Assembly: GCA_965246955.1 (NCBI GenBank) | Contig: CBDFGA010000004.1 | Location: forward strand, 1,888,100 to 1,952,099 | DNA: 64,000 bases | Direction: 5' to 3' | Source: Chthonomonadaceae bacterium | Lineage (GTDB): Bacteria > Armatimonadota > Chthonomonadetes > Chthonomonadales > Chthonomonadaceae | Part shown: piece after piece, positions 1-64,000 of the stretch | How the letters are laid out: each line of letters begins with the position of its first letter | Position numbering within the stretch: the first letter of the stretch is position 1 | Translations under genes and position numbers: made by a program | The notes under the pieces: generated by a model | Databases searched by the model: none | Told to the model about the DNA's origin: nothing | What the model saw: only the letters and a program-made list of their open reading frames with translations

Positions 1-1
1 A

Positions 2-967
2 GCGGTCTTCCTGTACCAGATTTTCCGGGACATCAAGACGCAGGGGACGGCGGGCCTTTTCAGCGCGACGGCGGGCATCGGGGCGGCGCTGCTGGCGCTG
101 ACTGTTTTTAACCGCCGCGCTCCAGGCAAACCGTACTTTCTGCGCTGGCGCAAACTCGGCAACGGATTCGCGCTGGGAGTTTGCGCGGCCTGCGCGTTCG
201 CCGCCTGCGCCGCTCTGGGCGTGATCTTCTACTTTGTTGCGAAAGAGGGACTGCCGACCCTTAGTCCGCGCTTCTTCCGTCTGCCCGCATCGGGCGGGCA
301 GGGCGGGATGCTGCACGCGATTGTGGGAACGGGCATCTTCATCTTTCTGGCGTCGCTGCTGGGGATTCCGCTCGGCATCATGGGCGGGATTTACCTTTCG
401 GAATTTGGCGCGAACCGGTTGGGTTGGTGGACGCGCTTCGCCGCTGACCTGCTCAACGGCGTCCCATCTATCGTGCTGGGGATTTTCGCCTACGCGCTCA
501 TCTTTGCGCCCTCGCACGGCAATCAGGGGCTTGCGGGCGGCTTCGCGCTCGGCGTGATGATGACCCCGACGATTATGCGGACGACGGAGGAACTCCTGCG
601 CCTTGTCCCGATGTCTCTGCGCGAAGGATCGCTGGCGCTGGGCGCGACGCGGGCGCGGACGGTCTGGCAGGTGATTTTGCCGGCGGCGCGGGGCGGAATC
701 GTGACGGGCGTTCTGCTGGCAATCGCCCGAATTGCGGGCGAGACGGCCCCCCTGCTCATGGTCGGCTGCGATACAACTTTCTGGAACCTTGACCCGCGTA
801 AGCCCATCGCCTCGCTCCCAATGCAAATCTATAAGCTCCGCGACGAGACCGGCAGCGCGGCGTATCAGCAACTCTGGGGGGTGGCCCTGCTGCTCGTTTT
901 GCTGGTGCTGGTATTCAGCCTTTTCGCCCGCTACGCCACCCGCGACCGGATGAAAATGAGCGCGTGA
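2..967 (+). CDS. pstA: Phosphate ABC transporter permease PstA, 5' partial (frame open to window start)
   Basis: Multi-TM protein with permease loop (IARIAGETAPLLM). Open frame from nt 2 with no stop. Directly upstream of pstB-phoU. Confidence 0.85.
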   Translation, partial: AVFLYQIFRDIKTQGTAGLFSATAGIGAALLALTVFNRRAPGKPYFLRWRKLGNGFALGVCAACAFAACAALGVIFYFVAKEGLPTLSPRFFRLPASGGQGGMLHAIVGTGIFIFLASLLGIPLGIMGGIYLSEFGANRLGWWTRFAADLLNGVPSIVLGIFAYALIFAPSHGNQGLAGGFALGVMMTPTIMRTTEELLRLVPMSLREGSLALGATRARTVWQVILPAARGGIVTGVLLAIARIAGETAPLLMVGCDTTFWNLDPRKPIASLPMQIYKLRDETGSAAYQQLWGVALLLVLLVLVFSLFARYATRDRMKMSA

Positions 968-1140
968 AATTATTTTGAACGCGGATTACACGGATTGATA
1001 CGATTACACAGATTTCCTGCTGTGTCCCGCTTGCTGCAAGGTGACGCGCTTGCAGGCAGAAATTGAAACATTTGTGGAACAATCCCACTCGGTGTAATCC
1101 AAATTAAAAAGAACGAAAAACGAAAAGAAGCGTCTAAACT

Positions 1141-1914
1141 ATGGAAGAGCCATTCGCGGAAAACGCCTGTATCGTGGCGAAAAACGTCAATTTTTATTAT
1201 GGAAAGTTTCAGGCGCTAAAAAGCATTACGCTGGACATTCCGGCGCGGCAGGTCACGGCGTTTATGGGGCCTTCGGGGTGCGGAAAGTCCACCTTTTTGC
1301 GGACAATCAACCGCATGAATGACCTGATCGCCGGAACGCGGCTTGAGGGCGAACTGACGCTGAACGGCGTAGACCTGTACGCCCGCAATATTGACGTGGT
1401 GGCGCTGCGGATGCGCGTCGGGATGGTCTTTCAGAAGCCGAATCCGTTCCCGATGAGCATCTGGGACAACGTGGCCTACGGCCCGAAACTGCACGGCAAA
1501 CGCAATAAGTCTGAACTCGACGCGCTGGTCGAAAAAAGCCTGACGCAGGCGGCCCTGTGGGACGAAGTGAAAGACGCGCTGAAAAAATCGGCGTTCGAAC
1601 TCTCCGGCGGGCAGCAGCAGCGTCTTTGCATTGCGCGGGCGCTGGCGGTTGCGCCGGAAGTGATTTTGATGGACGAGCCATGCTCGGCCCTTGATCCCGT
1701 CTCCACGATGCGGGTGGAGCAGTTAATCGAAGAATTAAAGCGGCAGTACAGCATCATTATCGTGACGCACAATTTGCAGCAGGCAGCGCGAATTTCGGAA
1801 AAGACCGCCTTTTTTTACAAGGGCGAACTGATTGAGGCGGGCGACACCAAACAGATATTCACTTGCCCGCGAGAAACGCGCACAGAAGATTACGTGCAGG
1901 GGCGTTTCGGCTGA
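1141..1914 (+). CDS. pstB: Phosphate ABC transporter ATP-binding protein PstB
   Basis: Walker [13 protein letters not shown] signature LSGGQQQR, Walker B ILMDEP. PstB-like N-terminus. Confidence 0.95.
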
Positions 1915-2109
1915 CGCATAAGTTTTCCGCAACCATTTTGCCCCGAATCGCGTATGAGAGTTATTGCTGTGGCGGCAACGCAAGGTGGCGGCGGCTAAAG
2001 GGCCGACAGCGATTCTCCGATAAAGTAGCAGGATAGAAGAAAGCAGAAGCAGTCCCAGACGACACTTTTCCCCGCGTGAAAAGCGTTTCCGACTGTCGCG
2101 AGGCGAGTC

Positions 2110-2811
2110 ATGGTGGCCCGGACGAGAGCGCATTTCGATCAGGAAATACACACGCTGCAAAACACGATGCTGGAGATGGCAACCTGCGCCGACTGGATGC
2201 TGTCCGCCGCCGTAGAAGCCCTGATGACGGGGGACGCCGAGGCGATCCGCAGCGTCGTCCTGCGCGACAATGTGGTGGACGATTTCGATATCGTCATCGA
2301 AAGCAAATGCCTTTCCCTGATCGCCACGCAGCAGCCGGTGGCCCGTGATCTGCGCGTGATTGGGACGGCCCTGAAAGTTATCACGGACATCGAACGGATT
2401 GGCGATTATGCGGTGGACATCGCCAAAATCGGACGGCGTATGGTGCGCTCCCACGAACTGTACCGCCCGCTCGTTGATCTGCCCCTGCTCGCCCGCCTGA
2501 CCCGCGATATGCTGCACGACGCATTACAGGCGTTCGTCAATCACGATTTAGACCTGGTGCGAAAGGTCATTGACGACGATGACGCGGTGGATAAACTTTA
2601 CCATCAGATGCGCGACGACCTGACGATCCATATTCTAAGCGCGGGGCCGCACAAATACGCCGCCCTGAGCAGCCTGTTCGCGGCAAAGTATCTGGAACGC
2701 GCCAGCGATCACGTCGTCAATATCGCCGAGCGGGTGAACTTTATCGAAACGGGCGAAGCGCGGAAACTCAGCGCCTCCGCCCCGACTCTCCTCCACGCCT
2801 CGCTGATTTAG
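2110..2811 (+). CDS. phoU: Phosphate signalling regulator PhoU
   Basis: Two PhoU repeats (DxxxD, ERIGDYAVDIAK motifs). Conserved pst-phoU order. Confidence 0.9.
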   Translation: MVARTRAHFDQEIHTLQNTMLEMATCADWMLSAAVEALMTGDAEAIRSVVLRDNVVDDFDIVIESKCLSLIATQQPVARDLRVIGTALKVITDIERIGDYAVDIAKIGRRMVRSHELYRPLVDLPLLARLTRDMLHDALQAFVNHDLDLVRKVIDDDDAVDKLYHQMRDDLTIHILSAGPHKYAALSSLFAAKYLERASDHVVNIAERVNFIETGEARKLSASAPTLLHASLI

Positions 2812-2925
2812 CCGCCGCCAGAACGCAATGGCCCTGCGGCGGTTGCCGTCAGGCAGGAAACGCCCGCCGCCGCGCCGAAAGGATCGGCAGAAATTCGCCC
2901 GATGTTTTGCAATGAAGGACGCGCC

Positions 2926-4284
2926 ATGACCGACCCAACCGCCGCCAACTCCCCCGCTCCGCCCCCCGATGAACTCGCCGCTCTGCTGCAACTGGGCCAG
3001 CTCCTTAATTCCAGCCTGGACTTAAAGCACGTTCTGGAGACCGCCATTGAGCAGGTCATTGCGTTTGTCGGGGCGGAACGCGGCTTTATTCTGCTGGTGG
3101 ACGTGGAAAGCGGGCGCGTGTGGGGCGAGGCTCTCCGCAACATCGAAAAGGCGGCGCTGGAGGCCACCCTTTCCGGGGCGGACGAACACAACCGGGCGGA
3201 GATTAGCCGCTCGCTTGTGGAAAGCGTACTGGAAACGCGCCGCCCCGTGCTGGCCCACAACGCGATGGAAGACCCGCGCTTCGCGAACCGGCAGAGCGTG
3301 CAGCTTTCCAGCCTACGTTCCGTTCTGTGCGTTCCGCTGCTGGCGCAGGGGCGTTTGCTCGGAATCATCTATCTGGATAACCGCATTAAATCCGGCGTTT
3401 TCACCGATCACCATCTTTCGCTGCTGTCCGCTTTTGGCAATCAGGCGGCGGTCGCGCTGGAAAACGCCCGCCTTTACGACAATCTGCGCCGCTCCCTCGA
3501 AGAGCGAATCCGATTGCAGGACGAACTGCACCAGCAGGAGACGCAGCGGATCGCCTTAGAGGAAGCCAGCCGCTTAAAATCCGACTTTATCGGGTTTGTG
3601 GCGCATGAACTCCGCAACCCGCTCACCACGATTCGCGGCTACGTCCAGACCATGATGCAGGACGAAGAGAACACGCTGGGCGAGGAGATCAAGCAGGAAT
3701 TTTACGAGGCGATTGAAGCCGACTCCGACCGCCTGCTGGATATGATTAACGAACTGCTGGACGTATCGCGATTGGAAGCGGGGCGTCCGCTGTCGCTGGC
3801 CCTCAAAACGTTCGAACTGCGCCCGCTGCTGGAAAAACTGGCCCGCCGCCACCGCTTTTACAAATTTTTCACCCGCAAGCACGAAATGATTACCGACCTC
3901 GCGCCCGACCTGCCGGAAATGATTGAGGCGGACGAGGACAAGCTGAATCAAGTCTTCTCCAACCTCCTCTCCAACGCCATCAAATACTCGCCTGACGGGG
4001 GACAAATTCGTCTCTCCGCTGCCCGCGAAGGCGATGCAGTTCTGATTATTGTCAAGGATTCCGGCGTAGGAATGACCGCAGAACAGGCGGGCAAACTGTT
4101 TCAGCAGTATGAGCGTCTGGAGCGCGACGACATCAAAAACATTCCCGGAACCGGGCTTGGCCTGTATCTCGTGAAGCATCTGGTCGAAATGCACGGCGGC
4201 AAAATTTGGGCGGAAAGCCAGCCCGGACAGGGCAGCGCGTTCCATGTCGAACTCCCAATAAAAATGATGAATCATGAACGATGA
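2926..4284 (+). CDS. GAF-domain sensor histidine kinase
   Basis: GAF region followed by HisKA H-box (HELRNPLTTIRGY) and HATPase N/G boxes (GTGLGL). Start at 2926 has an AAGGA SD; 2902 is the alternative. Last eight codons lie inside repeat D1. Confidence 0.8.
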   Translation: MTDPTAANSPAPPPDELAALLQLGQLLNSSLDLKHVLETAIEQVIAFVGAERGFILLVDVESGRVWGEALRNIEKAALEATLSGADEHNRAEISRSLVESVLETRRPVLAHNAMEDPRFANRQSVQLSSLRSVLCVPLLAQGRLLGIIYLDNRIKSGVFTDHHLSLLSAFGNQAAVALENARLYDNLRRSLEERIRLQDELHQQETQRIALEEASRLKSDFIGFVAHELRNPLTTIRGYVQTMMQDEENTLGEEIKQEFYEAIEADSDRLLDMINELLDVSRLEAGRPLSLALKTFELRPLLEKLARRHRFYKFFTRKHEMITDLAPDLPEMIEADEDKLNQVFSNLLSNAIKYSPDGGQIRLSAAREGDAVLIIVKDSGVGMTAEQAGKLFQQYERLERDDIKNIPGTGLGLYLVKHLVEMHGGKIWAESQPGQGSAFHVELPIKMMNHER

Positions 4285-4367
4285 ATAATGAATCCAATAC
4301 GCCCGCTTGCTCGCCACATTCACGAATAGCAAGCGGGCGCATTTTGATTCATCATTCATCATTTTCC
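4264..4367. repeat. MITE-like palindromic element, family D (GAATGAT heptad arms), copy 1
   Basis: Terminal inverted repeats atgatgaatcatgaacgatgaataatgaatcc / ggattcatcattcatcat. Inner palindrome cgcccgcttgct..agcaagcgggcg. Second copy at 47304-47406. Confidence 0.8.
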
Positions 4368-4435
4368 TCCCTCCCCCTAAAACGACGGGGCAAACTGTCC
4401 GAAGATAATTCATCAGGCAGGGGGAACACAGGGAA

Positions 4436-5305
4436 ATGGATTTCAAACGCATTGAAGTAAAACTGGCAAGAGCGACGACGCTGCCGATTTTGCCGCACGC
4501 CGTCACGCAAATTCTGGGGCTGTCGGATGGTACAGACGTGACGCCCCGCGATTTTGAACGGATTATCGTTAAGGACTCGGCGCTGACCGCCAAAATTTTG
4601 CGGACGGCGAACTCCGCCTATTTCAACCGGTCCGGCGAGATCGCCTCGCTGGGGCGGGCCATTGACCAACTCGGCATGAATACCGTGCGCTCGATTTGCG
4701 TTGCGTCGGCGTTTCAGTCCCGCGTCAGCTCCAAATCGCTGTGCCGCTCGTTTAATACCAACGATTACTGGACGCACAGTCTGTCGGTCGCGTGTCTGGC
4801 GAAGGTGCTGGCGAGCGTGACGAAATATCCGCGCGCGGAGGAGGCGTTTATCGCCGGTCTGTTCCACGACATCGGAAAGATGGCGATTGCCATGCTGCTG
4901 CCGGAGGAAGGGGCGCGTATCTACCAGACGGCGATGCTGCGGAAAATTTCGCATTACGAGGCGGAAGAGAGTATTCTGGAGGCGTCGCATCAGGAAATCG
5001 GGCTTCGCGCCGCCGAACTGTGGGGCCTGCCAAAAGTCTTTCTGGGGCCAATCTCCCAGCATCATACGCCCTGGATGACGGAAGAACCCGACCCCCTGAC
5101 AGACTTGATTCATGTGGCGAACGGACTGGCGCATCAGAACGGCATGGGTTACGCGGTCAGCGGCGAGATCAATCAGCCGGACGCGGCAATGATGGAGGCG
5201 ATGGGAATTTCCGAGGCGCAACTTACTATGATTATTACGGTGGTCAGCGTTGAAATCGCGAAATTGCAGCCTGTCTTCGGCCTTTCCGAATCGAAAGCGG
5301 CGTAG
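4436..5305 (+). CDS. HDOD domain signalling protein
   Basis: HDOD motifs (LPILPHAVTQIL, LFHDIGKMAI). Confidence 0.8.
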   Translation: MDFKRIEVKLARATTLPILPHAVTQILGLSDGTDVTPRDFERIIVKDSALTAKILRTANSAYFNRSGEIASLGRAIDQLGMNTVRSICVASAFQSRVSSKSLCRSFNTNDYWTHSLSVACLAKVLASVTKYPRAEEAFIAGLFHDIGKMAIAMLLPEEGARIYQTAMLRKISHYEAEESILEASHQEIGLRAAELWGLPKVFLGPISQHHTPWMTEEPDPLTDLIHVANGLAHQNGMGYAVSGEINQPDAAMMEAMGISEAQLTMIITVVSVEIAKLQPVFGLSESKAA

Positions 5306-5309
5306 CAAC

Positions 5310-5520
5310 CCGTTCGCAATCCCGCCAATCGCAACGCGGAGACCGGGAGGCGCAACGACCCGCCCGCAATGCAGAGGCCGCGCAGCGACCGAACGCAACG
5401 CCCCCCCGAACCGATAGCGCAGACCGGGCCGCAAACAAAACTGGAGACCGGGCCGCGCAGCGACCCGTCTGGGAGGCCTGCGGCCAACCGTCCTGCGGAC
5501 GGGAACGCTTGTTTACGCGA
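5310..5520. repeat. Intergenic repeat family E (gaccgggccg..gacccgtctgggaggcctgcggccaaccgtcctgcggacgg), copy 1
   Basis: About 85% identical block recurs at 19262-19400. Contains internal caatcgcaaygcg direct repeats. Confidence 0.6.
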
Positions 5521-5566
5521 TGCGATGAGTTACTTCGCGCTGTCCCTTAGTTTAGAGATTGAATAG

Positions 5567-5612
5567 AGTTCCCTCCCTGCCGACCGGCAGGAAGGGAATT
5601 TTTTTGTGACGA
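5567..5612 (+). terminator. Rho-independent terminator
   Basis: Hairpin ttccctccctgccg/cggcaggaagggaa followed by TTTTTTT. Confidence 0.65.
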
Positions 5613-5736
5613 CCGCAAAATCAATGCGTGAATCGGCGTTCTGATTTTCTCATGCTCAATCGGAAGGCGCGGCTGGGGTATAATCTATACAATAAGAAAC
5701 GGAAGCAGGCTTAACGAGAGAAAACGGGGTTTTGGA

Positions 5737-6204
5737 ATGGCGCATACGATGATTGAAGGCGATATGATGGCGGGCGGAATTTCGCTGGCGATTGTGGTCA
5801 GCCGGTGGAATGAGTTCTTGACGAAAGAATTGCTGGCGGGGGCGTTAGACGCGCTGCGGCGGCACGGCGCGGACGATTCAAAAATTACGGTCGCGTGGGT
5901 CCCCGGCAGCTTCGAGATTCCAGTGGCGGTACAGGCGCTGGCGAAATCGGGGAAGTACGACGGAATTGTGGCGCTGGGCGCGGTGATTCGCGGGGCCACA
6001 AGCCACTACGACCATATCGCGGGGGCGGTCACGAGCGGCCTCTCCCGCATTGCGCTGGACACGGGCCTTCCCGTCGCGTTCGGCGTCCTGACAGTGGAGA
6101 GCATTGAGCAGGGCATCGAGCGCTCCGGCAGCAAAGCGGGCAACAAAGGCGCGGAAGCGGCCCTCGTCGCGGTCGAAATGGCGAATTTGCTGAAGAAGTT
6201 TTAG
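5737..6204 (+). CDS. ribH: 6,7-dimethyl-8-ribityllumazine synthase
   Basis: Lumazine synthase fold motifs (VVSRWNEF, GAVIRGATSHYD). Confidence 0.9.
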   Translation: MAHTMIEGDMMAGGISLAIVVSRWNEFLTKELLAGALDALRRHGADDSKITVAWVPGSFEIPVAVQALAKSGKYDGIVALGAVIRGATSHYDHIAGAVTSGLSRIALDTGLPVAFGVLTVESIEQGIERSGSKAGNKGAEAALVAVEMANLLKKF

Positions 6205-6314
6205 GTATTCAGGTGTTCGGTGTTCGGGTGTTCAGGTACTGGTCGCTTTCGTGGTAATTTGTATAAACTTTCATCGGTGAGATAAACGCCTGAACACCGA
6301 ACACCTGAACACCC
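6205..6314. repeat. MITE-like palindromic element, family A (GGTGTTC heptad arms), copy 1
   Basis: Arms attcaggtgttcggtgttcgggtgttcaggt / cctgaacaccgaacacctgaacaccc. Fills the ribH-ribE gap. Confidence 0.8.
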
Positions 6315-6331
6315 TTTTTAAGAGGACTATC

Positions 6332-6937
6332 ATGTTTACAGGACTGGTTGAGGAGAGCGGGATTGTGGCGGCGTCGGAAGTTCAGGGCGAGACGGCGCGG
6401 ATCACGGTGGCGGCGGAAATCGTGCGCGTCGGCGCGGCGCTGGGCGACAGCGTAGCGGTCAACGGGTGCTGCCTGACGGTGGTCGCCATTGCGGGCGAAA
6501 ACCTGTCTTTCGACGCCGTGCCGGAGACGATGCGCCGGACGAATCTGGGCGACTTGAAGGCGGGTGACGTGGTGAATCTGGAGCGTCCGCTGCTGCCGAC
6601 GGCGCGGCTTGGCGGGCATTTTGTTCAGGGGCATATTGACGGCGCGGGAATCGTGCGAGCGATTACGCCGGATCAAAACGCGGTTGTATTTGAGATTGAA
6701 GTTCCGTCCGCGCTTCGCCGATACATTATTGAGAAGGGTTCGATTGCGGTGGACGGCATCAGCCTGACCGTCGCAAGTGTGACCGATACCGGATTTACCG
6801 TCTGGATTATTCCGCACACGCGGGAGGTCACGACCCTGAAACAGCGGCAGGTCGGCGACCGCGTGAATCTGGAATGTGATATGCTGGGCAAATATGTCGA
6901 GCGGCTTTTGCAGTTTTCCGATAAGTCGGGCGCGTAA
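6332..6937 (+). CDS. ribE: Riboflavin synthase alpha chain
   Basis: MFTGLVEE N-terminus, duplicated lumazine-binding half domains (GDSVAVNGCCLTV, GSIAVDGISLTV). Confidence 0.9.
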   Translation: MFTGLVEESGIVAASEVQGETARITVAAEIVRVGAALGDSVAVNGCCLTVVAIAGENLSFDAVPETMRRTNLGDLKAGDVVNLERPLLPTARLGGHFVQGHIDGAGIVRAITPDQNAVVFEIEVPSALRRYIIEKGSIAVDGISLTVASVTDTGFTVWIIPHTREVTTLKQRQVGDRVNLECDMLGKYVERLLQFSDKSGA

Positions 6938-7119
6938 TTTTGCCGCATCGAAGCATAACAATCGAATTTTCAGCCCCGTGAAACGCATCGCCCCAAACCC
7001 TGCGTATAGAACGGGGCGCGATTCTGCGCCATATACCGGTCGCTCCGGCAATCGTCCAAAGGCCGGAACGACAATTTTCTGCCAAATACTGTGTCGTTTT
7101 CCACGAAAGGAATTGCGCT

Positions 7120-8370
7120 GTGTTGCGAGACGCCTTCCGTAGTCTGTTCGCGCTTACTGCTATTTTTTGTGTTTTATTGCCTCCTGCTATGGCCTCCGCG
7201 CAGTCGGTTTCTCCGCGTCTGCCCGTCGCCGCGCCGCTGATTTTGCCGGGAATGGCCCCGCAAATTGTGGTGACGCTTTCCAGCCCGAACTATTTCATCC
7301 GGGCCGACTCCCGCACCGGCGCTCCGATTATGCCGCGAGATGTTGCGGCGAGCGCGGCGGTCGTGAACTGGCCCGCCGGAATCGCGCCGCCGCCGACTTT
7401 CCTCTGGCACGTTTATCTGGACTGGAAAATGCCGGGGTGGGACGGCTTCGAGACGCGCCACCCGATTGACGAAAAGACCTTTATGGCGGCGAGTCCGTTC
7501 CGGCCCGATCTGTCCGGCGCGGTGCGGGGCGGCGTTTTGACCATCTACGCAAAGGCCGTGCTAAACGGGCGGGAGATCATCGGAAGCGCAAAAGCGAACG
7601 TAATTGGGTTTAATCCGTCGCGGCGGGCTGTGCTTGCCGGGTTTCCGGTCTCGCGGTTCGGGCTGATCGCCTCCAAAATCGGAACGATTGAGAGCGGGCT
7701 GCGGCAGTTCACGCCGTCGTCGCTTTCTAAGGCGGGCGGGCAGCCGATAGTCTCCCCGTCTGGCGATGTGGGAATGATGCAGTTGAACGCGCCGACCGGG
7801 GCAATTACTTCGAGCGATCAGGTGTGGGACTGGCGGCAAAACGTGCGGCGCGGCCTAGAGATGTTGGCTGGCAAGGGCAGGACAAGCGTCGTGGTATCGC
7901 GTGGCGGCATGGGGCGCGGCTGGCAGCGCCCGTCGGAACGCGGGCTGCAATGTCTGGTCAACCTGAACGCCGCCCGTCTGCTGCTCGGTCTGACCCCGCT
8001 TGCCGCCCCGGAAGCGCCGCCGCTGTCCGCCGTTCCCGGTTCCGGCATCCTTCCCGGCGAGACCGACCCCGATCATGTCGCGCTCAGTCAGCTGGAACGG
8101 GACGCGATTCGCCGCTATAACGGCGGGCGAGAATACGCCTTCGTCCTCGTTCCCGACCCCGATTCGCTGACGATTGCCCGCGCCGGTTGGGAAGTAGACC
8201 CGACTCGCGGCGGGATACGGGCAAGTTCCGGCGCTCCCGATTATGTGACGCGAGCATTGGCGGCACGGAGCGGTATGATCTACCCGCCGCCACGCCCGAA
8301 GACCGTAAAAAGGGAAAAGGGGCGGGGAAAAAGAAAAAGGCATATTGCGCGGCGCGGAGCGAAAAAGTAA
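7120..8370 (+). CDS. Secreted protein with lytic-transglycosylase-like motif (putative peptidoglycan-recycling enzyme)
   Basis: Signal peptide ending AMASAQS. GMMQLN...W motif resembles the SLT catalytic region. Lys/Arg-rich C-terminal tail. Overlaps murQ start (TAATG). Confidence 0.45.
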   Translation: MLRDAFRSLFALTAIFCVLLPPAMASAQSVSPRLPVAAPLILPGMAPQIVVTLSSPNYFIRADSRTGAPIMPRDVAASAAVVNWPAGIAPPPTFLWHVYLDWKMPGWDGFETRHPIDEKTFMAASPFRPDLSGAVRGGVLTIYAKAVLNGREIIGSAKANVIGFNPSRRAVLAGFPVSRFGLIASKIGTIESGLRQFTPSSLSKAGGQPIVSPSGDVGMMQLNAPTGAITSSDQVWDWRQNVRRGLEMLAGKGRTSVVVSRGGMGRGWQRPSERGLQCLVNLNAARLLLGLTPLAAPEAPPLSAVPGSGILPGETDPDHVALSQLERDAIRRYNGGREYAFVLVPDPDSLTIARAGWEVDPTRGGIRASSGAPDYVTRALAARSGMIYPPPRPKTVKREKGRGKRKRHIARRGAKK

Positions 8371-9290
8371 TGAGCGTCCCGGCCTTATTTTTCCCGGAAC
8401 AGTTTGCGGGGCTGGAAACGGAGGCGCGAAACCCGCGCACCGCCGATCTGGACACGCTTGCGATTCCTGAACTGGTGACGCGGCTGCACGCGGAGAATTT
8501 CTTGGTGGCGGACGCGGTGCAAAAAACGCTGCCGGAGATCGCCCGCGTCGTGGAAATTCTGGCGGCGCGGCTGGGAAACAATGGGCGGCTGTTTTATGTC
8601 GGGGCAGGGACGAGCGGGCGGCTGGGCGTACTGGACGCAAGCGAGTGTCCGCCGACTTTTGGCGTTTTGCCGGAATTGGTTCAGGGGATTATCGCGGGCG
8701 GCGCTGCCGCCCTCACCCGCTCCATTGAGGGCGCAGAGGACAGCGCGGAAATGGGCGCGACCGACCTGCGGGAACGCGGCGTTACTGTCGCCGACGCGGT
8801 AATCGGCATTGCGGCGAGTGGACGAACGCCTTATGTCATCGGGGCGTTGGACGCGGCGCGGGAGATTGGCGCGGCGGCGTTCGCGGTGACAAACGTTTCC
8901 GATTCGGAACTCTCGCGCCACGCGGAGATTACCATTGCCGCCGTGACCGGGCCGGAACCGCTGACCGGTTCCACGCGCCTGAAAGCGGGAACAGCGCAAA
9001 AAATGGTCTTGAATATGCTGACGACCGCCGCCATGATTCGCCTCGGCAAGGTCTATGACAACCTCATGGTGGACGTTTGCGCCACAAATGAAAAACTCCG
9101 CGACCGCGCCGTCCGAATTGTGATGTCCGCGACGGGCGCTGATAGGCAGGCGGCGGAAGCGGCGCTGATCGAAGCGCAGGGCGGCGTGAAGACGGCGATT
9201 GTCCTGCTCGCCTGCCGGGTCTCCGCGTCCGAAGCGAAGGCGCGGTTAGACGCGGCGGGGGGCTGGGTGCGGACGGCGCTCATTGCGTAA
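8370..9290 (+). CDS. murQ: N-acetylmuramic acid 6-phosphate etherase MurQ
   Basis: SIS domain, GAGTSGRLG motif. ATG overlaps the upstream stop (TAATG). Confidence 0.85.
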   Translation: MSVPALFFPEQFAGLETEARNPRTADLDTLAIPELVTRLHAENFLVADAVQKTLPEIARVVEILAARLGNNGRLFYVGAGTSGRLGVLDASECPPTFGVLPELVQGIIAGGAAALTRSIEGAEDSAEMGATDLRERGVTVADAVIGIAASGRTPYVIGALDAAREIGAAAFAVTNVSDSELSRHAEITIAAVTGPEPLTGSTRLKAGTAQKMVLNMLTTAAMIRLGKVYDNLMVDVCATNEKLRDRAVRIVMSATGADRQAAEAALIEAQGGVKTAIVLLACRVSASEAKARLDAAGGWVRTALIA

Positions 9291-10226
9291 TCAAGTCGCA
9301 AGGCACGCTTCCAGCAGCGTCAACGTTCGGGATTGCGCGTCGAGGCGGGCGCGGATTCCCAGCGGCAGGGTGAGCGGGTTAGGGGCGTGACCGAACGGGA
9401 AACCGAAGAGGGCGGGGCGGTTCAGCGGCGTGAAAGTGTCCCGCCACAGCGAATCGGGCGTATTGATTTCCGGGCGGGCTTCCTGTTTTTGCCAGCCGGT
9501 GATTTCCCCGATAACAAAGCCCGCCGCCGATTGCAATAGCCCCGCATTCTTCAACTGCGTCAGGCAGCGGTCGGCGCGGTAAACCGCTTCGCCGACATCT
9601 TCAATCAAAACTAGTTTGTCCGTGAAATCGGGCGCGTCCGGCGTACCGCAGGCCGAGGCCAGCAAGGTAAGGCAGCCGCCCGCAAGCTCCCCCTCCACCA
9701 TGCCGCCGACAACCGTCTGCAAATTTTCCGAAGCGACAGGATATTCCCCGAAAGGTTCCATCACTTCTAAAATCCGCCAGAAAACGGACTGCGCCGCTGC
9801 GTCGCATTTTGCCAGCGTGGTCAGCATCGGGCCGTGAAATGTCACCAGTCCGCAGCGTCGCGCCAGCGCCAGATGCAGCGAGGTCACATCGCTGTACCCG
9901 ACGAAGATTTTGGGGTTGGCCCGAATTGCACTCCAGTCCAGCAAGTCCAGCAGGCGCATTGCTCCGTAGCCGCCGCGAACGCAGAAAATCGCTTTGACTT
10001 CCCGATGGGCAAAAAGGCGGTCCAGGTCAGCGGCGCGGTCGGCGTCACTGCCCGCCAGATAGCCGCAATGGAGCGCGGCATCCAGAACGCTTTTACCCAG
10101 CGCCACCCGATAGCCCCGCGCCTCCAGAAGCCGAACGCCCGCCGCAACCGTATCGGCGTCGGCAGGGCTGGCCGGGGCCGCAATCCCAATCAAATCGCCG
10201 GAACGCAGCGCTTTCGGTCGAATCAA
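9291..10226 (-). CDS. ldcA: LD-carboxypeptidase (peptidase S66, LdcA-like)
   Basis: S66 motifs (GYSDVTSLH, VLIEDVGE). Likely TTG start with AGGAGG SD. Longer ORF-track start runs into repeat C1. Confidence 0.75.
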   Translation of the reverse strand: MIRPKALRSGDLIGIAAPASPADADTVAAGVRLLEARGYRVALGKSVLDAALHCGYLAGSDADRAADLDRLFAHREVKAIFCVRGGYGAMRLLDLLDWSAIRANPKIFVGYSDVTSLHLALARRCGLVTFHGPMLTTLAKCDAAAQSVFWRILEVMEPFGEYPVASENLQTVVGGMVEGELAGGCLTLLASACGTPDAPDFTDKLVLIEDVGEAVYRADRCLTQLKNAGLLQSAAGFVIGEITGWQKQEARPEINTPDSLWRDTFTPLNRPALFGFPFGHAPNPLTLPLGIRARLDAQSRTLTLLEACLAT

Positions 10227-10268
10227 ATCGGCCTCCTGAAGAAAGGAAACAGGGAACAGAAAATACTT

Positions 10269-10409
10269 TATCCACGAAACGACACGAAGGGACACGAAAA
10301 AAGGAAATTCGACAAGAGGAAAAATCCAATCATTATCCTGTCAATCCTGAAAATCCCGTCAATCACGTCTAAATTCTTCTTCGTGTCCCTTCGTGTCCTT
10401 TGTGGATAG
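10269..10409. repeat. MITE-like element, family C (ATCCACGAAACGACACGAAGGGACACGAA arms), copy 1
   Basis: About 30-bp terminal inverted repeats. Inner aatcctgaaaatcccgt motif shared with copy 3. Other copies at 25295-25450 and 26150-26276. Confidence 0.85.
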
Positions 10410-10429
10410 AACGCATTTTTCGCTTTGAG

Positions 10430-11197
10430 TCAGCGCGGCAGCAAAATGGGCAGGGCGCGGGCGGGCGAGGCGACGGAATTTCGCGGCGCGGGGATTTGTC
10501 CCTCGTCCAGTTTTTCCATTGCGCCGACTGTCCAGGGGCGGGACTGTCCCACGAGAATCAGGCCGCTTTCCGTTAGACGCGCAATGCGGAATCGCCCGAT
10601 GTACTCCCCAACGCGGCGGTACACCGTCTGATCCAATTTTCCGGAACCCTCTTTGCCGCCGTTTTTCAGCGCAATCGTAAGCTGCGCGACCCGTTCCTGA
10701 CCGGCCTGATACACGCCGTCCAGCGTCACTTCGAGCGGCGGCGCAGCGACCATCTGCGCAACGGTCTGCGGCGGCGGGTTGTAGGCGGGGATGGGGGGGA
10801 AATTCGGAATCGGGCGCGTCTTGACGGTCGGCAGACTGCGCGTGACCTGCGGTTCCACTTTCGCAATCTGAATCGGGGCGGCAATCGTGCGGAAAGCGTC
10901 GGTATGCCCCCCGAAACTCGCGCCTACGCTGACGGGCGCGTCTGTGTCAATCGTATCGTCGAAGCGGCGCATCTGTCCTGGATTGCCCGCGCCTGCGATG
11001 ACCGTTCCCGTCCCGATGGGCGCAGCGGCGGGCGTTCCGCTCCCTGTCGCAGGATTGGCGGCAGGATTCGTCACGGTGGACGCCGTGTCTTTCGGGGCAA
11101 GCGCGGGAATCAACCGCGCAGCCGCAATAATCAAAATGACCACGATTCCAATAATTAGCCCGATAATCTTGGGCCGGTCTTCTGGTTTAGTTTGCAT
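10430..11197 (-). CDS. PilP-like pilus assembly protein (N-terminal TM, Pro-rich linker)
   Basis: C-terminal RVGEYIGRFRIARLTESGLIL resembles the PilP beta-domain. Located immediately downstream of the secretin. Confidence 0.45.
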   Translation of the reverse strand: MQTKPEDRPKIIGLIIGIVVILIIAAARLIPALAPKDTASTVTNPAANPATGSGTPAAAPIGTGTVIAGAGNPGQMRRFDDTIDTDAPVSVGASFGGHTDAFRTIAAPIQIAKVEPQVTRSLPTVKTRPIPNFPPIPAYNPPPQTVAQMVAAPPLEVTLDGVYQAGQERVAQLTIALKNGGKEGSGKLDQTVYRRVGEYIGRFRIARLTESGLILVGQSRPWTVGAMEKLDEGQIPAPRNSVASPARALPILLPR

Positions 11198-11213
11198 AGT
11201 TTTTATACCTCAA

Positions 11214-11442
11214 TTCAGGTGTTCGGGTGTTCAGGTGTTCGCCGCGTGTTGAAAACACCCGTCTGTGTAGCCTGCGGCTTCGTGTCCTTCGGACACACCA
11301 ATCAGGTTTTGACTGCTGCATCCGAAGGACGCGAGGCGCTTGCGCCACACAGACGGGTATATGTTGATGGGTAACACTTGGTCGCTGGTCGCCGACGGGT
11401 GTTTTCAACACGCTGCGTCAATCCTTGAACACCTGAACACCT
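11214..11442. repeat. Composite MITE-like element, family A arms with nested inner palindromes, copy 2
   Basis: Outer arms ttcaggtgttcgggtgttcaggtgttc / gaacacctgaacacc. Inner inverted repeat cgtgttgaaaacacccgtc. Occupies the whole pilQ-pilP intergenic gap. Confidence 0.8.
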
Positions 11443-11444
11443 TC

Positions 11445-13289
11445 CTAATCCGTGAGCAGGTGCGGCGTCACAAAGACCATGACTTCGCGGCGCAGGTGGT
11501 TGTACGTATGGCTGCGGAACAGGTTGCCGACAAACGGAATATCGCCGAGCAATGGAATTTTCGTCAGCGTTTTCGTGTCCTCTTCTTGAAGCAGGCCGCC
11601 GATGACCAGCGTTTCGCCGCTGCGGATTCGCACCGTCGTTTCCGCCTCGCGAGAAAACGTGCTGAATAGTCCCGTGCGGGAGTCTACCGCCCCGGCGCTG
11701 CTGTAAATCGGGTGGACGTGCAGGGTGATTTTGTCGTCTTCGTTCAGCCGCGCCCGCATCTGCAAAATAATCCCGACGGGGATTTCCACCACGCTGTTCA
11801 GGACGATGCTGTTGCCCGTTCCGACGTTCGTGGGAATAGTGGAAACGCTGACGCGCCGCGTCTCACCGACAAATACCACGCCCTCCAGATCGTTGAGGGC
11901 CGTGATCGTGGGTTTGGCGAGGACGTGAACGTCCTGCCGCTGAAAGAAAGCGTTCAGCGTCCCGGTGATGTTGGCGGACGTGCCGGTAATTGCTCCGTTT
12001 GCGATTCGCAAAATCCCCTGCGTGACGCCCGTGCCTGCTGAGTTGAGACTACCCGTCCAGTCCACGCCCAGCGTCTGCGCGGTCGTCGGACTGGTGCTAA
12101 CGACTTTGACATCCAGCACAATCTGCGGAGTCGGCGTGTCCAGTTTCGCAAGCAACTCCTGCGCGGCGCGGACGGCCTGTTCCGTGCCGCCAATGATAAT
12201 GGATCGGTAGCGTTCGCCGCCGCCATTCTGTCCCGTTCCGCTGCTGGAACTGCTGCCGCCCGAACCGCCTCCGCTTGAGCCGCCCGACGATCCGCCGGAA
12301 CTGCCGCCCGATGAGCCGCCGCTGCTGGAAGACCCGCCGGAACTGCCGCCTGATGAGCCGCCGCTGCTTGATCCGCCCCCCGAACCGACCGCCGAGTTAG
12401 AAGTTGTCAGGGCCACGTCGCGCAGGGGAATGAAGTAAGACGCAGGGCCGGGAACGACCGTCACATTCAGCGTCGTTTGCCGCAGCGTATTGACCAGACT
12501 AAGCGGGCTGGCGTATTTTACCTGATAGACGAAATACCGCGTGTTCGCCTCTTTGCCTTTGTCCAGTTCCCGCATGAAGGTCTGCGCCCGCTCCACGTCG
12601 CTGCGCTTGCCGGTGAAGACAACGGCGCTCTCACCCGCCTTTTGCGCGTCCAACTTAAATTGCGTCGTTAAAATCTGCTGCGCATCGGCGACGGGAATTG
12701 TGCTTAACGTAAGCGAGACGCTTTCCAGCGGTTCGCCGGAATAGGGCGCGTCGAGTTCCTGCAAGATGCCCCGCGCCTGATCTAAGTCCTGCGGCGCTCC
12801 AATTAAAATGATACTGCGGGCGGCGGCCCGCGCCGTCACGAAGGGGACTGCCGCATGAATCTGTTCGGCAATGTCCTTGATCTTCGCCGTGTCGGTCACG
12901 TTTTGCAGCGGAACGCGCTCCTGCGTCCCGTATTTTGCCAGAATATCGGGCATCTCCTTGTCCGGGGCCACGATGTAGACATTGCCGACGCGCCGGTAGG
13001 AGGCGTTGGCCTGCGCCGAGACCAGTTTCATGGCGTCGTCCACGCTGGCGTCGTTCAGGTTCACGCTGACGATTTTTTTCAGGTCTTCCGTCGTGACAAT
13101 GCCGACTCCGGCGATTCGGGCCAGAGCGTCCAGCACTTTGGACGCCTCCGCCCGAAAAACGAAATGGTCAATCCGCTTTTCTGTCGCTCCCGCGTGGGAG
13201 CCGCGTCCGGCAGCCGTTTGCGCCAGCGGACTGGCAACGGGAAGTAAGAGCGCAAACGCCGCAATGGGCAGAGATTTATGAGTTCGCAT
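11445..13289 (-). CDS. pilQ: Type IV pilus / T2SS secretin (PilQ/GspD family) with Gly-Ser low-complexity insert
   Basis: Signal peptide. Secretin C-domain (VIGGLLQEEDTKTLTKIPLLGDIPFVGNLF). GS-rich tract encoded by repetitive DNA around 12240-12400. Confidence 0.9.
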   Translation of the reverse strand: MRTHKSLPIAAFALLLPVASPLAQTAAGRGSHAGATEKRIDHFVFRAEASKVLDALARIAGVGIVTTEDLKKIVSVNLNDASVDDAMKLVSAQANASYRRVGNVYIVAPDKEMPDILAKYGTQERVPLQNVTDTAKIKDIAEQIHAAVPFVTARAAARSIILIGAPQDLDQARGILQELDAPYSGEPLESVSLTLSTIPVADAQQILTTQFKLDAQKAGESAVVFTGKRSDVERAQTFMRELDKGKEANTRYFVYQVKYASPLSLVNTLRQTTLNVTVVPGPASYFIPLRDVALTTSNSAVGSGGGSSSGGSSGGSSGGSSSSGGSSGGSSGGSSGGSSGGGSGGSSSSSGTGQNGGGERYRSIIIGGTEQAVRAAQELLAKLDTPTPQIVLDVKVVSTSPTTAQTLGVDWTGSLNSAGTGVTQGILRIANGAITGTSANITGTLNAFFQRQDVHVLAKPTITALNDLEGVVFVGETRRVSVSTIPTNVGTGNSIVLNSVVEIPVGIILQMRARLNEDDKITLHVHPIYSSAGAVDSRTGLFSTFSREAETTVRIRSGETLVIGGLLQEEDTKTLTKIPLLGDIPFVGNLFRSHTYNHLRREVMVFVTPHLLTD

Positions 13290-13317
13290 GGGTTTCTCCT
13301 GAAGAAGATATTATGCA

Positions 13318-13375
13318 TTAGATACCAGATATTAGGAACAATAACTAATATCTGGTATCTAGTATCTAATATCTC
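13318..13375. repeat. AT-rich perfect 16-bp inverted repeat (agataccagatattag / ctaatatctggtatct), family G
   Basis: Lies between pilO-like stop and pilQ start. Extra partial arm agtatctaatatct. Confidence 0.7.
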
Positions 13376-14048
13376 ACCTGGCTTGCGGCGGCGCGGGGGC
13401 CGCATCCGGTTTGTACACGAAACGGGTCAGCAGCAGGGTGGCGTGCAGTTCGCCGGTGGCGCTGTCGCCGCCATTGATTTGCAGGCTGTTGATATTGATG
13501 GCGCGGGGCGCTCCATAGCGCACGCCGCCCCCGCTAAAGCGATAATTGTACAGATTGCGCACAAACGTATTGATATTTGGAAAAGACCCGACGACGATCA
13601 GCGTGGTTGACAGCGGGCGGACGCCGAGCGGCAGACTGGTCAGCGAGTAGCCCGCTTTTTTGTCGTCCTCTTTTTTTGATGCGCTGGACGCGCCGGTTTT
13701 CGCCCCCGCCGCCTGCGTCCCAATCGTCGGAAGCGCCGACGGAACTGCCGGAACGATGCTCGTAGGGCGGACGCCGGAAGTCTCCATCAGCCGCTTTAAC
13801 TGCCCGTAAAACTCCGGGTCTTCGCGCATGGTGTCAGGCGCGGCGAGTCGCCGCGTCACGTCCTTGAACTGCGACTGGAGGGTAATCCGGTTCTGCTCCT
13901 GAATGGCGATATTGCGGCTGGTCTGTTGCTGCTCCTGTTTCGCGGTGGTGTAGCGTCCCCACTGATACCACCCGAAACCGAAGGCGATAATCAGCGCGAC
14001 GCTCCACGTAATCCAGGTCAAAATCGTCGTTAAATTGAAGCGCCCCAT
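13374..14048 (-). CDS. PilO-like (GspM-like) pilus assembly protein
   Basis: Single N-terminal TM, then coiled coil and periplasmic domain. AAGGAG SD before ATG at 14048. ORF-track start 14087 is an alternative. Confidence 0.6.
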   Translation of the reverse strand: MGRFNLTTILTWITWSVALIIAFGFGWYQWGRYTTAKQEQQQTSRNIAIQEQNRITLQSQFKDVTRRLAAPDTMREDPEFYGQLKRLMETSGVRPTSIVPAVPSALPTIGTQAAGAKTGASSASKKEDDKKAGYSLTSLPLGVRPLSTTLIVVGSFPNINTFVRNLYNYRFSGGGVRYGAPRAININSLQINGGDSATGELHATLLLTRFVYKPDAAPAPPQAR

Positions 14049-14090
14049 AAGGCTCCTTGCCGCGCTGCGGCCTGCGCGAATCGGCATTGA

Positions 14091-15806
14091 TTACAGCGGG
14101 CTGTTTTCGCTTTGCAGCGCCGCCTGCGTTCCGCTCAACGCCGTTTCGATGCGAAACGTCGTGATATGCGTCACCGGGTCGGAAGTGACCGTCTGCGCCC
14201 GTGTCCCGACGAAATGCGGGCAGGTGCGCAGCGTCAGATAATACAGATTAAATTCCTGCAAGTCGCGGGCGCTGCCCTCGACCGAGATTTTGCCGCCGCG
14301 CTCAATTTGAAGGTTTTTCAGCCCGACGCCCAGCGGCAATTCTTTTGTGACCTGATCCATGATGGCGGGCATTGGCAGGTTATCGCTTTTCACGATCCAG
14401 CCCAGCGCCTGCTCGTCCTGAATTTTCCTGTCCAGCACGGAGTAGTCCTGCTGATTCAGCGCGTACTGTTTCCGCAGGCGCTGCAATTCGTCGTTCTCCC
14501 CGTTGGCGCTGCGCCCGATCATCAGGCCGGAGAAGAAGCCGCCAATCAGGATGCAGATCGCCCCGATCATGACGGCGGTCAGGCGGTCGCGCTCAATAAT
14601 CGGCGTGGTGGAAGTCGCCGTCGTCGCCAGATTAAAGTGGGGGACCGCCCGCGATTCGGGCATGACGGCGTACTGCGCGAGGCCCAAAGCCCCCAGATAT
14701 TTCAAACCCTGCGGGGCCTGAAGCATCGCCGCGATTTCCGACGGCGAACCGGCGTCCAGCGGCGGCTCAACGACGCTCACATCGAGTTGCAGCGATTGCG
14801 TCAGCCACGAAGCGATGTCCGCCGCCTCCGGGTCGTTGGAGGTCAGCACAATGCGCGTAATCGGTGTGGCGGCGGGAAACTCCCGCTGATAATAGTCAAG
14901 CGAGCGCTGCACCTCATTAGAAAGCGAGGCCGCCGCCTGCGGCGTGACCTTACCGCCCGTCGCGCTGCTGTCAATCGGCGGGAAAGCGCCTGTGCCGCGC
15001 CGACTGTTCAGGTCGCCCGTCTGCAACTCGTCGGTGTCGCCCTCGTCCGGGTTCAGCATGATGCGCGGCGGGCGGGCGGGCGTCGGGACGCCAAAATCCA
15101 TCGAAAGGTCGGCGGAACCGGGAATCCGGGAGGACGCGGTGCGCCGCCCCTTGATGAAATCGTCGCTGCCCTGATCCAGACGGCGGTATAGCCGAATCCG
15201 CCCCTGATCCAGAATCGAGAGTTCCGAGCGCGTCGGGGTGACGGCGAGGCACAGCGTGGACGGGGCGCTCTGGAGCAGAGGATAGGCGGCGCGAAACAGG
15301 GCCAGCGTAATCGGTTCCAGCGCGATGAATTGCAGCCCTGCGCGTTCTACTACCGCGCGGAATCCCTGCGCCACGCGGTCTTCTGTCGCCATCAGCAGCA
15401 CGGACGGCAGGGCCTCGGTGGGGCCGGGAAGGCTGTCCATGCGGAAAAAGTCGAACGCGCCCGCGCCCTGCCGCAAAATCTGGTAGTGGGCCAGTTCGCC
15501 CTCCAGCACGACGCGCAGTTCCGATTCGGGGACGCGGGGGATGTCCATGACGCGGGTCACGACGCTTTGCAGCCCCATTCCGATCACGACAGCGCGGGAC
15601 TGACACCCGATGCGGGCGTGGAGGCCGCGCAGCAAGTCCGCCACCGCCTCGACCTGCGCGATGCGGTCGCCGTCCACCGCACCGGCAGGCAGCGGCACGG
15701 AACTGGCGCGAATGACCTGCGGCGGGTTGCCGCCGCGCATCTCCACCAGCCGGATTTCTCGCGGGCCTATCTCAATTCCCAGCGCTGTGCGTCTCTGAGT
15801 CGCCAT
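14091..15806 (-). CDS. PilM-PilN fusion protein (actin-like ATPase fold + TM + periplasmic domain; GspL analogue)
   Basis: N-terminal PilM-like region (IGIEIGPREIRLVE). Central TM (AVMIGAICILIGGFF) then PilN-like coiled coil. Alternative TTG start at 15827. Confidence 0.75.
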   Translation of the reverse strand: MATQRRTALGIEIGPREIRLVEMRGGNPPQVIRASSVPLPAGAVDGDRIAQVEAVADLLRGLHARIGCQSRAVVIGMGLQSVVTRVMDIPRVPESELRVVLEGELAHYQILRQGAGAFDFFRMDSLPGPTEALPSVLLMATEDRVAQGFRAVVERAGLQFIALEPITLALFRAAYPLLQSAPSTLCLAVTPTRSELSILDQGRIRLYRRLDQGSDDFIKGRRTASSRIPGSADLSMDFGVPTPARPPRIMLNPDEGDTDELQTGDLNSRRGTGAFPPIDSSATGGKVTPQAAASLSNEVQRSLDYYQREFPAATPITRIVLTSNDPEAADIASWLTQSLQLDVSVVEPPLDAGSPSEIAAMLQAPQGLKYLGALGLAQYAVMPESRAVPHFNLATTATSTTPIIERDRLTAVMIGAICILIGGFFSGLMIGRSANGENDELQRLRKQYALNQQDYSVLDRKIQDEQALGWIVKSDNLPMPAIMDQVTKELPLGVGLKNLQIERGGKISVEGSARDLQEFNLYYLTLRTCPHFVGTRAQTVTSDPVTHITTFRIETALSGTQAALQSENSPL

Positions 15807-15840
15807 TCCGTTGTCAATTCTCCCCAATCAATGCAAAAAT

Positions 15841-15892
15841 GCGGGTGTTCGGGTGTTTAGGTGTTCGGTGTCAATACCGAATACCCGAATAC
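15841..15892. repeat. Family A heptad-repeat element (degenerate), copy 3
   Basis: gcgggtgttcgggtgtttaggtgttcggtgtc..gaatacccgaatac. Confidence 0.6.
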
Positions 15893-15904
15893 TTTATACT
15901 TTCC

Positions 15905-16600
15905 TCACGAGGGCGGGACGGGCGCGTTGTAGGCCCCGCGCAGGGTCACCGCGCCGGTCAGGGTGCGGGTATATACCCGACTGTCAATGGATTTCGGGTA
16001 CGGGTTGTACCGCGCCGTCACCGTAATATAGATCGTTTTCGTCGTATAGAAGATGCGTCCATGCGTCGGGTCGGTTGTCGGGTCGCCTGCGATTAGTCCC
16101 TGCACCGTGTCAAATGTCCATTTGGTATTATTGGGCGCGGAGGGCAGACGATACTCATAAGCAAAATGGATATCGCCTCCATTGATATATAGCGCCGCCG
16201 CAGTAGGATCGCCTCTCAGTGGTCGTAAATGCGCCAGATAGGGAATATTGTTTGCAGATACTTCTGTGTAAAATTGATCTGTGTCGTGGCCTTGCAGACT
16301 CAAATACGATGAACTGCTATTACCAGGGTTAATTTGACCATTGATGTTTTGACCGGCAGACGTATAGAGATCGGCCTCCGTACTGCCTGTCCGCACCGCG
16401 TCGCAGAGGGTATCTAAAGCGCGGCGGGCCTCGCTGTCCACCCGGTTTTGCCATTTCAGATCGCTGAAAGACTGCCAGCTCGACTCCATCATTCTGGCAA
16501 CGCCGACCATGATAATCAGCAGAATAAACAGTGTGACCAGCAGTTCGGACATGGTAAGCCCGCGCCGGTGAGCGCGGCGTGTAACTTTTTGTCGGGACAT
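15905..16600 (-). CDS. Prepilin-type N-terminal cleavage/methylation domain pseudopilin
   Basis: RRGLTMSELLVTLFILLIIM prepilin-like N-terminus. Confidence 0.7.
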   Translation of the reverse strand: MSRQKVTRRAHRRGLTMSELLVTLFILLIIMVGVARMMESSWQSFSDLKWQNRVDSEARRALDTLCDAVRTGSTEADLYTSAGQNINGQINPGNSSSSYLSLQGHDTDQFYTEVSANNIPYLAHLRPLRGDPTAAALYINGGDIHFAYEYRLPSAPNNTKWTFDTVQGLIAGDPTTDPTHGRIFYTTKTIYITVTARYNPYPKSIDSRVYTRTLTGAVTLRGAYNAPVPPS

Positions 16601-16601
16601 C

Positions 16602-17198
16602 TTAAATTCCCCCCATCGCAAGGGCGTCCTGCATCACATACATCGCCGGATCATCCGGGTAGCGGGCGTCGTAGACTTGAACTTCAATCGCCATGATTTG
16701 CAGATCGGGACGGTCGGGCGGGATATGGCCCTGATTCGGATTGTTGCGGGTAACGCGGGTCAGGACGCAGAAACGCGCTCCCGCAGGCGCGGCGGGCTTT
16801 GCCGTCCCGCTGTCCACCCCGTCGTAATTATTGAAGGGCAGCATAATCTCTTTCAGCCCTTCGTCAAAGAAACGCCAGCGGGCCAGCAGGGGCGAAGTCA
16901 GGTTTGGATTGTTGGCGGAATTGATGGGATGGACAATGACCGTTGGCTCCGCCTGATAAAAGTTCAGGCTGCGCGAACGCTCCATGACCTGCCGCGCCAC
17001 TTCGTAGCCCATGCCGCGATTGTCGGAGGCCAACGTTGTCCGCATCATTTGCGCCCATGCCGCCACCGTGCCGGAAATTGCGACCAGCATAATCAGCGCT
17101 GCGACTAGCGTCTCAATGAGTGTCACGCCCCGAAAAGAGGTGCGCCCGATGCAATGCCCCGTATATTTTTGCATAAATCGTCTTGTTTTGACCTTCAT
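16602..17198 (-). CDS. Prepilin-type pseudopilin (PilV/GspI-like)
   Basis: FRGVTLIETLVAALIMLV class III signal motif. Confidence 0.7.
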   Translation of the reverse strand: MKVKTRRFMQKYTGHCIGRTSFRGVTLIETLVAALIMLVAISGTVAAWAQMMRTTLASDNRGMGYEVARQVMERSRSLNFYQAEPTVIVHPINSANNPNLTSPLLARWRFFDEGLKEIMLPFNNYDGVDSGTAKPAAPAGARFCVLTRVTRNNPNQGHIPPDRPDLQIMAIEVQVYDARYPDDPAMYVMQDALAMGGI

Positions 17199-17213
17199 AG
17201 CGCTTTTCCCTGA

Positions 17214-19232
17214 TTAAAACGGGGCTTTTCCGTACTCCGAGGCAGGTTCCGTTTGCAGAATGGGATTATCTGGGTTAATCTCTCGATACTGGGAACTAAC
17301 GCGATAAAAATAGACCAGATAAAACGGATCGTTCGTGTCTTCAATGACCGTGCTTCTTGTAAGATCGTAGGTCAAGGTCGGTTTTCCCACATAATTGTAG
17401 TACGAGTCTACATATTTCGCGGTGGTCTGCCCCACAGTGACATTCCCTGTGAGGGTGACCTTGTTCGCAATCGCCGCAACAACGGTGCAGGGAACACGCG
17501 AGCCATCAATCACAATCGCGCCGCCGTTATCCACTCCGCCGACCGGCAGACTGGTATTCGGCGGACGAATCCCGTAGGCCATTCCGGGGCAGCCCGGAGT
17601 CAGCAAAAATTCGATATTGGGAAAGTGCGTATCCTGCGGCGCGTTTTTGTAGTAGTCTACCGACAGCGTGTCTTTAGTCGAGTCGTAAAACGCATTGTTG
17701 ACAGCGGGCAGCGTAAAAGTCGGCTTGAAGATCATAGGCTGATTGGTGTCGTTATAGAAAACAAATGACGAGGCGATATGGTTGCTTTTTTTGTATCCAT
17801 GCGCAGTGTCCGCCACTGTGTCTTGAATCACTGCGACGTTGGTGATGTGGATCGGCTGGTTCAAGTTTCCATGAACAACGATGCGGCAGGTCACGGGCGC
17901 TCCCACCATATCGGTTGTCCTGATCATATCAAGCAGCAAAACGTCGTTTTCTTTCATCTGGATGTTGTTGAAGTAAAAGACGTTCATGTCCTGATCGGTC
18001 GCGTCCGTCACCGCGCTGACGTAGGAGTGCAGGCGAATTACCCGCAGAGGTTGCCCGGTATTCGGATTTTTCGGCCAGGGATAGTAATCCGGGGACGACG
18101 GATCGTCCGGCGGCGTGAAATCAGCGTCGCTTGATTTGGGAAGGATTGACTTAGCAAATTCTTTTTCTGTCAGTGAAGTGACCGGACCCAGAGTTTTGAA
18201 CTGCGTAGAATTAAACGTTTTGAGACTGGCCCGATAGTTCATATGTTTCATGGCCCCGATTGCAGGGTAGGGGTATGCTCCCCTGCCGTCCGGCAAGAGA
18301 TCAGAGCCGTCTCGTTCTGCGTATATTTTTTGCGAACGCGCTGCCTGATTGTTGCGGGTGCGCGGATCGGTTTGCAGGGTACTGATGTCGGTTCCCGGAA
18401 AAATGTAGGAAACAATTTCGCTGATGGGCGGGAAAACGGCGGCGTCGGTCGTTCGGGGAATGTCCCATCCCGATGGCGCGGCGCTGTCGAAACTTGCTTT
18501 GATTCCGTTCTGCAGACAGCCTTGCAGTCCGCCGAGGCTGCCGTTAAACGACTGCGGGGCCGCGCCGGAATAGGAAACCGATCCGTTGGAACCGATATAG
18601 CCGCGTTCAATCGTGCTGCTGCCTCCGGCGTTCGCGGTGAAGGTCAGGCTGTCGCGCCCGAAAAGAGTATATCGGTCTTCCAGCCGTGTGCCACTCGCCA
18701 CGAGGGAAACGCCGCGCCGATAGCCCGTTTTCGGATCAGTCGCTACGGCATAGACGATACAGTCTTGTGGCGGCTGCCAGGGGCCGGTAGCGCCAGATAC
18801 GCCGTTCTTCACCCAGGTATGCACGTCGTCTCGCAGCTGGATTCCGCCCAGGTCGGCGTTGATTTCGGCGTTGTTAGCGGTGCTGGAGTCCCTTGTATCG
18901 GGCTGGACTTGCCGAATCTGGTCTACCGTCAGGAAGCCGGTTCCGGGATTGCTCGGTTTCGAGCCGTCGGGGAGGTTGGGGACGACGCGGGAGACTTGCA
19001 GCAGCTGCCAGTTGACGGCGGCCTCTGCGCTGTAGATCAGGTGGGAGTATTCGAAGGCGTTCTCCTCCTCCTTGACATGAGACGTGATGAGGCCGGTCAT
19101 CGCCAGAACGATCAGCGAGAGGATGAACACGACCAGCAGGGCGTACATCAGGGCCGCGCCCCGCTCGGCGCGAAACGGGCGCATACTGTGTTTTCGATTT
19201 TTATCCGTGACGATTTCCATATCGTAGTCCAA
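17214..19232 (-). CDS. Large PilX-like minor pilin / pilus-associated protein
   Basis: PilX_N-like N-terminus (ERGAALMYALLVVFILSLIV). 672 aa. TTG start at 19232; alternative ATG at 19184. Confidence 0.55.
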   Translation of the reverse strand: MDYDMEIVTDKNRKHSMRPFRAERGAALMYALLVVFILSLIVLAMTGLITSHVKEEENAFEYSHLIYSAEAAVNWQLLQVSRVVPNLPDGSKPSNPGTGFLTVDQIRQVQPDTRDSSTANNAEINADLGGIQLRDDVHTWVKNGVSGATGPWQPPQDCIVYAVATDPKTGYRRGVSLVASGTRLEDRYTLFGRDSLTFTANAGGSSTIERGYIGSNGSVSYSGAAPQSFNGSLGGLQGCLQNGIKASFDSAAPSGWDIPRTTDAAVFPPISEIVSYIFPGTDISTLQTDPRTRNNQAARSQKIYAERDGSDLLPDGRGAYPYPAIGAMKHMNYRASLKTFNSTQFKTLGPVTSLTEKEFAKSILPKSSDADFTPPDDPSSPDYYPWPKNPNTGQPLRVIRLHSYVSAVTDATDQDMNVFYFNNIQMKENDVLLLDMIRTTDMVGAPVTCRIVVHGNLNQPIHITNVAVIQDTVADTAHGYKKSNHIASSFVFYNDTNQPMIFKPTFTLPAVNNAFYDSTKDTLSVDYYKNAPQDTHFPNIEFLLTPGCPGMAYGIRPPNTSLPVGGVDNGGAIVIDGSRVPCTVVAAIANKVTLTGNVTVGQTTAKYVDSYYNYVGKPTLTYDLTRSTVIEDTNDPFYLVYFYRVSSQYREINPDNPILQTEPASEYGKAPF

Positions 19233-19261
19233 ACTGCGGGCGGACTTGCCCGCGCAATTTC

Positions 19262-19400
19262 ACCCGGTGACCGGGCCGTCAATGCCCCGTCAATCGCAAT
19301 GCGCAGACCGGACAGCGTTTCCGGGCCGTGAACGACCCGTCTGGGAGGCTGCGCCAACCGTCCTGCGGACGGAAAAATGATTTCTACGTGGCGATGAGAA
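19262..19400. repeat. Intergenic repeat family E, copy 2
   Basis: Shares gaccgggccgtgaacgacccgtctgggaggctgcgccaaccgtcctgcggacgg with 5440-5510. Confidence 0.6.
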
Positions 19401-19485
19401 TTATTGACGCTTCTTTCCACTTGAATCGGGCAGATTCCTCTTTTTTACCTGTTTTTGCGCGATTTTACGCTGCTTTGCCGCAAAA

Positions 19486-20712
19486 TTAGCGTTTGATGAC
19501 GTTAGACAGGTTGAAAATCGGCATATAAAGGGCCAGCAGCACGAACAGCACCACCCCGCCAATCGCTACCGTGAGCAGCGGCTCCAGCAGGCGGGTCAGT
19601 TTCTGGACGGTGTACTCCACGTCCCGGTCATAAAAGCGGGTTAGTTCCGTAAGCATCTCATCGAGGTTGCCGGATTCTTCGCCCGCCGCAATCATGCGCG
19701 TCACCATCGGCGGGAACTGCCCGGTGTCCTCCATCGGTTTCCACAGGCGCGAACCCTGCTGCACGAACTCGGCGACTTTGGTCATGGCCTCCGCGATAAT
19801 CACGTTGTTCGCGACGCGGGAGGCGATCATCAGCGATTGCAAACTCGGGACGCCCGCCCGCACCATCGCGGAAAGCGTTCGGGTCAACCGCGCAATAGCG
19901 ATTTTGCGGTTCAGTTTGCCGAACAGGGGCATTTTCAGTTTCAGCGCGTCGAAGCGGCGGCGACCAACGGGCGTCTTGATATAGCGCTGAAACGCGAAAA
20001 ATCCCGCAATGCCGACCGCAATAAAAATCATGTCCCACCAGATATTAAGGACCATATCGCTCAGGGTAATCAGCGAAAGCGTGATTGCGGGCAGCTGCGC
20101 TCCAAACGAATCGTAGAACTGCTTGAAGCGCGGAATCACGAAAACAATCAGGAAGCCGACCACGCCAACCGCAGTGACCAGGACGATGATAGGGTAGGCG
20201 AACGCGGTCTTGACTTTTTCCCGCAATTCCGCCTCTTTGTCGAACTGCTCCGCCGCCGTCTCCAGCGTCTCGTCGAGGACTCCGCCCGCTTCTCCGGCGC
20301 GGATCAGCGCGATATAGAGTTCCGGGAAAACGTTCGGGTGGCGGGAGACCGCTTCGGTGAAACTGCTTCCGCCTAAAATGTCGCGCCGCACCTGCGCGAT
20401 GACCTCAATCAGATACGGATTTTCCGACTGGGCGCTGACGGTATACAGGGCCTCATTGATGGGGATGCCCGCCCGCACCAGCGACGCCAGTTGACGGCTC
20501 ATCACCACCATGTCGTTTATTTTGACGCGCTTTCCCCGCTTCGTGTTCTGCGCGACTCCCCCATCCATCGCGTCGCTTTGCGTCACAGCGCTCGTCAGGT
20601 ACAGATTGCGTTCCCGCAATACTTCCCGCACCGTCTGCACGTCCGCGCTCACGACGCTGCCCGACACCGCGACCCCGTTCTTGTCCCGCGCTTTGTAAAG
20701 ATAGTTTGGCAT
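19486..20712 (-). CDS. pilC: Type IV pilus / T2SS platform protein PilC/GspF
   Basis: Duplicated GspF domains, three TM segments. Start MPNYLYKARDKNG. Longer ORF-track start lies in repeat B1. Confidence 0.9.
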   Translation of the reverse strand: MPNYLYKARDKNGVAVSGSVVSADVQTVREVLRERNLYLTSAVTQSDAMDGGVAQNTKRGKRVKINDMVVMSRQLASLVRAGIPINEALYTVSAQSENPYLIEVIAQVRRDILGGSSFTEAVSRHPNVFPELYIALIRAGEAGGVLDETLETAAEQFDKEAELREKVKTAFAYPIIVLVTAVGVVGFLIVFVIPRFKQFYDSFGAQLPAITLSLITLSDMVLNIWWDMIFIAVGIAGFFAFQRYIKTPVGRRRFDALKLKMPLFGKLNRKIAIARLTRTLSAMVRAGVPSLQSLMIASRVANNVIIAEAMTKVAEFVQQGSRLWKPMEDTGQFPPMVTRMIAAGEESGNLDEMLTELTRFYDRDVEYTVQKLTRLLEPLLTVAIGGVVLFVLLALYMPIFNLSNVIKR

Positions 20713-20722
20713 AGACTGCGCA

Positions 20723-20836
20723 GGGTGTCGGGGTTCGGGTGTCGGGTGTCGAAAAATGCGCTCGCTATCGAAACTTAGTACAGGCTTTGATTGCATGAGA
20801 ATTGTCCGACACCCGACACCCGAACCCCGACACCCT
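20723..20836. repeat. MITE-like element, family B (GGTGTCG heptad arms), copy 1
   Basis: Arms ggtgtcggggttcgggtgtcgggtgtcg / cgacacccgacacccgaaccccgacaccc. Fills the pilB-pilC gap and overlaps the pilB stop. Confidence 0.85.
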
Positions 20837-22568
20837 ATTCTCCTTCCTGGACGCCCAGAACGCGCCCGACCTCTTCCAGCGTGGTGACGCCGAGGACGAC
20901 TTTGCGGACGCCCGCTTCCTTCATTGTTTTCATTCCCTGCCGGACGGCGGTATCGAAGAGCGTGGCGCTCGATTCGCGGCGCAGCGTCAGGTCGCGCAGC
21001 TCGTCGCTCATCGGCATCACTTCGTAGACGGCGGTGCGGCCTTTCATGCCCCGATTATTGCACTTCTGACAGCCGCGCCCCTGCGCCAGCATCGTCGCGA
21101 AGCCTTCGGTGCGGGGCAGGCCCAGCGCGTCAAGGGTGGCGTCGGAGGCGGGAATGTCTTCGCGGCAGTTGGCGCAGACCGTGCGCACAAGCCGCTGCGC
21201 GATCACGCATTGCAGCGCGGACGCAATCAGAAACGGTTCCACGCCCATATTCGTCAGGCGGGAGATCGCTCCGGGCGCGTCGTTAGTGTGCAGCGTGGAC
21301 AGCACGAGGTGACCGGTCAGCGCCGCCTGAATCGCAATCTCCGCCGTTTCCCGGTCGCGGATTTCGCCCACCATGATAATATCGGGGTCTTGCCGGACGA
21401 GGGTGCGCAGGCCGCTCGCAAAGGTCACGCCGATTTTCGCGTCCACCTGCGTATGGTTGACGCCGGGAATCATGTATTCTACCGGGTCTTCCACCGTGCT
21501 GATATTGATATTGGGGTTGTTGATTCGGAAGAGACCGGCCTGAAGCGTGGTGCTTTTGCCGCTGCCCGTCGGCCCCGTCACTAAAATCATGCCGTGCGGC
21601 CTGCGAATAAACTGATCGAAAACTTTGAACTGCTCCGGGAAAAATCCCATCTGCTCTAAGTTCGTCTGCTTTTTGTTGCGCTCCAGGATGCGGATGACGA
21701 CTTTTTCGCCGTAGATCGTCGGCATAATCGAGACGCGCAGATCGTTTTCGCGCCCGCTGTTTTTGTACAGGATGCGCCCGTCCTGCGGGCGGCGGCGCTC
21801 GGCGATATTCATGCGCCCCATGATTTTGATGCGCGACGCGATGGCGGAGCGGTAGTTGACCGGGATATTCATCTGCTCATATAGCAGGCCGTCAATGCGG
21901 TAGCGGATGCGGATGCAGTCCTCGCCCGGTTCGATATGGATGTCGCTAGCGTCGCTGGAGACGGCGCTGGCGATGATATTGCTGACGAGTTTGACAACCG
22001 GCGCGTCCTCCGCGCTGCGCATGAGTTCGTCTTCGCTCTCGCCAAAATCGGCATCCATGCCCGGAATGACGGCGGACTCGGAGATTTCCCGCAGGATCGC
22101 CTGCGCCCTTCCGTTGACATTGAAAATCCGGTTAATGGCGTCGTTGAGGTCGTTGTCAAAGGCCAGCACCGGCGTGATATGCCGATTGAGCAGAGCGGAG
22201 AGTTCGTCAATCGCCCCTAAGTCCAGCGGGTCGGACATGGCGACGATGATATCTTCGCCCCGGTCTGCTATGGGCAGGGCGTGGAGGCGGCGGGCGCGGG
22301 GTTCTCCGGCAAGTCGGGCGGCGTCGGCCTCGATAGGCCAGTCGCTGAGTTCGACGAATCGGCATTTGGTCGCGGCCTCGATGTAGCGTCCGAGGACGGG
22401 GGCGGCGACGCAGCCCATTTGCAGCAGGGTCTCACCGAGGCGCTGCCGGGTCTGAGTTTGGCGGGCGCGGGCTTCCTGAAGCTGCTCCGTCGTAAGCAGT
22501 CCGTCCGCGACGAGCTGCTCTCCGAGATGACTGCTCCGGTTGTAGAAGGGTTTCAGGCTTTCAAGCAT
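20835..22568 (-). CDS. pilB: Type IV pilus assembly / T2SS ATPase PilB/GspE
   Basis: Walker A GPTGSGKST, Asp box, His box, CxxC tetracysteine motif, N-terminal GSPII domain. Confidence 0.95.
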   Translation of the reverse strand: MLESLKPFYNRSSHLGEQLVADGLLTTEQLQEARARQTQTRQRLGETLLQMGCVAAPVLGRYIEAATKCRFVELSDWPIEADAARLAGEPRARRLHALPIADRGEDIIVAMSDPLDLGAIDELSALLNRHITPVLAFDNDLNDAINRIFNVNGRAQAILREISESAVIPGMDADFGESEDELMRSAEDAPVVKLVSNIIASAVSSDASDIHIEPGEDCIRIRYRIDGLLYEQMNIPVNYRSAIASRIKIMGRMNIAERRRPQDGRILYKNSGRENDLRVSIMPTIYGEKVVIRILERNKKQTNLEQMGFFPEQFKVFDQFIRRPHGMILVTGPTGSGKSTTLQAGLFRINNPNINISTVEDPVEYMIPGVNHTQVDAKIGVTFASGLRTLVRQDPDIIMVGEIRDRETAEIAIQAALTGHLVLSTLHTNDAPGAISRLTNMGVEPFLIASALQCVIAQRLVRTVCANCREDIPASDATLDALGLPRTEGFATMLAQGRGCQKCNNRGMKGRTAVYEVMPMSDELRDLTLRRESSATLFDTAVRQGMKTMKEAGVRKVVLGVTTLEEVGRVLGVQEGE

Positions 22569-23423
22569 CGGGCGTTTCTTTCACAGCAGGATCAGCGGCG
22601 TATCGAAACTCGCCTGCGCCAGTTCGGGCGGCAGACGGCAGGGCGCAAACATTTGTTCCCGACGGTCTATTTACGGGGCATGAAACGGGCTTCGGCGGCG
22701 TCGCCTTCGGGCCGACGGGACGGCAGGCAGGGCGGGGGCCGCCGACCGTCTGTGGGCCGGAAAAAGACTCGTTATCAGGGCGAGCATGGCGCGATGCGAT
22801 ACGGTAATCCGCGAGGCGGCGGGGCGGCAGGCGTACCGGGTTCTGCGGTGAGAAGTAACAGTGGGAGAGAGACATTTTCTGAATGGCCTGATTTACTTTC
22901 AACTTCTCTGGCGAATAAGGGCGTAAAATAGAACGCGGGAGGACATTCCTGCTTAGTATAAGCCAAAAAAATTCGGTTGTCAATAGTTTTTTCGGTGTCT
23001 GCGTAAAAAGAGGGTCTGATTTTAGACGTTTCCGCAGGCGTTTGGGTTCAAAAACGCCGTCCTGTGTGTAACTTACCACGTTTGCGGTCGCTTTCGTTTC
23101 AGCGAAACTAACAGCCTGCGTCCAAACCTAAGGGGAATGGACGAAAAAACCGCGCATTTGCGGATAAAGGCGGCGCAAAAATCTTCGCGGCAGTCCGCGC
23201 CGCGTGACGCCGGAATCGGAAGCGGCGCGTATTCTCACAATGGAAAACGGAGAACGCGCCCGCCCTTTTCCCGACGATGTGGCGGAATCTGCGCCGCGTA
23301 GGCCCACAGGCTTGCGCGAACCGGGTAAACGCCGCATAATCGTTGTAGAAAGACAGACGGGCGAAAAAGCCGATATAAAGCAGGTATAATGACCGAAACT
23401 TCCCGACCGAAAGGATTACTACT

Positions 23424-25280
23424 TTGGCGCACACTTCCGAACAATGGCAGGCCCTCGCAACGCAGCTGCGGGCCGACAGCATCCGCAGCACGACCGAGGC
23501 CGGCAGCGGACACCCGACTTCCAGTATGTCCGCCGCCGATTTAATGGCGGTATTGCTTTATGACTACCTGCATTACGACTGGAACAATCCGCATAATGTG
23601 ATGAACGACCGGCTGATTTTTTCCAAAGGCCACGCCGCGCCGCTGCTCTACGCGATGTACAAAGCGGCGGGCGCAATCACCGACGCCGAAATGATGACGC
23701 TGCGCAAAATGGGCAGCCGCATCGAAGGCCACCCCGTGCCGCTTCCCAACGGCCTGCCGTTCGTGGATCTCGCGACCGGTTCGCTGGGTCAGGGGCTTCC
23801 GGCGGGCGTCGGCATGGCCCTGAGCGCTAAAATGCTCGACAAATCGCCCGTGAAAATCTACGTCCTGCTCGGCGACTCCGAAATGGCGGAAGGCAGCAAC
23901 TACGAGGCGCTGGAACTGGGCGGACATTACAACCTGACTAACCTTGTGGCGATTCTGGACATGAACCGCCTCGGACAGCGCGGCCCGACTATGCTGGAAT
24001 GGCATGGGGAAATCTACGCCGCCCGCGCCGAAGCGTTCGGCTGGCGGGCGATTGAGATTGACGGGCAGGACGTGAACGCGGTCAACGCCGCCTACGCCGA
24101 AGCGCAGACTTCGGACAAACCCGTTTTTATCGTCGCGAAAACCAAAAAAGGCGCGGGCGTTTCGTTCCTTGCCGACCATGAGGGCTGGCACGGCAAAGCG
24201 CTTCCGGCGGACAAGGCCGTCGAAGCGCTGGCGGAACTCGGCAACCCGGCGGGCAATGTTCGGACTCCCAATCTCGGCTCGCATCCCGGCGCGTCGGCGC
24301 TGACGGGCGAGGCGAAAGAATTTGTCGCGCCGAAGTACGATCTCGGCGTCAAAGTCGCGACCCGCGAAGCGTATGGCGACGCGCTCGTCGCGCTGGGCGC
24401 GGCGCACCCGAACGTCGTGGCCCTCGATGGCGAGGTTAGCAACTCGACTTTTGCGGACAAGTTCAAGAAAGCGTACCCGGAGCGCTTCTTTGAGCAGTAC
24501 ATCGCGGAGCAGCAATTAGTCAGTTCGGCGGTCGGGATGCAGGTCATGGGCAAAATCCCGTTTGCGTCCACCTTTGCGGCGTTCTTCGCCCGCGCCTACG
24601 ATCAAGTCCGCATGAGCGCGATTTCGCAGGCCAATATCCGCCTTGCGGGTTCCCACGCGGGCGTCTCCATTGGCGAAGACGGCCCCTCGCAGATGGCGCT
24701 GGAAGATTTGGCCTCCATGCGCGGAATCTTCGGCAGCACCGTCCTCTATCCCTCCTGCGCCACGACGACGGCCCACCTCGTCAAGCAGATGGCGGAAACG
24801 AACGGCGTCGTTTATATGCGCACGACCCGCGAGAAACTGCCCGTCCTCTACGGCCCGGACGAGATGTTCCCGATTGGCGGCAGCAAGGTCGTCAAGCAGT
24901 CGGACAAAGATGTCGCTACGGTCATTGGCGCGGGAATCACGCTGCATGAGGCGATCAAGGCGTATGACCTGCTCGCCGCCGAAGGCGTGTCTATCCGCGT
25001 GATTGACCTGTACTCCGTCAAGCCGATTGACGCCGCGACCCTGAAAGCGGCTGCGGCGGCTACGAATGGCAACCTGATCGTGGTGGAAGACCACTGGGCG
25101 CAGGGCGGACTCGGCGACGCGGTGCTGGAAGTGTTCGGCGGCCCCGATGGGCCGCACCCGAACGTGACGCGCCTCGCGGTCAACGCCATGCCGGGATCGG
25201 GCGCTCCGCAGGAACTCGTGGATGCGGCGGGTATCGGGGCCGCCGCCATTGTCGCGGCGGTCAAAGCGACTCAGAAGTAG
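23424..25280 (+). CDS. tkt: Transketolase
   Basis: TPP-binding GDGE-type motif (LLGDSEMAEGSNYEA), HGxxL region. TTG start preceded by AAAGGA. Confidence 0.9.
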   Translation: MAHTSEQWQALATQLRADSIRSTTEAGSGHPTSSMSAADLMAVLLYDYLHYDWNNPHNVMNDRLIFSKGHAAPLLYAMYKAAGAITDAEMMTLRKMGSRIEGHPVPLPNGLPFVDLATGSLGQGLPAGVGMALSAKMLDKSPVKIYVLLGDSEMAEGSNYEALELGGHYNLTNLVAILDMNRLGQRGPTMLEWHGEIYAARAEAFGWRAIEIDGQDVNAVNAAYAEAQTSDKPVFIVAKTKKGAGVSFLADHEGWHGKALPADKAVEALAELGNPAGNVRTPNLGSHPGASALTGEAKEFVAPKYDLGVKVATREAYGDALVALGAAHPNVVALDGEVSNSTFADKFKKAYPERFFEQYIAEQQLVSSAVGMQVMGKIPFASTFAAFFARAYDQVRMSAISQANIRLAGSHAGVSIGEDGPSQMALEDLASMRGIFGSTVLYPSCATTTAHLVKQMAETNGVVYMRTTREKLPVLYGPDEMFPIGGSKVVKQSDKDVATVIGAGITLHEAIKAYDLLAAEGVSIRVIDLYSVKPIDAATLKAAAAATNGNLIVVEDHWAQGGLGDAVLEVFGGPDGPHPNVTRLAVNAMPGSGAPQELVDAAGIGAAAIVAAVKATQK

Positions 25281-25294
25281 ACTGCGCAAAAAAT

Positions 25295-25450
25295 CTATCC
25301 ACGAAACGACACGAAGGGACACGAAACAAGAGAACAGAAGAAAGGGAAAAGGCGACAGGAAAAAGAAATTCGATCTTTACCCTGTCCACCCTGCAAACCC
25401 CGCTCCTCCTGTCTCTTCTTCGTGTCCCTTCGCGTCATTTCGTGGATAGA
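25295..25450. repeat. MITE-like element, family C, copy 2
   Basis: ctatccacgaaacgacacgaagggacacgaaa ... ttcgtgtcccttcgcgtcatttcgtggataga. Confidence 0.85.
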
Positions 25451-25639
25451 TTTTTTGTGGAACTTTTTGCATCCTTTGCCGGTTGAACGGACGAGGCCCG
25501 CTGACGAATCGTAACCATTTCCCGAACATGAAACGCGGCAAAACATTCGCAACGCGACATTTTGTTGTAATAAACGCAACGGGCTGACAATCGCTTCCGA
25601 TTTTTGTATAATAGGTCGAAGCGATAGGATGAGGGCCAG

Positions 25640-26164
25640 ATGCTGGGAAACACGAAAAACGACAAAACGATTTGTAAACAAAGGACGCTGGATGCGACCG
25701 ACCATCAGATTTTGCGCCTGCTCCACGCAGACGGACGCAGGACGCAGGAGAGCATCGCGCACGAGGTTTTCCTTTCCCGCCCCGCCGTCCATGATCGGGT
25801 GAAGCGGCTGGAAGAAACGGGTGTGATTACGGGCTATCAGGCGCAGATTGACTGGCGTAAAGTCGGGCAGGCCCTTTCCCTCTTTGTCTGGGTGCGCACT
25901 TCGGGCGGCAAACTCCACGATCTCGCGGACGCAATTATGACGTTCAGCAACCGCGATACGCTGGTTGAGGAGTGCCACCTCATCACCGGCGACTGGTGTC
26001 TGTTGCTGAAAGTTCGCACCGTCTCCACCACTTCCCTGCAAATTTTGCTTAACCGCCTGCGTGATATGCCCCGCGTCCGCAACACCATGACGACGCTCGT
26101 TCTGTCCTCTGCCGGCGAGAATTTTACCGAAATAGAAACGCAGGATGAGCTATCCACGAAATGA
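25640..26164 (+). CDS. lrp: Lrp/AsnC family transcriptional regulator
   Basis: HTH_AsnC N-terminus (LDATDHQILRLLHADGRRTQESIAHEV) plus RAM domain. Last codons (ELSTK) come from the repeat C3 arm. Confidence 0.85.
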   Translation: MLGNTKNDKTICKQRTLDATDHQILRLLHADGRRTQESIAHEVFLSRPAVHDRVKRLEETGVITGYQAQIDWRKVGQALSLFVWVRTSGGKLHDLADAIMTFSNRDTLVEECHLITGDWCLLLKVRTVSTTSLQILLNRLRDMPRVRNTMTTLVLSSAGENFTEIETQDELSTK

Positions 26165-26276
26165 CACAAAAGAACACGAAAAAAGGGAAGAGGGAAGAAA
26201 ATGCAACCCTAATCCTGAAAAATCCTGTTCATCCTCTCTATTCTTCTTCGTGTCGCTTCGTGTCATTTTGTGGATA
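26150..26276. repeat. MITE-like element, family C, copy 3
   Basis: ctatccacgaaatgacacaaaagaacacgaa ... ttcgtgtcgcttcgtgtcattttgtggataa. Inner aatcctgaaaaatcctgt. Confidence 0.85.
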
Positions 26277-26312
26277 AAAAAAACGCATTGAACTTTTGAC
26301 GGCGGTTGTGGG

Positions 26313-27119
26313 TTGCAACGGGCGAAGGAGAATTGGGCTGTGAAACGACTTGAAAAAAAGCATCCGCTGGCGATCCGCTGGTTCCACTGGATTAACTTTC
26401 CCGTGCTGATGATTATGATCTGGAGCGGGATACTCATCTATTGGGCGGTAGATGACCACACCGAAAAACCGTCTGTCAACAACAACCATTACCGCATCGG
26501 GATTGGCGACCATACGCTGTTTGAGTTTTTCCCGCCCGCGTTCTACCACCCGTTCGAAGTCCTCAATGCGAAAGGCGATGTCGTGCGGCCCGCGCTCTAT
26601 CATCTCGACGTGCGGCTGGCGGAGGGAATGGCGTGGCACTTTTTCTTTATGTGGCTGTTCGCAATCAACGGGATGCTGTACGTTCTTTATACGTTCCTAT
26701 CCGGCGAATGGCGGCACTTGCTGCCCGACCGAAGATCGCTGAAAGAGGCGATTCAGGTTGTGCTGTATGACCTGCATTTAAGCAAATACCACCCGCCGCG
26801 CCGCAAGTTCAACGGGGCGCAGCGGATCGCGTATACCAGTATTATCGTGATGGGCGCGGGGTCGCTGGCGACAGGGCTTGCGATTTACCGGCCCGTGCAG
26901 TTCGGCTGGATTACCACGCTGGTCGGCGGCTACGGATACGCTCGTTTCTTCCATTTCTGGCTCACGCTGGGCTACTGCGGATTCTTCCTTGTCCATGTCA
27001 CGCAGGTCATGCGGGCGGGCTGGAACAATTTCCGCGCAATGGTCACGGGCTACGAAATGACCGATGACGGCCTGCGCGTTCCGGGCTACCACCCGGCGGT
27101 AAAAGAGGAGAGCGCATGA
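26313..27119 (+). CDS. Cytochrome b561 / Ni-Fe-hydrogenase b-type cytochrome family membrane protein
   Basis: Four TM helices with conserved His (HWINFPVLMI, FHFWLTLGYCGFFLVH). Alternative GTG start at 26340 has an AAGGAG SD. Confidence 0.6.
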   Translation: MQRAKENWAVKRLEKKHPLAIRWFHWINFPVLMIMIWSGILIYWAVDDHTEKPSVNNNHYRIGIGDHTLFEFFPPAFYHPFEVLNAKGDVVRPALYHLDVRLAEGMAWHFFFMWLFAINGMLYVLYTFLSGEWRHLLPDRRSLKEAIQVVLYDLHLSKYHPPRRKFNGAQRIAYTSIIVMGAGSLATGLAIYRPVQFGWITTLVGGYGYARFFHFWLTLGYCGFFLVHVTQVMRAGWNNFRAMVTGYEMTDDGLRVPGYHPAVKEESA

Positions 27120-27670
27120 CTGCCTATGCTCCAACGGCGCAGAACGGACGCGCCCCGCATGGCCCGATTGCCTGCCCGATGTGCGGACTGGAAAACGCGC
27201 CGGACGCCGTTTTCTGCGCCAATGAAGCGTGCCACAAAGCGCTGGGCGGTTTCCGCTACGTTTCGGAGGAACTCCACGCAAACCGCCACTGGCACGAGCA
27301 TCTTGCGGAGCGGGTCACGGGATTTATCGGCAAGCCCCGCTTTTTTGTGTTCCATGCGCTGTGGTTTCTGGCGTGGATTGCGTTCAACAGCGGTATGGTG
27401 ATGGCGGTGCGGCAGTTCGATTCGTACCCGTTCAGCCTGCTGGGGATTTTACTGAGCGCGGAGGCGGTTCTGGCGACGGGCTTTATTTTAATCCGGGAAA
27501 ATCAGCAGAACGCCTACGCGGAGAAACGCGCCGAGATAGATTATGAGATTAGTGTGCGGACGTACCGCGAGGTCACCGCGCTGCGCGATTCGCTCGTAGC
27601 AGTCGCGTCGCGCTTAGAGCGTCTGGAAGCGGGCCTGCCCCGCCAGACCGCGCCGACGAGGGAAAAATAG
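27116..27670 (+). CDS. DUF1003 family membrane protein with N-terminal zinc ribbon
   Basis: CxxC..CxxxxC ribbon. RHWHE and LSAEAVLATGFILIRENQQ motifs typical of DUF1003. Overlaps upstream stop by 4 nt. Confidence 0.6.
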   Translation: MTAYAPTAQNGRAPHGPIACPMCGLENAPDAVFCANEACHKALGGFRYVSEELHANRHWHEHLAERVTGFIGKPRFFVFHALWFLAWIAFNSGMVMAVRQFDSYPFSLLGILLSAEAVLATGFILIRENQQNAYAEKRAEIDYEISVRTYREVTALRDSLVAVASRLERLEAGLPRQTAPTREK

Positions 27671-27888
27671 TGATGGAAGAACCGGAAAATCAGGGAACAG
27701 AGAACAGGGAACAGGGAACAGGGGAGAAGGAGAATGTGGCGTCTGGCGCGGAGGTCATCGCTGCGCCCCCGTCTGGCGCGGAGGCATCCGCTGTCGCTGC
27801 CCCGTCTGCGCTGGCGGCGGGCTACCCCGTTCCCCAGGAGCAGACCGAGACGGTCGATGTTTTGACGGGAAATGCGGCGGAGCGGGAG

Positions 27889-28617
27889 ATGCGCCGCATT
27901 TCGCGCCGTAGTTTCCTCTGGGCGGGCGTTGCGATTGCGGGCGTTCTGGGCGGGCGGCACTGGCTGAACTCGCGCAGTCAGATTGACGGCGTGGCATGGC
28001 CTTTGCGCCGCGTTCTGGAGATTAACGAGCAGATTACCCGCGACTATTTCCAGACAGCGCGGCTCTCCCCGACCTTCCCCCGCGCAATGGCCTCGTTCCC
28101 CAAACCGAACGGCGAGTATGGATTGGACGGCGATGTTGACCCGGAATGGAGTCTCAGCCTCGTCGGTCTGCCGGACGCGGAAAAGCCGCTGATGGTCTCG
28201 CTGGACGATCTGAAAAAACTGCCGCGAACGGAAATGGTCACGGAACTCAAGTGCATCGAAGGGTGGAGCAAAATCGTGCAGTGGGCGGGCGTCCGGTTCG
28301 CGGACGTAATCGCGCATTACTGGCCGGTCGCAGATCATCCGTTGAGCGAACTGCCGCAGTACGTCGCAATAGAGACGCCGGACGGGGCATACTACGTCGG
28401 GCTGGACAAAGCGAGCGCCATGCACCCGCAGACCCTGCTTTGCTACGAGATGAATGGCGCCGCCCTGACGGACGAGCATGGCGCTCCGCTGCGCCTCGCG
28501 ATTCCGGTGAAGTACGGCATCAAGAATATCAAACGCATTGGAACGATTCGCCTGACCGACGCCCGACCGAAAGATTACTGGGCGGAACAGGGCTACGACT
28601 GGTACGCAGGGCATTAG
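27889..28617 (+). CDS. Sulfite-oxidase-family molybdopterin oxidoreductase (MsrP/YedY-like), Tat-secreted
   Basis: Twin-arginine motif SRRSFLWAG. Moco-binding region (LKCIEGWSKIVQWAGV). Start 27889 has a GGAGCGGGAG SD. ORF-track start 27670 adds a low-complexity, repeat-encoded extension. Confidence 0.75.
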   Translation: MRRISRRSFLWAGVAIAGVLGGRHWLNSRSQIDGVAWPLRRVLEINEQITRDYFQTARLSPTFPRAMASFPKPNGEYGLDGDVDPEWSLSLVGLPDAEKPLMVSLDDLKKLPRTEMVTELKCIEGWSKIVQWAGVRFADVIAHYWPVADHPLSELPQYVAIETPDGAYYVGLDKASAMHPQTLLCYEMNGAALTDEHGAPLRLAIPVKYGIKNIKRIGTIRLTDARPKDYWAEQGYDWYAGH

Positions 28618-28697
28618 TCCCGGCGTCCTGCGCGGCAATGATGCCGCGAACCCATGCGGCAATCGCGCCGCAAATTTCAAAAAGGAAAAATGAACTT

Positions 28698-28940
28698 ATG
28701 AACACTCGAATTGCAGGCCTGTTTTCGGCCCTGACGCTGTTCGGCGTCCTGACGGTCTCCTCGTCCTTCGCGCAGGACAAAATGGGCAAAATGGACAAGA
28801 TGTCCCACAAAGGCAAAATGGGCCACTCCAAAATGGCGCATAAAGGCAAAATGATGCACGGCAAAATGTCCCACAAGGGCAAAATGATGCACGGCAAGAT
28901 GAGCCATTCCAAAATGTCCCACGACAAAATGAAGAAATAG
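28698..28940 (+). CDS. Small secreted Met/His/Lys-rich repeat protein (putative periplasmic metal-binding protein)
   Basis: Signal peptide ending FAQD, then about eight HKGKM/SHxKM repeats. AAAGGA SD 8 nt upstream of ATG. Confidence 0.7.
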   Translation: MNTRIAGLFSALTLFGVLTVSSSFAQDKMGKMDKMSHKGKMGHSKMAHKGKMMHGKMSHKGKMMHGKMSHSKMSHDKMKK

Positions 28941-28971
28941 GCCATTCCCGCAGGAGTCGCGCAGGCCACCC

Positions 28972-29022
28972 CTGAAAAAGACCGCCGGACAGTTTTCGTG
29001 ACTGACCGGCGGTCTTTTTTGT
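28972..29022 (+). terminator. Rho-independent terminator
   Basis: aagaccgccgg..ccggcggtcttttttg hairpin plus T-run. Confidence 0.75.
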
Positions 29023-29036
29023 GGTATAATGTACAT

Positions 29037-29474
29037 ATGGAAATCGAAAAACAAAAAACGCGAAAACGCGGCAGACCGTCCAACGCGACCACGCGGGCCG
29101 AAAAGTACACGTTATCGCTCGGCCCCGATTTCACAGACTGGGTAAAAAGCCAATCCGGTGGACTATCGGAGTTAGTTCATCGCGACCTAAACTCGCCCGC
29201 ATTTGCCTCCAGCAAGACTTTTGGCGGAACGCTACGCGGCGAGGAGTTAACAATGCCGCGGCAAATGACGAATCTCCGTCGCCCTATACTAGAGCGCCGC
29301 CTGCTTCGAGGGGAGCGCGAGAAATCAGAAGCGGCGCTGGACGCAGCAGACAACCAGAAATGGGACGAATCCTTCGCATCTACACCGACCGCGAAACTTC
29401 GCAAGATGGCGGAAAAAGTCCGGGCAGATTACGCGGCAGGCAAGACACGGCTTGGAGGCTTTGGTGGCGAATGA
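29037..29474 (+). CDS. Putative antitoxin / DNA-binding partner of the downstream toxin
   Basis: TATAAT 8 nt upstream of ATG. Stop overlaps the toxin start (ATGA). Confidence 0.4.
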   Translation: MEIEKQKTRKRGRPSNATTRAEKYTLSLGPDFTDWVKSQSGGLSELVHRDLNSPAFASSKTFGGTLRGEELTMPRQMTNLRRPILERRLLRGEREKSEAALDAADNQKWDESFASTPTAKLRKMAEKVRADYAAGKTRLGGFGGE

Positions 29475-29755
29475 TTTCCCGGACCACGCAGGACTTCCGG
29501 GAATTATTCAAAAATCTTCCAGTCAGAATCCAGGCGCAGGCGCGGCAAAGTTATGCGGTGTGGCAGTCTGATTCCTTTCATCCCGGCCTGCATTTTAAGC
29601 CTGTCCACAAAAGCTTTCCTGAAATATGGTCTGTCCGCATCGGCAGGAATTGCCGGGCGTTAGGGCTTCGTGAGGCGGTGGATGGACACGATACGATCTT
29701 CTGGTATTGGATCGGGCCGCATAGCGAATACGACCGCCTGCTCAAACAGTTCTAA
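29471..29755 (+). CDS. RelE/ParE-superfamily toxin (HigB-like mRNA interferase)
   Basis: Motif WSVRIGRNCRALG...WYWIGPHSEYDRLL resembles the HigB/RelE-like C-terminal H..EYD region. 94 aa. Translationally coupled to upstream ORF. Confidence 0.5.
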   Translation: MISRTTQDFRELFKNLPVRIQAQARQSYAVWQSDSFHPGLHFKPVHKSFPEIWSVRIGRNCRALGLREAVDGHDTIFWYWIGPHSEYDRLLKQF

Positions 29756-29800
29756 TGATGGGGCCGCGCTTTCGAAGCGTGGCCCTTTCCTGTTTTTTTG

Positions 29801-30082
29801 CTAATCAGGATTGCAGCAGCGTCGGCAGGAGCGGTCAATGATGAAGCGGCAGACGGCGTTCTGCTCGCTTTCGAGATCGGGATAGTCCCGCGCCGCGACT
29901 CCGCCCGCCTCCTGATACAAATCAGCGAGTTCCGCGCCTGTAAGCGTATCGGGGTAAGCGCCGTTTTCGCTAACGACATAGTTTTTCCACCCATGAATTA
30001 AATCGAGCAATCGGGTTGCGGACTGCTTGACATCCGTCTGCGCTGCAACCCTTTCCGCGATAGGCGCTGCGATTGCGCTCAT
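29801..30082 (-). CDS. Putative HicB-like antitoxin (partner of decayed hicA)
   Basis: Small ORF immediately downstream of the hicA remnant with a GAAAGGAA SD. No strong domain motif seen by eye. Confidence 0.3.
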   Translation of the reverse strand: MSAIAAPIAERVAAQTDVKQSATRLLDLIHGWKNYVVSENGAYPDTLTGAELADLYQEAGGVAARDYPDLESEQNAVCRFIIDRSCRRCCNPD

Positions 30083-30126
30083 CGTGTTCCTTTCTGTCGA
30101 AACGGATTTTCCTGTTCTGGCGCTGG

Positions 30127-30321
30127 TCAGGGGAGTTTTACCCATCCCGCTTGCTTGTAAATGCTTCGGAGGTCATCCTGGTCAATATCGCCGGAATGTA
30201 CGGGGACAGTAACTCGCGCTCCGGGCCTGTCGGGATGTTAGAAATGTTTGTGTCCGCCAGTATGCCGGTCTTCATACCAGCCATCTTTATTCAATCTTTT
30301 GATTGCCTCTTTTGCCGTTAT
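30127..30321 (-). pseudogene. hicA: hicA toxin pseudogene (start codon ATA; in-frame TAA replaces a Lys codon)
   Basis: I-TAKEAIKRLNKDGWYEDRHTGGHKHF-[TAA]-HPDRPGARVTVPVHSGDIDQDDLRSIYKQAGWVKLP aligns with HicA (GSHxxFxHPxKPG.VTVPxH). ATA sits where ATG is expected, 7 nt after GAGGAAGG. Confidence 0.65.
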
Positions 30322-30558
30322 GCCGGCCCCTTCCTCTACTGCAACTCTCCCTGCGATTATTATGCGCGGGTTCTGCCTGCGTGTCAAGCGGGCCGACGCG
30401 AAAAAAAACGAAATGGCACGGAATAGAGTATAATAAATTACAGGGATAGAATCGTAGATTTCTGGTGGCGCGGCGCGGTGTTCGCAGGCCGTCCGAATCG
30501 CCTGATCGGGCAACGCAGGCCCGAAAGCGTCGTTTCCACTGCGCAAAAGGAGGCGGTC

Positions 30559-31155
30559 ATGTCTCTGTTTATCGCTTTACTGGTCCTTGGACTAATCGGG
30601 ATGCTGCTGATGGCGATTCCCGGCCTGAATCACGGACACGCGGGAATAGGCTCCCACGTTCCGCCGCACGTTCCGCGCCTGCCCGCCGCGCCCCACGCCG
30701 CCGCGCATCATACGCTGCCCGCCGGACAAAGCTCGTCCCTGACGCGCTTTATCCCCTCGCCCCGCGTGATTTTCGGATTTCTGGCGCTGTACGGCGCTTT
30801 TGGCAATGCGTTTGAGAAAGCGGGGCATTTGCCCGTTTCGCTGGCGGCGCTGGCGGCCATTGTCCCGGCGTTTTTGCTGGAGCGGTACGCGCTCAGTCCT
30901 TTTTGGAACCGCCTGATGGCCTTTCAGGGAACGCCCTGCGCCCCGCTGGAAACACTGGTGATGTGCGAGGCCAAAGCGGTCACGCCGTTCCGCAACGGGC
31001 GTGGCATGGTCAGCGTGGTGTACGAAAACCGACTGGTGCAAATGCGGGCGGACTTGCTGCCCGCCCAAATAGCAATGCCCGTCCGCGTGGGCGACACGCT
31101 GCGGGTCGAAGAAATTGACGGCAAGAATGAGCGGGTCGTGGTCTCGCTAGCATAG
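30559..31155 (+). CDS. NfeD-like membrane protein (stomatin/flotillin operon partner)
   Basis: N-terminal TM helices. C-terminal OB-fold beta region (GMVSVVYENRLVQMRADLL..VGDTLRVEEIDGKNERVVVS). AAAAGGAGG SD. Confidence 0.65.
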   Translation: MSLFIALLVLGLIGMLLMAIPGLNHGHAGIGSHVPPHVPRLPAAPHAAAHHTLPAGQSSSLTRFIPSPRVIFGFLALYGAFGNAFEKAGHLPVSLAALAAIVPAFLLERYALSPFWNRLMAFQGTPCAPLETLVMCEAKAVTPFRNGRGMVSVVYENRLVQMRADLLPAQIAMPVRVGDTLRVEEIDGKNERVVVSLA

Positions 31156-31281
31156 AAAACAGAAAACAGAAAACAGAAAACAGAAGAAAATGCCCGGTCT
31201 GCCAACGTTTCAATCGAAGCGCAAACTTTCCAAACTCGGAACGCCCTTCTGTATTCTGTTTTCTGTTTTCTGTCTTCTTCC
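31152..31281. repeat. MITE-like element, family F (GAAAACA heptad arms)
   Basis: tagaaaacagaaaacagaaaacagaaaacagaag ... cttctgtattctgttttctgttttctgtcttc. Fills the nfeD-flotillin gap. Confidence 0.8.
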
Positions 31282-31298
31282 CCGAAGGAGATACTACA

Positions 31299-32702
31299 AT
31301 GGACGGTGGAATAAGCGCATTGATTTTGCTGGGCGGCGTGTTGCTGGCGGTCTTTGTCGCGACGGCGGTTATCGCCACGACTTTTTTGCGGAGCGTGGAC
31401 GCGGGAGAAATCCTGCTTGTTTCGTGGCTGGGGCGGCGGGGGCAGCAGATTTTTCGAGGTCCTAAAAAAGCGTTTGTCGTCCCTATTTTCACGCAGGTGC
31501 GTTCGATCCCCGCGCAGGCGATCAACGTGGACATTGAGATTACCGATCAGACGGCGGACTTGGACGCGAACGGCAGGCCCGCCCCCGTCAAGGTGACCGT
31601 GCGGGCGTCGGCGATTGTTTCGGTGGGTGAAGATGAAACGATGGTGAACACCGCCGCCAACAAATTCTTCTCCAAAAACGGCGGGGAGCAGTTAAGCACT
31701 CTGACGGACGTGCTTTCGTCCGCCGGTCGCCGCGCCATCAACCTGCTGAAGCACGACCAACTTTTCAGCATAAGAACGACTTCCCCGACCGCCTCGGCGC
31801 TGATGGTAGGGCCGGAAACGGCGCTGACTTCGCAGAACGCAGGAATGATCGCAATGGCGGCGCGGGGCGACGACGACGAACTGGCGGTCATCATCAAGGA
31901 CGCCTGCTCGCGGGAACTGCTCGATCTGGGGCTGACGTTCAATAGTCTGAACATCAAGGCCGTTTTAAGCGAAGTGGCGGAAGCCCGCCGCCGCGAATCT
32001 GCCGCCCGCGCTAAGGCCAGCGCCGACGTGGTGCAGGCGCAGGAGGAACAGCGGGCGCGGATTGCCCAGCTGGAAGCGCAGCAGAAAGTCAACGATCAGG
32101 AGCGCAACCTGAATATGCAGATCGCGGCGAACGGGGCCTCGATTGCCCGCGCCGAAGCGGAGAAGCAGGCGGCATTCCGGGAACAGCGCGAGGCGGAACT
32201 CAACGCAAGCCAGATTACGAAGGCCCGCGCTGACGCCGAACAGAACGTGATTCAGCAGGAAGCGGAGGGACGGGCGCAGGCCGCTCGCATTAGCGCCATC
32301 GCCGAAGCGGAAGCGGGCGCGATTCGCCTGAAAGCGCAGGCTTTGGCGGACGCCGGGCAGGGCTACTTCGACCTGCGCCGTTTGGAACTCGCCCCGGCGC
32401 TGACCCGCGAAGTGGCGTCGGCATTGGGCAACGGGCAGTTCATCAACTTTGGCTCAACCGGCGCGGGCGGCACGAGCGCGGCGACTTCGGGTACGGACGA
32501 CGTTCTGCGCGTGGTGCAGACCCTGATTGCGGCGCAGGCGGTCAACTTCAACGGTCAAAACAACGGCGGCAATGGGAATGGCAACGGAAATAATTCCCGC
32601 CCGCTGGCCCTGCCCGACGACACGGAAATTGACCAACTGACCAACGGCGTCCCGAACCGCCCGACCGTCCCGGCAGTCGCCAAAAACACCTTTCGGAAGT
32701 GA
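31299..32702 (+). CDS. Flotillin-like SPFH/band-7 protein
   Basis: N-terminal TM, SPFH domain, long Ala/Glu/Gln-rich coiled coil typical of flotillins (YuaG/FloT-like). Confidence 0.85.
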   Translation: MDGGISALILLGGVLLAVFVATAVIATTFLRSVDAGEILLVSWLGRRGQQIFRGPKKAFVVPIFTQVRSIPAQAINVDIEITDQTADLDANGRPAPVKVTVRASAIVSVGEDETMVNTAANKFFSKNGGEQLSTLTDVLSSAGRRAINLLKHDQLFSIRTTSPTASALMVGPETALTSQNAGMIAMAARGDDDELAVIIKDACSRELLDLGLTFNSLNIKAVLSEVAEARRRESAARAKASADVVQAQEEQRARIAQLEAQQKVNDQERNLNMQIAANGASIARAEAEKQAAFREQREAELNASQITKARADAEQNVIQQEAEGRAQAARISAIAEAEAGAIRLKAQALADAGQGYFDLRRLELAPALTREVASALGNGQFINFGSTGAGGTSAATSGTDDVLRVVQTLIAAQAVNFNGQNNGGNGNGNGNNSRPLALPDDTEIDQLTNGVPNRPTVPAVAKNTFRK

Positions 32703-32705
32703 CGC

Positions 32706-32981
32706 GTGGATTTCACGTGGGATGAGACAAAAGCGCAGGTGAACGCGGCAAAACACGGCGTGGCATTCGAAGAAGCGAAAACGGTTTTCGATGACCCACT
32801 TTTCATAGATTTTTATGACGCAAACCATTCGGAGGCCGAGGAGCGTTATCTTATCGTGGGACGCTCCTCGGCAGACCGAATCCTTATCGTTTCGTACACG
32901 GAGCGCAACGGCGAAACGCGCCTTATCAGCGCCCGCGATACCACGCCCCGCGAACGTCGTGATTATCAGAGGGGAAGTTAA
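32706..32981 (+). CDS. brnT: BrnT-family toxin (DUF497)
   Basis: FTWDETKAQVNAAKHGVAFEEAKTVFDDP...RLISARDTTPRERRDYQ matches the BrnT signature. Confidence 0.8.
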   Translation: MDFTWDETKAQVNAAKHGVAFEEAKTVFDDPLFIDFYDANHSEAEERYLIVGRSSADRILIVSYTERNGETRLISARDTTPRERRDYQRGS

Positions 32982-32985
32982 GACG

Positions 32986-33195
32986 ATGGAAGACGAACTT
33001 GAACCGGAATATGATTTAATGGCTTTAAAAGTGCGACGCATGGGAGCGCAGCGGGAGCGTTTCGGCAACGCCGCTGTGATGCTTGAACCCGATGTGGCGC
33101 TGGCTTTTCCGAATGCCACAGCCGTCAATGAAGCGTTGCGCTTCCTGATTCGCGTCACGAAAGACAACGCCAATACGCGGCAAGAAGCGGCTTGA
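32986..33195 (+). CDS. brnA: BrnA-like antitoxin (RHH/CopG-like)
   Basis: Immediately downstream of brnT. C-terminal AVNEALRFLIRVT motif shared with the fused copy at 37535. Confidence 0.65.
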   Translation: MEDELEPEYDLMALKVRRMGAQRERFGNAAVMLEPDVALAFPNATAVNEALRFLIRVTKDNANTRQEAA

Positions 33196-33255
33196 CTGCC
33201 AAATTCCCTCAGAGTCAGGCGAAAAACGCCAGCGTTGGGATTCAGGAGAAATCAC

Positions 33256-33699
33256 ATGATAGGCCGAGAGCGACGCGATTTGTATGCGGAACACCTGCGG
33301 CATTTCGCGGCAGGCAGGACGACCGATGATGAATACATAACGCTCACGGAAGATTTGTTTTATGATACCCCGGACTATTCTGTTGTCGCTATATATTACA
33401 GCATTAGTTTACCTCATGCTGTTTTTCGGATGAAGAAAATCCAGGGGAAATTGCGCCTGACGGAGAAGGCGCGAAAAACGGTGGCGCGTTGCGTCCTGTT
33501 TCTCCATTCCGACAGAGAATATGAACTCCCCAAAATGTCGGCGCAAGGGCGCTTGCTGGATATTTTGACGCTTGGTTGTTGGAGGGATCAATTAGAAACA
33601 AGATTGATCAACGAGTCCGATTGCTGGCCTTTTCTGTGCCACGAAGATTTAGAAACGGCGAAGCGGACACCGAAGTTTTTTGCGCGGCAGGCGGCCTGA
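33256..33699 (+). CDS. Hypothetical protein
   Basis: AGGAGA SD 7 nt before ATG. Lower-GC islet. Confidence 0.45.
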   Translation: MIGRERRDLYAEHLRHFAAGRTTDDEYITLTEDLFYDTPDYSVVAIYYSISLPHAVFRMKKIQGKLRLTEKARKTVARCVLFLHSDREYELPKMSAQGRLLDILTLGCWRDQLETRLINESDCWPFLCHEDLETAKRTPKFFARQAA

Positions 33700-33721
33700 T
33701 TGACTCATAAAAAGAAAGGCG

Positions 33722-34099
33722 GTGAGTATGGTCGACAATAGAAAATTTTGCGTTATAAGTGCGCTGCTATTTCTTGTGGCTGGTTGTAGCTCAACTAAAA
33801 TTGCTGACACAGCCTCATCAGGCGCACAGCAAAATTCGTCGGTTGCTCAATCCCAAGGTCAACCACCGAAAGCGACCACTAAAGTTTTGGGACAACAGAA
33901 TCACAAAAAAATGCAAATGACATTTGATGCGCCCGAAGGACTTCTTCTTGGCGATGAATTGACGACCAGTGATGCCGTGCATCGTTATGACATTATTTGC
34001 TTGGAAAGAGTCGAAAAGCATAAAGTACTGATGCGTGTTCTCTCGCTTCAAGAAACCGACGATTATAAAGGCAAAAAGCTTCGAAGTAGACAAGGATGA
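33722..34099 (+). CDS. Hypothetical lipoprotein
   Basis: Lipobox LVAGC. AT-rich codon usage atypical for the window. Confidence 0.5.
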   Translation: MSMVDNRKFCVISALLFLVAGCSSTKIADTASSGAQQNSSVAQSQGQPPKATTKVLGQQNHKKMQMTFDAPEGLLLGDELTTSDAVHRYDIICLERVEKHKVLMRVLSLQETDDYKGKKLRSRQG

Positions 34100-34187
34100 C
34101 CAAACAGGAACGCTCACATACACTGAAATCAAATAATGACTGCCTGCGGAATGTGTCAAGCATTTTGAGACAAAAAGGTGATATTTT

Positions 34188-35147
34188 TTAATGTACTTTC
34201 GGATCAGTCTCCGCTGTCTGCGGTTCGACCCGATTGATACACACTTGCTCATGCAGCGGCAAGACTTTGGGCGCTCCTTTGGAGAAACGACCCGGCTTGC
34301 GGGCATACGCTTGCTCTAAAGTTTCCTGCCGCGCCTGCTGAACGGCAGCGGCTTTTCCCATGTGAACCATTTCCGGGGTCAGCAACGCAATGCCGGTATG
34401 GTACTGCTGCGTGTTATAGAACGTCAGAAACGCCGCGCAAAACGTCCGCGCTTCCGCAATGCTATCAAAATGACCGGGAAACTGAGGCGCATATTTCACC
34501 GTCTTGAACTGCGCCTCCGAAAACGGGTTGTCATTGGAAACGCGCGGACGCGAGTGCGAACGGGTCACGCCCAGATCACAAAGCAACTCCGAAACCGTTT
34601 TAGAGACCATCGGCCCGCCCCGATCCGCATGAAGGGTGAGCGCATCGCGAGAAATCCCGTGACGCTGGCAGGCCGTTTCGATCAGTTGCGCCGCCAGATG
34701 TTGACACTCCCGTTCGGAGACAAGCCAGCCGACCACGCAGCGACTGAAAATATCCAGCACGACATACAGGCGGTATCCCTGTCCTTTGGCGGGGCCGCGC
34801 AGTTTGGTGATGTCCCACGTCCACACCTGGTTGGGCGCGGTGGCGAGAAGCACGGGGCGGGTATGTTTTTGGTGGCGCGATTGCCGCCTCCTTTCGGCAA
34901 CCTGTTTGTTTTCGCGCAAAAGCCGATACATCGTCGCGATTGAGGCCAAATAGCAGCCTTCGTCGAGCAACGCGGCGTAAACCTGGCGAACCGACCGATC
35001 CAAAAAGCGTTCCGAGTGCAGATGCGCGAGCAGTTCCGCTTTTTCCGCCGCCGAAAGGCTTTGGGACGTTGAATTTGTCCGCAGTCCCAAAACCAACTGA
35101 CCGCCGTTTCGCTGACGATAGAAAGTCGCCCGGCTTTTGCCCACCAC
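34188..35147 (-). CDS. IS3 transposase OrfB (DDE integrase core)
   Basis: rve domain motifs (WTWDITKL, YVVLDIFSRCVVGW, HADRGGPM, SRPRVSNDNPFSE). Confidence 0.85.
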   Translation of the reverse strand: MVGKSRATFYRQRNGGQLVLGLRTNSTSQSLSAAEKAELLAHLHSERFLDRSVRQVYAALLDEGCYLASIATMYRLLRENKQVAERRRQSRHQKHTRPVLLATAPNQVWTWDITKLRGPAKGQGYRLYVVLDIFSRCVVGWLVSERECQHLAAQLIETACQRHGISRDALTLHADRGGPMVSKTVSELLCDLGVTRSHSRPRVSNDNPFSEAQFKTVKYAPQFPGHFDSIAEARTFCAAFLTFYNTQQYHTGIALLTPEMVHMGKAAAVQQARQETLEQAYARKPGRFSKGAPKVLPLHEQVCINRVEPQTAETDPKVH

Positions 35148-35203
35148 CGCGCAGGCTCTTTTGATGCCCGTGAAGCGCGCGGTCTCTGCGATGAACGACG
35201 CGG

Positions 35204-35587
35204 CTATCCGGTCGGCAGCGTGAGGTTCATCAAGTCGGAAAGTTTTTTTTGGAGTTCCACGAGCGCTTTGAGTTTTTGGTTCTCCAACTGGAGGGCTTGC
35301 AGAGTTCGGGCGTCCTGCTGGCGTTGGGCTGCTCGCTCTTTTCGCTTCTGCTTTTGGCGCGGGTCATTTTGGGCGACGAGTTTTCCCTCTTCGTACTGCT
35401 TTCGAAAGGAAGCGAGAGTGGAAGAGTAAATGGCCTCGCGGCGCAGGATGGTTCCGAGTTGTCCGCGCTCGGTGCATTGGTCGGCTTCGCGCAGGATGCG
35501 AAGTTTGTCGGCGACGGTGAAGCGGCGGCGGCTGGCAGGCTGGCTGACGTGCGGGTCAGGCAACAGGCGGATATTCAGGTCAGACAT
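35204..35587 (-). CDS. IS3 transposase OrfA (HTH)
   Basis: HTH_Tnp_1-like N-terminus, leucine-zipper-like C-terminus (LQLENQKLKALVELQKKL). Confidence 0.85.
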   Translation of the reverse strand: MSDLNIRLLPDPHVSQPASRRRFTVADKLRILREADQCTERGQLGTILRREAIYSSTLASFRKQYEEGKLVAQNDPRQKQKRKERAAQRQQDARTLQALQLENQKLKALVELQKKLSDLMNLTLPTG

Positions 35588-35844
35588 GGATGGATCACTT
35601 TCTCGCCCTGAGAAATCTACACTATTTTTGGTACGGGCTTCTGTCTCACTCTATTCTGACACATAGGGCTGCGTGTCGTGGACAACAAACTGCGCGAGAC
35701 TTCGCAACATCAGTTTTACGTTGCGCCCGACGGTTTCGGCGGTCACAAAAACCACGTGTCGGAAATTACCTAATTCCCGCCCCCTCCTTGATTTGTTCGC
35801 TACGCTCACAGGAAGGGGGAGAGAATTCATTGGACTTAAAAAGT

Positions 35845-36408
35845 ATGACGAATTATTATTTTGTGCGCGTTAATGGGCAAAGCGATCATAACAATCCGGG
35901 TAACGCCTTATTCTATGTGCCGAACGAACCACCGGCTTATCCAAAAACAAAATTTAATTACCTGAAGTTTTGTCTTGAGTATGAAGTCGTTCGTATTGGC
36001 TGGCCTGATACTGGCGACCTATCAGCCGATGGCGCGAACAAATTGGCGCATGGCTATGACCTCAACACGATAAAGTCTTATGAGCGAAAATATTTAGAGA
36101 AATTTTGCCGTATTCCAGTTGGAAGCATAATTCTTGTTCCTGACGTGGACAAATCGGGCGATCTCTATATTGGGGTGACCACAGGTTCATATCGCTACCA
36201 CTACGACATACCACAGGAGCCTTATGAGTGCGCTCATCGTATAAATGTTCAATGGGACAAAGGGCGCGACGGCCGGCCGAAAACATATACAACCGAACAA
36301 CTCACTATGCAACGAAGCGGCATTTGGCGCAAGGCTTTTCAACAGTTGAATGGCATTCCCACCGGGCGAATTGTCATCCCGCACATTGAGAAGGCTCGAT
36401 TAGATTAA
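35845..36408 (+). CDS. Hypothetical protein (lower-GC islet)
   Basis: ATG with GGGGGAGAG SD. No recognised motif. Confidence 0.45.
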   Translation: MTNYYFVRVNGQSDHNNPGNALFYVPNEPPAYPKTKFNYLKFCLEYEVVRIGWPDTGDLSADGANKLAHGYDLNTIKSYERKYLEKFCRIPVGSIILVPDVDKSGDLYIGVTTGSYRYHYDIPQEPYECAHRINVQWDKGRDGRPKTYTTEQLTMQRSGIWRKAFQQLNGIPTGRIVIPHIEKARLD

Positions 36409-36418
36409 AGGGAATATC

Positions 36419-37498
36419 GTGCAGACATTGATGGGGTTGAATACAAAAGAATTAGAGCAGGTCGCGCAGGAGTTGGGGCAGCCCGCCTATCGGGGGCGGC
36501 AGATCGCTTCCTGGATTTACAAGCGGGGCGCAGAGTCGTTTGAGGCCATGTTGGACTTGCCGCGCGAGTTTCGGACGCGGCTGGAAAATCAGTGCGCGGT
36601 CGGGGCTTTGGATGTCGCGCACCGGGACGAGTCGGCGGACGAGACGGTGAAATACGTGATGTCGCTGTGGGACGAGCAGACGATTGAGAGCGTGTACCTG
36701 CCCTATGCCGAGCGCGTTTCCGTTTGCCTTTCCACGCAGGTCGGGTGCGCCGCTGGCTGCACTTTCTGCGCGACGGCGCAGGGCGGGCTTTCGCGGAACC
36801 TGACGGCGGGCGAGATTGTCGGGCAGTTTTTGAAGATGCAGGCGGTCAGCGAGCGGCGAATCTCCCACGCGGTCTATATGGGAATGGGCGAACCGCTGTG
36901 GAATTACGAAAATACGGTGAAAAGCCTGCGGCTTATCGGGGAAGAAATCGGCGTTTCGCTGCGCAATCTGACCGTCTCGACCGTCGGCGTCGTTCCGGGC
37001 ATCCTGGCGCTGGCAAAGGAAACGATTCCGATTACGCTGGCCCTCTCGCTCCACGCCCCCAACGACGAACTCCGGGCTAAACTGATTCCGACGGCGCGAA
37101 AATGGAAACTCGACGAAATTCTGGACGCCTGCGACGTATACACTAAAAATACCGGGCGCGACCTGACCTTTGAATACCTGCTGATTGGCGGCGTCAATGA
37201 CAGCGCGGAACACGCCCGCGAACTGGCGGCGCTTTTAAAGCGTAAAAAATTGCCGGGTAACGTCAACCTGATCCCGTTCAATTATGTTGAAACATCGCAG
37301 GGTTTTCGACGTCCTGAAAAAGAGAATATCGTTCGTTTCCGCGCCGAACTGGAAAAAGCGGGGCGCGTCGCTACCCAGCGCATGACGCGGGGACACGCTA
37401 TCGCCGCCGCTTGCGGACAGTTGCGCCGCGAAGTCAGCAAACACGCGCCCGCCCCGCGCCGTATAGAAAACGTGATACCGCTACAGGCCAATGGATAA
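36419..37498 (+). CDS. rlmN: 23S rRNA (adenine2503-C2)-methyltransferase RlmN (radical SAM)
   Basis: CxxxCxxC radical-SAM motif (CAAGCTFCATAQ), RlmN N-terminal region. GTG start. Confidence 0.9.
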   Translation: MQTLMGLNTKELEQVAQELGQPAYRGRQIASWIYKRGAESFEAMLDLPREFRTRLENQCAVGALDVAHRDESADETVKYVMSLWDEQTIESVYLPYAERVSVCLSTQVGCAAGCTFCATAQGGLSRNLTAGEIVGQFLKMQAVSERRISHAVYMGMGEPLWNYENTVKSLRLIGEEIGVSLRNLTVSTVGVVPGILALAKETIPITLALSLHAPNDELRAKLIPTARKWKLDEILDACDVYTKNTGRDLTFEYLLIGGVNDSAEHARELAALLKRKKLPGNVNLIPFNYVETSQGFRRPEKENIVRFRAELEKAGRVATQRMTRGHAIAAACGQLRREVSKHAPAPRRIENVIPLQANG

Positions 37499-37534
37499 TC
37501 TCAGCCAGATTCAAGATCACACGGAAAACTCAGT

Positions 37535-38035
37535 ATGGAATTTGAGTGGGATGAAACGAAAGCGCAGACTAATTTTGTGAAGCATGGCGTCACTTTCTAC
37601 GAGGCGCAGGAGATTTTTGATGATCCACTTTCCGGGCTTTTGTCTGACCCGGATCATTCGAACGAAGAAAAACGCTCTGTTATTATTGGCATGACCGACA
37701 AAAACCGCCTGCTTTTTGTTTCGTTTGCCGAGCGGGATGAGACAATACGCATCATCAGCGCCCGCGAAGCAACGCGCAAAGAAAACGCTATGAGGATCAA
37801 CCCTGAATCGGATTTAGACGATGAATTGCGCCCGGAATATAACGAGGAAGACATGAAGAATATGACACGAGGCAAATATGTGGGCCGCGTCAAGCGAAAG
37901 TGTCCGCCGACCGTGCAGTTGGAGGCAGATGTCGTAGGCGCTTTTCCTGATGCCGCCGCAGTGAACGAGGCGCTGCGTTTCCTGATCCGCGTGACAAATC
38001 AGAATCTGAAAACTCCGCCAGGTGAGTCCGTATAA
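37535..38035 (+). CDS. BrnT toxin fused in-frame to BrnA-like antitoxin domain (single 166-aa ORF)
   Basis: N-terminal half FEWDETKAQTNFVKHGVTFYEAQEIFDDP...IISAREATRKE (BrnT). C-terminal half ...ELRPEYNEED...AVNEALRFLIRVT (BrnA-like). No stop between them. Confidence 0.7.
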   Translation: MEFEWDETKAQTNFVKHGVTFYEAQEIFDDPLSGLLSDPDHSNEEKRSVIIGMTDKNRLLFVSFAERDETIRIISAREATRKENAMRINPESDLDDELRPEYNEEDMKNMTRGKYVGRVKRKCPPTVQLEADVVGAFPDAAAVNEALRFLIRVTNQNLKTPPGESV

Positions 38036-38075
38036 GCCCGCGCCAGCCGACTGGCGCGTGGAAGCGAGAAGAGTC

Positions 38076-38321
38076 ATGACAAAAAATTGTCCCTGGTGCG
38101 GTCACGCGATGCCGCCCGATTCGATTGCGTGCGAAAAATGCAAATGGACGCGGAACCGGCCTAATATGCGGCCTGCCATTCTTGCGTATAGTTTTTTTAT
38201 TCTGCTGTGCGCCGTCCTTGCGATTGCGGCGATGCGGTGGGTCAGCAGTAATACGGGAAACACGCGCCCGCCGCTCAATGTCATAGCGCGGAATCTTATC
38301 GAAATGCGGGCGGCGAAATGA
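38076..38321 (+). CDS. Small zinc-ribbon membrane protein
   Basis: CPWCGH...CEKCKW ribbon followed by one TM helix. Confidence 0.4.
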   Translation: MTKNCPWCGHAMPPDSIACEKCKWTRNRPNMRPAILAYSFFILLCAVLAIAAMRWVSSNTGNTRPPLNVIARNLIEMRAAK

Positions 38322-38899
38322 GGCGAGCGGCGCTAATGTTTACCGCCTGTTGCCTGTCGCCTGCTCTTTCCGGTTGCGTAGACCCGATTCCGCCCTCCAC
38401 GCTGGCGAAAAAAGTGGCGGAGAAAAAAGAGCCGGCCCCGATTCCGGCGCGGATTGACGGTAAAGGCTGGCATATCCAGTGGAAATCCCGCGATACCTCA
38501 AAGACGCGGGCGCAGGCCGTTCCTGTGCTGGTGGCGGATGCGGAGACGGGCGAATTTACCAGCGACACCGACCCGCCCGCGCTCGGCCTCAACACCGTGC
38601 AGGCGCAGATTTTTCAGGACGGCAGGCACGTCGCGGATATGACGGCGGCGCGAATTGACGCCGACCGGGGCGAAGATACGATCTATGGCAGCGGCGGCGT
38701 CACCCTCCATTCGCTGACTAATCCGCTCGATACGACGATAACAGCCGACGCGATGCAGTGGCAGGCCGATGGCAGCCGCCTGATTGCGGAGGGCGGCGCG
38801 AAACTGACGCGACCGGCGCAGGGCAAAACGCCCGCGTTCGCGCAATCGGGCAACCGGATTACTTACGACTTGAAGCGGGGAAATTTTGATGTCCAGTAA
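38318..38899 (+). CDS. LptC-like lipoprotein (LPS export periplasmic component)
   Basis: Lipobox LSGC. Position immediately upstream of the OstA/LptA-like gene and lptB-lptFG. Confidence 0.4.
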   Translation: MRRAALMFTACCLSPALSGCVDPIPPSTLAKKVAEKKEPAPIPARIDGKGWHIQWKSRDTSKTRAQAVPVLVADAETGEFTSDTDPPALGLNTVQAQIFQDGRHVADMTAARIDADRGEDTIYGSGGVTLHSLTNPLDTTITADAMQWQADGSRLIAEGGAKLTRPAQGKTPAFAQSGNRITYDLKRGNFDVQ

Positions 38900-40775
38900 A
38901 CTTGTCCACCGCGCCATGCCATGCGCTTTCGGCCTGATTTGCGCGGCGTTGTATCTGCCCGCGTCGGCGCGGCCCAAACAGACGCCCGCGCCGCCAAAAC
39001 AGGTAAATCCCGCGCCGCAAAAAGACAATCTGGAAACGCAGTACGGTGATATTCGCATCACAAAAGCGCATAATATCAAGGGTAAGGGCGACTTTTCCGG
39101 CGTACAGATTAGCGGCAAAGAGACGCTCGTCACCGTCCCGTACCCGCGCAGCCATTCCGTGCTTGTCCTTCATGCCGACGCTATTAAGACCAAATCCGAG
39201 GGCAGCGACCAGTTTGCTCACGCCAACCTGACCGGCAATGTCCGTTACACGATGACGCAGAACGTCGAGGGCGGCGCAGCGCGAATCGTGACGGGAACGG
39301 CGCAGCGGGCGGTCTTTAACCACAAATCGCAGCGGATTGAGATGGACGGCGGCGTTCAGGTGACCCTGACCGACCCGGAGCGCCTTGCTATGCCCGCCAC
39401 AATCCGCGCCGCCCGCGCCATTGTGGAAATGGACAAATCGCCTTACCTCTACACGCTGTCCGGCCCCGCCGCCGCAAACGATATTACGTTTCTGCCGAAA
39501 GAGGACGCGCCGAAAGCGGGCGAGAAACCAAAGCCCAACGGAGTCAGGAACGGCATCGGGGCCGTCCACGTTTCCGGCTATACGACCGGGACGTTCCAAA
39601 TCGGAGAGCGGGCGCACTTCGAAGGCGATGGCACGACCATTGAACTGAACGGCAGAGACCAACTTTCCCACGCCGAAATCCGCGCCGCCACATTCGACGC
39701 GACATTCAAGATAGTGGCGAAACGCTCGGCCTTGAAATCCGCAATCGCAACAGGCGGGACGCGCTACCATATCCTGCGCCCGGAACCGCCAAAGAAACCG
39801 GCGGGCAGTCCGCCTGAGGACAACCCACTGGCAGACACTCCGCCCGCTGACCAGAAGCCCGTTTTAGACGACCTCACGGGACGCAGCGACCGGCTGGAGT
39901 ATCAGGCCGGTGATGCAGAAGCAAAGAACGCCGCCGAACAAGAGACGAAATTTACGCTGGCAGGCCATGTGGACGCCGACATTCTGGCCCCCGGAACCCT
40001 GCGCGGCCCCGCAAAAATTATGGTGGATCGGCTGATTGCCCACGTCTCGAAGCCCTATTCTTACGAGATGAAAAGCGCGGCGCGGAACGGCGTGATACGT
40101 TTCGCTCCCGCGCAAAAAATTGCGCCGCCCGCAAGACCGGGCGAAGATACTCCGCCGAAAGCGCCGCGAGTCGCGCTCGGAATTATCACCGTTTCGCGCT
40201 TCGATTACGGGATGTATGCGCCGGGAAACAGTCTCCGCCTGACGACCACGCAGGGCAAAATTCTGCTGCAAAGCGACGACGCCGCAACGAAAACGCAGTC
40301 CCGCTTTCTGGCCCGCGACATTACCGCCAATATCGCGCCGGACAACCATGTCACGCTGGCAAAAGCGACGGGCGAGGTAGAGTTCCGCGTCCTGCAAACT
40401 TTGATGAAAGAGCGGGAAGACGAAAAAACAAAGAAAAAGACGACGTTTGAGATTCCGCAGATTATCGAAGGGACAGCGCCGGAACTGGATTTCGCCGCAA
40501 TGGACGAAGGCCGCAGCCTGACGATGCCGGGGCCGTTCCGCGCTACGGTTTCCGACCCCTCGCGCCTGGTGCAGCCCGGAAGACTCACGGGGGAAGCGGG
40601 CGACAAACTAATCTTGACCGTGACGGGCGAAACTTACGATTACGAACTGCAAAGCGACCGGCAGACCGCGCAGGTGGAATTTACCCCCCTTCCGCCCGCA
40701 AAAAAGCCCGCCGAAAAGCCCGGTGCGGACGGCAAAAAGTCCGCCATCAAAGTAAAAAAAGTTTCCATGCGGTAA
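38886..40775 (+). CDS. Large OstA/LptA-domain periplasmic protein
   Basis: Signal peptide. Repeated OstA_N-like beta-jellyroll segments. Lies between lptC-like and lptB. Confidence 0.5.
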   Translation: MMSSKLVHRAMPCAFGLICAALYLPASARPKQTPAPPKQVNPAPQKDNLETQYGDIRITKAHNIKGKGDFSGVQISGKETLVTVPYPRSHSVLVLHADAIKTKSEGSDQFAHANLTGNVRYTMTQNVEGGAARIVTGTAQRAVFNHKSQRIEMDGGVQVTLTDPERLAMPATIRAARAIVEMDKSPYLYTLSGPAAANDITFLPKEDAPKAGEKPKPNGVRNGIGAVHVSGYTTGTFQIGERAHFEGDGTTIELNGRDQLSHAEIRAATFDATFKIVAKRSALKSAIATGGTRYHILRPEPPKKPAGSPPEDNPLADTPPADQKPVLDDLTGRSDRLEYQAGDAEAKNAAEQETKFTLAGHVDADILAPGTLRGPAKIMVDRLIAHVSKPYSYEMKSAARNGVIRFAPAQKIAPPARPGEDTPPKAPRVALGIITVSRFDYGMYAPGNSLRLTTTQGKILLQSDDAATKTQSRFLARDITANIAPDNHVTLAKATGEVEFRVLQTLMKEREDEKTKKKTTFEIPQIIEGTAPELDFAAMDEGRSLTMPGPFRATVSDPSRLVQPGRLTGEAGDKLILTVTGETYDYELQSDRQTAQVEFTPLPPAKKPAEKPGADGKKSAIKVKKVSMR

Positions 40776-40892
40776 TGAAAACGTCCATCAGCGTGTCCGG
40801 GCCGTAAACAGCCCGTCTGAAAAACGTGCCGCCAACCGGTCAAAGGGCCGGGAATACCGAAAATTCTGGCTTCTAACTTCTGACTTCTTCCT

Positions 40893-41708
40893 ATGAAAAT
40901 TTCTGCGCACAACTTAGTTAAATCGTATCGCGGTCGGCGTGTCGTCAACGGCATCAGCATCGAGGTCGGGGAGGGCGAGGTCGTCGGCCTGCTGGGGCCG
41001 AACGGCGCGGGCAAAACGACGACCTTCTACATGATCGTCGGACTGGTCAGGCCGCAAAGCGGACAAGTCCTGCTGGACGCGCAGGACATCACCCGATTGC
41101 CGATGTACCGCCGCGCTCGCGCCGGAATCAGTTATCTGCCGCAGGAGGCGTCCGTTTTTCGCAATCTCACCGTCGCGGAGAACCTGATGCTGGTGCTGCA
41201 AATGCAGAAAATCCCGGCGTCGGAACGTAAGCCCCGCGCCGAGAAACTCATGGAAGACCTGCATATTACGCACCGCCGCAACGATCTGGGCAAAACGCTC
41301 TCCGGCGGCGAACGGCGGCGCGTGGAAATTGCCCGCGCCCTGGCAGCGAGTCCGCGCTTTATTCTGCTGGACGAACCGTTTACGGGAGTTGACCCCAAAG
41401 CGATTGAGGACATTGAAATCATTATTCAGCGCCTTTCCAAACAGGACAACATCGGCATTTTGATTACCGATCACAACGTCGAGGCCATGTTGCGCATCAC
41501 AGAACGCGCCTACATCGTCGCGGAGGGCGAAAAGCGCTTTGACGACGTTTCCTCGCAGCTTTTAGAGAACGCGGAGGCCCGCGCCTACTATTTCGGAGAA
41601 CGCTACGGGCGCACTTCGCCGGACGCCGCCCGCATTGCGGCGGAAGCGGAACTCAACTCGGAGGCCCTGGAGGCGCAGCGCCGGGAAGACAACGATGCGC
41701 CTCATTGA
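40893..41708 (+). CDS. lptB: LPS export ABC transporter ATP-binding protein LptB
   Basis: Walker A GPNGAGKTT, signature LSGGERRRVEIARAL, LptB-specific C-terminal extension. Confidence 0.9.
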   Translation: MKISAHNLVKSYRGRRVVNGISIEVGEGEVVGLLGPNGAGKTTTFYMIVGLVRPQSGQVLLDAQDITRLPMYRRARAGISYLPQEASVFRNLTVAENLMLVLQMQKIPASERKPRAEKLMEDLHITHRRNDLGKTLSGGERRRVEIARALAASPRFILLDEPFTGVDPKAIEDIEIIIQRLSKQDNIGILITDHNVEAMLRITERAYIVAEGEKRFDDVSSQLLENAEARAYYFGERYGRTSPDAARIAAEAELNSEALEAQRREDNDAPH

Positions 41709-42843
41709 CAAACTGATTTTAAAGGAGATCGTCGGCCCGTTCATCAATGGGCTGATGATGTTTATGATGCTGCTGTTCGCCGCCGCCTATCTTTTTCCGG
41801 CGACCGAACTGCTCGTCAAAGGCGTCCCATTTCTCACGGTGCTGTATCTCACGGTCTTGAGCCTGCCGACCGTCGTGACGCAGACCTTTCCGATGGCGAT
41901 GCTGCTGGGTGGACTGATGGCGTTCGGGCGACTTTCCAATGACCGGGAGGCCGTTGCGATTTTTGCGGCGGGCATCAGTTTCCCCCGCGCAATCCGGGCA
42001 ATCTGGATTGTGGGAACCGTTGTCAGCGTGGTCGCGTTCTTCTGGAACGATCTCGTGGTGCCGCCCGCCATGCGCCAGTACTGGGACGTGCGGCAGCAGG
42101 CCGTCAAGAAGATGCTCCATTCCAAACAGGCCATTAACTACTCAATCGCCGTGCCGGACGGCTCGATGCAGGCGGAAAACGTCACGGCGAACGGCGGATT
42201 TGACGCGGCGACGCGAACCCTGCGCCGCGTCACCATCGTCAAATATAAGGCGCTGGAACCGAAGCGCGGCGCTCCCGAAATCCTGATCTACTGCGACCGC
42301 GCCGAAGCGCACGATGACCGGGGCCTGCAATGGAAATACTACGACGGCTATTTCACCTCGTCCGGCGTAGACGACAAAACGGGACAAATCGAAGATACCG
42401 TCCGCGTGGATTTTAAGGAACTGGCGACGCTGCCGCAGGGCGCGACGATTGGCAAGGCCTTTGATGAAGTCCTGAATGTGGACGTGAACGACCCAAACCG
42501 CCTGAGTTTCAATCAGCTTCGCGCCGAAATTAACGCAGACCGGGCGCGGGGCGAAGAATCGCGGGGCAAAGAGGTAGACCTTTACGGCAAAATCGCCCTG
42601 CCGCTGGCCTCACTGATTTTCGGCGTCGTCGGGGCGGCGTTAGGATTGAACACGCAGCGCGGCGGCGGCAAGGCCGTCGGCTTCGGCATGGCGATTTTTA
42701 TCGTTTTCCTGTACTGGGTGTTTTACCACGCGATGTTTGTAGTCGGTAAAAATGGCGGGCTTCCGCCCATCCTCGCCAGTTTTCTGGCCGATATTGTCGG
42801 CGCAATCGCCGGACTAATCCTTGCGGCGCGGGCATCAAGATAA
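41695..42843 (+). CDS. LPS export permease LptF/LptG family (YjgP/YjgQ)
   Basis: MRLIDKLILKEIVGPF N-terminus, six TM helices with large periplasmic loop. Overlaps lptB stop. Confidence 0.85.
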   Translation: MRLIDKLILKEIVGPFINGLMMFMMLLFAAAYLFPATELLVKGVPFLTVLYLTVLSLPTVVTQTFPMAMLLGGLMAFGRLSNDREAVAIFAAGISFPRAIRAIWIVGTVVSVVAFFWNDLVVPPAMRQYWDVRQQAVKKMLHSKQAINYSIAVPDGSMQAENVTANGGFDAATRTLRRVTIVKYKALEPKRGAPEILIYCDRAEAHDDRGLQWKYYDGYFTSSGVDDKTGQIEDTVRVDFKELATLPQGATIGKAFDEVLNVDVNDPNRLSFNQLRAEINADRARGEESRGKEVDLYGKIALPLASLIFGVVGAALGLNTQRGGGKAVGFGMAIFIVFLYWVFYHAMFVVGKNGGLPPILASFLADIVGAIAGLILAARASR

Positions 42844-42845
42844 AG

Positions 42846-42958
42846 GGGGTCGGGGTTCGGGTGTCGGGTGTCGAAAAACAAGCTTGTATGCTGAACGTTT
42901 GTAACAATTTCAAGCGAACAAGGCATTGCTCGACACCCGACACCCGAACCCCGACACC
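42846..42958. repeat. MITE-like element, family B, copy 2
   Basis: ggggtcggggttcgggtgtcgggtgtcg ... cgacacccgacacccgaaccccgacacc. Solo arm-like fragment also at 48630-48660. Confidence 0.85.
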
Positions 42959-42970
42959 TGTTTTGGAGAA

Positions 42971-44608
42971 ATGGCAATGATCTGGACTCTCCTCGCTCTG
43001 GTCAGCATGATTGCGCTGGGCGGGTTCATCTCGTATTACGGCGATTTGCAGGGGCGGCGCTGGGGCAAAAAGCGCGTGTCGTGGTTCGGCCTGCGTCCCA
43101 AACATACTGCGATTGTGATTACGAGTATTACCGGCGCGTTTATTGCGCTGTTTAGCATCGTGACGGTGCTGCTGATTGCCCCGCCGGTGCGCCGAATTGC
43201 CCTGCACGGCGAGCAGGCGATCCGCGACAATCAAGACCTCAACGCGCAGTACGAGCGCAAAAACCGCGATTACGAGAACATACTGCGCGAAAAATCGGTG
43301 CAGGAAGCGACGGCGCGGGCGAAATATAACACCCTGAATCTGGACTTGCAGCAGGCCACAAAGGAACTCCGCGAGACCCAGCAGCAAAAGACTGACAGCC
43401 AGCGGCAATTAGACGCGCTGTTCACCAAAAACAAGGCGTTGCAGGTCAGTTTCTACCAGACCGAACGCGACTTGAAGCAGCGGCAGGTCAAAATCGCCGC
43501 GTTGGAGCGGGAAGGCGCGGCGCTGACGCGGCAAAAAATGGCGCTGAATCGCAGTATCGCCGACCTGAACAAGACGATTGCGGCGGAAACGTTCACGAAC
43601 CGCAGCGTCGGCAAACAGAATTACGACCTGGTGCGGCAGCGGACGGCGTTGGAGGCCGCGACGAAACTGCTAACCGAAAAGAACGCCGCGCTCATTACGC
43701 TCAAAACCGGGCTGGAAAAAGACGCGGCGGAACTGAACCACAAAAACCAAATTTTGCTCGATTCTAACAAGATGCTGCTCGACGCCAACGCGGATACGCA
43801 GCGGCAAAACGAGGCCGAAGCGCGGAAATTAGAGGAGAAGATTCAGCAGCTAACCGCCCAGCGCGATCAGCTCTACGGACTGCTGCAAAACGCGGACGGC
43901 ACGAATGACCGCTACGCCGCCCTGCGGCAGCGGCCCATCGTCCTCCATTCCGGCGAGATGCTGGCGCGGCGAACACTTGACGCCCATCTCGGCGAAGCGG
44001 CGGTGCGGCGCGAACTTCAAGAACTGATGAACGACGCGAACGCGGTGGCCCTGCTGCGCGGCGCGGGGCGCGGCGAAAACGGACGCACCGTCATGCTGTT
44101 CAATCACCGGAACGTGGCCCTTGCCGGTTCGCAGGCGTCGGACGAACGCTCGACCCTCGACGCGCTGGTAGAGAAATTGACCGGACTGAACGCCCCCGCG
44201 CTTCTCTCTGCGAACACGCTGGCGAACACGGTCACAGGCGAACAGGCGCTCCTTGATTTCACCGCGCAGCCCATTGTCCCGACGTTTCGCAAGGGCGAGG
44301 TAGTGGCGCAGTCTGGCGTGATTGACGGCGGCAGACCAATCCGTCAAATGATCGAATCCATCGTGCAGTTTTTGCAAAGCGACGTGCGGGATGCGGCCCT
44401 GAAACGCGGCGCGACACCGCAGATTGACCCCGCAACCGGCGCGAAACAGGTGGGCGCGTTCGGCCCCGCCGACCTCGTGGAATTGACCGATAAAGTGCGG
44501 CGGACGGGCGGAAAAGTCACGATTACGGCGGTCGCGGCCCAATCCCTGAACTCGGCGGAACCGCTGCGCCTCACCTTCCGCGTCGCTCGCCTGCAAAAAG
44601 ACCTATGA
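42971..44608 (+). CDS. DUF3084-family membrane-anchored coiled-coil protein
   Basis: N-terminal TM, GDLQGRRWGKKRVSWFGLRPKHTA motif typical of DUF3084, about 300 aa of coiled coil. Confidence 0.7.
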   Translation: MAMIWTLLALVSMIALGGFISYYGDLQGRRWGKKRVSWFGLRPKHTAIVITSITGAFIALFSIVTVLLIAPPVRRIALHGEQAIRDNQDLNAQYERKNRDYENILREKSVQEATARAKYNTLNLDLQQATKELRETQQQKTDSQRQLDALFTKNKALQVSFYQTERDLKQRQVKIAALEREGAALTRQKMALNRSIADLNKTIAAETFTNRSVGKQNYDLVRQRTALEAATKLLTEKNAALITLKTGLEKDAAELNHKNQILLDSNKMLLDANADTQRQNEAEARKLEEKIQQLTAQRDQLYGLLQNADGTNDRYAALRQRPIVLHSGEMLARRTLDAHLGEAAVRRELQELMNDANAVALLRGAGRGENGRTVMLFNHRNVALAGSQASDERSTLDALVEKLTGLNAPALLSANTLANTVTGEQALLDFTAQPIVPTFRKGEVVAQSGVIDGGRPIRQMIESIVQFLQSDVRDAALKRGATPQIDPATGAKQVGAFGPADLVELTDKVRRTGGKVTITAVAAQSLNSAEPLRLTFRVARLQKDL

Positions 44609-44692
44609 TCCCCGCTTCCTACCAATCGCCGACGCGCTCCCCCTTCCCTGTGAGCGTAGCGAACGCATTAGGGAAGGGGGTTGGGGGGTTAG

Positions 44693-45109
44693 GTGATTAT
44701 ACTTGCCATTGATCCGGGACGGGCGAAGTGCGGCCTTGCCGTGATGCGCGACGACGGTGAACTGCTCGCGCAATGCGTCGTGGAAACGCTGACGCTCATC
44801 ACGGTCATCAATAGCGCCTGCCGCCAATTCGCGCCCGCCCTGATTTTGCTTGGCAACGGCACGGGATCGAAGCCGATTCACGAAGCCCTTGTATCCGCAA
44901 ATCTGCCGCTTGCTATCGAATTAGTGGAAGAATCGCATACGTCGGAGGAGGCGCGAAAGCGATTTGTGGCGGAAAATCCGGCGCAGGGCTGGCAGCGGTT
45001 CCTCCCGTACAGCCTGCGGACGCCCGATAAGCCTTACGATGATTATGTCGCGATTATTCTGGCGGAACGTTATTTCGCGCAGCAAAAAAACTTGGAGTCT
45101 GAGAAGTGA
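44693..45109 (+). CDS. RuvX/YqgF-like RNase H-fold nuclease (putative pre-16S rRNA nuclease / resolvase-like)
   Basis: ILAIDPGRAKCGLAV, LLGNGTGSK, EESHTSEEA parallel RuvX motifs. GTG start. Confidence 0.5.
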   Translation: MIILAIDPGRAKCGLAVMRDDGELLAQCVVETLTLITVINSACRQFAPALILLGNGTGSKPIHEALVSANLPLAIELVEESHTSEEARKRFVAENPAQGWQRFLPYSLRTPDKPYDDYVAIILAERYFAQQKNLESEK

Positions 45110-45888
45110 AAATCGCCTATTTCGATTGTTTTAGCGGCGTCAGCGGGGACATGATGCTCGGCGCGTTACTCGATGCGGGCGTGGACGAGGCGGCATGGCG
45201 TGGCGAACTGGCGAAACTCAACGTTCCCGGCTACGCCCTCACGATTGGCAAGGTCGTCAAAGAGGGCATCTCCGGCACGGACGTGGACGTAGTGTTGCAG
45301 GAGCAGGACGAGGCGCACGGGCGGCATTTAAGCGACATTGCCGCGATTCTCAATGGCAGCGGACTCGCGGAAAACGTCCGCTGCCGCGCTCTGGGCGCGT
45401 TCACCGGTCTGGCCCGCGCCGAAGCGAAAATCCACGCCATGACCCCCGAAAGCATCCATTTTCACGAGGTCGGGGCGATTGACGCCATCGTGGATATTGT
45501 CGGGGCGTGCATCGGGCTGGACTTGCTGGGCGTGGAGAAAGTCTACTGCTCGCCGCTGCCCTTTAATCGCGGATGGGTAGAGTGCGCTCACGGGACAATG
45601 CCCGTCCCCGCGCCCGCCACGCTGGAGCTGCTGACCGGCTTCGCCCTGCGTCCCGACGACCGCCCGAAAGAACTCATCACGCCGACGGGCGCGGCGCTGC
45701 TGGCGGAATTTGCGGAGCGCAATCCGACCGGAGACATCGCGCCCCCGCCGCCCTTCCGCCTGCAAAGGGTGGGGTACGGCGCGGGCAAACGCGACTCGTG
45801 GATTCCCAACCTGCTGCGCCTGCTCGTTGGCGAGACCTGTGAAGCCCCGCTGAAAAGACCGTCCGGGACGCGGCGCGTCGGACGGTAA
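45106..45888 (+). CDS. larC: LarC-family (DUF111) protein, N-terminal domain only
   Basis: MKIAYFDCFSGVSGDMMLGALLDAG, HFHEVGAIDAIVDIVG motifs. Ends after about 260 aa without the C-terminal domain. Confidence 0.65.
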   Translation: MKIAYFDCFSGVSGDMMLGALLDAGVDEAAWRGELAKLNVPGYALTIGKVVKEGISGTDVDVVLQEQDEAHGRHLSDIAAILNGSGLAENVRCRALGAFTGLARAEAKIHAMTPESIHFHEVGAIDAIVDIVGACIGLDLLGVEKVYCSPLPFNRGWVECAHGTMPVPAPATLELLTGFALRPDDRPKELITPTGAALLAEFAERNPTGDIAPPPPFRLQRVGYGAGKRDSWIPNLLRLLVGETCEAPLKRPSGTRRVGR

Positions 45889-45910
45889 TTTCGGCGGGTA
45901 CTGCGCCCGC

Positions 45911-46468
45911 CTACCGCTTCGCCGCTGCCGCTTCCGACAGGCCCGCAACTTTGACGGTAGACGGCGCAAACCGTCCGCCATACGCGAATCCGCCGGGAAG
46001 GGGCGTATACAGTTCAATCGCGATCTGCGAGAGGGGCATTTTCGTCACCGGATCGGGCTTCTCCGCCGGAGTGACCGAGGTAATCACCAGAATCGGAGCG
46101 TTCGCGTCCTTCACCCCTTCGAGCGGGGCGCGACCGGAGCGCGGTGTCGGCATCATCTTCATCAGGTTCTGGCGCATCATGCTGTTGTAGAAGGTGACGA
46201 CCGCTTTTTTATTCTCAAACCACGAGAAAATGGCTTTTTTCCCGCCGGGGGTTCCCACCGTTTCAATACCGAGACATCCCGGCGACTGCGCGACCGCCTT
46301 TGCCAGGTTGCCGAAGCGGTCTTGCTGCGGGGCGGCTGCGGGCGGGGGCGTCTGAGCGCGGGACTTCTGGGCGAAATGGGTCAGCAGCAGGCCGCTGACG
46401 GCGCAAAGGATGACGGCGGAGGCGAACACAAATGGGGCGCGGCGATTGCTCATGTTGTTTTGATTCAC
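45911..46468 (-). CDS. Secreted hypothetical protein
   Basis: Signal peptide / TM at N-terminus. No recognised motif. Confidence 0.45.
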   Translation of the reverse strand: MNQNNMSNRRAPFVFASAVILCAVSGLLLTHFAQKSRAQTPPPAAAPQQDRFGNLAKAVAQSPGCLGIETVGTPGGKKAIFSWFENKKAVVTFYNSMMRQNLMKMMPTPRSGRAPLEGVKDANAPILVITSVTPAEKPDPVTKMPLSQIAIELYTPLPGGFAYGGRFAPSTVKVAGLSEAAAAKR

Positions 46469-46536
46469 TCTCTTTCAGAATTTGCGTTAAGTTCGCCCGA
46501 TGCGACGTAAAATCCTTCCTGTGATCCGCGTTGGCA

Positions 46537-47292
46537 TTAGCGCGTCTCGTCGGTCTCGTCGGGGACGGTCGCCGTTTCGTTCTCATCGTCTTCCAGGTCG
46601 AAGTCCTCCGGCGCAAATTTCGCGCCCTTCTCCACCCCCGCAATCGCTACGATGTACTCGCCGCGCGGCGCTTTCTTCACGACATATTCCATCAGTTCAG
46701 AGAGTTTTCCGCGCTTAACTTCCTCAAATTTTTTCGTCAGATCGTTGCAGAGGGCGGCGTCCCGGTCGCCGTAAACAACCAGCGCGTCCCGGAAAAACGA
46801 CTCCAGACGGTAAGGGCTTTCGTAGAAAATCAGGGTATGCGGGGCGATGCGGTCAATGCCGAAGAATTTCTGGCGCGGGCCGGACTTGCGCGGCGGAAAA
46901 CCCCGAAACGTAAAACTATGGACGGGCAGGCCGGACAGCACCAGCGCCATAATCGGCCCCGCCGCGCCCGGAATCAGCGTAAATTCCAGTTCCGCTTCCA
47001 GAGCGCGGCGCACCAGCGTATAGCCCGGATCGGAGATTCCCGGCGTCCCCGCGTTAGTCACCAGCGCGACCGTTTTGCCCTCTTTCAGCAGCGCGATAAT
47101 CCGTTCGCCCGCCCGCGCCTCGTTATGCTCGTGGAACGCGATTTGCGGCTTCTTTATTTCGAAATGCTGAAGCAGCAGGCCCGTCTTGCGCGTGTCCTCG
47201 CTCGCCACAAAGTCGGCCTGCCGCAGCGTCTCCAACGCCCGCAAAGTGATGTCGCCCAGATTCCCAATCGGTGTTGCAACCAGAAACAGCAT
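46537..47292 (-). CDS. rsmI: 16S rRNA (cytidine1402-2'-O)-methyltransferase RsmI
   Basis: [13 protein letters not shown], tetrapyrrole-methylase fold motifs. Acidic C-terminal tail. Longer ORF-track start lies within repeat D2. Confidence 0.85.
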
Positions 47293-47303
47293 GAAGACCT
47301 TTG

Positions 47304-47406
47304 GAATGATGAATGATGAATGATGAATCAAAATGCCTCCTTTGTTATTCGTGAAAACGGACAGCAAACGGGCGTATTAGATTCATCATTCATCATTCAT
47401 CATTTT
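47304..47406. repeat. MITE-like element, family D, copy 2
   Basis: gaatgatgaatgatgaatgatgaatc ... gattcatcattcatcattcatcatt. Lies between rsmI start and MBL gene stop. Confidence 0.85.
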
Positions 47407-48226
47407 TCTTAATAGTAAATCGCAATCCGTCGTAGCCCGGTGTGATATGATGCGGCGCGAAGGCCGCTTCCAGCTCTTCGTGCGTCAGGCCGCCGTGATG
47501 CGAAAAATGCGTTGTGACGAACGGACTTTCGGGCGCGAGATTGCCTTCCGCAATCCACTTTTCGCGCATGGCAATCACCTGCGCCATGTTCAGGTGACCG
47601 GGGTAGTCGCTGTCATGGGGGCCATTGGTACACTCCATGACCACGCCGTCCATCTTCACCGACTGTAAAGAGTTCCACGTTGCCGCGTCGTACCATCCCG
47701 TGTCGCTGGCATAGAGCAGAGTTGCGCCGTCCGCGCCCTCGATCAGGTAGTTAAAGCAGGTCATGTCCGGGTCGTGCCGCGCCAGAATCGGCGTCACGCG
47801 GTAATCTGAAACTTGCGCGGTCTGCCACGCCGTCAGCGTGTGGAGGGTGAGCGGAACATCCGCCGCATCGAACCGCCGCGCCAGTTCTTCGGTGACTTCC
47901 GGCGGGCCGAAAACGGGCAGGCGGAAATCACGCGGCGGACTCACGAAATACTTGCCGAGGTATTGCAGCTCCGCCGGACTGAAATGGTCGTCATGCGCGT
48001 GGGTGAAAAGCAGGGCCTCGACGCAGGCCAGGTCTACTCTATGCTGAATGATCTGGTGCAGCGTATCGGGAGAGAGATCAATTTTCAGTGTATCGTCAAT
48101 TAAGGCGCTGGCCCGCGTTCGGACATTTTTGCCGCCCAGTTTCCGCGCCCGAAGGCACGCCGCGCAGCGGCAAAACAGCCCCGGCCATCCCTCCGCCGCA
48201 GAAGTTCCGAGCAACTGAATCTCCAT
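47393..48226 (-). CDS. MBL-fold metallo-hydrolase (PhnP-like)
   Basis: HxHxDH motif (THAHDDH), downstream His/Asp ligands. Confidence 0.75.
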   Translation of the reverse strand: MEIQLLGTSAAEGWPGLFCRCAACLRARKLGGKNVRTRASALIDDTLKIDLSPDTLHQIIQHRVDLACVEALLFTHAHDDHFSPAELQYLGKYFVSPPRDFRLPVFGPPEVTEELARRFDAADVPLTLHTLTAWQTAQVSDYRVTPILARHDPDMTCFNYLIEGADGATLLYASDTGWYDAATWNSLQSVKMDGVVMECTNGPHDSDYPGHLNMAQVIAMREKWIAEGNLAPESPFVTTHFSHHGGLTHEELEAAFAPHHITPGYDGLRFTIKKNDE

Positions 48227-48383
48227 AGAATCCCCGTTTCCCGCGCCAACCAACGCGCCGCGCCTCTGAATCACGGAGAATCCTACAACGCCCCGCAATA
48301 TAAATTATAGGCTGAATCGCAACAGTCCGCTGTGACTTTTTTCACACCCGCAGTGTAAATTTTTACGCTGCGATTTTTTCGCG

Positions 48384-48614
48384 TCACAGATAATCGCCGT
48401 TCGGGGCGAAAACGCGCCCGCATTTCCAGCAATGCGCGGCGTCTTTCGCCGAAAGGCACTTGCAGCGAGGGCAGCAGCGCAGCTTGATCGGGAACCGCCC
48501 GCACTGCGGGCATTTCAGCGTATTGTCATAGGACAGCCCGCCGCAATGGTCGCAGCAGCCCGAACCATCTGCGCCATTCTGGATTTTGAATTTTGAATTT
48601 TGGATTGCGGTCAT
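48384..48614 (-). CDS. Double zinc-ribbon small protein
   Basis: CCDHCG..CPQCG and CCPRCKC..CWKCG pairs. N-terminus (QNSKFKIQN) encoded by a gaatttt heptad run. Confidence 0.5.
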   Translation of the reverse strand: MTAIQNSKFKIQNGADGSGCCDHCGGLSYDNTLKCPQCGRFPIKLRCCPRCKCLSAKDAAHCWKCGRVFAPNGDYL

Positions 48615-48666
48615 GCGCTTACCCTCTGATGCCCAATACCCGACCCCCGAACCCCGACGCCCGTTC

Positions 48667-49464
48667 CTACTTCGTCGCCCGCCAGTAGCTGCGCAGGCCA
48701 ATCACGAGAACGATCAGCGCGGTCGCCGCCCAGATTGCTCCCCACAGCGTTGCGGGCAGGGCGTAGGTCTTCGCCATATTGCCTGCGTCGTTCTGCATCT
48801 CGCCGCCCGTCGTCAGCGAAAGCAGGATGCCGATGTCGCTGATGGCGTTCAGGCTGCACTGCACCGCGATAAAAGCGGCGGCAAAATTCGCGGCGGCGGG
48901 CGAAAGGAAACGCGCCAGCGCAAAACAGGCTGCCGATAGTCCAAACCCGACCGCCAGCGTAAAGGGATCGTGCCAGCCCCACAGCAGGGTAATCAGCGCA
49001 AGGGCGGCGGACGCGAAATACAGCGCCGTCCTTCCAGGAGCCTGCAATTTCCGCAGCCGCCCGACTTGCAGCATGACCGCGCCGAAAATCGCCGTGCCGA
49101 GGTAGCCCGCCGAATCAATGACCCACGCGCTCAGGAAATTTTGCGTCGCCATCGTGACGCCCTCGCCGTTGGGCTTAATCGCCAGCGAAGCGACGTGATT
49201 GCCCGTCAGCAGCGCCGCCAGCGCATGACCGCTCTCGTGAACAAACGTGATGAACAGCCGCAGCGGGTACAGCAAAACCGTGTTGATTCGGTACATCGTC
49301 AGTCCGACATTTGCCCCGAAGACATAACCCAGCACGAACGGCGCAAACATCAGGGCGAGCGCGGCAAGCGTCGCGCCGAGCAGCAGGTTCCGGGCCTTGC
49401 GTCCGTGTTCGCCCCGTCCCGCGTCCGTCGTGTTAATCAGCGTCAATGGATTTTCGTTTTGCAT
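48667..49464 (-). CDS. M50-family (site-2-protease-like) membrane metallopeptidase
   Basis: HESGHAL HExxH motif inside a TM helix, multiple TM segments. Confidence 0.7.
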   Translation of the reverse strand: MQNENPLTLINTTDAGRGEHGRKARNLLLGATLAALALMFAPFVLGYVFGANVGLTMYRINTVLLYPLRLFITFVHESGHALAALLTGNHVASLAIKPNGEGVTMATQNFLSAWVIDSAGYLGTAIFGAVMLQVGRLRKLQAPGRTALYFASAALALITLLWGWHDPFTLAVGFGLSAACFALARFLSPAAANFAAAFIAVQCSLNAISDIGILLSLTTGGEMQNDAGNMAKTYALPATLWGAIWAATALIVLVIGLRSYWRATK

Positions 49465-49589
49465 TTTTCCCTGCCTGTTCTCGTCAAAATCCGGTCTCAT
49501 TCTGTTATACGTAAATGCGGGGCCGTTCCGCGTCATAAGAATTGCGGCACAACAAAAAAACACTCCCCTGAAGGGAAAGAGGCGCGGTC

Positions 49590-49700
49590 CATGCAGAAAA
49601 GCCCCCTGCTTGAAAGACGCTTGATGTTGCGTGTTGGGTTGAATTGGATAATTATGAAACACCCGGCAACCCTGCCAAAACTGCCCGCATAAAAAATAAT
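49590..49700 (+). promoter_or_regulatory. Conserved leader element L, copy 1 (partial)
   Basis: gaaagacgcttg...ggataattatgaaacacccggcaaccctgccaaaactgcccgcataaaaaataatt. Near-identical to 50690-50772 and 57530-57600. Confidence 0.55.
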
Positions 49701-49725
49701 TCCATTTTTGTCACTATTCACCGCG

Positions 49726-49830
49726 TCCTTGCCACTCGCGCCGGAATGAAAAGCGTGGCGTCTCCCTCCGTCACTCTCTACGGCGCTCCGACCGGCGTTG
49801 TCCTGACGCTATCGAAAGCGGCGCAAGCGA
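49726..49830 (+). pseudogene. Orphan 3' fragment homologous to the C-terminus of the 53880-54530 gene
   Basis: TRAGMKSVASPSVTLYGAPTGVVLTLSKAA versus ARRAGMASVASPAITLYGANVGVVLTLAKAA. No upstream body or start. Confidence 0.45.
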
Positions 49831-49863
49831 AACTAAACGCCCTTGCCATGAAAAAAGCCGAAC

Positions 49864-49900
49864 GCGAAGAAAGGCTTCGCGTTCGGCCTATGCAATGCGG
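49864..49900. terminator. Bidirectional hairpin (gccgaacgcgaag/cttcgcgttcggc)
   Basis: 12-bp perfect stem. Paralogous hairpin at 55655-55692. Confidence 0.6.
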
Positions 49901-49909
49901 GCGCGGCGG

Positions 49910-50083
49910 TTACGATGCCTTGCGCTGTTCCTGAGCCATCTTTTGTTCTTCGCGCATGATCGCCGTTCGTTTCGCCCAGTACGCCAGTTCTTCTTCGGGC
50001 GTCATTCCTGCTGTGCGGGCCTGAATAATTTCCTGCGCCTTGTCTTTCATCTCTACGCAGTCAAACGCTTTGTTCTTTTTCAT
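49910..50083 (-). CDS. Small charged protein, partner of PIN protein (copy A)
   Basis: 57 aa, MKKNKAFDCVEMKDKAQEII...EEQKMAQEQRKAS. Paralogue at 55706-55876. Overlaps the PIN gene end. Confidence 0.5.
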   Translation of the reverse strand: MKKNKAFDCVEMKDKAQEIIQARTAGMTPEEELAYWAKRTAIMREEQKMAQEQRKAS

Positions 50084-50546
50084 TGGTAACCTCCGGCGGC
50101 GAATGAATCGCCACGCTGTTGTAGCCATACAGAGCATTGATGGCGTTGAAACGCTGAATCTTGGAGAACCGCACGATATGCCGAAAATTCCAACTGACAA
50201 TCAGTTCGCAGTCGTTAACAGTAGCGACAGCAACGTGCAGGGCATCGGCAGCAGATTTGGCGGCAAGGATACCCGCATCAAGATACGCTTTTCGCAACGC
50301 CTGCGCTTCGGCAGTAATGTCTACGGTTTCGGCGTAGGTTTTCATCTGCGCATACAACGCCTGCACTTCAAGCGGCGCAGTGGCAATCTCCTCGTCTAGA
50401 GGCGCCGTAACAACGAGCGCGAACTTCCCGCTTTTGACCTCTTCAAAAAAGGCGCGGCTTGCGGCCTCGAATTCCACGTCCACAATGCCGCCGAAAACGG
50501 TGGTGTCGGCATAGGCGCGAATGGAATGTTGGCGAAAGAGCATCAT
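50061..50546 (-). CDS. PIN-like (VapC-like) nuclease domain protein (copy A)
   Basis: Acidic residues at strand ends (AYADTTVF, FEEV, DEEI, DALHVAVA, SWNF) consistent with PIN fold. Toxin-first gene order. Confidence 0.5.
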   Translation of the reverse strand: MMLFRQHSIRAYADTTVFGGIVDVEFEAASRAFFEEVKSGKFALVVTAPLDEEIATAPLEVQALYAQMKTYAETVDITAEAQALRKAYLDAGILAAKSAADALHVAVATVNDCELIVSWNFRHIVRFSKIQRFNAINALYGYNSVAIHSPPEVTNEKEQSV

Positions 50547-50649
50547 TTCGTTCCTCTGCGACGCGCTGCTCTGCGTCCCATTTTCCTTTATTATACAGCA
50601 TAAAATCGCGCCGTCCTCACAAATCTTCCGCGCTACGCAAAATCTACCG

Positions 50650-50772
50650 CCGCAGAAACGCTTGCGGAATGGCGCGTCTGAAAGACGCTTGTTTTTTCTA
50701 GCCGGGTATGTATTGAATAGGAAACACCCGGAAACCCCGCCGAAACTGCCCGCATAAAAAATAATTTACTTT
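50650..50772 (+). promoter_or_regulatory. Conserved leader element L, copy 2 (full), upstream of PEP-CTERM gene
   Basis: cagaaacgcttgcggaatggcgcgtctgaaagacgcttgttttttc (hairpin + T-run) then ...gaaacacccggaaaccccgccgaaactgcccgcataaaaaataattt. Confidence 0.6.
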
Positions 50773-50867
50773 TTTTCGTTGAAAAGGTGTTTCCCGTTCA
50801 ATTTGGCACACATCTTGCAATATACAGACTTGACGAGCAAAATGCCGCCAAAAGGAAACCTACTGTC

Positions 50868-51782
50868 ATGAACCGAAACCTGAAGAACACCATCGCGCTC
50901 GGAGCGTTCGCCCTGCTCGGCCTTACCAGCGCCGCCAACGCGCAGAACGTCGTCAAAACCTTCAACTACACCGGCGACTATCAGACATTCACTGTTCCTT
51001 CCGATGTCAACAACATTTTCGTTCGGCTTTGGGGCGCAGGCGGGGGTAGTGGCGTCAGTAGCGCCGGTATCTTCGTCGGGGGAAGCGGCGGCGCATTTGT
51101 TTCCGGTGTTTTAAGTGTAACACCGGGCAGTACTTTTACTCTGCTTGTGGGCGGCGGCGGTGTTGGTAACAAAGGTGGCTTCGGTGGAGGCGGTTCCGGC
51201 GCCAGTGGAGGGGGCGGACGATCTGCGCTTATGGTCAATACAATCGAGTTGGTTGATGCGGGCGCAGGCGGCGGCGGAAACTTTAGTGGTGGAGCAGGCG
51301 GTGTATTGATAGGTCAGGCAGGCGGGGACAGTTTTGCGGGGGGCGGCGGTGGCGGCGGAACACAGAACGCAGGGGGCGCAGGTGGTCTTGGGCGGCCTGA
51401 TAACGGGCAGAGCGGCAGTCAATTTCAGGGAGGAAGCAATATCTTTTGCGGCGGCGGCGGCGGCGGTTATTATGGCGGTGGCAGCGGTGGGACGGACACT
51501 GATGGCAATGGTAGCGGCGGCGGCGGCGGTTCTTCCTACATTAGCGGCCTTGCGAGCATCGGAAATACGCAGGATGGCAATGGCGCTACTCCTGGAGGCA
51601 TGAGCGACCCCTACTATCTATCCAACGTCGGCGTGGGCGGAAACCATGCTAGTGGTGGCAATGGCGAAATTGTCTTTGCTTACTCGTCCTCTATTGCCGC
51701 CACGCCTGCCCCTTCCTCTCTGCTCGTTGCACTTGGTGGGATTGTTTCGGGCGTCGGGGTTCTTCGCAGGCGGCGCAAATAG
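50868..51782 (+). CDS. Glycine-rich secreted protein with PEP-CTERM-type sorting tail
   Basis: Signal peptide, GGxGG-rich body. C-terminus ATPAPSSLLVALGGIVSGVGVLRRRRK (TM + RRRRK). Confidence 0.8.
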   Translation: MNRNLKNTIALGAFALLGLTSAANAQNVVKTFNYTGDYQTFTVPSDVNNIFVRLWGAGGGSGVSSAGIFVGGSGGAFVSGVLSVTPGSTFTLLVGGGGVGNKGGFGGGGSGASGGGGRSALMVNTIELVDAGAGGGGNFSGGAGGVLIGQAGGDSFAGGGGGGGTQNAGGAGGLGRPDNGQSGSQFQGGSNIFCGGGGGGYYGGGSGGTDTDGNGSGGGGGSSYISGLASIGNTQDGNGATPGGMSDPYYLSNVGVGGNHASGGNGEIVFAYSSSIAATPAPSSLLVALGGIVSGVGVLRRRRK

Positions 51783-51804
51783 GTTCCATTCTTCGCGGGA
51801 TTTG

Positions 51805-51843
51805 GGGCCGCGCTTTTCCTCTGCTTTGGGGAAAGCGCGGCCC
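51805..51843 (+). terminator. Conserved terminator-like palindrome T (gggccgcgcttttcc..ggaaagcgcggccc), copy 1
   Basis: Recurs at 52485-52524 and 58706-58745. Variant at 54549-54585. Followed by cttgttg and a GTATAATA box. Confidence 0.6.
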
Positions 51844-51887
51844 TTGTTGCGGCGCATGGTATAATAAAAATAAATTGGGAGCGCGGC

Positions 51888-52175
51888 ATGAACTTCGAAT
51901 GGGACGAGGTTAAACGCAGCAGCAATATCGCCAAACATGGTCTGGATTTTGCCGATGCTTCCGCGATGTTCGGTCTTGCGATGTTCGTTGTTCCCGACGA
52001 CCGCGAAGACTACGGCGAACTGCGCTATCGGGGTATCGGACTGCTGAACGGCGCTTTCGCCGCCGTTGTATTCACCGAACCCGATGAGGAAACCATCCGC
52101 CTGATTTCGCTGCGACGGGCTACGCCACAGGAGCGACGCATTTATGAGCATGAAATCAAACAAAATGGATATTGA
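51888..52175 (+). CDS. BrnT-family toxin (DUF497), second type
   Basis: FEWDEVKRSSNIAKHGLDFADASAMF...IRLISLRRATPQERRIYE. Promoter ggtataataaaa 22 nt upstream. Confidence 0.75.
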   Translation: MNFEWDEVKRSSNIAKHGLDFADASAMFGLAMFVVPDDREDYGELRYRGIGLLNGAFAAVVFTEPDEETIRLISLRRATPQERRIYEHEIKQNGY

Positions 52176-52383
52176 CCCGGAAAACCCGCCGATGACGGAA
52201 GCGCAGGCCAGAAAAGGCTGGGTTCGCCTGCCGGACGGGACGCGGATCGTTCCGGCGCGAATGGACGCTCCGACGTATCAATGGTTTATGTCGCAGGGGC
52301 AGGACATTCCCGCGCAGATCGAAGCGGCGCTGCGCGATTACGCGGCGGCGCGGCGGCGCGAACAGCCGCCGCAATCGGCCTGA
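52144..52383 (+). CDS. DUF4415/BrnA-like antitoxin
   Basis: PENPPMTEAQARKG motif typical of DUF4415 partners of BrnT. Overlaps toxin 3' end. Confidence 0.55.
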   Translation: MSMKSNKMDIDPENPPMTEAQARKGWVRLPDGTRIVPARMDAPTYQWFMSQGQDIPAQIEAALRDYAAARRREQPPQSA

Positions 52384-52463
52384 CGCCCGCGTCCTCCTCC
52401 ATTCTGGTTGTTTTGATTGGGGCGGTTCCGCTTATCGGGGCGCTTCGCAGGCGGCGCAAATAG
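52383..52463 (+). pseudogene. Orphan PEP-CTERM sorting-tail remnant (TPASSSILVVLIGAVPLIGALRRRRK)
   Basis: Homologous to the tails at 51702-51782 and 58605-58685. Followed by the same palindrome T. No protein body upstream; the BrnT/antitoxin pair sits there instead. Confidence 0.65.
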
Positions 52464-52484
52464 GTTCGTTTCCTTGCGGGCTTT

Positions 52485-52524
52485 GGGACCGCGCTTTTCC
52501 TCTGCTTCGGGGAAAGCGCGGCCC
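52485..52524 (+). terminator. Palindrome T, copy 2
   Basis: gggaccgcgcttttcctctgcttcggggaaagcgcggccc. Downstream -10 gcgtataatag at 52546. Confidence 0.6.
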
Positions 52525-52604
52525 TTGTTGTTGCGGGCGGAAATAGCGTATAATAGAAGTGGAACATTCGCCTGCTTGCAGGCAACGACGAAAGGACGCC
52601 GCGC

Positions 52605-52853
52605 ATGACCCTTACCCTTACCCCGGAACTGGAATACGCCGTCAACGAAAAGGCAAAGCGGCAGGGCGTTCCGCCTGAACATCTCGCCATGCGGGAATTG
52701 CAACGCCTCTTTTTGCCCGCCGACGCATGGGAAATGCAGGTTCACCGCTATCAAAGCCTTGTGGAAAAAGATTTCTTAGGCGGCCTGACAGCGGAAGAAG
52801 CGCAGGAGTGCGAAAGGCTTGGAGCCGCGATTGACGCCGCCGAAACGCCCTGA
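52605..52853 (+). CDS. Small hypothetical protein preceding HNH endonuclease
   Basis: GAAAGGA SD. 82 aa, acidic C-terminus. Confidence 0.4.
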   Translation: MTLTLTPELEYAVNEKAKRQGVPPEHLAMRELQRLFLPADAWEMQVHRYQSLVEKDFLGGLTAEEAQECERLGAAIDAAETP

Positions 52854-52868
52854 AAGGACGCCTGCCGC

Positions 52869-53348
52869 ATGGCCCGTTTCCGCCGAACCGTCCCCGCCCC
52901 GATACTTGCCGCTCAAAAGAATTATCAGGCCTATCGCCCTTACGTTCGGCGCGACTTCGAAGAATGTTGCGCCTACTGCCTGCGTCACGAAGATTGGGCC
53001 GAAGCGGAGACTTTCGAGTTAGACCACCGCCGTCCGCAGTCCCTCTTTCCTGAAGACAAGTACGATTTTTATAATCTTTGCTACACCTGCCGGCGTTGCA
53101 ATATGAGAAAATTGCACTACTACCCCGACGCCGATTTGCTTGCCGCCGGAATTGGCTTTGTAGATTATTGCGTGGATGACTTCGCCACACATTTCGAGAT
53201 TGGCGATAATGACCTCTGGGTTCCGCAAACCGATTCCGCCCCCTTCACCCTGCGTATCCTGCGCCTCAACAGCGATTTTCTGGTTCGTCAGCGGCTTTTT
53301 CTGCGTGACAATGGTTTTGCCATAGACCGCCCCGCCCCGTCCCGCTAA
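52869..53348 (+). CDS. HNH endonuclease
   Basis: CAYCL...FELDHRRPQS...NLCYTCRRCNMRK (Cys4 + His/Asn HNH motif). Confidence 0.75.
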   Translation: MARFRRTVPAPILAAQKNYQAYRPYVRRDFEECCAYCLRHEDWAEAETFELDHRRPQSLFPEDKYDFYNLCYTCRRCNMRKLHYYPDADLLAAGIGFVDYCVDDFATHFEIGDNDLWVPQTDSAPFTLRILRLNSDFLVRQRLFLRDNGFAIDRPAPSR

Positions 53349-53385
53349 ACGCCCTGCGCGAAGGAAACGGCGCGGGGCGTTTACT

Positions 53386-53501
53386 CCGCCCTCCGCAATC
53401 GGGTACAATATATCGCTATTGAACAAAGACGTTCCGCCGCACTCATCTCCATTCATTTTGACGGCGAGGGCGAACAAAGGATACCGAAAGCGATGACCGC
53501 C
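53386..53501 (+). promoter_or_regulatory. Duplicate of the ppdK promoter/leader including its ATGAC start
   Basis: About 90% identical to 58752-58870 (ccgccctccgcaatcgggtacaatatatcgctattgaacaaagacgttccgccgcactc...gaacaaaggataccgaaagcgATGac). Here it leads only to a 12-codon ORF. Confidence 0.65.
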
Positions 53502-53879
53502 GGACTTGTAAGCCGCGCTGCAATCGCCTGAAACCGCGCCGGGAACGGCGAAAATCCTCTCCCGCTTTGGTTTGTTCTCCTCCTCAAGTTTGCTTCTTGT
53601 CTCTCCGATAATTTCCCTGTTAACGCGCCGGTTTGTTCCCGTCCTAAAGGCGATTTTGCCCGCGCCGCTGTCTTTGTTCTGCGTAATGCGGCCTTCGCGT
53701 TTCATCATGCGGGTGTCTCCTTCCGCGTCAGGAGCATGAAAGGCGGCGGGACTGTCTTCAACCGCCGCGCTATGAAATTCCACTGCGGCGGCGCGAAACG
53801 CAAAGGCCGCGCCGTAAGCGACAAAGACGGCGAGACAGCGAACGAAAACGGAACCGGCATCTATCCGAGGAGCAGGAAA

Positions 53880-54530
53880 ATGAGTAGCGATTATATGCCC
53901 AAAGGCAAGACCCAACTGCAAGCGTGGCTGAACAATTTCAACGCCGTCGCAAGCGCGAACATGGCGACATTGGGCCTGACCGCCGCTGATATTACCGCAT
54001 TGAGCGGAACGACGGGCGGCTTTACGTCCTCCGTTGCGGTGGTGAAAACGGCGAAGGCCAATCTCAAAGCGGCGACGCAGGGCGAAACCAGCGCAACCCG
54101 AACCGTGAACGCCACCGTGCGCGGCGTGGTGCGGCGCATCCAGTCCAACGCGGCGGTTTCGCCTTCGCTCAAAGGGTCGCTGGGCATCAATCCGCGCAAC
54201 GCCCCCAGAAATCACGCCCCGCCTGTGACCCCGACGGGACTGACGGCGGAAGGGTTCAGCACGGGAGTCAATCGCCTGAACTGGAACCGCGCCGGGAACA
54301 AACCCAACACGATTTTCGTGATTGAAGCGCAAAGCGGGGCCAGTACGCAATGGACGGAAGTCGGGAGCGTGACCGCTACCAAATTCGATCACGTCGGGCA
54401 GACTCCGGGCGTGAAGACGGCGTACCGGGTCACGGCGCGGCGGGCGGGCATGGCGAGCGTGGCAAGTCCCGCCATCACGCTCTACGGCGCGAACGTCGGC
54501 GTGGTTCTCACGCTGGCGAAGGCGGCGTAA
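53880..54530 (+). CDS. Hypothetical protein with FN3-like C-terminal region
   Basis: GAGGAG SD. C-terminal 30 aa are duplicated as the orphan fragment at 49726-49830. Confidence 0.45.
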   Translation: MSSDYMPKGKTQLQAWLNNFNAVASANMATLGLTAADITALSGTTGGFTSSVAVVKTAKANLKAATQGETSATRTVNATVRGVVRRIQSNAAVSPSLKGSLGINPRNAPRNHAPPVTPTGLTAEGFSTGVNRLNWNRAGNKPNTIFVIEAQSGASTQWTEVGSVTATKFDHVGQTPGVKTAYRVTARRAGMASVASPAITLYGANVGVVLTLAKAA

Positions 54531-54644
54531 AGCGTCCGGGTTTTCAGGAACGAAGCCGCGCCTTTTCAATTTGGCGCGGCCCTTGTTGCGGACGGCGAAA
54601 ATCGTGTATAATAGGAGCAAGAAATCTTTGACGCAGGAGCGGAA

Positions 54645-55253
54645 ATGATGCCGACGTATCAAGACGAATCAACGCAATTCCTACAGCGGGCCGAAGCGGT
54701 TTACAATGAGAAACTCCGCGCCACGCTCGATACGCCCGAAAATCGCGGCAAATTCCTCGCGCTTGAACCCGACAGCGGCGCTTACGAAGTCCGCGACGAA
54801 CTGCGTCAGGCGGCGGATTGGGTTCGCGCCTGTTGTCGCGGCAAGCGCGTTTACGCCACGCGCATCGGGCAGGAAACGTTTCCCAATCGCGGCTGCTTTC
54901 CCTGTATCCTCACGGCGCTACACGCGGCGGAAAACAAGAACGCGCCCTGCGGCGAGGAGGCTTTCCGCCCGCGAAACAATCCCGCGCCAACGGAACCGGA
55001 AGAACTGGCGAAGGTCAATCGGCGCGGCAGGGACGTTTACGAAACAAAACTTCGCGCCGCGCTGGACACGCCGGAGAACTACGGCAAAACCCTTGTGATT
55101 GACCCCGACAGCGCGGATTACGAAATGGGCGAGAACCATTACGCCCTGCTTGATGCCCTGCGCATTCGCCACCCGGACAAACTTTCCTACTCCATGCGGA
55201 TTGGCTATGCGAAAATGGCCCATGCGCTCGGCGCCCGGAGCGTGAGAAAGTAG
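54645..55253 (+). CDS. Tandem-repeat small protein, upstream partner of retropepsin-like protease
   Basis: Internal duplication VYNEKLRATLDTPENRGKFLALEPDSGAYEV / VYETKLRAALDTPENYGKTLVIDPDSADYEM. Promoter gtgtataatagg 30 nt upstream. Single-repeat paralogue at 63315-63611. Confidence 0.6.
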   Translation: MMPTYQDESTQFLQRAEAVYNEKLRATLDTPENRGKFLALEPDSGAYEVRDELRQAADWVRACCRGKRVYATRIGQETFPNRGCFPCILTALHAAENKNAPCGEEAFRPRNNPAPTEPEELAKVNRRGRDVYETKLRAALDTPENYGKTLVIDPDSADYEMGENHYALLDALRIRHPDKLSYSMRIGYAKMAHALGARSVRK

Positions 55254-55625
55254 ATGATTACCGCCCCCGTCGCAGAGGACTTCACGGTTCGCTTTTACAT
55301 CAAATTCATCGGCGATAACGGAATGGAATTGGACTTCTCCGTTCTGTTCGATACGGGGTTCAATCGCCATATCGCCCTGCCCCGCGACATCATAGACGCG
55401 CTTGGCTATCCCGAAATCGGCGCGGTGGAAATCACGCTGGCGGACGGGGCGCCGCAAAACGTCACGCTTCACAATGGCAAAATGGTGTGGGACGGGCAGG
55501 AAGTCGGCGTCACGATCCATTGTCTGGCGGGCGAGGGACTGCTTGGAACGCTTCAAATCGAAAACTACCTTGTGACAATTCCCGCCCGCGTCGGCGAAAC
55601 CGTGACCTTCGCCCTCATGCCATAG
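55254..55625 (+). CDS. Retropepsin-like (clan AA) aspartic protease domain protein
   Basis: LFDTGFNRHIALP contains the D-T-G catalytic triad. About 120 aa, single-domain. Start overlaps upstream stop (TAGATG). Paralogue at 62941-63330 (VIDTGFNGTFTLP). Confidence 0.6.
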   Translation: MITAPVAEDFTVRFYIKFIGDNGMELDFSVLFDTGFNRHIALPRDIIDALGYPEIGAVEITLADGAPQNVTLHNGKMVWDGQEVGVTIHCLAGEGLLGTLQIENYLVTIPARVGETVTFALMP

Positions 55626-55654
55626 CCCCCAATCCCCGCCCTGAATAGAAAAGC

Positions 55655-55692
55655 CGAACGCGAAGCCCTTCTTCGCGTTCGGCTCATAATCT
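55655..55692. terminator. Bidirectional hairpin (gccgaacgcgaag/cttcgcgttcggc), copy 2
   Basis: Shared by the convergent aspartic-protease and PIN modules. Confidence 0.6.
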
Positions 55693-55705
55693 ACGGGCGC
55701 GGCGG

Positions 55706-55876
55706 TTACGACGCCTTGCGCTGTTCCAGCAGGGCCTGTTGCTTTTCGCGCAGTTCCCGGTTCCGCCGGTTCCAGTAAGCCGCTTCTTCTTCCGGCGTCA
55801 TGGTTTCCAGTTTCGCCTGCAATTTTGCCGCGCCTTTGCGCTTCATCTCCACACAATCGAAAGGCTTATTCTCCAT
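55706..55876 (-). CDS. Small charged partner protein of PIN (copy B)
   Basis: MENKPFDCVEMKRKGAAKLQ...EKQQALLEQRKAS, paralogue of 49910-50083. Confidence 0.5.
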   Translation of the reverse strand: MENKPFDCVEMKRKGAAKLQAKLETMTPEEEAAYWNRRNRELREKQQALLEQRKAS

Positions 55877-56339
55877 CTTTGATAACCTCCGGCGGCGAAT
55901 GAATCGCCACACTCCGATAGCCGTACAAGGCATTGACGGCGTTGAAACGCTGAATTTTGGAATAGCGCACAATGTGATTGAAGTTCCAGCTGACAATCAG
56001 TTCGCAATCGGCAACGCTCGCCGTCGCGACGTGCAGGGCATCCGTTGCGGATTTAGCGGTCAGGATGCCCGCCTTGAGATATTCTGCCTGCAAAGCCCTC
56101 GCTTCGTCCGTGACCAGCACAACTTCCGCGTAAGTTACCATCTCCTGAAACAAATTCTGCACTTTGAGCGGCGCGTCGGCGATTTCGTCTTCCACAGGCG
56201 CCGCAATCACAAGCGCAAAACCTCCGTTGGGCGCCTCATCGAAAAAGGCGCGGCTTGCCGTCTCGAACTCAACATCCACAATGCCGCCAAAGACCGTTGT
56301 TTCCGCATAGACGCGAATGGGATGCTGGCGAATGTTCAT
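55866..56339 (-). CDS. PIN-like nuclease domain protein (copy B)
   Basis: About 70% identical to copy A. Promoter box ctgtagaataaagga on the minus strand upstream. Confidence 0.5.
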   Translation of the reverse strand: MNIRQHPIRVYAETTVFGGIVDVEFETASRAFFDEAPNGGFALVIAAPVEDEIADAPLKVQNLFQEMVTYAEVVLVTDEARALQAEYLKAGILTAKSATDALHVATASVADCELIVSWNFNHIVRYSKIQRFNAVNALYGYRSVAIHSPPEVIKDGE

Positions 56340-56474
56340 GGTTTCAATCCTCTCCGGCGCGATACCCTGCGTCCCATTTTCCTTTATTCTACAGCATAAG
56401 TCCGCGCCGCCGTTCCGGGCGGCGAAAATGGAGTATAATAAAGCAGAGAAATCTTCGGACGGGAGAATGGACGC

Positions 56475-56714
56475 ATGGCAACGGCAACTATTGAAACGAT
56501 TGAAGAACGCCTCGTGACGCTGGAAACGCGCCTTGACGCCTTGCAGGGACAAGCGCTTGCTTGCCTGCCGCGCACAGCCCCTACGAAAACAAAGCGCGGC
56601 TGGAAGGCGATTGTCGGCACGTTCGCGAACGACCCGCTTTATGATGAAGCGATGCGATTAGGCCGCGAATGGCGCGAAAACCGATTTGATGAAACGGACG
56701 CGGAGACGCGATAA
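56475..56714 (+). CDS. Orphan small hypothetical protein under cassette promoter
   Basis: gagtataataaag box 30 nt upstream. 79 aa, coiled-coil N-terminus. Confidence 0.35.
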   Translation: MATATIETIEERLVTLETRLDALQGQALACLPRTAPTKTKRGWKAIVGTFANDPLYDEAMRLGREWRENRFDETDAETR

Positions 56715-56741
56715 ACGCTTGTTTTCTGTTTCGTCCTGCTT

Positions 56742-57008
56742 CTACGCCGCTCGTTCCGCTTTGGGTTCTGCCGGGACAAGAAAGACGCGAATGTTTTCCT
56801 GCGCGAAAATGGCGTCCTCGGCCCGCCCCAATTCCTCGTAGTATTCGTATAGTTTCGGCGGTTCGTAGTCGGGCTGAACGGGAACGCGCCAGACAGACTC
56901 ATCGCGGCGGATTCGCGCTTCAATTATGTCCAGATTGGAACCGCCGGGGTGAATGGCGCTCAAATGCTTGCGGGCGGCGCGGGCGACCTGCTGAATTTCC
57001 TCACTCAT
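56742..57008 (-). CDS. Small acidic protein, downstream partner of HEPN protein
   Basis: 88 aa. 8-nt overlap with the HEPN gene. Confidence 0.35.
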   Translation of the reverse strand: MSEEIQQVARAARKHLSAIHPGGSNLDIIEARIRRDESVWRVPVQPDYEPPKLYEYYEELGRAEDAIFAQENIRVFLVPAEPKAERAA

Positions 57009-57387
57009 CTTCTACCTCCAGGGTTTCATAGACGCGATAAACATCTCGAATACAGGCAACTGCAACGGCCCGCGTAACATCCGCCCCGGGACGGTAATCG
57101 GCGTCTTCGCGGGCGCGGCGCAGGCGAATAATGGTTTGCCGAAGCCGATACCGCCCCGCTTTCGGAACGCGGGGCATATGACTTAATACGAGTTCCGGCA
57201 GTTGATGGTGCGCGGGATTGTTCCAATCGGCGGGAAACGAGACTTTCTCACGGATTAACTCGGCGGTGATAAGGCAGTAAACGGCATAGTAAGCGCTGCT
57301 CATACTGCGCCGATAACAGCCGCCGTTCATCAAAAGTTGAGCGGACTTCAAGCAATCCCGACTCATTTCTTCCCACGTCCCCATCAA
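57001..57387 (-). CDS. HEPN-domain protein (putative RNase toxin or nucleotide-sensor)
   Basis: Helical N-terminus (SAQLLMNGGCYRRSMSSAYYAVYCLITA). Rx4-6[HY]-like motif RLRRAREDADYR. Minus-strand promoter box tgtataataaagga upstream. Confidence 0.5.
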   Translation of the reverse strand: MMGTWEEMSRDCLKSAQLLMNGGCYRRSMSSAYYAVYCLITAELIREKVSFPADWNNPAHHQLPELVLSHMPRVPKAGRYRLRQTIIRLRRAREDADYRPGADVTRAVAVACIRDVYRVYETLEVEDE

Positions 57388-57494
57388 TCGTTCTCCATGA
57401 AAACAGAAACGCCCGAACGCCCGCGCTTATCCTTTATTATACAGCATAAATCCGCGCCGCCGTTCCAAATTTTCCACCCTGTGCAAAATTCACC

Positions 57495-57605
57495 GCCGCA
57501 GAAACGCTTGCGGAATGGCGCGTCTGAAAGACGCTTGTTTTTTCCTGCCGGGCTGAATTTGGTAATTATGAAACTCCCGGCAACCCCGGCAATAAAAAAA
57601 ATTTC
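57495..57605 (+). promoter_or_regulatory. Conserved leader element L, copy 3, upstream of NHL PEP-CTERM gene
   Basis: cagaaacgcttgcggaatggcgcgtctgaaagacgcttgttttttc...ggtaattatgaaactcccggcaaccccggcaataaaaaaaattt. Confidence 0.6.
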
Positions 57606-57725
57606 TCCTGATGAAACTATCAGCCCGCCGCGCTCGTAAAATCCATGAGGCAAGCAAATAAAGGCCCTGCGCCCGCTTCCCGCGATTTCACCGGCAGTAA
57701 CGATTCAGGAAAGGTAGACCCGAAA

Positions 57726-58685
57726 ATGCGCAACCTCGTCCGCAACGCCTTCGCGCTCATAGCGCTTGCCCTGCTCGGCACAGCAAACGCCAATGCGCAA
57801 ACATACGTTTTTGACAGCAACATAGGCAATCCCTATAACGGTAGCAATAGCAACGGGCACCTGTTTTACCCTAGAGGTGTCGCGGTAGACGGTAACGGTA
57901 ACGTTTTTGTCGCAGACGGTTCCGATGGTGGTGTTGAGGAATTCAACAGCGGTGGAACGTTCATCCGCAATATCGGCGTTTCAGGCAGTGGTCAGTTGGA
58001 TTACGCTGGTAGTGTCGCTGTTGATGGCAACGGCAATTTATATGTGGCGGACGGTACCAACAACCGAATTGTGGAGTTTAATAATAGCGGCGCGTTCGTC
58101 CGCAATATCGGTACTTCTGGTACAAGCAATGGACAGTTGATCTCGCCTACCAGTGTTGTACTAGATAACAGCGGGAATCTGTATGTCGCGGACTCTGGCA
58201 ACAATCGCATAGAGGAATTTAACCAAAATGGCGGATTTGTTCGCGCCATTAGTAATACGTCCTTCCAAAATCCACAGGGCGTCGCACTAGACAAAAGCGG
58301 CAATATCTACATCGTAGACAATGGCATTGATGAATTGAATAGTAGCGGCACGTTTGTTCGTTACATCGGGGCTGGAAAGGTGTTCGATCCTAGCGGCGTC
58401 ATCTTAGATCGCAGTGGTAATATCTATGTTGCAGATTTGGATACGCAACTTTCGGAGTTCAATAGCGCAGGCAACTTTGTCCAAACTGTCGGCTTTGGAT
58501 ATTTGGTTAGGCCTTTTGGTCTTGCGTTTGATGGAAGCAACAATCTTTACGTTGGGGACATAAACAACCAGTACGTGACAAAGTTCCGTAACACTTCCGC
58601 CGCTACTCCTGCGCCTTCCTCTGTTCTGATTGTTCTGCTTGGGGCGGTTCCGCTTGTCGGGGTGCTTCGCAGGCGGCGCAAGTAG
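57726..58685 (+). CDS. NHL-repeat beta-propeller protein with PEP-CTERM-type sorting tail
   Basis: Signal peptide. Six NHL-like repeats (GN.YVAD..NNRI.EF). Tail ATPAPSSVLIVLLGAVPLVGVLRRRRK. Confidence 0.85.
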   Translation: MRNLVRNAFALIALALLGTANANAQTYVFDSNIGNPYNGSNSNGHLFYPRGVAVDGNGNVFVADGSDGGVEEFNSGGTFIRNIGVSGSGQLDYAGSVAVDGNGNLYVADGTNNRIVEFNNSGAFVRNIGTSGTSNGQLISPTSVVLDNSGNLYVADSGNNRIEEFNQNGGFVRAISNTSFQNPQGVALDKSGNIYIVDNGIDELNSSGTFVRYIGAGKVFDPSGVILDRSGNIYVADLDTQLSEFNSAGNFVQTVGFGYLVRPFGLAFDGSNNLYVGDINNQYVTKFRNTSAATPAPSSVLIVLLGAVPLVGVLRRRRK

Positions 58686-58705
58686 GCTTGTTTCCTCGCA
58701 GGCTT

Positions 58706-58745
58706 TGGGGCCGCGCTTTTCCTCGGCTTTGGGGAAAGCGCGGCC
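58706..58745 (+). terminator. Palindrome T, copy 3
   Basis: ggggccgcgcttttcctcggctttggggaaagcgcggccc. Confidence 0.6.
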
Positions 58746-58751
58746 CTTGTT

Positions 58752-58865
58752 GTTTCCGCCCTCCGCAATCGGGTACAATATATCGCTATTGAACAAAGAC
58801 GTTCCGCCGCACTCCTTCTTTATGCATATTTTGACGGCGAGGACGAACAAAGGATACCGAAAGCG
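58752..58865 (+). promoter_or_regulatory. ppdK promoter/leader (original of the 53386-53501 duplicate)
   Basis: gggtacaatat -10-like box. gaacaaaggataccg SD-like stretch before ATG. Confidence 0.55.
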
Positions 58866-61523
58866 ATGACGAAACGAGTTTACCTGTTTGAAGAAGGCGA
58901 TAAGTCCATGCGCGACCTGCTCGGCGGCAAGGGCGCAAACCTCGCCGAAATGACCAAAATCGGCCTGCCCGTTCCCCCCGGCTTCACCATCACCACCGAC
59001 ACCTGCAACGAATACTACGCCAACGGCAAAACCCTGCCCGCCCCCCTCATGGACGAAGTTCTCACCGCCTTGTCCGACGTGGAGAACAAACTCGGCAAGA
59101 AGTTCGGCGAGGTTGGCAATCCTCTCCTGCTTTCCGTGCGTTCCGGCGCCCGCTTTTCCATGCCCGGCATGATGGACACCGTGCTGAACCTCGGCCTCAA
59201 CGACGCCATTATCGCCCAACTCGTGACCGTGACCGACCCGCGCTTTGTCTACGATTCCTACCGCCGCTTCATTATGATGCTCTCCGACGTGGCCTATTCC
59301 GACAAGTTCGACCACATGAGCAAGCACGATTTCGAGCATCTTTTCGCCGACCTCAAGACCGAACTCGGCGTGAAGGAAGACCTCGAAGTCAGCGCGGACG
59401 GCCTCAAGACCCTGTGCGAGCGCTACAAGGCGCACGTCCTCGCGCACATCGGAAGCGAATTTCCGCAAGACCCCACCATTCAGTTGCAGGCCGCGATTGA
59501 GGCCGTGTTCCGCTCGTGGAACAACGAACGCGCCTTCATCTACCGCCGCCGCGAAAAAATCTCCGACGACATCGGAACCGCCGTCAACGTGCAAAGCATG
59601 GTCTTCGGCAACATGGGCGAGGACTGCGGCACGGGCGTGGCCTTCACCCGCAACGCTTCCACCGGCGAGAACGTGGTCTTTGGCGAATACCTGATGAACG
59701 CGCAGGGCGAAGATGTGGTTGCGGGCGTCCGAACGCCCATGCCCATTGAGCAGCTTGCCAGCCAGAACCCGGAAATCTACAAGCAGTTTGATGAAGTGTG
59801 CAAGACGCTCGAAGGCCACTACAAGGATATGCAAGACATCGAGTTCACCATTGAGCATAACAAACTCTTCATCCTGCAATGCCGAAGCGGAAAGCGCACC
59901 GGCCCCGCCGCCGTGAAAATCGCGGTAGATCAAGTCGCTGAAGGCCTAATCACGAAAGAGGAAGCGATTGCCCGCGTGGAGCCGGAACTCCTCAACCACT
60001 GCCTGCTTCCGGTAATTCCGCAGAACACGAAGTACAACGTCCTCGCCAAAGGACTGCCCGCCGGCCCCGGTGCGGCGACGGGCATTGCGATTTTTGACGC
60101 GGAGCGCGCGGCGGAACTCGGCAAGGGCGGTTTAGGCCAGAAGGTCATTCTCGTTCGCGCCGACACCAGCCCCGACGACCTCAAAGGGATGCTGGCGGCG
60201 CAGGGCGTCCTGACGGAAAAGGGCGGCATGACCTCCCACGCGGCGCTCGTGGCGCGCGGCTTCGGCATCCCCACGGTTGCGGGCTGTTCCGAAATCGCCG
60301 TTGACGCGGGCAAGCGGCAGTTCACGGTAAACGGGCAGACCGTGAAAGAGGGCGACGAAATTTCGCTCAACGGCACCCTGGGCGAAGTCATTCTTGGCGG
60401 CGTCCCGGTGGAAGACGCGAAACTGACCGGCGAATTCGGCACGTTCCTCGGCTGGGCGGACGAAATGCGAACGCTCGGAATCCGCACGAACGCCGACACT
60501 CCCAAAGACACCGAACTCGCCATCAAATTCGGCGCTGAAGGCATTGGCCTGTGCCGCACGGAGCATATGTTCTTCGCCGAAGAGCGCCGCCCCGTCGTAC
60601 AGCGCATGATCCTCGCCAAAGACGAGGCCACCCGGCAGGCCGCGCTTGACGAACTGCTTCCCTTTCAGCGCGAGGACTTCAAGGGCATTTTCGAGGCGCT
60701 CGAAGGCCGTCCCGCCACCATCCGCCTGATTGACCCGCCCCTCCATGAGTTCCTGCCCAACATGGAAGAACTCATCGAGGAGATCGCCACCCTCCACGCG
60801 CAGGGCAAGTCCGATCCCGCCAAAGAGGAAATGCTCACGGCGGTCAAGTCCATGCACGAGATCAACCCGATGATGGGACTGCGCGGCTGCCGCCTCTCGA
60901 TTGTGTTCCCCGGCATCGTCGTGATGCAGACGCGGGCCATCCTCGAAGGCGCGGCGGCGGTCATCAAAGCGGGCGGCGCGGCCCACCCGGAGATTATGAT
61001 CCCCCTCGTCGGACACGTCAACGAACTCAAGACCGTGCGCGAAGGGCTGGAAAAGACAGCGAAAGCGGTGGAAGCGGAACAGGGCATCACGATCCCCTAC
61101 CAGTTCGGCACCATGATTGAAGTGCCTCGCGGCGCCCTGACCGCGGATGAAATCGCCCCCGAAGCGGAGTTCTTCTCGTTCGGAACGAATGACCTGACGC
61201 AGATGACGTTCGGCTTCTCCCGCGACGACAGCGACAAGTTCCTCAAGCCCTATGTGGCGCAGAAAATCCTTGCCGTTGATCCGTTCGAGAGCATTGACCA
61301 AAGCGGCGTGGGTCTGCTGATGGAGATGGCGGTGGCGAAAGGGCGGGGCGTGAAGCCGGGGCTGAAGATGGGCATTTGCGGCGAACACGGCGGCGAACCG
61401 CGTTCCATCGCCTTCTGCCACAAGATCGGCCTCAACTACGTGAGTTGTTCGCCCTACCGGGTTCCGATAGCGCGGCTTGCGGCGGCGCAGGCGGCCCTCG
61501 GCAAAGGCGTCAGCGACAAGTAG
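58866..61523 (+). CDS. ppdK: Pyruvate, phosphate dikinase
   Basis: 885 aa. PEP-utilising enzyme mobile His domain (GGMTSHAALVARGFGIP), N-terminal ATP-grasp, C-terminal TIM barrel (GICGE). Confidence 0.95.
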   Translation: MTKRVYLFEEGDKSMRDLLGGKGANLAEMTKIGLPVPPGFTITTDTCNEYYANGKTLPAPLMDEVLTALSDVENKLGKKFGEVGNPLLLSVRSGARFSMPGMMDTVLNLGLNDAIIAQLVTVTDPRFVYDSYRRFIMMLSDVAYSDKFDHMSKHDFEHLFADLKTELGVKEDLEVSADGLKTLCERYKAHVLAHIGSEFPQDPTIQLQAAIEAVFRSWNNERAFIYRRREKISDDIGTAVNVQSMVFGNMGEDCGTGVAFTRNASTGENVVFGEYLMNAQGEDVVAGVRTPMPIEQLASQNPEIYKQFDEVCKTLEGHYKDMQDIEFTIEHNKLFILQCRSGKRTGPAAVKIAVDQVAEGLITKEEAIARVEPELLNHCLLPVIPQNTKYNVLAKGLPAGPGAATGIAIFDAERAAELGKGGLGQKVILVRADTSPDDLKGMLAAQGVLTEKGGMTSHAALVARGFGIPTVAGCSEIAVDAGKRQFTVNGQTVKEGDEISLNGTLGEVILGGVPVEDAKLTGEFGTFLGWADEMRTLGIRTNADTPKDTELAIKFGAEGIGLCRTEHMFFAEERRPVVQRMILAKDEATRQAALDELLPFQREDFKGIFEALEGRPATIRLIDPPLHEFLPNMEELIEEIATLHAQGKSDPAKEEMLTAVKSMHEINPMMGLRGCRLSIVFPGIVVMQTRAILEGAAAVIKAGGAAHPEIMIPLVGHVNELKTVREGLEKTAKAVEAEQGITIPYQFGTMIEVPRGALTADEIAPEAEFFSFGTNDLTQMTFGFSRDDSDKFLKPYVAQKILAVDPFESIDQSGVGLLMEMAVAKGRGVKPGLKMGICGEHGGEPRSIAFCHKIGLNYVSCSPYRVPIARLAAAQAALGKGVSDK

Positions 61524-61564
61524 ACAACGAAGCAAAACGTACAAATCTGCTGTATAATGAAAGG

Positions 61565-61600
61565 ACGCGGGAGGCATTTCCCGCGTCCTTTGCAAGTTTA
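61565..61600 (+). terminator. Hairpin terminator after ppdK
   Basis: aaaggacgcggga..tcccgcgtccttt. Confidence 0.6.
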
Positions 61601-61642
61601 TGCGTCTCCGGCGCGTTCTGCGCGTGGCGAAAAGGAAGGTTG

Positions 61643-61852
61643 ATGCCCGAAAAAGTTGCTGTTAGTTTTCTCGAATACCTGCTTTCCAAGTCCACGATTT
61701 CGTTGTCTACGGCAAAACAGGCCCACGAAATTATCGCTGAGGTTCGAGGTATTTTACGCAATCCCGAACGTAATGGCGGCGTAACATACAGCCTGTATTT
61801 CGGAGATCAGGCGGGCGCTCCGTTTTATCGGTTGGCGTGGACAACAATTTGA
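61643..61852 (+). CDS. Small hypothetical protein (first gene of an overlapping pair)
   Basis: AAGGAAGG SD. 16-nt overlap with next ORF. Confidence 0.4.
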   Translation: MPEKVAVSFLEYLLSKSTISLSTAKQAHEIIAEVRGILRNPERNGGVTYSLYFGDQAGAPFYRLAWTTI

Positions 61853-62259
61853 CACAGCACATTCTGCCGGAGCGATTTAGCCTGACCGAAAGCGAGCAAG
61901 CGCCGACCGAAGATTACCTGACCGAAAATCTTGTGGAATATTTGACGCGGCATCGTCAAATGCTGACAAACCCGCGTTGCTGTATTGGTCTGTGGGAAGG
62001 CCCGTTGAAAGACGGGGGAAACGAATTATATCTGGATATTTCGGTACTGGTTTATCACGAGACGCTGGCCCTTGCGTTTGGGAAAGAAAGCAATCAAATC
62101 GCCATTTTTTCCCTGCGCGACGGGCGCGTGATCAACCTCGGAGGAACCGGCGAATCGGTTGAAGCGCGTTTACAGCTCGGAGGAACCGGCGAATCGGTTG
62201 AAGCGCGTTTACAGCGTCTTGAACGCGCGGATCGTCCTGTGCTGACAGAAGGGAAATGA
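61837..62259 (+). CDS. Hypothetical protein with internal tandem 13-aa duplication
   Basis: 39-bp tandem repeat ctcggaggaaccggcgaatcggttgaagcgcgtttacag x2 (62139-62216) giving LGGTGESVEARLQ twice. Confidence 0.45.
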   Translation: MDNNLTQHILPERFSLTESEQAPTEDYLTENLVEYLTRHRQMLTNPRCCIGLWEGPLKDGGNELYLDISVLVYHETLALAFGKESNQIAIFSLRDGRVINLGGTGESVEARLQLGGTGESVEARLQRLERADRPVLTEGK

Positions 62260-62262
62260 ACC

Positions 62263-62562
62263 ATGAGCAATAAAACGCTGACAGAGCCGACGACATCAAG
62301 CAGGCAGCAACGCCAATGGCTGCCCGTGACGGTTACGGGCATTCAAAAAAGTGAGCCGCCGCGTCTGGAGTTTTATTCCATGATGACCCTGCGGGACGGG
62401 CAGCAAAAACCCTGTCCCGGAACGGCAAGGATTGAGGACGAAGATTTGTTGCGCCGTCTGTGGGCGGAAATGTTATCAGGAGACAAGTTTCGGATATACA
62501 TTCGGACTGATTGGAGCAGCGAGGACATTCCTGTTGTCTTGCTTGATTTTTGTCGGCTGTGA
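62263..62562 (+). CDS. Hypothetical protein
   Basis: ATG 4 nt after upstream stop. No motif. Confidence 0.35.
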   Translation: MSNKTLTEPTTSSRQQRQWLPVTVTGIQKSEPPRLEFYSMMTLRDGQQKPCPGTARIEDEDLLRRLWAEMLSGDKFRIYIRTDWSSEDIPVVLLDFCRL

Positions 62563-62940
62563 GGCATTGTGTCGGGCGGCGGGAACAATCGTTTTCGCCT
62601 TTGACGGTTCCGGCTTCGTCTTTCGCGCTTTCCTTTTCCTCACGGATGCTTTCCACTTCGCGTTGGAAGTCTTCCGCTTCGTGTTTGGCGGCTTCCTTTT
62701 CGTGTTGGACGCTTCCAATCACGAAAAAAGTCCCGCCAATCACGAAAAAGAATCATTCCGCGAACCACGTCAGCAAAGCAAATGAGATAGCAAACGGCGC
62801 GTTTCGAGGAGAATTATCGGCGGGGGCGGGGCGTTTCCTTATCTCATGGAACCGGAGAAGACGTGAAAAAGCCGCTTTGCCGTCGTTTTCTATGAGGCAA
62901 AGCGGCTATGAAAAGGGCAGCTTGCTTGCTGGAACGCGGA

Positions 62941-63330
62941 CTACGGATTCGGAAGGGGGCGCAGGGTAAATGCGGCGCCAACCCGCACGGGTAAGTTTAG
63001 TTCGTAATCGCGCATCAGGGCCATTCCTATCAACGAATCGGAATCCATTTCGTCTATTAAAATCGTCAAAGGCTGTCCGTCCCACAGCAGAACGCCGCGA
63101 TAAACATCAAAACGAACGATACTGCCGTCTGCCAGCGTGGAGGTATCGTAGCGAAACCAGCGCAGGCCGAGCGCGGCGATAACGGCGGGCGGCAGGGTGA
63201 AGGTTCCGTTAAACCCGGTGTCTATCACGGCATCGTAATCGTGAGGCCGTCCGTTGGCGTCAAAGAGGGTAACGCGCAAAATGGCGGCGCCTTCCGCCGT
63301 GACCGTTCCCGTCATCATCGCGTTCGCCAC
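62941..63330 (-). CDS. Retropepsin-like aspartic protease domain protein (copy 2)
   Basis: VIDTGFNGTFTLP DTG motif. Paralogue of 55254-55625. Terminator hairpin aaagccgctttgcc/ggcaaagcggct downstream at 62866-62912. Confidence 0.55.
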   Translation of the reverse strand: MANAMMTGTVTAEGAAILRVTLFDANGRPHDYDAVIDTGFNGTFTLPPAVIAALGLRWFRYDTSTLADGSIVRFDVYRGVLLWDGQPLTILIDEMDSDSLIGMALMRDYELNLPVRVGAAFTLRPLPNP

Positions 63331-63611
63331 ACTCCTCTCGCGCCGAACCGCCGCACACCGCGATCCGGGCCGACGCGCAGAACGAGAATCTGCGCGTCGG
63401 GCAGTCGGGCGTCCAGACGTTCCGAAGCGGTGTTTTCATCGGGGTCCATCTCCCATGCGCCCGTTTCAAGGTCAAGGGCGATAATCTCGCCATTATGCGC
63501 GGGTTCGACCTGCGGACGAATATCGCGCTCGTAGATTTCATCGCCAAGCCTTCCGGCTTCCTGCGGGCTGTATTTGGGTTGTTTTACGGGCATGAGGCAT
63601 CTCCCTTCCAA
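63315..63611 (-). CDS. Single-repeat paralogue of the protease partner protein (copy 2)
   Basis: IYERDIRPQVEPAHNGEIIALDLETGAWEM aligns with both repeats of 54645-55253. Overlaps protease gene start. Confidence 0.5.
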   Translation of the reverse strand: MEGRCLMPVKQPKYSPQEAGRLGDEIYERDIRPQVEPAHNGEIIALDLETGAWEMDPDENTASERLDARLPDAQILVLRVGPDRGVRRFGARGVWRTR

Positions 63612-64000
63612 AAGCGGGGCGCAAGACTGCGCCCCGCTCCATTATACACCAGAACCGCGCCGACGGGCCGATTCCTTTTTGCAGGGAATTAAAGCGTCGT
63701 GAGAAAGCCATCCAGACTACTTTTTCGGTGACGCAGAACGGTTTGAACATATCTAAACGGGCTTTACTGCTTAGTCCAACTGTTCGTGCCATTACTCACG
63801 AATCGAACTGATGGGTTGTTACTACTATTTAATGTGATGGAAGGTGCGGAATTACCACCTTGTGCGTTAATTGGTAGAGTATATGTTTGATTCGTCGAAC
63901 TACTATACAGGTTGATCGAGAGGGATGTACCGGCAGGTACTGAGCCAGCGAGTGGTAAGTATGTTGTCGTGGTGTATTGTCCATCATTTTCTTGTGTACC

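What the first reader, a model, noticed from the sequence alone, without database searches (positions are those of the whole stretch)
10269..10409. Family C MITE-like elements (three copies) contributing codons to flanking genes
Three 130-160-bp elements (10269-10409, 25295-25450, 26150-26276) have about 30-bp terminal inverted repeats (ATCCACGAAACGACACGAAGGGACACGAA) and a shared internal aatcctgaaaa.tcc.gt motif. The lrp stop codon lies inside a repeat arm, so the last five residues of Lrp are element-derived. Spurious N-terminal extensions of ldcA and a shadow ORF start MSLRVVSWI arise from the same arm.
Basis: seen in the sequence. Interest (0 to 1): 0.6.

Follow-up and report, generated by a model that had tools for sequence, protein, structure and literature searches.

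The report
Palindromic CACGAA-repeat elements between genes
Three copies of a 126-153 bp non-coding palindromic repeat, whose ends are arrays of the hexamer CACGAA, lie at gene ends in this Armatimonadota genome; the same family occurs in Acidobacteriota and another lineage, so it is a real, probably mobile repeat family of a broadly known kind, not a new type of system.

Summary
Three elements (10269-10408, 25296-25448, 26151-26276) carry about 30-nt inverted ends and fold into long hairpins (z -6 to -14). The lrp stop codon and its last four codons lie in an arm. The same arm creates the spurious 'MSLRVVSWI' ORF starts, one of which is in the public ldcA annotation.

New here:
- Each arm is (T)ATCCACGAA plus 2-3 further CACGAA cores spaced 9-11 nt. 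Cores are 81-100% conserved, linkers 44-66%.
- Arms are 89% identical between copies, interiors only 53-65%.
- Near-identical arms, and once an approximately 85-nt half element, occur in Acidobacteriota and 'Deltaproteobacteria RBG_13_61_14' contigs.
- Related Chthonomonadaceae-like contigs carry family C variants at the same tkt and lrp 3' ends. The ldcA slot holds hairpins of other families.
- The window holds at least five other hairpin families with tandem-heptamer arms; 10 of 29 spacers fold at z <= -5.

No target-site duplication, autonomous partner, empty site, Rfam family or sense-strand bias was found. 'MITE-like' therefore fits the shape, but membership is unproven. The best reading is a MITE/REP-like palindromic repeat recognised through CACGAA iterons. 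Interest is moderate.

The parts
10269..10408 (.). Family C copy 1 (140 nt). Left arm 10269-10298 is TATCCACGAAACGACACGAAGGGACACGAA; right arm is 10379-10408. It lies between the stop of the 255-aa gene (10430-11197, -) and the ldcA start (10226, -), inverted relative to transcription compared with copies 2 and 3.
   Evidence: RNA fold is -54.8 (+) and -66.3 (-) kcal/mol, z -7.3 and -8.0.
25296..25448 (.). Family C copy 2 (153 nt). The inverted repeat extends to 25287-25457 (CAAAAAATC...GATTTTTTG). It begins 15 nt after the tkt stop (TAG 25278-25280) and lies upstream of the lrp promoter-like site.
   Evidence: I5: 39-nt arms, 95%. Fold is -73.9 (+) and -96.1 (-), z -11.1 and -13.8. A hairpin followed by a T-run is flagged.
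26151..26276 (.). Family C copy 3 (126 nt). Its left arm overlaps the 3' end of lrp.
   Evidence: Fold is -44.7 (+) and -51.7 (-), z -6.3 and -6.9. An orthologous element is present in L011 at 10515-10633.
25640..26164 (+). lrp (Lrp/AsnC regulator, 174 aa). Its last codons cTA TCC ACG AAA and the stop TGA (26162-26164) lie inside the left arm of copy 3.
   Evidence: C-terminal tails vary among homologues; P0002 ends FLSTK.
9291..10226 (-). ldcA (LD-carboxypeptidase, 311 aa), real start TTG 10226-10224 behind AGGAGG. The ORF extension 10227-10295, starting GTG in the left arm of copy 1 (MSLRVVSWIKYF...), is spurious.
   Evidence: P0196 is 334 aa against 310-311 aa in homologues; Pfam Peptidase_S66.
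24516..25322 (-). Shadow ORF antisense to tkt. It starts GTG in the left arm of copy 2 (MSLRVVSWIDF...).
   Evidence: It overlaps the transketolase gene 23424-25280 (+).
25584..25612 (+). Promoter-like site of lrp (CTGACA-17-TATAAT), downstream of copy 2. Copy 2 therefore sits at the end of the tkt transcription unit.
   Evidence: 11 of 12 consensus matches.
4257..4365 (.). Sister hairpin family D (AATGATG heptamer arms), copy 2. The stop of the sensor-kinase gene 2902-4284 lies in its arm.
6204..6313 (.). Sister hairpin family A (GGTGTTC heptamer arms), between ribH and ribE. It starts at the ribH stop codon.
   Evidence: z -7.3.
11209..11441 (.). Composite hairpin: outer family A arms with an inner inverted repeat. 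It lies between the secretin stop and the start of the 255-aa gene.
   Evidence: z -13.4.
13306..13374 (.). Sister hairpin family F (AGATATT-type heptamer arms). It abuts the stop of gene 13374-14087 (-).
   Evidence: z -7.9.
20722..20836 (.). Sister hairpin family B copy 1 (GGTGTCG heptamer arms), between T2SSE and T2SSF. It overlaps the T2SSE stop by 2 nt.
   Evidence: z -12.9.
31154..31278 (.). Sister hairpin family E (AGAAAAC x4 arms). It overlaps the stop of gene 30478-31155.
   Evidence: z -10.0.
42844..42958 (.). Sister hairpin family B copy 2. It starts directly after the LptF/G stop (42843).
   Evidence: z -10.4.
47305..47404 (.). Sister hairpin family D copy 1. The stop of gene 47393-48298 (-) lies in its arm.
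   Evidence: z -8.8.

Best explanation
Family C is a family of 105-155 bp non-coding palindromic repeat elements.

Anatomy (shown):
- Each end is an array that always starts (T)ATCCACGAA. It continues with 2-3 more CACGAA cores spaced 9-11 nt, about one helical turn apart.
- The two arrays are inverted.
- The interior is a poorly conserved imperfect palindrome, purine-rich on one side and pyrimidine-rich on the other. Either strand can therefore fold into a stem of about 60-70 bp.

How it most likely works:
- The elements are non-autonomous mobile DNA of the MITE/REP kind. They are copied within genomes and exchanged between phyla (sharing shown; transfer inferred).
- A trans-acting DNA-binding enzyme recognises the CACGAA iterons in the ends (inferred from the conservation pattern).
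- They land in, and survive only in, the short spacers after stop codons. There they persist for long periods (persistence shown).
- They are co-transcribed as very stable hairpins that may end, process or stabilise transcripts (inferred). Copy 2 has the shape of a bidirectional terminator.

Side effects (shown): an arm supplies the last four codons and the stop of lrp, and GTG in an arm seeds false ORF starts.
For: - Copies at three unrelated loci have 87-100% identical arms and weak but significant interior homology (53-65% against 44-47% for shuffled sequence).
- Periodic conservation: in 14 arms from 5 genomes the first unit ATCCAC(G/A)AA is essentially invariant, and the inner cores C-A-C-G-A-A are 81-100% conserved. 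Linker positions are 44-66% conserved.
- Cross-phylum sharing: exact-pattern scans found the arm in 10 genome loci (3 Acidobacteriota MAG contigs, 7 contigs of 'Deltaproteobacteria RBG_13_61_14') and in 20 metagenome loci. The window itself is Chthonomonadaceae-like Armatimonadota.
- The right half of copy 2 is 84% identical over a 43-nt alignment with a Pyrinomonadales contig, and by eye the two are collinear over about 85 nt with one roughly 12-nt insertion.
- The elements lie between genes at 3' ends, in either orientation.
- Hairpin stability is z -5 to -14 on both strands.
- Copy 2 lies between the tkt stop and the lrp promoter, with A6...T6 flanks.
Against: - No target-site duplication. 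TA flanks are not general.
- No autonomous element with CACGAA ends was found. The only transposase in the window is an rve type at 34188-35147, and the IS in L011 has unrelated ends.
- No Y1/RAYT gene appears among about 60 ORFs scanned.
- No empty site was found. The tkt and lrp 3' sites are also occupied in relatives with 92% Tkt and 78% Lrp identity. In L033 both arms carry the same changed unit (20 of 20 bp). This fits a host-maintained structure as well as it fits mobility.
- The ldcA slot holds hairpins of other families in L035 and L036.
- There were no matches in phage or plasmid collections.
- The whole genome could not be read, so the copy number is only extrapolated.
Confidence: 0.5

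Rival explanations
1. Host-maintained structural or regulatory hairpins, in the manner of REP/BIME or non-canonical terminators. The genome keeps a long hairpin in many spacers directly after stop codons, for transcript termination, processing or stabilisation, or as sites for a host DNA-binding protein. Family C is one sequence type that fills such slots and is no longer, or never was, a transposon.
For: - 10 of 29 spacers in the window fold at z <= -5.
- By manual tally from the gene calls and hairpin coordinates, 12 of 17 hairpins start within 0-2 nt of, or overlap, the upstream stop codon.
- The same slots in the syntenic pilus operon of L035 and L036 hold hairpins with unrelated arms, while the flanks (stop codon, ribosome-binding region) are conserved to the nucleotide.
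- The tkt and lrp slots are occupied in relatives.
- Both arms co-vary in L033.
Against: - A purely structural role does not explain why the arm sequence (the CACGAA cores) is conserved between loci and between phyla, while linkers and interiors drift.
- Sense strands are not more stable than antisense strands (7 of 20), so there is no sign of selection at RNA level.
- Copy 3 and the L011 copy have no U-tract.
- L012 and L034, more distant relatives, lack such hairpins (0 of 9 spacers in L012; 1 of 10 in L034, a canonical terminator).
Confidence: 0.3
2. Palindromes generated in place. Replication slippage expands short units in one arm, and intramolecular template switching copies the change to the other arm. 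Similarity between loci is secondary, through short-patch conversion or convergence.
For: - The arms are tandem short units that can pair in several registers.
- L033 has one unit fewer in both arms.
- Unit sequences differ between related genomes at the same slot.
- Family B copies share arms (97% identical) but have unrelated loops of equal length.
Against: - This cannot explain a 29-nt arm identical within 0-3 mismatches at unrelated loci and in different phyla, nor the approximately 85-nt collinear half element in a Pyrinomonadales contig.
- Arms of about 30 bp are too short for efficient homologous conversion without flanking homology (established knowledge).
Confidence: 0.07
3. The arms are arrays of DnaA-box-like sites (terminal TTATCCAC(A/G)) that bind or titrate the replication initiator.
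For: Three of six arm termini are within one mismatch of TTATCCACA, and one (26269-26277) is perfect. The units are spaced about one helical turn apart.
Against: - The count in the window is not enriched (10 against 6.1 expected; 8 of 100 shuffles reach 10).
- The inner units share only CAC with the box.
- Acidobacteriota copies start cgATCCACG.
- The resemblance was noticed post hoc.
Confidence: 0.03

Closest known systems
Correia elements (CREE/NEMIS) of Neisseria and ERIC/IRU of enterobacteria (characterised MITE-like palindromic repeats; from my own knowledge, not retrieved here)
   Same: They are 100-155 bp and non-coding, with inverted ends of about 26-30 bp or a full-length imperfect palindrome. 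They lie between genes in either orientation, are co-transcribed and fold as long RNA hairpins. They can provide terminators or processing sites and can overlap gene ends.
   Different: - Those families show a TA target duplication and are conserved along their whole length within one genus or family.
- Here no duplication is demonstrable, and only the iterated CACGAA cores and the terminal ATCCACGAA are conserved.
- This family spans at least three lineages.
REP/BIME and REPIN-RAYT systems (PMC2817692, PMC3116915, PMC3733652)
   Same: They are extragenic palindromic repeats concentrated at gene 3' ends, with inverted doublets that form hairpins. Several families can occur per genome, and they persist for long periods.
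   Different: - A REP unit is itself a 20-40 nt palindrome tagged by GTAG or CGTC, and it is tied to a RAYT (Y1 transposase) gene.
- A family C arm is not self-complementary and has no such tag.
- No Y1 gene is present in the window.
Paired tandem-heptanucleotide 'putative global regulator binding sites' of Geobacter metallireducens (PMC2700814) and TAACTGA heptamer repeats of Beggiatoaceae, cyanobacteria and Bacteroidetes (PMC4679880)
   Same: They are arrays of short tandem units between genes, often as inverted pairs. Their phylogenetic distribution is patchy and suggests horizontal spread. Function and mechanism are unknown. They are the nearest analogue of the sister families A, B, D, E and F in this window.
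   Different: - The unit sequences differ.
- Family C has 9-11 nt units with a conserved 6-nt core, rather than exact heptamers.
- No link to stop-codon-adjacent slots or to orthologous turnover was reported in the passages I read.
Rickettsia palindromic elements (RPE; from my own knowledge)
   Same: They are palindromic repeats that contribute codons to host genes.
   Different: RPEs insert in frame inside ORFs and are translated as internal segments. Here only the last four codons and the stop of one gene come from an arm.
Transposon ends with iterated transposase-binding sites (Tn7, Mu; from my own knowledge)
   Same: Several short binding sites are arranged in direct order in each end, and the two ends are inverted.
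   Different: Those are kilobase-scale autonomous elements with 22-bp sites and TG...CA termini. No such element with CACGAA sites was found.

Membership tests
MITE | Short (<300 bp) and non-coding | tested here: met
   The elements are 126-153 nt. Only spurious ORFs cross them.
MITE | Terminal inverted repeats | tested here: met
   Arms are about 30 nt and 83-93% complementary within each element.
MITE | Direct target-site duplication flanking the element | tested here: not met
   No direct repeat of 3 nt or more is present. TA flanks the three window copies and the L011 copy. It is missing in L033 (GTGGATg) and in Acidobacteriota copies (cgATCCAC...GTGGATc/t). TA cannot be told apart from the inverted repeat itself.
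MITE | Many dispersed copies in a genome | tested here: inconclusive
   There are 3 copies in 64 kb, and one family C variant in each of L011, L033, L035 and L036 (14-21 kb each). The whole 2.96-Mb genome could not be fetched.
MITE | Cognate autonomous IS with the same ends | tested here: inconclusive
   None was found in the window or in 36 loci. The rve transposase at 34188-35147 and the IS in L011 have unrelated ends.
MITE | Insertion polymorphism (filled versus empty sites) | tested here: inconclusive
   The tkt and lrp 3' sites are filled in relatives too. L012 lacks the lrp element, but another gene lies there. The ldcA site holds other hairpin families.
REP / REPIN | The unit is a 20-40 nt imperfect palindrome with a GTAG or CGTC tag | tested here: not met
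   The arm ATCCACGAAACGACACGAAGGGACACGAA is a direct array, not self-complementary, and has no GTAG or CGTC end tag (definition from PMC3733652).
REP / REPIN | Associated RAYT (Y1 transposase) gene flanked by the repeats | tested here: inconclusive
   No PF01797-type hit appears among about 60 window ORFs. The rest of the genome was not available.
Intrinsic (rho-independent) terminator | G+C-rich stem directly followed by a U-tract | tested here: inconclusive
   Copy 2 is followed by GATTTTTTG and preceded by CAAAAAATC. Copy 1 has only a U-rich tail. Copy 3 and the L011 copy have none.
Known RNA families (Rfam 15) | Match at the gathering score | tested here: not met
   There were 0 matches in the window at gathering scores. 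The only hits were generic long-hairpin matches to plant miRNA precursor models, far below threshold.

The most novel reading that the evidence does not exclude
The mobile or selected unit is the arm module, not the whole element. Chthonomonadaceae-like genomes keep fixed hairpin 'slots' directly after stop codons. Arm modules (CACGAA iterons, or tandem heptamers) are installed into these slots or swapped between them by a mechanism that targets hairpins and leaves no duplication. That mechanism is shared across phyla. This would be an undescribed way of propagating DNA repeats, and possibly a genome-wide layer of control between cistrons.
Probability: 0.15. Interest if true: 0.8.

Novelty: new variant of a known kind. 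Interest (0 to 1): 0.45.

Why it matters
- Annotation: these repeats corrupt gene models. One public protein (ldcA, 334 aa) already carries an extension derived from an arm, and lrp ends inside an element.
- Biology: the family offers a tractable case of a small palindromic repeat shared between Armatimonadota, Acidobacteriota and another lineage. The conservation pattern, a hexamer once per helical turn, points to a specific but unidentified binding protein.
- Wider question: the heptamer-armed sister families, and the turnover of arms at conserved slots after stop codons, bear on an old open question. It asks how REP-like repeats spread and why genomes keep them.
- If the hairpins end or process transcripts, they would define operon architecture in a poorly studied phylum.

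Tried and rejected
- Rfam at gathering scores found nothing. In E-value mode it gave only sub-threshold hits to plant miRNA hairpin models.
- The phage contig scan and blastn against plasmids found nothing.
- A literature search for the arm sequence found nothing relevant.
- TA target duplication was rejected as general.
- A DnaA-box reading of the termini is weak, with no enrichment.
- I tested whether a shared inner motif AAAATGC next to the arms marks a common core across families. By manual count, 7 of 23 occurrences in the window abut hairpin arms. The motif lies inside some elements and outside others and is common in coding DNA, so this was left open.
- I tested for RNA-level selection through G.U asymmetry. 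The minus strand folds better for all three copies, whatever the direction of transcription. Across 20 hairpins only 7 are more stable on the sense strand, so this was rejected.
- Candidate autonomous partners, the rve transposase in the window and the IS5-like element in L011, have unrelated ends.
- The window's own genome could not be fetched by exact protein look-up.
- The 'stop codons in all three frames' idea for heptamer arms fails, because several units contain no stop codon (read directly from the sequence).

Full report
**1. Observation**

The three elements exist at 10269-10408 (C1, 140 nt), 25296-25448 (C2, 153 nt) and 26151-26276 (C3, 126 nt). An 18-nt core matches all six arms, against 0.05 expected. 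In C2 the inverted repeat extends to 39 nt at 95% complementarity (25287-25457).

The whole element is palindromic, not just the ends. Each copy folds into one long hairpin on either strand, with energies of -45 to -96 kcal/mol and z of -6.3 to -13.8. It pairs with a purine-rich left half.

**2. Effects on genes**

- lrp (25640-26164) ends gag cTA TCC ACG AAA TGA. An arm therefore supplies four residues (LSTK) and the stop.
- The nearest Lrp homologue (P0002, 78% identity) ends FLSTK. Its contig L011 has a family C element at exactly that place, 10515-10633.
- A 73% homologue (L012) has no element and a different tail.
- ORFs 9291-10295(-) and 24516-25322(-) start at GTG in a left arm and read MSLRVVSWI.
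- The public ldcA protein P0196 (334 aa) includes this extension, while homologues are 310-311 aa. The real start is TTG at 10226, behind AGGAGG.

**3. Host and context**

Named relatives of Tkt and LdcA are Chthonomonadaceae (Armatimonadota) at about 60-75% identity. The source contig is 2.96 Mb but could not be fetched.

- C1 lies between a 255-aa gene and ldcA, at the end of a type IV pilus/T2SS-like operon.
- C2 lies between the tkt stop and a good lrp promoter match.
- C3 lies between lrp and a cytochrome b gene, followed by DUF1003 and a molybdopterin oxidoreductase gene.
- C1 is inverted relative to transcription, compared with C2 and C3.

**4. Anatomy of the arms**

Between copies the arms are 87-100% identical (mean 89%). 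The interiors are only 53-65% identical, against 44-47% for shuffled sequence.

Further family C variants occur in related contigs: L033 11866-11971, L035 6992-7100 and L036 17541-17641. With these added, 14 arms from five genomes share one design:

- an essentially invariant first unit (T)ATCCAC(G/A)AA;
- then 2-3 units of 9-11 nt, whose last six bases C-A-C-G-A-A are 81-100% conserved;
- linkers between the cores that are 44-66% conserved.

A conserved hexamer once per helical turn, in direct order within each end, with the two ends inverted, is the pattern expected for iterated protein-binding sites. It is not the pattern expected for an RNA stem or for neutral drift. That step is inference.

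**5. Distribution**

An exact-pattern scan of one genome per species found the arm in three Acidobacteriota MAG contigs and in seven contigs of 'Deltaproteobacteria bacterium RBG_13_61_14'. A metagenome scan found 20 more loci. Phage contigs and plasmids gave nothing.

- In Acidobacteriota the arms form short hairpins (arm, about 20-nt loop, arm). They also occur in the opposite arrangement and as single arms.
- In RBG_13_61_14 they sit in mosaics with related modules (CGCAGAT, CACAAAG, CACAGAG units), separated by purine-rich spacers.
- The right half of C2 (interior plus arm) is 84% identical over a 43-nt alignment with a Pyrinomonadales contig, L005. By eye the two are collinear over about 85 nt with one roughly 12-nt insertion.

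The family is therefore homologous across phyla, which implies horizontal transfer.

**6. Tests of mobility**

- There is no direct duplication of 3 nt or more at any copy.
- The TA next to the window copies is not general.
- No gene flanked by CACGAA ends was seen. The only transposase in the window is an rve type (34188-35147), without matching ends. The IS in L011 ends GAGCCTATCTGACAATT.
- No Y1/RAYT domain appears among about 60 ORFs.
- No empty site was found. The tkt 3' site is occupied in L033 (Tkt 92% identical) by a variant in which both arms carry the same shortened array (ATCCACGAAGAACACGAATT, 20 of 20 bp). The lrp 3' site is occupied in L011.

Dispersal and cross-phylum sharing argue for mobility. 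A transposon mechanism is not demonstrated.

**7. Family C is one of many families**

The window holds at least five other hairpin families. Their arms are tandem heptamers: GGTGTTC, GGTGTCG, AATGATG, AGAAAAC and AGATATT. All are very stable, with z of -6 to -13.

- Ten of 29 spacers of 50-400 nt fold at z <= -5.
- By manual tally from the gene calls and hairpin coordinates, 12 of 17 hairpins begin within 0-2 nt of, or overlap, the upstream stop codon. They end 10-20 nt before the next start.
- In the syntenic pilus operons of L035 and L036 (LdcA 81% and 79% identical), the same spacers carry hairpins with unrelated arms (GGGAAAA, GGGAAGAG, GGCATCA, GGCATGAG). The flanks are conserved to the nucleotide.
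- The two family B copies share arms (97% identical) but have unrelated loops of equal length.
- Across 20 hairpins the sense strand is not more stable than the antisense strand (7 of 20). There is thus no signature of RNA-level selection.

**8. Interpretation**

The best-supported reading (0.5) is a MITE/REP-like non-autonomous palindromic repeat. Its ends are CACGAA iteron arrays recognised by an unidentified protein. It spreads within and between genomes and persists in spacers after stop codons, where it forms long hairpins in transcripts.

The main rival (0.3) is that these are host-maintained slot hairpins, with family C as one filler type. Generation in place by slippage and template switching (0.07) cannot explain identity across phyla. 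A DnaA-box reading (0.03) rests on a weak, post hoc resemblance.

**9. Comparison with known systems**

- In shape and context the family works like Correia or ERIC elements (my own knowledge) and like REP/REPIN.
- It fails the REP definition: the arm is not a palindromic unit, has no GTAG or CGTC tag, and no RAYT gene was seen.
- It fails one MITE criterion, the target duplication.
- Arrays of tandem heptanucleotides in pairs have been listed as sequences of unknown function in Geobacter metallireducens (PMC2700814). Heptamer repeats with a patchy cross-phylum distribution have been described in Beggiatoaceae and cyanobacteria (PMC4679880).
- From memory, E. coli REPs within about 15 nt of a stop codon were reported to stall terminating ribosomes (Liang et al. 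2015). That paper did not appear in the one search made for the topic.

**10. Verdict**

The label 'MITE-like' is fair as a description but unproven as membership. I rate it a new variant of a known kind, of moderate interest (0.45). The interest comes mainly from the iteron-like arms, the cross-phylum sharing and the turnover of hairpin families at conserved slots.

Noticed in passing
window 4257-4365, 6204-6313, 11209-11441, 13306-13374, 15838-15893, 20722-20836, 31154-31278, 42844-42958, 47305-47404, 48630-48685: At least five further hairpin families have arms made of tandem heptamers (AATGATG, GGTGTTC, AGATATT, GGTGTCG, AGAAAAC). They fill spacers between co-directional genes, and most start at or within 2 nt of the upstream stop codon.
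   Followed up: partly
L035 458-546 and 3333-3447; L036 7113-7170 and 9893-9975, compared with window 13306-13374 and 10269-10408: Orthologous spacers of the pilus operon in three related genomes all hold hairpins. The arm units are unrelated (GGGAAAA, GGCATCA, AGATATT; GGGAAGAG, GGCATGAG, CACGAA), while the flanks are conserved to the nucleotide. L036 keeps a CTAATATCTAG remnant of the window's family F arm.
   Followed up: partly
window 20722-20836 and 42844-42958: The two family B copies have 97% identical arms. Their loops are both 55 nt and are not significantly similar (54-59% against 49% for shuffled sequence).
   Followed up: yes
window 15836, 20753, 26198, 31187, 47330 (+); 4345, 10419 (-); L036 9915: The heptamer AAAATGC abuts hairpin arms of several different families (by manual count, 7 of 23 occurrences in the window). 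It lies on the loop side in some cases and outside in others. Its meaning is unknown.
   Followed up: partly
window 26269-26277, 10268-10276, 10401-10409: Arm termini resemble the DnaA box TTATCCACA, with one perfect match and two at one mismatch. There is no overall enrichment in the window.
   Followed up: yes
window 10227-10295 (public protein P0196): The deposited ldcA protein is 334 aa and begins with the arm-derived MSLRVVSWIKYF... Homologues are 310-311 aa, so the start appears to be mis-annotated.
   Followed up: yes
window 34188-35587: There is an IS-like unit with an rve (integrase core) transposase and a small upstream ORF. No clear terminal repeats were found, and it is unrelated to the hairpin arms.
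   Followed up: partly
window 29360-29755, 37535-38035, 51888-52175, 52869-53348, 57001-57387: Toxin-antitoxin and nuclease genes are scattered through the window: ParE-like, BrnT (twice), HNH and HEPN.
   Followed up: no
window 49600-58900 (for example 50019-50318 and 55815-56114; 53385-53444 = 58755-58814; 50581, 56377 and 57427): This region has several diverged duplicated segments, a 60-nt stretch repeated at 100% identity, and a recurring promoter-like 'TTATTATACAGCATAA' motif. The motif is also seen upstream of a gene in L011 (about 9510).
   Followed up: no
window 28796-28922; L012 10564-10866: A small gene encodes tandem K-M-x-H-type histidine-rich repeats. It lies next to the cytochrome b and molybdopterin oxidoreductase genes in both genomes.
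   Followed up: no
window 28975-29019: This is a canonical bidirectional intrinsic terminator (AAAAAGACCGCCGG...CCGGCGGTCTTTTT). The genome therefore also uses ordinary terminators.
   Followed up: no
L002, L006, L008, L009, L010, L013, L015, L021 (RBG_13_61_14-like contigs): Next to the module mosaics lies a recurring promoter-like sequence (AAAACTGCAACATTT..ATATAAT), followed by a small hydrophobic ORF (MNWAKTKSRAVL...). It is repeated on many contigs.
   Followed up: no
L033 8585-8719: This hairpin has arms ACCGCAGAGAACACAGAGGGACGCAGA. It uses the same unit grammar as family C with a CRCAGA core, abuts a stop codon, and resembles modules in the RBG_13_61_14 contigs.
   Followed up: partly
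window 11259-11278; L012 5324-5366: The motif CCCGTCTGTGTAGCCT is shared between the inner repeat of the composite hairpin in the window and a 20-bp-stem hairpin in L012.
   Followed up: no

What the first reader, a model, noticed from the sequence alone, without database searches (positions are those of the whole stretch)
11214..11442. Heptamer-tandem inverted-repeat elements fill every intergenic gap of the pilus cluster
Families A (GGTGTTC)n and B (GGTGTCG)n have arms built from three or four tandem heptamers. They lie exactly between pilQ and the PilP-like gene (229 bp, with nested inner palindromes), between pilB and pilC (overlapping the pilB stop), after the pilMN gene, and also between ribH and ribE and between lptFG and the DUF3084 gene. 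Family G is an AT-rich perfect 16-bp palindrome between pilO-like and pilQ. All are inside operons and would be transcribed as long hairpins. That suggests a role in mRNA processing, segmental stability or attenuation rather than passive MITEs.
Basis: seen in the sequence. Interest (0 to 1): 0.7.

Follow-up and report, generated by a model that had tools for sequence, protein, structure and literature searches.

The report
Hairpin repeats with tandem-heptamer arms
Many gaps after genes in this Armatimonadota genome hold ~115-bp palindromic repeats whose stems are about four tandem 7-8-base units; they are real and evolve very fast, but they are the kind of intergenic repeat already described in Xanthomonas and cyanobacteria and look like mobile hairpin elements, not purpose-built pilus regulators.

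Summary
The 229-bp element at 11214-11442 is real. It lies between the pilQ stop codon and the next gene and folds into a -133 kcal/mol hairpin (z = -12). It is a composite: a separate hairpin family ("X") sits inside arms made of tandem GGTGTTCN units, which are octamers, not heptamers. The window holds about 12 such elements, roughly 2.3% of its bases. Their arms are about 4 tandem units of 7, 8 or 10 nt. Several families share a ~55-nt palindromic core. All lie between co-directional genes and start 0-12 nt from the upstream stop codon. They occupy 9-10 of 25 such gaps, not every gap. Relatives show they are insertions. Three outgroups have no such element between pilB and pilC, and one has only 7 nt there. 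Five genomes of one clade carry a hairpin exactly there, each with a different heptamer (GGGTGTC, GGGAACA, GGGAAAA, GGTGTTA, GGGTGTA), and the two arms stay complementary. Sense-strand RNA folds no better than antisense, and no transposase partner was found. The anatomy matches the Xanthomonas GGGNATC / cyanobacterial heptamer repeats (four units, abutting stop codons, convergent pairs). Verdict: a new variant of a known but unexplained kind of repeat, most likely mobile and selfish, with effects on mRNA as a by-product.

The parts
11214..11442 (-). The finding: a composite hairpin element between the pilQ stop and the next gene. The outer arms are tandem GGTGTTCN octamers (family A).
   Evidence: The RNA fold is -133.1 kcal/mol, z = -12. 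It is absent from the orthologous site in L001, where the blastn alignment breaks at window 11455 and 11213.
11240..11417 (-). Inner hairpin element of a different family ('X'), nested inside the A-type arms. It contains a further hairpin at 11277-11337.
   Evidence: Inverted repeats I11 and I12. It is homologous to L005:2155-2375 and L001:16450-16600 (alignment A3).
20722..20836 (-). Family B element between pilB and pilC. The arms are GGGTGTC-GGGGTTC-GGGTGTC-GGGTGTC and start at the pilB TAG stop. It has a ~55-nt core.
   Evidence: Fold -80.7 kcal/mol, z = -12. The orthologous site is filled in L001-L004 and empty in L086.
42845..42958 (+). Family B element between the LptF/G permease gene and the DUF3084 gene. 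The right arm is identical to that of 20722-20836 and the left arm differs at one base. The core is diverged.
   Evidence: Fold -75.4 kcal/mol, z = -10. Alignment A5.
6204..6313 (+). Family A element (GGTGTTCN arms) between ribH and ribE. It starts at the ribH TAG stop.
   Evidence: Fold -54.1 kcal/mol, z = -6.7. It is 77.5% identical to L001:2077-2195, which is a non-orthologous locus.
15842..15892 (-). Short family A hairpin without a core, between a pilin-like gene and pilMN. The orthologous site in L001 holds a 267-nt composite with the same 3' arm.
4261..4365 (+). Family C element (GAATGAT arms) between the histidine kinase and HDOD genes. The kinase stop codon lies inside the left arm.
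   Evidence: The ortholog in L088 has the same unit but only ~1.5 units per arm.
47304..47404 (-). Family C element (GAATGAT arms) between the Lactamase_B_2 and TP_methylase genes. Its core scores far higher against the 4261 core than any other pair of cores (28 against at most 21).
31154..31278 (+). Family D element (AGAAAAC x4.6 arms) overlapping the TAG stop of the upstream gene.
   Evidence: z = -9. The same unit occurs in L090:12386-12499.
13306..13374 (-). AT-rich hairpin (GATATTA-type units) that starts right after the TGA stop of the pilO-like gene, before pilQ.
   Evidence: z = -5.9. The orthologous L001 site holds a partly deleted B-type element.
10273..10401 (-). Family E element. 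Its arms have a 10-nt period (CACGAAACGA / CACGAAGGGA). It lies between the 255-aa gene and the LD-carboxypeptidase gene.
   Evidence: z = -9.4.
25287..25457 (+). Family E element with 39-nt arms, located after the transketolase gene.
   Evidence: Gap z = -11.3.
26151..26276 (+). Third, weaker family E copy, located after the AsnC-type regulator gene.
27691..27727 (+). Solo (CAGGGAA) x4.7 array with no inverted partner. This is the same unit that forms the pilB-pilC arms in L001.
   Evidence: No fold (z = 0.8).
48576..48663 (-). Two unlike tandem arrays (GATTTTG-type and B-like CCCGACC-type) that do not pair. Probably a decayed or chimeric element.
   Evidence: z = 0.3. Weak covariance-model hit.

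Best explanation
These are non-coding palindromic repeat elements of the REP/MITE type.

Anatomy:
- Each is a DNA palindrome of about 100-130 bp.
- It has two arms of about four tandem 7-, 8- or 10-nt units. The G-rich arm is always on the 5' side.
- In families A, B and C and their relatives the arms surround a ~55-nt, itself palindromic, core.

Origin and evolution:
- They entered a sub-lineage of this Armatimonadota group and settle at the 3' ends of genes. They fill the space between a stop codon and the next ribosome-binding site.
- The arms behave like microsatellites. Unit number differs between the two arms and between orthologs.
- The arms also behave like terminal inverted repeats. 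One specific arm sequence is conserved across loci and species while the core diverges.
- Elements nest inside each other, lose parts, and at a given site are replaced or rewritten faster than the flanking DNA changes.

Shown: the anatomy, copy number, insertion polymorphism, position bias, chirality, covariation of the arms, and the lack of a sense-strand RNA signature.

Inferred:
- They are mobile and essentially selfish. The copying mechanism is unknown.
- When transcribed through, their 30-55-bp RNA duplexes would be cut by RNase III or would block 3' exonucleases. That would split or stabilise operon mRNA segments as a by-product, as is known for REP/BIME and Correia elements (my own knowledge of those families).
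For: - About 12 elements in 64 kb have extreme fold energies, z from -6 to -16.
- A homologous core is shared by elements with different arms (alignments A1/A2). A covariance model finds further copies in relatives.
- Empty and filled sites: L086 has pilB-TAG-7 nt-ATG-pilC. L005 and L087 have no heptamer-armed element there. L001 has 39 nt where the window has 247.
- The filled clade is monophyletic, but the unit types do not follow the tree.
- The same family occurs at non-orthologous loci in different genomes.
- The B-type arm, with the same variant unit, is conserved at 4 loci in 3 genomes while the cores diverge.
- The finding itself is a nested composite.
- Position: 24 elements lie in co-directional gaps, 3 in convergent gaps and 0 in 20 divergent gaps (Fisher p = 0.047). 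The 5' arm has G>C in 14 of 15 informative unit types.
- 37 of 52 elements have a long open frame ending within 10 nt of an arm.
- There is no sense-strand advantage in RNA folding.
- The same architecture occurs in unrelated bacteria: a Methylomirabilota and an Omnitrophota genome among the 80 control genome loci, and 22 of 120 metagenome contigs that carry GGTGTTYN arrays.
- It matches the published Xanthomonas/Nostoc heptamer repeats (PMC4692102).
Against: - No target-site duplication is visible at any filled site when compared with the empty sites.
- No autonomous element or transposase with matching ends was found. IS630 in L089 and IS3 in the window have ordinary ends. The L194 lead was a coding repeat.
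- A pure-parasite model does not by itself explain three things: why about four units per arm recur in every family, why the G-rich arm is always 5', and why the pilB-pilC hairpin was kept in all five members of the clade while its sequence was turned over.
- Only 64 kb of the source genome and about 150 kb of close relatives could be examined.
Confidence: 0.6

Rival explanations
1. One reading: selected intercistronic RNA hairpins. They would tune operon expression through RNase III processing, segmental mRNA stability, attenuation, or bridging of a Shine-Dalgarno sequence to the next start codon.
For: - All window copies lie between same-strand genes. They begin at the stop codon and end 9-30 nt before the next start.
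- The pilB-pilC hairpin is kept in all five genomes of the clade. Pairing is preserved through changes on both sides: 89% of cells paired, 28 pairs changed on both sides, 0 of 500 shuffles as high.
- In the empty-site relative the pilB 3' end (GGAGGAATAG) is the likely ribosome-binding site of pilC. A self-folding insert could keep the two close.
Against: - The elements are absent from the same operon in L086, L005 and L087, and the finding's own element is absent from L001.
- Only 9-10 of 25 co-directional gaps carry one.
- They also occur between convergent genes.
- There is no sense-strand folding or G:U bias.
- Core orientation relative to transcription is inconsistent in copies that were not used to build the model.
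- Flanking gene pairs are often functionally unrelated.
Confidence: 0.2
2. G-quadruplex-forming regulatory repeats, as proposed for the Xanthomonas GGGNATC and Nostoc GGGGAYT repeats. Four G-tracts on the coding strand just after the stop codon would form a G4 in DNA or RNA.
For: - The B-type arms and all five pilB-pilC variants are (GGGNNNN)x4, with the GGG invariant and the four other positions free.
- The four-unit preference and the stop-codon position match the published description (PMC4692102).
- The 5' arm is G-rich in 14 of 15 unit types.
Against: - Families C (GAATGAT), D (AGAAAAC), the AT-rich hairpin and E (10-nt units) have the same architecture, position and about 4 units without G-tracts.
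- Family A has only GG runs.
- In every case the complementary arm lies 50-130 nt away, and the predicted hairpin is extremely stable.
Confidence: 0.1
3. Palindromes generated locally with no mobility. Polymerase slippage would create the tandem units, and hairpin-templated strand switching would copy each change onto the other arm. On this view every element grew where it lies.
For: - Unit number differs between the arms of one element and between orthologs (window 4261 versus L088; L144 with 10 versus 2-3 units).
- Whole arms can drift in concert. In L003:2671 the arms are GGTGTCA against GGTATTA. In L134 they are GAACACC against GAAGACC.
- Heptamer slippage has been proposed in the literature (PMC4692102 and PMC4679880).
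Against: - The same composite arm, with its variant unit in the same place, occurs at four loci in three genomes.
- Cores are homologous across loci and genomes.
- The empty site shows a clean 7 nt.
- Unit types are incongruent with the species tree.
- The one apparent case of a palindrome growing into a gene (L004) is an assembly fold-back artefact.
Confidence: 0.1
4. Arrays of binding sites for a host or element-encoded protein, with one protein per 7-8-nt unit. Examples would be a cold-shock-type single-strand binder, a nucleoid protein, or a transposase that reads iterated sub-terminal repeats. The arms would be the functional part and the core a spacer.
For: - Arm sequence is conserved while the core diverges.
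- GGTGTTCN arms occur with many unrelated cores in contigs of 47-70% G+C.
- Arm chirality is fixed.
- About four units recur in all families.
- CspB is reported to bind heptamer direct repeats at one protein per unit (as reviewed in PMC4679880).
Against: - At least ten different units coexist in these genomes, including five at one orthologous site. That would need many specificities, or none.
- No candidate protein gene was found next to any element.
Confidence: 0.1

Closest known systems
Intergenic G-rich tandem heptamer repeats of Xanthomonas (GGGAATC) and Nostoc (GGGGAYT, the cyanobacterial STRR sequences). Rehm et al. 2015, PLoS One, PMC4692102.
   Same: - Tandem 7-nt units beginning with a G-tract.
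[quoted passage not shown] - 70-75 convergent (inverted) pairs per genome.
- Mostly transcribed.
- The site is kept between related species while length and sequence vary.
   Different: - Here one genome carries many unit sequences, including ones with no G-tract and units of 8 and 10 nt.
- A conserved palindromic core lies between the arms.
- Elements nest.
- The unit is swapped at an orthologous site.
- The host phylum is Armatimonadota.
- The published work did not treat the repeats as mobile and favoured G-quadruplex formation.
REP/BIME and REPIN elements of enterobacteria and pseudomonads (REPINs: Bertels and Rainey 2011, PMC3116915, which I did not read; the rest is my own knowledge).
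   Same: - Abundant extragenic palindromes at the 3' ends of genes and inside operons.
- Mosaic or nested arrangements.
- A REPIN is two inverted repeats around a short spacer that folds into a long hairpin.
- They stabilise upstream mRNA.
- Sites are conserved between species while the sequence is species-specific.
   Different: - REP units are single 20-40-nt imperfect palindromes with a GTAG or CGTC head, not tandem 7-8-nt arrays.
- They are tied to RAYT (Y1 HUH) genes, and none was seen here.
Correia (NEMIS) elements of Neisseria and other bacterial MITEs such as ERIC, RUP and Nezha (my own knowledge).
   Same: - Non-coding elements of 100-150 bp with terminal inverted repeats.
- Hundreds of copies.
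- Co-transcribed with neighbouring genes.
- Their hairpins are cut by RNase III (Correia).
- Presence/absence polymorphism.
   Different: - Those have defined target-site duplications (TA for Correia) and unique, non-repetitive TIRs.
- No duplication is visible here, and the TIRs are microsatellite-like.
TAACTGA heptamer direct repeats of marine Beggiatoaceae and cyanobacteria. MacGregor 2015, PMC4679880.
   Same: - Intergenic tandem heptamers of 2-6 units.
- Patchy phylogenetic spread.
- Unknown mechanism.
   Different: - Those lie just upstream of start codons.
- They are direct arrays. Only one inverted pair was found among 170 sets.
- There is a single unit sequence.

Membership tests
Intergenic tandem-heptamer repeats (Xanthomonas GGGNATC / cyanobacterial STRR type) | Head-to-tail repeats of a 7-nt unit | tested here: met
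   TRF gives period 7 for families B, C, D and the AT-rich hairpin. It gives period 8 for A and 10 for E.
Intergenic tandem-heptamer repeats (Xanthomonas GGGNATC / cyanobacterial STRR type) | Unit begins with a G-tract (GGG or GGGG), so four units give a G-quadruplex motif | tested here: inconclusive
   Met by B and by all five pilB-pilC variants, where GGG is invariant. Not met by C, D, E or the AT-rich hairpin. A has GG only.
Intergenic tandem-heptamer repeats (Xanthomonas GGGNATC / cyanobacterial STRR type) | Preference for about four units per array | tested here: met
   Most arrays have 3.4-4.7 copies, with the right arms of 4261 and 11214 shorter at 2.1-2.4. The pilB-pilC orthologs have four units each.
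Intergenic tandem-heptamer repeats (Xanthomonas GGGNATC / cyanobacterial STRR type) | Between same-strand ORFs, close to or overlapping the stop codon, and depleted between divergent ORFs | tested here: met
   24 co-directional, 3 convergent, 0 of 20 divergent gaps (p = 0.047). Stop-to-arm distances are mostly -3 to +12 nt.
Intergenic tandem-heptamer repeats (Xanthomonas GGGNATC / cyanobacterial STRR type) | Frequent convergent (inverted) pairs | tested here: met
   Nearly all arrays in the window are paired. Solo arrays occur only at 27691 and 48576.
Intergenic tandem-heptamer repeats (Xanthomonas GGGNATC / cyanobacterial STRR type) | G-quadruplex formation in vitro | not testable with these tools
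   This needs CD spectroscopy or chemical probing.
MITE (miniature inverted-repeat transposable element) | Small, non-coding, with terminal inverted repeats, in multiple copies | tested here: met
MITE (miniature inverted-repeat transposable element) | Presence/absence polymorphism at orthologous sites | tested here: met
   L086 has an empty pilB-pilC site. L001 has an empty site after pilQ.
MITE (miniature inverted-repeat transposable element) | Target-site duplication flanking the element | tested here: not met
   No consistent direct repeat flanks any of about 12 elements, nor the filled sites when compared with the empty ones. Divergence of the flanks limits the power of this test.
MITE (miniature inverted-repeat transposable element) | A cognate autonomous element with the same ends that encodes a transposase | tested here: inconclusive
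   None was found in the window, the relatives or 120 metagenome contigs. The rest of the 2.96-Mb genome could not be searched.
REP / REPIN-RAYT system | Single imperfect palindrome of 20-40 nt with a conserved GTAG or CGTC head | tested here: not met
   The arms are tandem arrays and families A-E have no conserved tetranucleotide head. Only the L005 arms contain GTAG.
REP / REPIN-RAYT system | Associated RAYT (Y1 HUH transposase) gene flanked by the repeats | tested here: inconclusive
   No Y1_Tnp domain was found among the 60 window ORFs scanned.
Intrinsic (Rho-independent) terminators | Short G+C-rich hairpin followed directly by a run of T | tested here: not met
   Terminator-like sites are at chance level (19 against 18.3 expected) and none coincides with an element. 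The stems are 25-55 bp long.
Any curated RNA family (Rfam 15) | Match to a covariance model at or near the gathering score | tested here: not met
   There were 0 matches at gathering score. At E<=1 the only matches were chance hits to miRNA hairpin models.

The most novel reading that the evidence does not exclude
The arms are not ordinary inherited sequence. They would be rewritten as a block. A dedicated mechanism would recognise the palindromic core or the stop-codon-proximal site and re-synthesise about four tandem units on both sides from a short template. Alternatively it would precisely replace a resident element by another family member at the same nucleotide. Either route would explain three observations: five different heptamers at one orthologous site with GGG fixed and four positions free, unit types that contradict the species tree, and the constant four-unit length. 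That would be a new kind of site-directed DNA turnover. It might also be the long-sought origin of bacterial heptamer repeats (STRR and the Xanthomonas type).
Probability: 0.12. Interest if true: 0.8.

Novelty: new variant of a known kind. Interest (0 to 1): 0.45.

Why it matters
Tandem heptamer repeats next to bacterial genes have been known since the cyanobacterial STRR work (Mazel et al. 1990, from my own knowledge). They were later catalogued in Xanthomonas, but their origin and role are still unexplained.

This lineage offers a cleaner natural experiment, for four reasons:
- One small genome carries many unit sequences with the same architecture. Some of them cannot form G-quadruplexes, which argues against G4 formation as the general explanation.
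- The arms surround a recognisable core, so copies can be traced.
- Close relatives provide empty sites and five independent versions of one site.
- The data give testable rules: about four units, the G-rich arm on the 5' side, and a start at the stop codon.

Practical consequences:
- These 30-55-bp perfect stems break short-read assemblies. One relative's contig ends in a fold-back artefact.
- They can mislead gene callers, because ORFs run into or start inside the arms.
- If transcribed, they probably cut operon mRNAs into segments.

Tried and rejected
It returned only relatives of 47% identity or less and not the source genome. The 80 loci were reused as a control set.
2. 'The palindrome grows into the pilB coding region' (L004) is rejected. 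That contig ends in a 77-bp perfect inverted repeat, which is an assembly fold-back.
3. G:U wobble as evidence for RNA-level selection is rejected. An apparent case at 48565-48675 does not fold (z = 0.3). Over 31 elements, sense and antisense RNA are equally stable.
4. 'Purine-rich arm first relative to transcription' does not carry information about the strand. In a palindrome, the arm that is 5' is the same on both strands. It was re-expressed as chirality.
5. Core orientation following transcription looked good in the training set. It was mixed in the independent copies (two agreed, four leaned the other way) and the motif test was inconclusive, so I do not claim it.
6. Candidate autonomous elements are all rejected. 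L194 has arms 2 kb apart, but they are a coding repeat in recJ plus an unrelated array. IS630 in L089 and IS3 in the window have ordinary ends.
7. No TA or other target-site duplication was found.
8. Rfam gave nothing at gathering score or at E<=1.
9. A literature search for the arm sequence found 0 papers.
10. GGTGTTYN arrays in viral contigs are almost all unpaired: only 2 G-first and 1 C-first pair in 120 loci. Phage carriage is therefore not supported.
11. The taxonomy of the metagenome contigs that carry A-type hairpins is only suggestive. One looks Armatimonadota-like (79% to a named protein) and one looks Bacteroidota-like by gene content.
12. A sliding-window fold scan timed out. It was replaced by a seed-and-extend inverted-repeat finder.
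Full report
**1. The observation**

Reading 11000-11700 shows the pilQ ORF on the minus strand (11445-13289; Secretin, Secretin_N and STN domains). It ends in TAG at 11445-11447. A 255-aa ORF with no Pfam match starts at 11197.

The 247-nt gap between them is almost wholly one inverted repeat.
- The left arm 11214-11240 is TTCAGGTG x3.4 and the right arm 11426-11442 is TGAACACC x2.1 (Tandem Repeats Finder period 8).
- Inner palindromes lie at 11240-11263/11394-11417 (24 nt, 96% complementary) and 11277-11304/11310-11337.
- The motif GGTGTTCNGGTGTTC occurs 8 times in the window against 0.00 expected from shuffles. The B motif occurs 11 times against 0.65.
- As RNA the gap folds at -133.1 kcal/mol, against -74.7 +/- 4.8 for shuffles (z = -12).

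So the feature is real and far from chance. Its unit is an octamer, not a heptamer.

**2. Census in the window**

Tandem-repeat and inverted-repeat scans and direct reading give about 12 hairpin elements whose arms are tandem short units.
- Family A (GGTGTTCN): 6204-6313, 11214-11442, 15842-15892.
- Family B (GGGTGTC, with one GGGGTTC unit): 20722-20836, 42845-42958.
- Family C (GAATGAT): 4261-4365, 47304-47404.
- Family D (AGAAAAC): 31154-31278.
- An AT-rich hairpin (GATATTA-type units): 13306-13374.
- Family E (10-nt period): 10273-10401, 25287-25457, 26151-26276.
- Remnants: a solo (CAGGGAA)4.7 array at 27691-27727 and a non-pairing double array at 48576-48663.

Together they make up about 1.45 kb, or 2.3% of the window. 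The complete ones fold at -41 to -81 kcal/mol with z from -6 to -12.

Pfam identifies the flanking genes:
- pilB | pilC
- pilin-like gene | pilMN
- pilO-like gene | pilQ
- pilQ | unknown 255-aa gene | LD-carboxypeptidase
- ribH | ribE
- GAF histidine kinase | HDOD protein
- LptF/G | DUF3084 protein
- Lactamase_B_2 | TP_methylase
- transketolase | AsnC regulator | cytochrome b561

Every pair is co-directional. GC3 alone had suggested some convergent pairs, but those were wrong-strand ORFs.

The elements do not fill every gap. Of 25 co-directional gaps of 40-400 nt, 9-10 hold a strongly structured element with z <= -5.7. The 253-nt gap after pilC (19233-19485) has none (z = -0.5).

No Rfam family matches, at gathering score or at E<=1.

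**3. Anatomy**

Aligning the elements shows that the sequence between the arms is not arbitrary. Families A, B and C and the relatives' elements share a ~55-nt core with the consensus AATACGCyCGtTTGCTG-AAGTTTGTACAAACTT-CAA-GAAC-G-GCATT (alignments A1/A2). The core is itself an imperfect palindrome. The whole element is therefore one hairpin of about 115 nt.

A covariance model built from 11 elements finds further copies in relatives.

Arms and core evolve differently. The B-type arm GGGTGTC-GGGGTTC-GGGTGTC-GGGTGTC, with the variant unit in the same place, is conserved at four loci in three genomes, while the cores differ much more (alignment A5; scores).

The finding's own element lacks this core. 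Its interior (11236-11422) belongs to another hairpin family, also present at L005:2155-2375 and L001:16450-16600 (alignment A3). The 229-bp element is thus a nested composite.

**4. Relatives**

PilB of the window is identical to a protein on a 2,957,031-bp NCBI/ENA contig. Named relatives are Chthonomonadales/Armatimonadota.

Contigs encoding PilB at 93, 90, 89, 87, 82, 80 and 73% identity were fetched as L001, L003, L004, L002, L086, L005 and L087.

At the pilB-pilC junction all five closest genomes have a hairpin that starts at the pilB TAG, with four units, a ~55-nt core and four complementary units. The unit differs in each:

| Genome | Unit |
|---|---|
| window | GGGTGTC |
| L001 | GGGAACA |
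| L002 | GGGAAAA |
| L003 | GGTGTTA |
| L004 | GGGTGTA |

The outgroups differ. L086 has just TAG-AAAACTC-ATG. L005 and L087 have no heptamer-armed element there.

A pilB nucleotide tree groups the five filled genomes as one clade, with the empty ones outside. Within the clade the unit types do not follow the tree: the window is sister to L001, yet its unit resembles those of L004 and L003, while L001's resembles that of basal L002.

On the five orthologs, 89% of cells in the predicted helix are paired, against 72% in shuffles and 43-53% when the partner is slid. Twenty-eight pairs change on both sides, and 0 of 500 shuffles reach that. GGG is invariant, while the other four positions of each unit co-vary.

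blastn between L001 and the window aligns coding DNA and the region upstream of pilB at about 84%. The alignment stops exactly at the edges of the elements. The elements therefore turn over much faster than their surroundings.

Further comparisons:
- The finding's element is missing in L001, which has 39 nt there.
- The kinase-HDOD element is orthologous in L088, with the same unit but about 1.5 units per arm.
- The pilO-pilQ site holds an AT-rich hairpin in the window and a half-deleted B-type element in L001.
- L005 lacks elements in its pilus operon but has a heptamer-armed hairpin elsewhere.

One caution: the apparent extension of the L004 palindrome into pilB is an assembly fold-back at the contig end. 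It was discarded.

**5. Rules of position and polarity**

Across the window and eight relatives' loci, 24 elements lie between co-directional genes, 3 between convergent genes and none in 20 divergent gaps (Fisher p = 0.047).

For Pfam-verified genes the arm starts from -24 to +28 nt of the stop codon, and within 12 nt for all but two. It ends 9-30 nt before the next start in most cases, though the gap is 70 and 182 nt after the 4261 and 25287 elements. Over 52 elements, including metagenomic ones, 37 have a long open frame ending within 10 nt of an arm. Some arms carry stop codons, which inflates this figure.

In a palindrome the arm that is 5' is the same on both strands. That arm has G>C in 14 of 15 informative unit types (sign test p = 0.001). 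The families are not fully independent.

Sense transcripts fold no better than antisense ones: 16 against 15 elements, Wilcoxon p = 0.5, with 78 G:U pairs in sense against 120 in antisense.

Core orientation relative to transcription is not consistent in copies outside the model's training set.

A near-consensus promoter lies upstream of pilB, and terminator-like sites are at chance level in the cluster. Read-through transcription is therefore plausible but not shown.

**6. Distribution**

In 1.23 Mb from 80 unrelated genomes (the by-product), heptamer-armed inverted pairs occur in only two.
- A Methylomirabilota MAG has GGTTCAC arms with nested arrays.
- An Omnitrophota MAG has four consecutive gaps of one gene row occupied.

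Twenty-two of the 120 contigs have a complementary array within 300 nt, always with the G-arm first. Their cores are diverse and sometimes recurrent, the contigs range from 47 to 70% G+C, and a stop codon often abuts the first unit.

In viral contigs the same pattern is almost never paired.

Taxonomy of the metagenome contigs is only hinted at: one is Armatimonadota-like and one Bacteroidota-like.

**7. What is known**

Rehm et al. 2015 (PMC4692102) described GGGAATC repeats in Xanthomonas and GGGGAYT repeats in Nostoc. The features they report:
- 2-26 units with a clear preference for four;
- about 90% intergenic, mostly between aligned ORFs and rare between divergent ones;
- 70-75 convergent pairs per genome;
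- mostly transcribed;
- not linked to known mobile elements;
- function unknown, with G-quadruplex formation favoured.

This is the same kind of object. MacGregor 2015 (PMC4679880) describes direct TAACTGA heptamer arrays upstream of start codons, which is a looser analogue.

REP/BIME/REPIN and Correia elements resemble these in behaviour but not in defining features. There is no GTAG head, no RAYT gene seen, and no target duplication. No paper in the library contains the A-arm sequence.

**8. Interpretation**

The evidence best fits a superfamily of non-coding palindromic repeats that spread within genomes and lodge where they do least harm, right after stop codons.
- The arms act as terminal inverted repeats and also slip like microsatellites.
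- The cores, the nesting, the empty sites and the multi-locus families all indicate copying between loci.
- The copying enzyme and the insertion chemistry are unknown. No duplication was seen and no partner transposase was found.

The existence of non-G-tract families with the same four-unit architecture argues against G-quadruplex formation as the general explanation.

Transcribed 30-55-bp duplexes should be RNase III substrates. However, the operon works without the elements in sister lineages, and there is no RNA-strand signature.

What remains truly odd:
- the unit is replaced wholesale at one orthologous site, in a pattern that contradicts the species tree;
- the arm length is fixed at about four units;
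- the chirality is fixed.

These features keep open a more novel, templated or site-directed turnover mechanism.

Noticed in passing
window 34188-35587 (- strand): An IS3-family insertion sequence. OrfA carries HTH_Tnp_1 (35204-35587) and OrfB carries the rve integrase core (34188-35147). Its surroundings show no heptamer-type ends.
   Followed up: partly
window 28700-28940 (+ strand): A small predicted secreted protein with a signal peptide, followed by a Met/His/Lys-rich repeat (KMGKMDKMSHKGKMGHSKMAHKGKMMHGKMSH...). It is encoded by 33-nt tandem repeats just after a molybdopterin oxidoreductase gene. It looks like a periplasmic metal-binding protein.
   Followed up: no
window 28975-29019: A 19-bp, 95% complementary hairpin flanked by A5 on one side and T5 on the other (AAAAAGACCGCCGGACAGT...ACTGACCGGCGGTCTTTTT). 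This is a classic bidirectional terminator shape, unlike the heptamer-armed elements.
   Followed up: no
window 62137-62215: A perfect 39-nt tandem duplication inside the ORF 61837-62259. It duplicates 13 residues (LGGTGESVEARLQ x2), so it is a very recent in-frame duplication.
   Followed up: partly
window 12279-12363: The 24-nt repeats inside pilQ encode a long Gly/Ser linker (SGGGSSSGGSSGGSSGG...) between the N-terminal domains and the secretin domain.
   Followed up: partly
window 37535-38035 and 29360-29755: Toxin-antitoxin-type genes: a BrnT ribonuclease toxin domain and a ParE-like toxin domain.
   Followed up: no
window 19330-19390; L002:18466-18533; L001:16480-16560: A small REP-like hairpin, CCGTCC-N3-4-GGACGG, followed by TTGGCG...CAGACGGG. 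It recurs at non-orthologous sites in three genomes. It appears to be a fragment of the 'X' hairpin family that also forms the interior of the finding's element.
   Followed up: partly
L004:11690-11893 (end of contig): The MEGAHIT contig ends in a 77-bp perfect inverted repeat spanning the pilB 3' end. The assembler turned back at the hairpin. Such elements break or fold back short-read assemblies.
   Followed up: yes
L089:5808-7017: An IS630-family insertion sequence (HTH_23 plus DDE_3) with 32-bp ordinary terminal inverted repeats, located directly after the HDOD gene of a relative. It is unrelated to the heptamer-armed elements.
   Followed up: yes
L075:306-5996 (Omnitrophota MAG) and L006:3103-3276, 14301-14465 (Methylomirabilota MAG): Unrelated phyla show the same architecture. 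In L075 four consecutive gaps of one gene row each hold a hairpin with TCAAAAG-type heptamer arms. L006 has GGTTCAC-armed elements with further tandem arrays nested inside.
   Followed up: partly
window 22955-22983 (- strand): A near-consensus sigma-70-type promoter (TTGACA-17-TATACT, 11 of 12 matches) about 390 nt upstream of the pilB start. This fits a single pilus transcript starting there.
   Followed up: no
L088, L089, L090 versus window 1-16000: Gene order around the HDOD gene is almost wholly different between genomes whose proteins are 82-87% identical. Only the kinase-HDOD pair is kept, and only in L088. Gene order in this group appears to be unusually fluid.
   Followed up: no

What the first reader, a model, noticed from the sequence alone, without database searches (positions are those of the whole stretch)
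26313..28940. Cytochrome b - DUF1003 - Tat Mo-oxidoreductase - Met/His-repeat protein operon
Four tightly linked genes (4-nt overlaps). The last is an 80-aa secreted protein consisting almost entirely of HKGKM/SHxKM repeats (Met/His-rich, typical of Cu(I)/Ag(I) or Ni/Zn periplasmic binders). The MsrP-like enzyme start is preceded by (GGGAACA)n heptads and a 21-bp direct repeat (gtctggcgcggagg.atc.gctg x2). Its N-terminus is therefore uncertain and may itself be repeat-derived.
Basis: partly seen in the sequence, partly recalled or inferred. Interest (0 to 1): 0.55.

Follow-up and report, generated by a model that had tools for sequence, protein, structure and literature searches.

The report
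MsrP-like repair operon with Met-rich peptide
This is a four-gene operon for a membrane-linked molybdenum enzyme of the MsrP type plus a small secreted methionine-rich peptide, most likely a non-proteobacterial version of the known bleach-scavenging, methionine-repair system rather than a metal-binding system.

Summary
The four genes are real and form a conserved unit: cytochrome b (PF01292), DUF1003 with a zinc ribbon, a YedY/MsrP-type molybdoenzyme, and an 80-aa secreted Met/Lys/His repeat peptide, ending in a strong terminator. Only one junction is a 4-nt overlap. The peptide gene follows an 80-nt spacer.

The cytochrome b plus Mo-enzyme pair recurs in 79 of 80 related loci from six phyla. 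A secreted Met-rich "xKM" repeat peptide lies next to it in 17 of 80, an 8-fold enrichment. ECF sigma factors, anti-sigma factors, TlpA-like redoxins, MsrA and MsrB also cluster there. His is abundant only in this clade's peptides, whereas Met and Lys are abundant in all. No metal-resistance genes lie nearby.

The best reading is a variant of the proteobacterial MsrPQ-MrpX/BcrXQP hypochlorite-scavenging system, with a different haem partner and an extra DUF1003 subunit. Formal family cut-offs for MsrP and MXKDX are not met.

The repeat-containing N-terminus of the Mo enzyme is translated. Its frame is open in 25 of 28 loci, and it encodes a hypervariable disordered tail before a twin-arginine anchor. 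This is a new variant of a known kind, of moderate interest.

The parts
25640..26164 (+). Lrp/AsnC-family transcription regulator directly upstream. It is a candidate local regulator, and this role is inferred.
   Evidence: Pfam AsnC_trans_reg plus HTH_24. An orthologous regulator sits directly upstream of the cytochrome b gene in 5 loci: WIN, L081, L082, L013 and L015.
26150..26276 (.). Palindromic, MITE/REP-like hairpin element between the regulator gene and the cytochrome b gene. It probably insulates or terminates upstream transcription.
   Evidence: The 33-nt arms are 82% complementary. A second copy lies at 25287-25457 and a third arm at 10269. Rfam returns only hairpin-type noise here.
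26340..27119 (+). Di-haem cytochrome b561-type membrane subunit (PF01292), the proposed quinol-oxidising electron donor. The ORF is open from TTG 26313, and GTG 26340 with a GAAGGAG Shine-Dalgarno sequence is the likelier start.
   Evidence: Pfam. Four His are invariant in 83 homologues: H16, H100, H205 and H219. A homologue lies directly upstream of the Mo gene in 79 of 80 related loci.
27116..27670 (+). DUF1003 membrane protein. It has a cytoplasmic CxxC...CxxxxC zinc ribbon, two transmembrane helices and a long C-terminal helix. It is a clade-specific third subunit or accessory factor of unknown role.
   Evidence: Pfam. The Cys residues are invariant. AF2 model, pLDDT 80. No structural neighbour beyond the zinc ribbon. 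The gene is present between cytochrome b and the Mo gene only in Chthonomonadales-type loci and in L089.
27673..28617 (+). YedY/MsrP-type single-domain molybdoenzyme, the catalytic subunit. The ORF is also open from GTG 27670.
   Evidence: PF00174. The MsrP model scores 90.2 bits, below its cut-off of 207. The best solved relative by sequence and by fold is E. coli YedY/MsrP, 1XDQ/1XDY. The Mo-ligand Cys (TGC 28252-28254) sits in the C-I-E-G-W-S motif and is invariant in 79 sequences.
27673..27900 (+). Translated, hypervariable, acidic Ala/Pro/Glu-rich disordered N-terminal tail of the Mo enzyme. It contains the 7-nt (27691-27723) and 30-nt (27740-27808) tandem repeats.
   Evidence: TRF and repeat searches. 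The frame is open across the whole spacer in 25 of 28 loci, against 1 and 3 of 28 for the other two frames. The first ATG abuts the upstream stop codon in most loci. pLDDT is below 50 here.
27901..27975 (+). Twin-arginine motif S-R-R-S-F-L-W followed by a hydrophobic helix. This is a Tat signal that is probably kept as a membrane anchor.
   Evidence: R79, R80 and F82 are invariant. AF2 models a continuous helix over residues 67-100 with pLDDT 84-95. No AxA cleavage site is visible by inspection.
28632..28671 (+). Two GCGGC-N6-GCCGC hairpins in the 80-nt spacer before the small ORF. They could be an RNA stabiliser or processing site, or an operator.
   Evidence: The arms are invariant and the loops variable in the window and L081-L084. 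The pattern occurs 4 times in the window against 0.97 expected. The fold z-score is -2.2.
28698..28940 (+). Small secreted Met/Lys/His repeat peptide, an MrpX-like sacrificial methionine sink. The signal peptide is encoded at 28698-28772 and the 55-aa mature part at 28773-28937.
   Evidence: Composition. TIGR02953 MXKDX repeat model, 25.8 bits against a cut-off of 41. Conserved in L081-L084. Analogous ORFs occur in 17 of 80 loci.
28975..29020 (+). Intrinsic terminator that closes the operon.
   Evidence: Read directly from the sequence: a 14-bp stem AAAAAGACCGCCGG/CCGGCGGTCTTTTT followed by a T-run. The inner stem was found by the scan. It gives a hairpin-type hit.

Best explanation
The operon encodes an envelope system that defends against oxidants and repairs oxidised methionine.

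Proposed mechanism.
- A di-haem cytochrome b561-type membrane protein takes electrons from the quinol pool.
- It passes them to a Tat-exported molybdoenzyme of the YedY/MsrP type, which faces the periplasm and is probably anchored by its N-terminus.
- The molybdoenzyme reduces methionine sulfoxide.
- The co-transcribed 55-residue secreted peptide (24% Met, 29% Lys) acts as a sacrificial sink. Oxidants such as hypochlorite oxidise it, and the enzyme recycles it. This is how MrpX/BcrX work with MsrPQ in Proteobacteria.
- DUF1003 is an extra membrane component specific to this lineage. Its role is unresolved.

What is shown: gene content, conservation, fold, Mo-ligand and haem-ligand residues, the twin-arginine motif, and the recurrent neighbours.

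What is inferred: the direction of electron flow, Met-sulfoxide reductase activity, peptide oxidation and recycling, and retention of the signal anchor.
For: - The catalytic subunit is closest to E. coli YedY/MsrP. By sequence it scores 97.7 bits, against 52 bits or less for sulfite oxidases. By fold the top hits are 1XDY/1XDQ at E = 1e-13.
- The YedY-type C-I-E-G-W-S motif is invariant.
- A cytochrome b homologue with four invariant His is adjacent in 79 of 80 related loci from six phyla.
- Secreted or lipoprotein Met-rich xKM-repeat ORFs lie on the same strand next to the module in 17 of 80 loci. That is 8-fold over the flanks, p = 2e-8. The window's own peptide is the only such ORF in 64 kb.
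- Met and Lys are abundant in all these peptides, whereas His is abundant only in this clade.
- The peptide's only family hit is TIGR02953, the MXKDX repeat protein family. Brucella BcrX, the MrpX homologue of the bcrXQP HOCl-resistance operon, is annotated under that family's name (PMC8315932; PMC4436054).
- Recurrent neighbours are an ECF sigma factor (18 loci), a zf-HC2 anti-sigma factor (6), a TlpA/AhpC-TSA redoxin directly upstream (12), and MsrB or MsrA in 10 of 80 loci.
- L089 carries ECF sigma, anti-sigma, cytochrome b, DUF1003, the Mo enzyme and a secreted MsrB in one string.
- All four close relatives keep the four-gene order while their flanks differ.
Against: - The Mo enzyme scores far below the MsrP equivalog cut-off, 90 against 207 bits. 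Only its C-terminal 155 residues align, so the substrate pocket may differ.
- The haem partner is not MsrQ.
- The peptide is below the MXKDX cut-off. Only 3 of 10 analogous peptides hit that model, weakly. Homology therefore cannot be separated from convergent low complexity.
- Only 17 of 80 loci have an adjacent Met-rich ORF.
- The window has no ECF sigma factor and no Msr genes.
- The peptide has 5 HxxM and 8 MxH motifs, which would also suit Cu(I)/Ag(I) binding.
- There are no expression or biochemical data.
- The 700-bp 'near zone' used in the enrichment test was set after the hits had been seen.
Confidence: 0.6

Rival explanations
1. The small protein is a periplasmic soft-metal sponge or chaperone for Cu(I), Ag(I), or possibly Ni/Zn. 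The MsrP-like enzyme would keep its Met ligands reduced, as E. coli MsrP does for CusF.
For: The mature peptide is 15% His and 24% Met, with 5 HxxM and 8 MxH motifs. HxxM-type motifs bind Ag/Cu in SilE-like proteins; this point rests on my own knowledge. E. coli MsrPQ is copper-induced and repairs the methionines of CusF (PMC9302797).
Against: - His is abundant only in this clade's peptides. Functionally analogous neighbours elsewhere have 0-7% His.
- There is no Pfam or NCBIfam hit to SilE, PcoE, CusF or CopC-type families.
- No metal efflux, multicopper oxidase or metal sensor gene lies within about 10 kb in the window, and none appears among the recurrent neighbours of 80 loci.
Confidence: 0.2
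2. The cytochrome b and Mo-enzyme pair carries out a different redox reaction, for example reduction of another S- or N-oxide, or oxidation of sulfite to the quinone pool. The Met-rich peptide would then have an unrelated envelope role.
For: - The enzyme is not an MsrP equivalog.
- Its N-terminal half differs from MsrP.
- 'YedY-like group 1B' enzymes are described as uncharacterised and as having a different cytochrome partner (PMC7759655).
- Most loci (63 of 80) lack an adjacent Met-rich ORF.
Against: The recurrent neighbours are MsrA, MsrB, a TlpA-like redoxin and ECF sigma/anti-sigma factors. The active-site motif is YedY-type rather than the sulfite-oxidase type. Met-rich ORFs are 8-fold enriched next to the module.
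Confidence: 0.15
3. The 80-aa ORF is a chance open frame in repetitive DNA and is not expressed.
For: - Its exact sequence is absent from the protein collection, although both neighbouring proteins from the same contig are present.
- Only 7 sequence relatives were found among 1.84 billion representatives.
- The sequence is low complexity.
Against: - It is conserved with an intact signal peptide, an invariant ATG and a Shine-Dalgarno-like AAGGAA/AAAGAA in four relatives at 65-76% identity.
- It was called as a gene in those contigs.
- Analogous ORFs occur in 17 distant loci.
- It is followed by a strong terminator.
Confidence: 0.03

Closest known systems
yedY1Z1-mrpX of Azospira suillum and bcrXQP of Brucella melitensis: MsrPQ plus a methionine-rich periplasmic peptide for hypochlorite scavenging
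   Same: - A periplasmic Mo enzyme of the YedY/MsrP type, a membrane haem b partner and a small secreted peptide of about 20% or more Met plus charged residues are encoded in one operon.
- The peptide resembles the MXKDX repeat family.
- In relatives of this locus an ECF sigma/anti-sigma pair lies alongside, as SigF/NrsF and BcrS/AbcS do in those systems.
   Different: - The haem partner is a PF01292 cytochrome b561-type protein, not the FRD-type MsrQ/YedZ.
- The Mo subunit is below the MsrP equivalog cut-off. It has a long disordered N-terminal tail and probably an uncleaved Tat anchor.
- A DUF1003 gene is inserted between the two subunit genes.
- The local regulator is Lrp/AsnC-type.
- The peptide is His-rich and below the MXKDX cut-off.
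- The host is Armatimonadota, not Proteobacteria.
E. coli MsrP (YedY), PDB 1XDQ/1XDY
   Same: A single-domain SUOX fold, the Mo-ligand Cys in a C-[VI]-E-[AG]-W-S motif, a conserved GAP[LV]RL[VI]P...KYG block, and a twin-arginine signal.
   Different: Identity is 30% over about 210 residues. The N-terminal third is unrelated. MsrP has a cleaved signal and is soluble, and it partners with MsrQ.
Sulfite-oxidase family group 1B 'YedY-like' enzymes (Kappler 2008, as summarised in PMC7759655)
   Same: A smaller Mo domain than YedY and a different membrane cytochrome partner, presumed to act as reductases.
   Different: That group is defined only by phylogeny and is uncharacterised. No reference sequences were available here, so membership could not be tested. 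No Met-rich peptide partner or DUF1003 turned up for it in the papers searched here.
SilE/PcoE and CusF-type periplasmic Met/His metal binders
   Same: Small, secreted proteins, probably disordered, with repeated HxxM and MxH motifs.
   Different: There is no family-model match and no linkage to metal resistance genes. His is not conserved in the analogous peptides of other lineages.

Membership tests
MsrP (NCBIfam NF003767 equivalog) | Whole-protein score at or above the curated cut-off of 207 bits | tested here: not met
   90.2 bits. Only residues 159-312 align, to model positions 100-262.
MsrP (NCBIfam NF003767 equivalog) | SUOX-fold Mo domain with the Mo-ligand Cys in a YedY-type C-V/I-E-A/G-W-S motif | tested here: met
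   PF00174, 96.5 bits. The Cys aligns to YedY Cys102 and is invariant in 79 sequences. The top fold hits are 1XDY/1XDQ.
MsrP (NCBIfam NF003767 equivalog) | Partner is MsrQ/YedZ, an FRD-type haem b protein (PF01794) | tested here: not met
   The adjacent haem protein is PF01292. The same holds in 79 of 80 related loci.
MsrP (NCBIfam NF003767 equivalog) | Twin-arginine export signal | tested here: met
   S-R-R-S-F-L-W with invariant RR and F. Cleavage was not testable. The model shows a continuous helix over residues 67-100.
MsrP (NCBIfam NF003767 equivalog) | Protein-bound methionine sulfoxide reductase activity | not testable with these tools
   Needs an enzyme assay.
MrpX/BcrX, MXKDX repeat protein (TIGR02953) | Score at or above the curated cut-off of 41 bits | tested here: not met
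   25.8 bits, E = 7.5e-6, spanning model positions 2-75 of 78. Of 10 analogous peptides, 3 score 19-22 bits.
MrpX/BcrX, MXKDX repeat protein (TIGR02953) | Small secreted protein with about 20% Met, otherwise mostly charged residues | tested here: met
   Signal peptide ending SFA|QDKM. The mature part is 24% Met, 29% Lys, 15% His and 5% Asp. MrpX is described as 20% Met and 44% charged residues.
MrpX/BcrX, MXKDX repeat protein (TIGR02953) | Encoded in one operon with a periplasmic Mo methionine sulfoxide reductase and its haem partner | tested here: inconclusive
   It is co-directional with, and 80 nt downstream of, a YedY-type enzyme, with a terminator only after the peptide gene. The enzyme is MsrP-like but not a proven Msr.
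MrpX/BcrX, MXKDX repeat protein (TIGR02953) | Oxidised by hypochlorite and re-reduced by the Mo enzyme; induced by reactive chlorine species through an ECF sigma factor | not testable with these tools
   An ECF sigma factor is absent from the window but adjacent in 18 of 80 related loci.
PF01292 prokaryotic cytochrome b561 | Model match above cut-off and four His haem ligands in transmembrane helices | tested here: met
   56.5 bits against a cut-off of 30.1. H16, H100, H205 and H219 are invariant in 83 homologues.
SilE/PcoE/CusF-type metal-binding proteins | Family-model match and linkage to metal efflux or resistance genes | tested here: not met
   No such Pfam or NCBIfam hit. No metal genes in about 10 kb on either side or among the recurrent neighbours.
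SO-family group 1B 'YedY-like' (Kappler 2008) | Phylogenetic placement with group 1B reference sequences; smaller Mo domain; non-YedZ cytochrome partner | not tested
   Only the description in PMC7759655 was available. The features seen here are consistent with it.

The most novel reading that the evidence does not exclude
The cytochrome b561-type plus YedY-like pair would be a second, phylogenetically widespread, quinol-driven extracytoplasmic methionine-sulfoxide reductase system. It occurs in Armatimonadota, Acidobacteriota, Planctomycetota, Bacteroidota, Actinomycetota and Sericytochromatia. In several lineages it has independently recruited sacrificial Met-rich peptides. DUF1003, a family with no known function, would be a dedicated component of envelope Msr systems. 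It is found here with the MsrP-like enzyme, in L089 with a secreted MsrB, and in L087 next to a membrane-anchored MsrA.
Probability: 0.35. Interest if true: 0.6.

Novelty: new variant of a known kind. Interest (0 to 1): 0.42.

Why it matters
If correct, this assigns a function to an uncharacterised branch of the sulfite-oxidase family, the 'YedY-like' enzymes with a non-MsrQ cytochrome. That branch is common in soil and freshwater phyla.

It would also show that pairing a sacrificial methionine-rich peptide with a molybdenum reductase is not confined to Proteobacteria.

It gives the first functional lead for DUF1003.

Finally, it offers a simple test case, a 55-residue peptide and a roughly 24-kDa Mo domain, for separating oxidant-sink roles from metal-binding roles in Met/His-rich periplasmic peptides.

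Tried and rejected
- **Riboswitch or other known RNA.** Rfam on 25000-29600 gave only hairpin-type miRNA noise on the palindromic elements and the terminator.
- **Sigma-70 promoter for the operon.** No convincing site was found between 26277 and 26340.
- **Solved-structure relatives of cytochrome b and DUF1003 by sequence.** None were found.
- **DUF1003 fold search.** Only the zinc ribbon matched, at E > 0.7.
- **Homology search for the small peptide.** There were 3 weak hits in the 90% clusters and 7 in the 1.84-billion representative library. This is too low-complexity for sequence-based family building, so I scanned ORFs by composition instead.
- **Mini-ORF.** A 3-codon ORF (ATGAACTTATGA, 28690-28701) overlaps the peptide's start codon. 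It is not conserved in relatives, so I dropped it as a regulatory feature.
- **264-aa ORF at 28146-28940.** This is an out-of-frame shadow of the Mo gene whose tail is the real small ORF.
- **First tblastn run.** It used a mis-framed cytochrome b query and was redone.
- **Literature.** No paper in the library combines MsrP, cytochrome b561 and molybdopterin. DUF1003 appears only in passing in two unrelated papers.
- **Context look-ups.** Look-ups for P0001 and P0005 failed because those proteins are not on record.
Full report
**What is in the sequence**

Four genes lie on the + strand between 26313 and 28940.
- A cytochrome b of the prokaryotic b561 family (PF01292, 56.5 bits). Its ORF is open from TTG 26313. 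GTG 26340 follows a GAAGGAG Shine-Dalgarno sequence and is the likelier start.
- A DUF1003 protein (PF06210, 80.4 bits) with an N-terminal zinc ribbon, at 27116-27670.
- A molybdopterin oxidoreductase (PF00174, 96.5 bits), at 27670/27673-28617.
- An 80-codon ORF at 28698-28940 with no Pfam match.

The gene junctions differ from the finding. Cytochrome b and DUF1003 share a 4-nt ATGA overlap. DUF1003 and the Mo gene overlap by 1 nt or are 2 nt apart. The small ORF follows an 80-nt spacer.

A 14-bp GC-rich stem followed by a T-run at 28975-29020 closes the unit.

They are a 7-nt unit x4.7 at 27691-27723 and a 30-nt unit x2.2 at 27740-27808. The small ORF itself is built from 33-nt and 15-nt arrays.

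**The small ORF is a gene**

Its product has a Sec-type signal peptide (…SSSFA|QDKM…). The 55-residue mature part has 13 Met, 16 Lys, 8 His, 7 Gly and 6 Ser.

The four closest relatives of the Mo enzyme that could be fetched are 67-81% identical to it. All four carry cytochrome b, DUF1003, the Mo gene and a 73-80-aa ORF in the same order, while their flanking genes differ.

The small proteins align at 65-76% identity. The start codon and the QDKM junction are invariant.

The exact sequence is absent from the protein collection, although both neighbouring proteins from the same 2.96-Mb contig are present. It may therefore be unannotated in the source genome.

**The Mo enzyme**

It is nearest to E. 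coli YedY/MsrP.
- By sequence, 1XDQ scores 97.7 bits, against 52 bits or less for sulfite oxidases.
- By predicted fold, an AF2 model with pLDDT 81 finds 1XDY/1XDQ first, at E about 1e-13 and 30% identity.
- The Mo-ligand cysteine aligns with YedY Cys102 in a C-I-E-G-W-S motif and is invariant in 79 homologues.

It is not an MsrP equivalog. The NCBIfam MsrP model gives 90 bits against a cut-off of 207 and aligns only the C-terminal half.

A review describes a 'YedY-like' group 1B of the sulfite-oxidase family, with a smaller Mo domain and a different cytochrome partner, still uncharacterised (PMC7759655). This enzyme fits that description. Membership could not be tested because no reference sequences were available.

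**The N-terminus**

Homologues are conserved from '…E-x-E-M-R-R-I-S-R-R-S-F-L-W-A-G…' onward. Before that lies a variable Ala/Pro/Glu-rich stretch of 20-130 residues. The Met just before the RR motif is Ile or Leu in several homologues.

I examined 28 loci where the upstream stop codon and the RR motif are at least 150 nt apart. The Mo frame is open across the whole spacer in 25 of them. The other two frames are open in 1 and 3. The first in-frame ATG usually abuts or overlaps the upstream stop codon.

The extension is therefore translated. It is a disordered, acidic, hypervariable tail (pLDDT below 50). In this genome it was partly built by the 7-nt and 30-nt tandem duplications. Another relative, P0005, shows its own ATPATEA repeats.

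After the tail come the invariant twin-arginine motif and a long helix at residues 67-100. No obvious signal-peptidase site is visible. I infer a Tat-exported, N-terminally anchored, periplasm-facing enzyme.

**The conserved core and its neighbours**

I fetched 80 loci from GTDB species genomes that encode relatives of the Mo enzyme at 46-59% identity. They come from Armatimonadota, Acidobacteriota, Planctomycetota, Hymenobacter and other Bacteroidota, Actinomycetota and Sericytochromatia.

A cytochrome b homologue lies directly upstream in 79 of the 80. Its four His residues H16, H100, H205 and H219 are invariant, as expected for two bis-His haems. DUF1003 sits between the two genes only in Chthonomonadales-type loci (L001, L015, L023, L081-L084) and in L089.

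I then scanned all six frames for stretches with at least 6 Met in 30 residues.
- Same-strand ORFs with signal peptides and xKM repeats lie immediately downstream of the Mo gene in 12 loci, from Armatimonadota, Acidobacteriota and an actinomycete MAG.
- They lie immediately upstream of cytochrome b in 5 loci: four from Planctomycetota, three of which have a clear lipobox-type Cys after the signal peptide, and one from Sumerlaeaceae.
- Hits within 700 bp of the module are 8-fold denser than in the flanks, binomial p = 2e-8. The 700-bp zone was chosen after inspection, and one of the 18 hits is on the opposite strand.
- In the whole 64-kb window, the finding's ORF is the only such stretch.

Across these peptides, Met is 12-41% and Lys is 14-35% in every case. 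His is 12-17% only in the window's clade (the window, L081, L002 and L020, which were the ones tabulated) and 0-7% elsewhere.

Clustering the neighbouring ORFs found several recurrent partners:

| Neighbour | Loci (of 80) |
|---|---|
| ECF sigma factor | 18 |
| zf-HC2 anti-sigma factor | 6 |
| Secreted TlpA/AhpC-TSA redoxin directly upstream of cytochrome b | 12 |
| DUF1223 | 6 |
| Lrp/AsnC regulator in the window's position | 5 (counted among the 80 plus the window and L081-L084; two of the five, L013 and L015, are among the 80) |
| MsrB | 7 |
| MsrA | 5 |
| MsrA or MsrB (union) | 10 |

One metagenomic locus, L089, strings together ECF sigma, anti-sigma, cytochrome b, DUF1003, the Mo enzyme and a signal-peptide MsrB.

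No copper, silver, nickel or zinc resistance genes appear among the recurrent neighbours. None lies within about 10 kb in the window either. There the flanks hold type II/IV secretion genes, a transketolase, a ParE-like toxin pair, an SPFH protein and a transposase.

**Comparison with what is known**

In Azospira suillum, the SigF-controlled yedY1-yedZ1-mrpX operon encodes a periplasmic peptide of 20% Met and 44% charged residues. Hypochlorite oxidises it, and the YedY-type reductase is proposed to regenerate it (PMC4436054).

In Brucella, the homologous bcrXQP operon confers HOCl resistance. [quoted passage not shown]

The window's peptide has a single family hit, to that MXKDX model (TIGR02953). 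It spans the full model but scores 25.8 bits against a cut-off of 41. Three of ten analogous peptides score 19-22 bits.

So the system works like MsrPQ-MrpX, but it is not a member by the curated criteria.
- The reductase is a different branch.
- The haem partner belongs to a different family, PF01292 rather than the FRD-type MsrQ.
- Whether the peptides are homologous or convergent cannot be decided.

**The metal-binding reading**

The peptide has 5 HxxM and 8 MxH motifs. E. coli MsrPQ is known to keep the Met ligands of the copper chaperone CusF reduced (PMC9302797). A clade-specific Cu(I)/Ag(I)-binding role, alone or on top of the sink role, therefore cannot be excluded.

It is the weaker explanation. 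His is not conserved in the analogous peptides, no metal-binding family matches, and no metal genes are linked.

**DUF1003**

It has an invariant four-Cys ribbon, two transmembrane helices and a long C-terminal helix. There is no structural or literature lead.

Of six more distant homologues whose context could be read:
- one is in a cytochrome b, DUF1003, Mo enzyme, MsrB string (L089);
- one follows a membrane-anchored MsrA by 24 nt (L087);
- four have unrelated neighbours.

This hints at a link to envelope Msr systems, but nothing more.

**Verdict**

The best explanation, at confidence about 0.6, is a non-proteobacterial variant of the sacrificial Met-rich peptide plus molybdenum methionine-sulfoxide reductase system. 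It would be driven by a cytochrome b561-type quinol oxidase and carries an extra DUF1003 component.

It is a new variant of a known kind, of moderate interest. It mainly offers a testable function for the uncharacterised YedY-like enzymes and a first lead on DUF1003.

Noticed in passing
window 25287-25457, 26150-26276, and an arm at 10269-10288: A repeated palindromic element of about 130-170 nt. Its terminal inverted repeats of about 35 nt (TATCCACGAAAYGACACRAA…) are 82-95% complementary. Copies flank the Lrp/AsnC gene on both sides. The motif matches 5 times in the window against 0.02 expected. It looks like a MITE/REP-type element.
   Followed up: partly
window 28632-28647 and 28656-28671; L081-L084 equivalents: Two GCGGC-N6-GCCGC hairpins or palindromes lie in the spacer before the small ORF. 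The arms are invariant and the loops variable in five genomes, and L082 has further, less regular copies of the motif. They could be an RNA stabiliser or processing site that gives the peptide mRNA a higher level, or a protein operator.
   Followed up: partly
L087:3345-4525 and L089:2210-4883: DUF1003 lies 24 nt downstream of a membrane-anchored MsrA (L087). It also lies in a cytochrome b, DUF1003, Mo enzyme, secreted MsrB string behind an ECF sigma/anti-sigma pair (L089). Four other DUF1003 contexts were unrelated.
   Followed up: partly
L009:7018-7356 and 7798-8844: An Abditibacteriaceae locus has two secreted proteins downstream of the module with extreme Met content, up to 15 Met in 30 residues. 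The shorter one is 41% Met in its mature part. The second is 354 aa with internally duplicated M-rich modules such as 'MSxxDKMMMM'.
   Followed up: no
L010, L017, L041, L043 (Planctomycetota): Here the Met-rich peptide gene lies upstream of cytochrome b instead of downstream of the Mo gene. In three of the four (L017, L041, L043) it encodes a lipoprotein-type signal with a Cys after the signal peptide. The repeats are (G/S)DKM or GGAMDKGKMD and lack His.
   Followed up: partly
window 28998-29474 and 29360-29755: Two overlapping ORFs lie immediately downstream. The second has a ParE-like toxin domain (25.7 bits). This is probably a toxin-antitoxin pair. Its promoter-like site (29002-29030) overlaps the operon's terminator.
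   Followed up: no
window 28690-28701: A 3-codon mini-ORF (ATG AAC TTA TGA) has a stop codon that overlaps the start codon of the small ORF. It is present only in this genome, not in L081-L084.
   Followed up: yes
window 28698-28940: The exact 80-aa sequence is not in the 15-billion-protein collection, although the Mo enzyme and the DUF1003 protein of the same 2.96-Mb NCBI contig are. The peptide gene may be unannotated in the public record.
   Followed up: partly
window 34188-35147 (-): An rve-family integrase/transposase ORF lies about 5 kb downstream of the operon.
   Followed up: no
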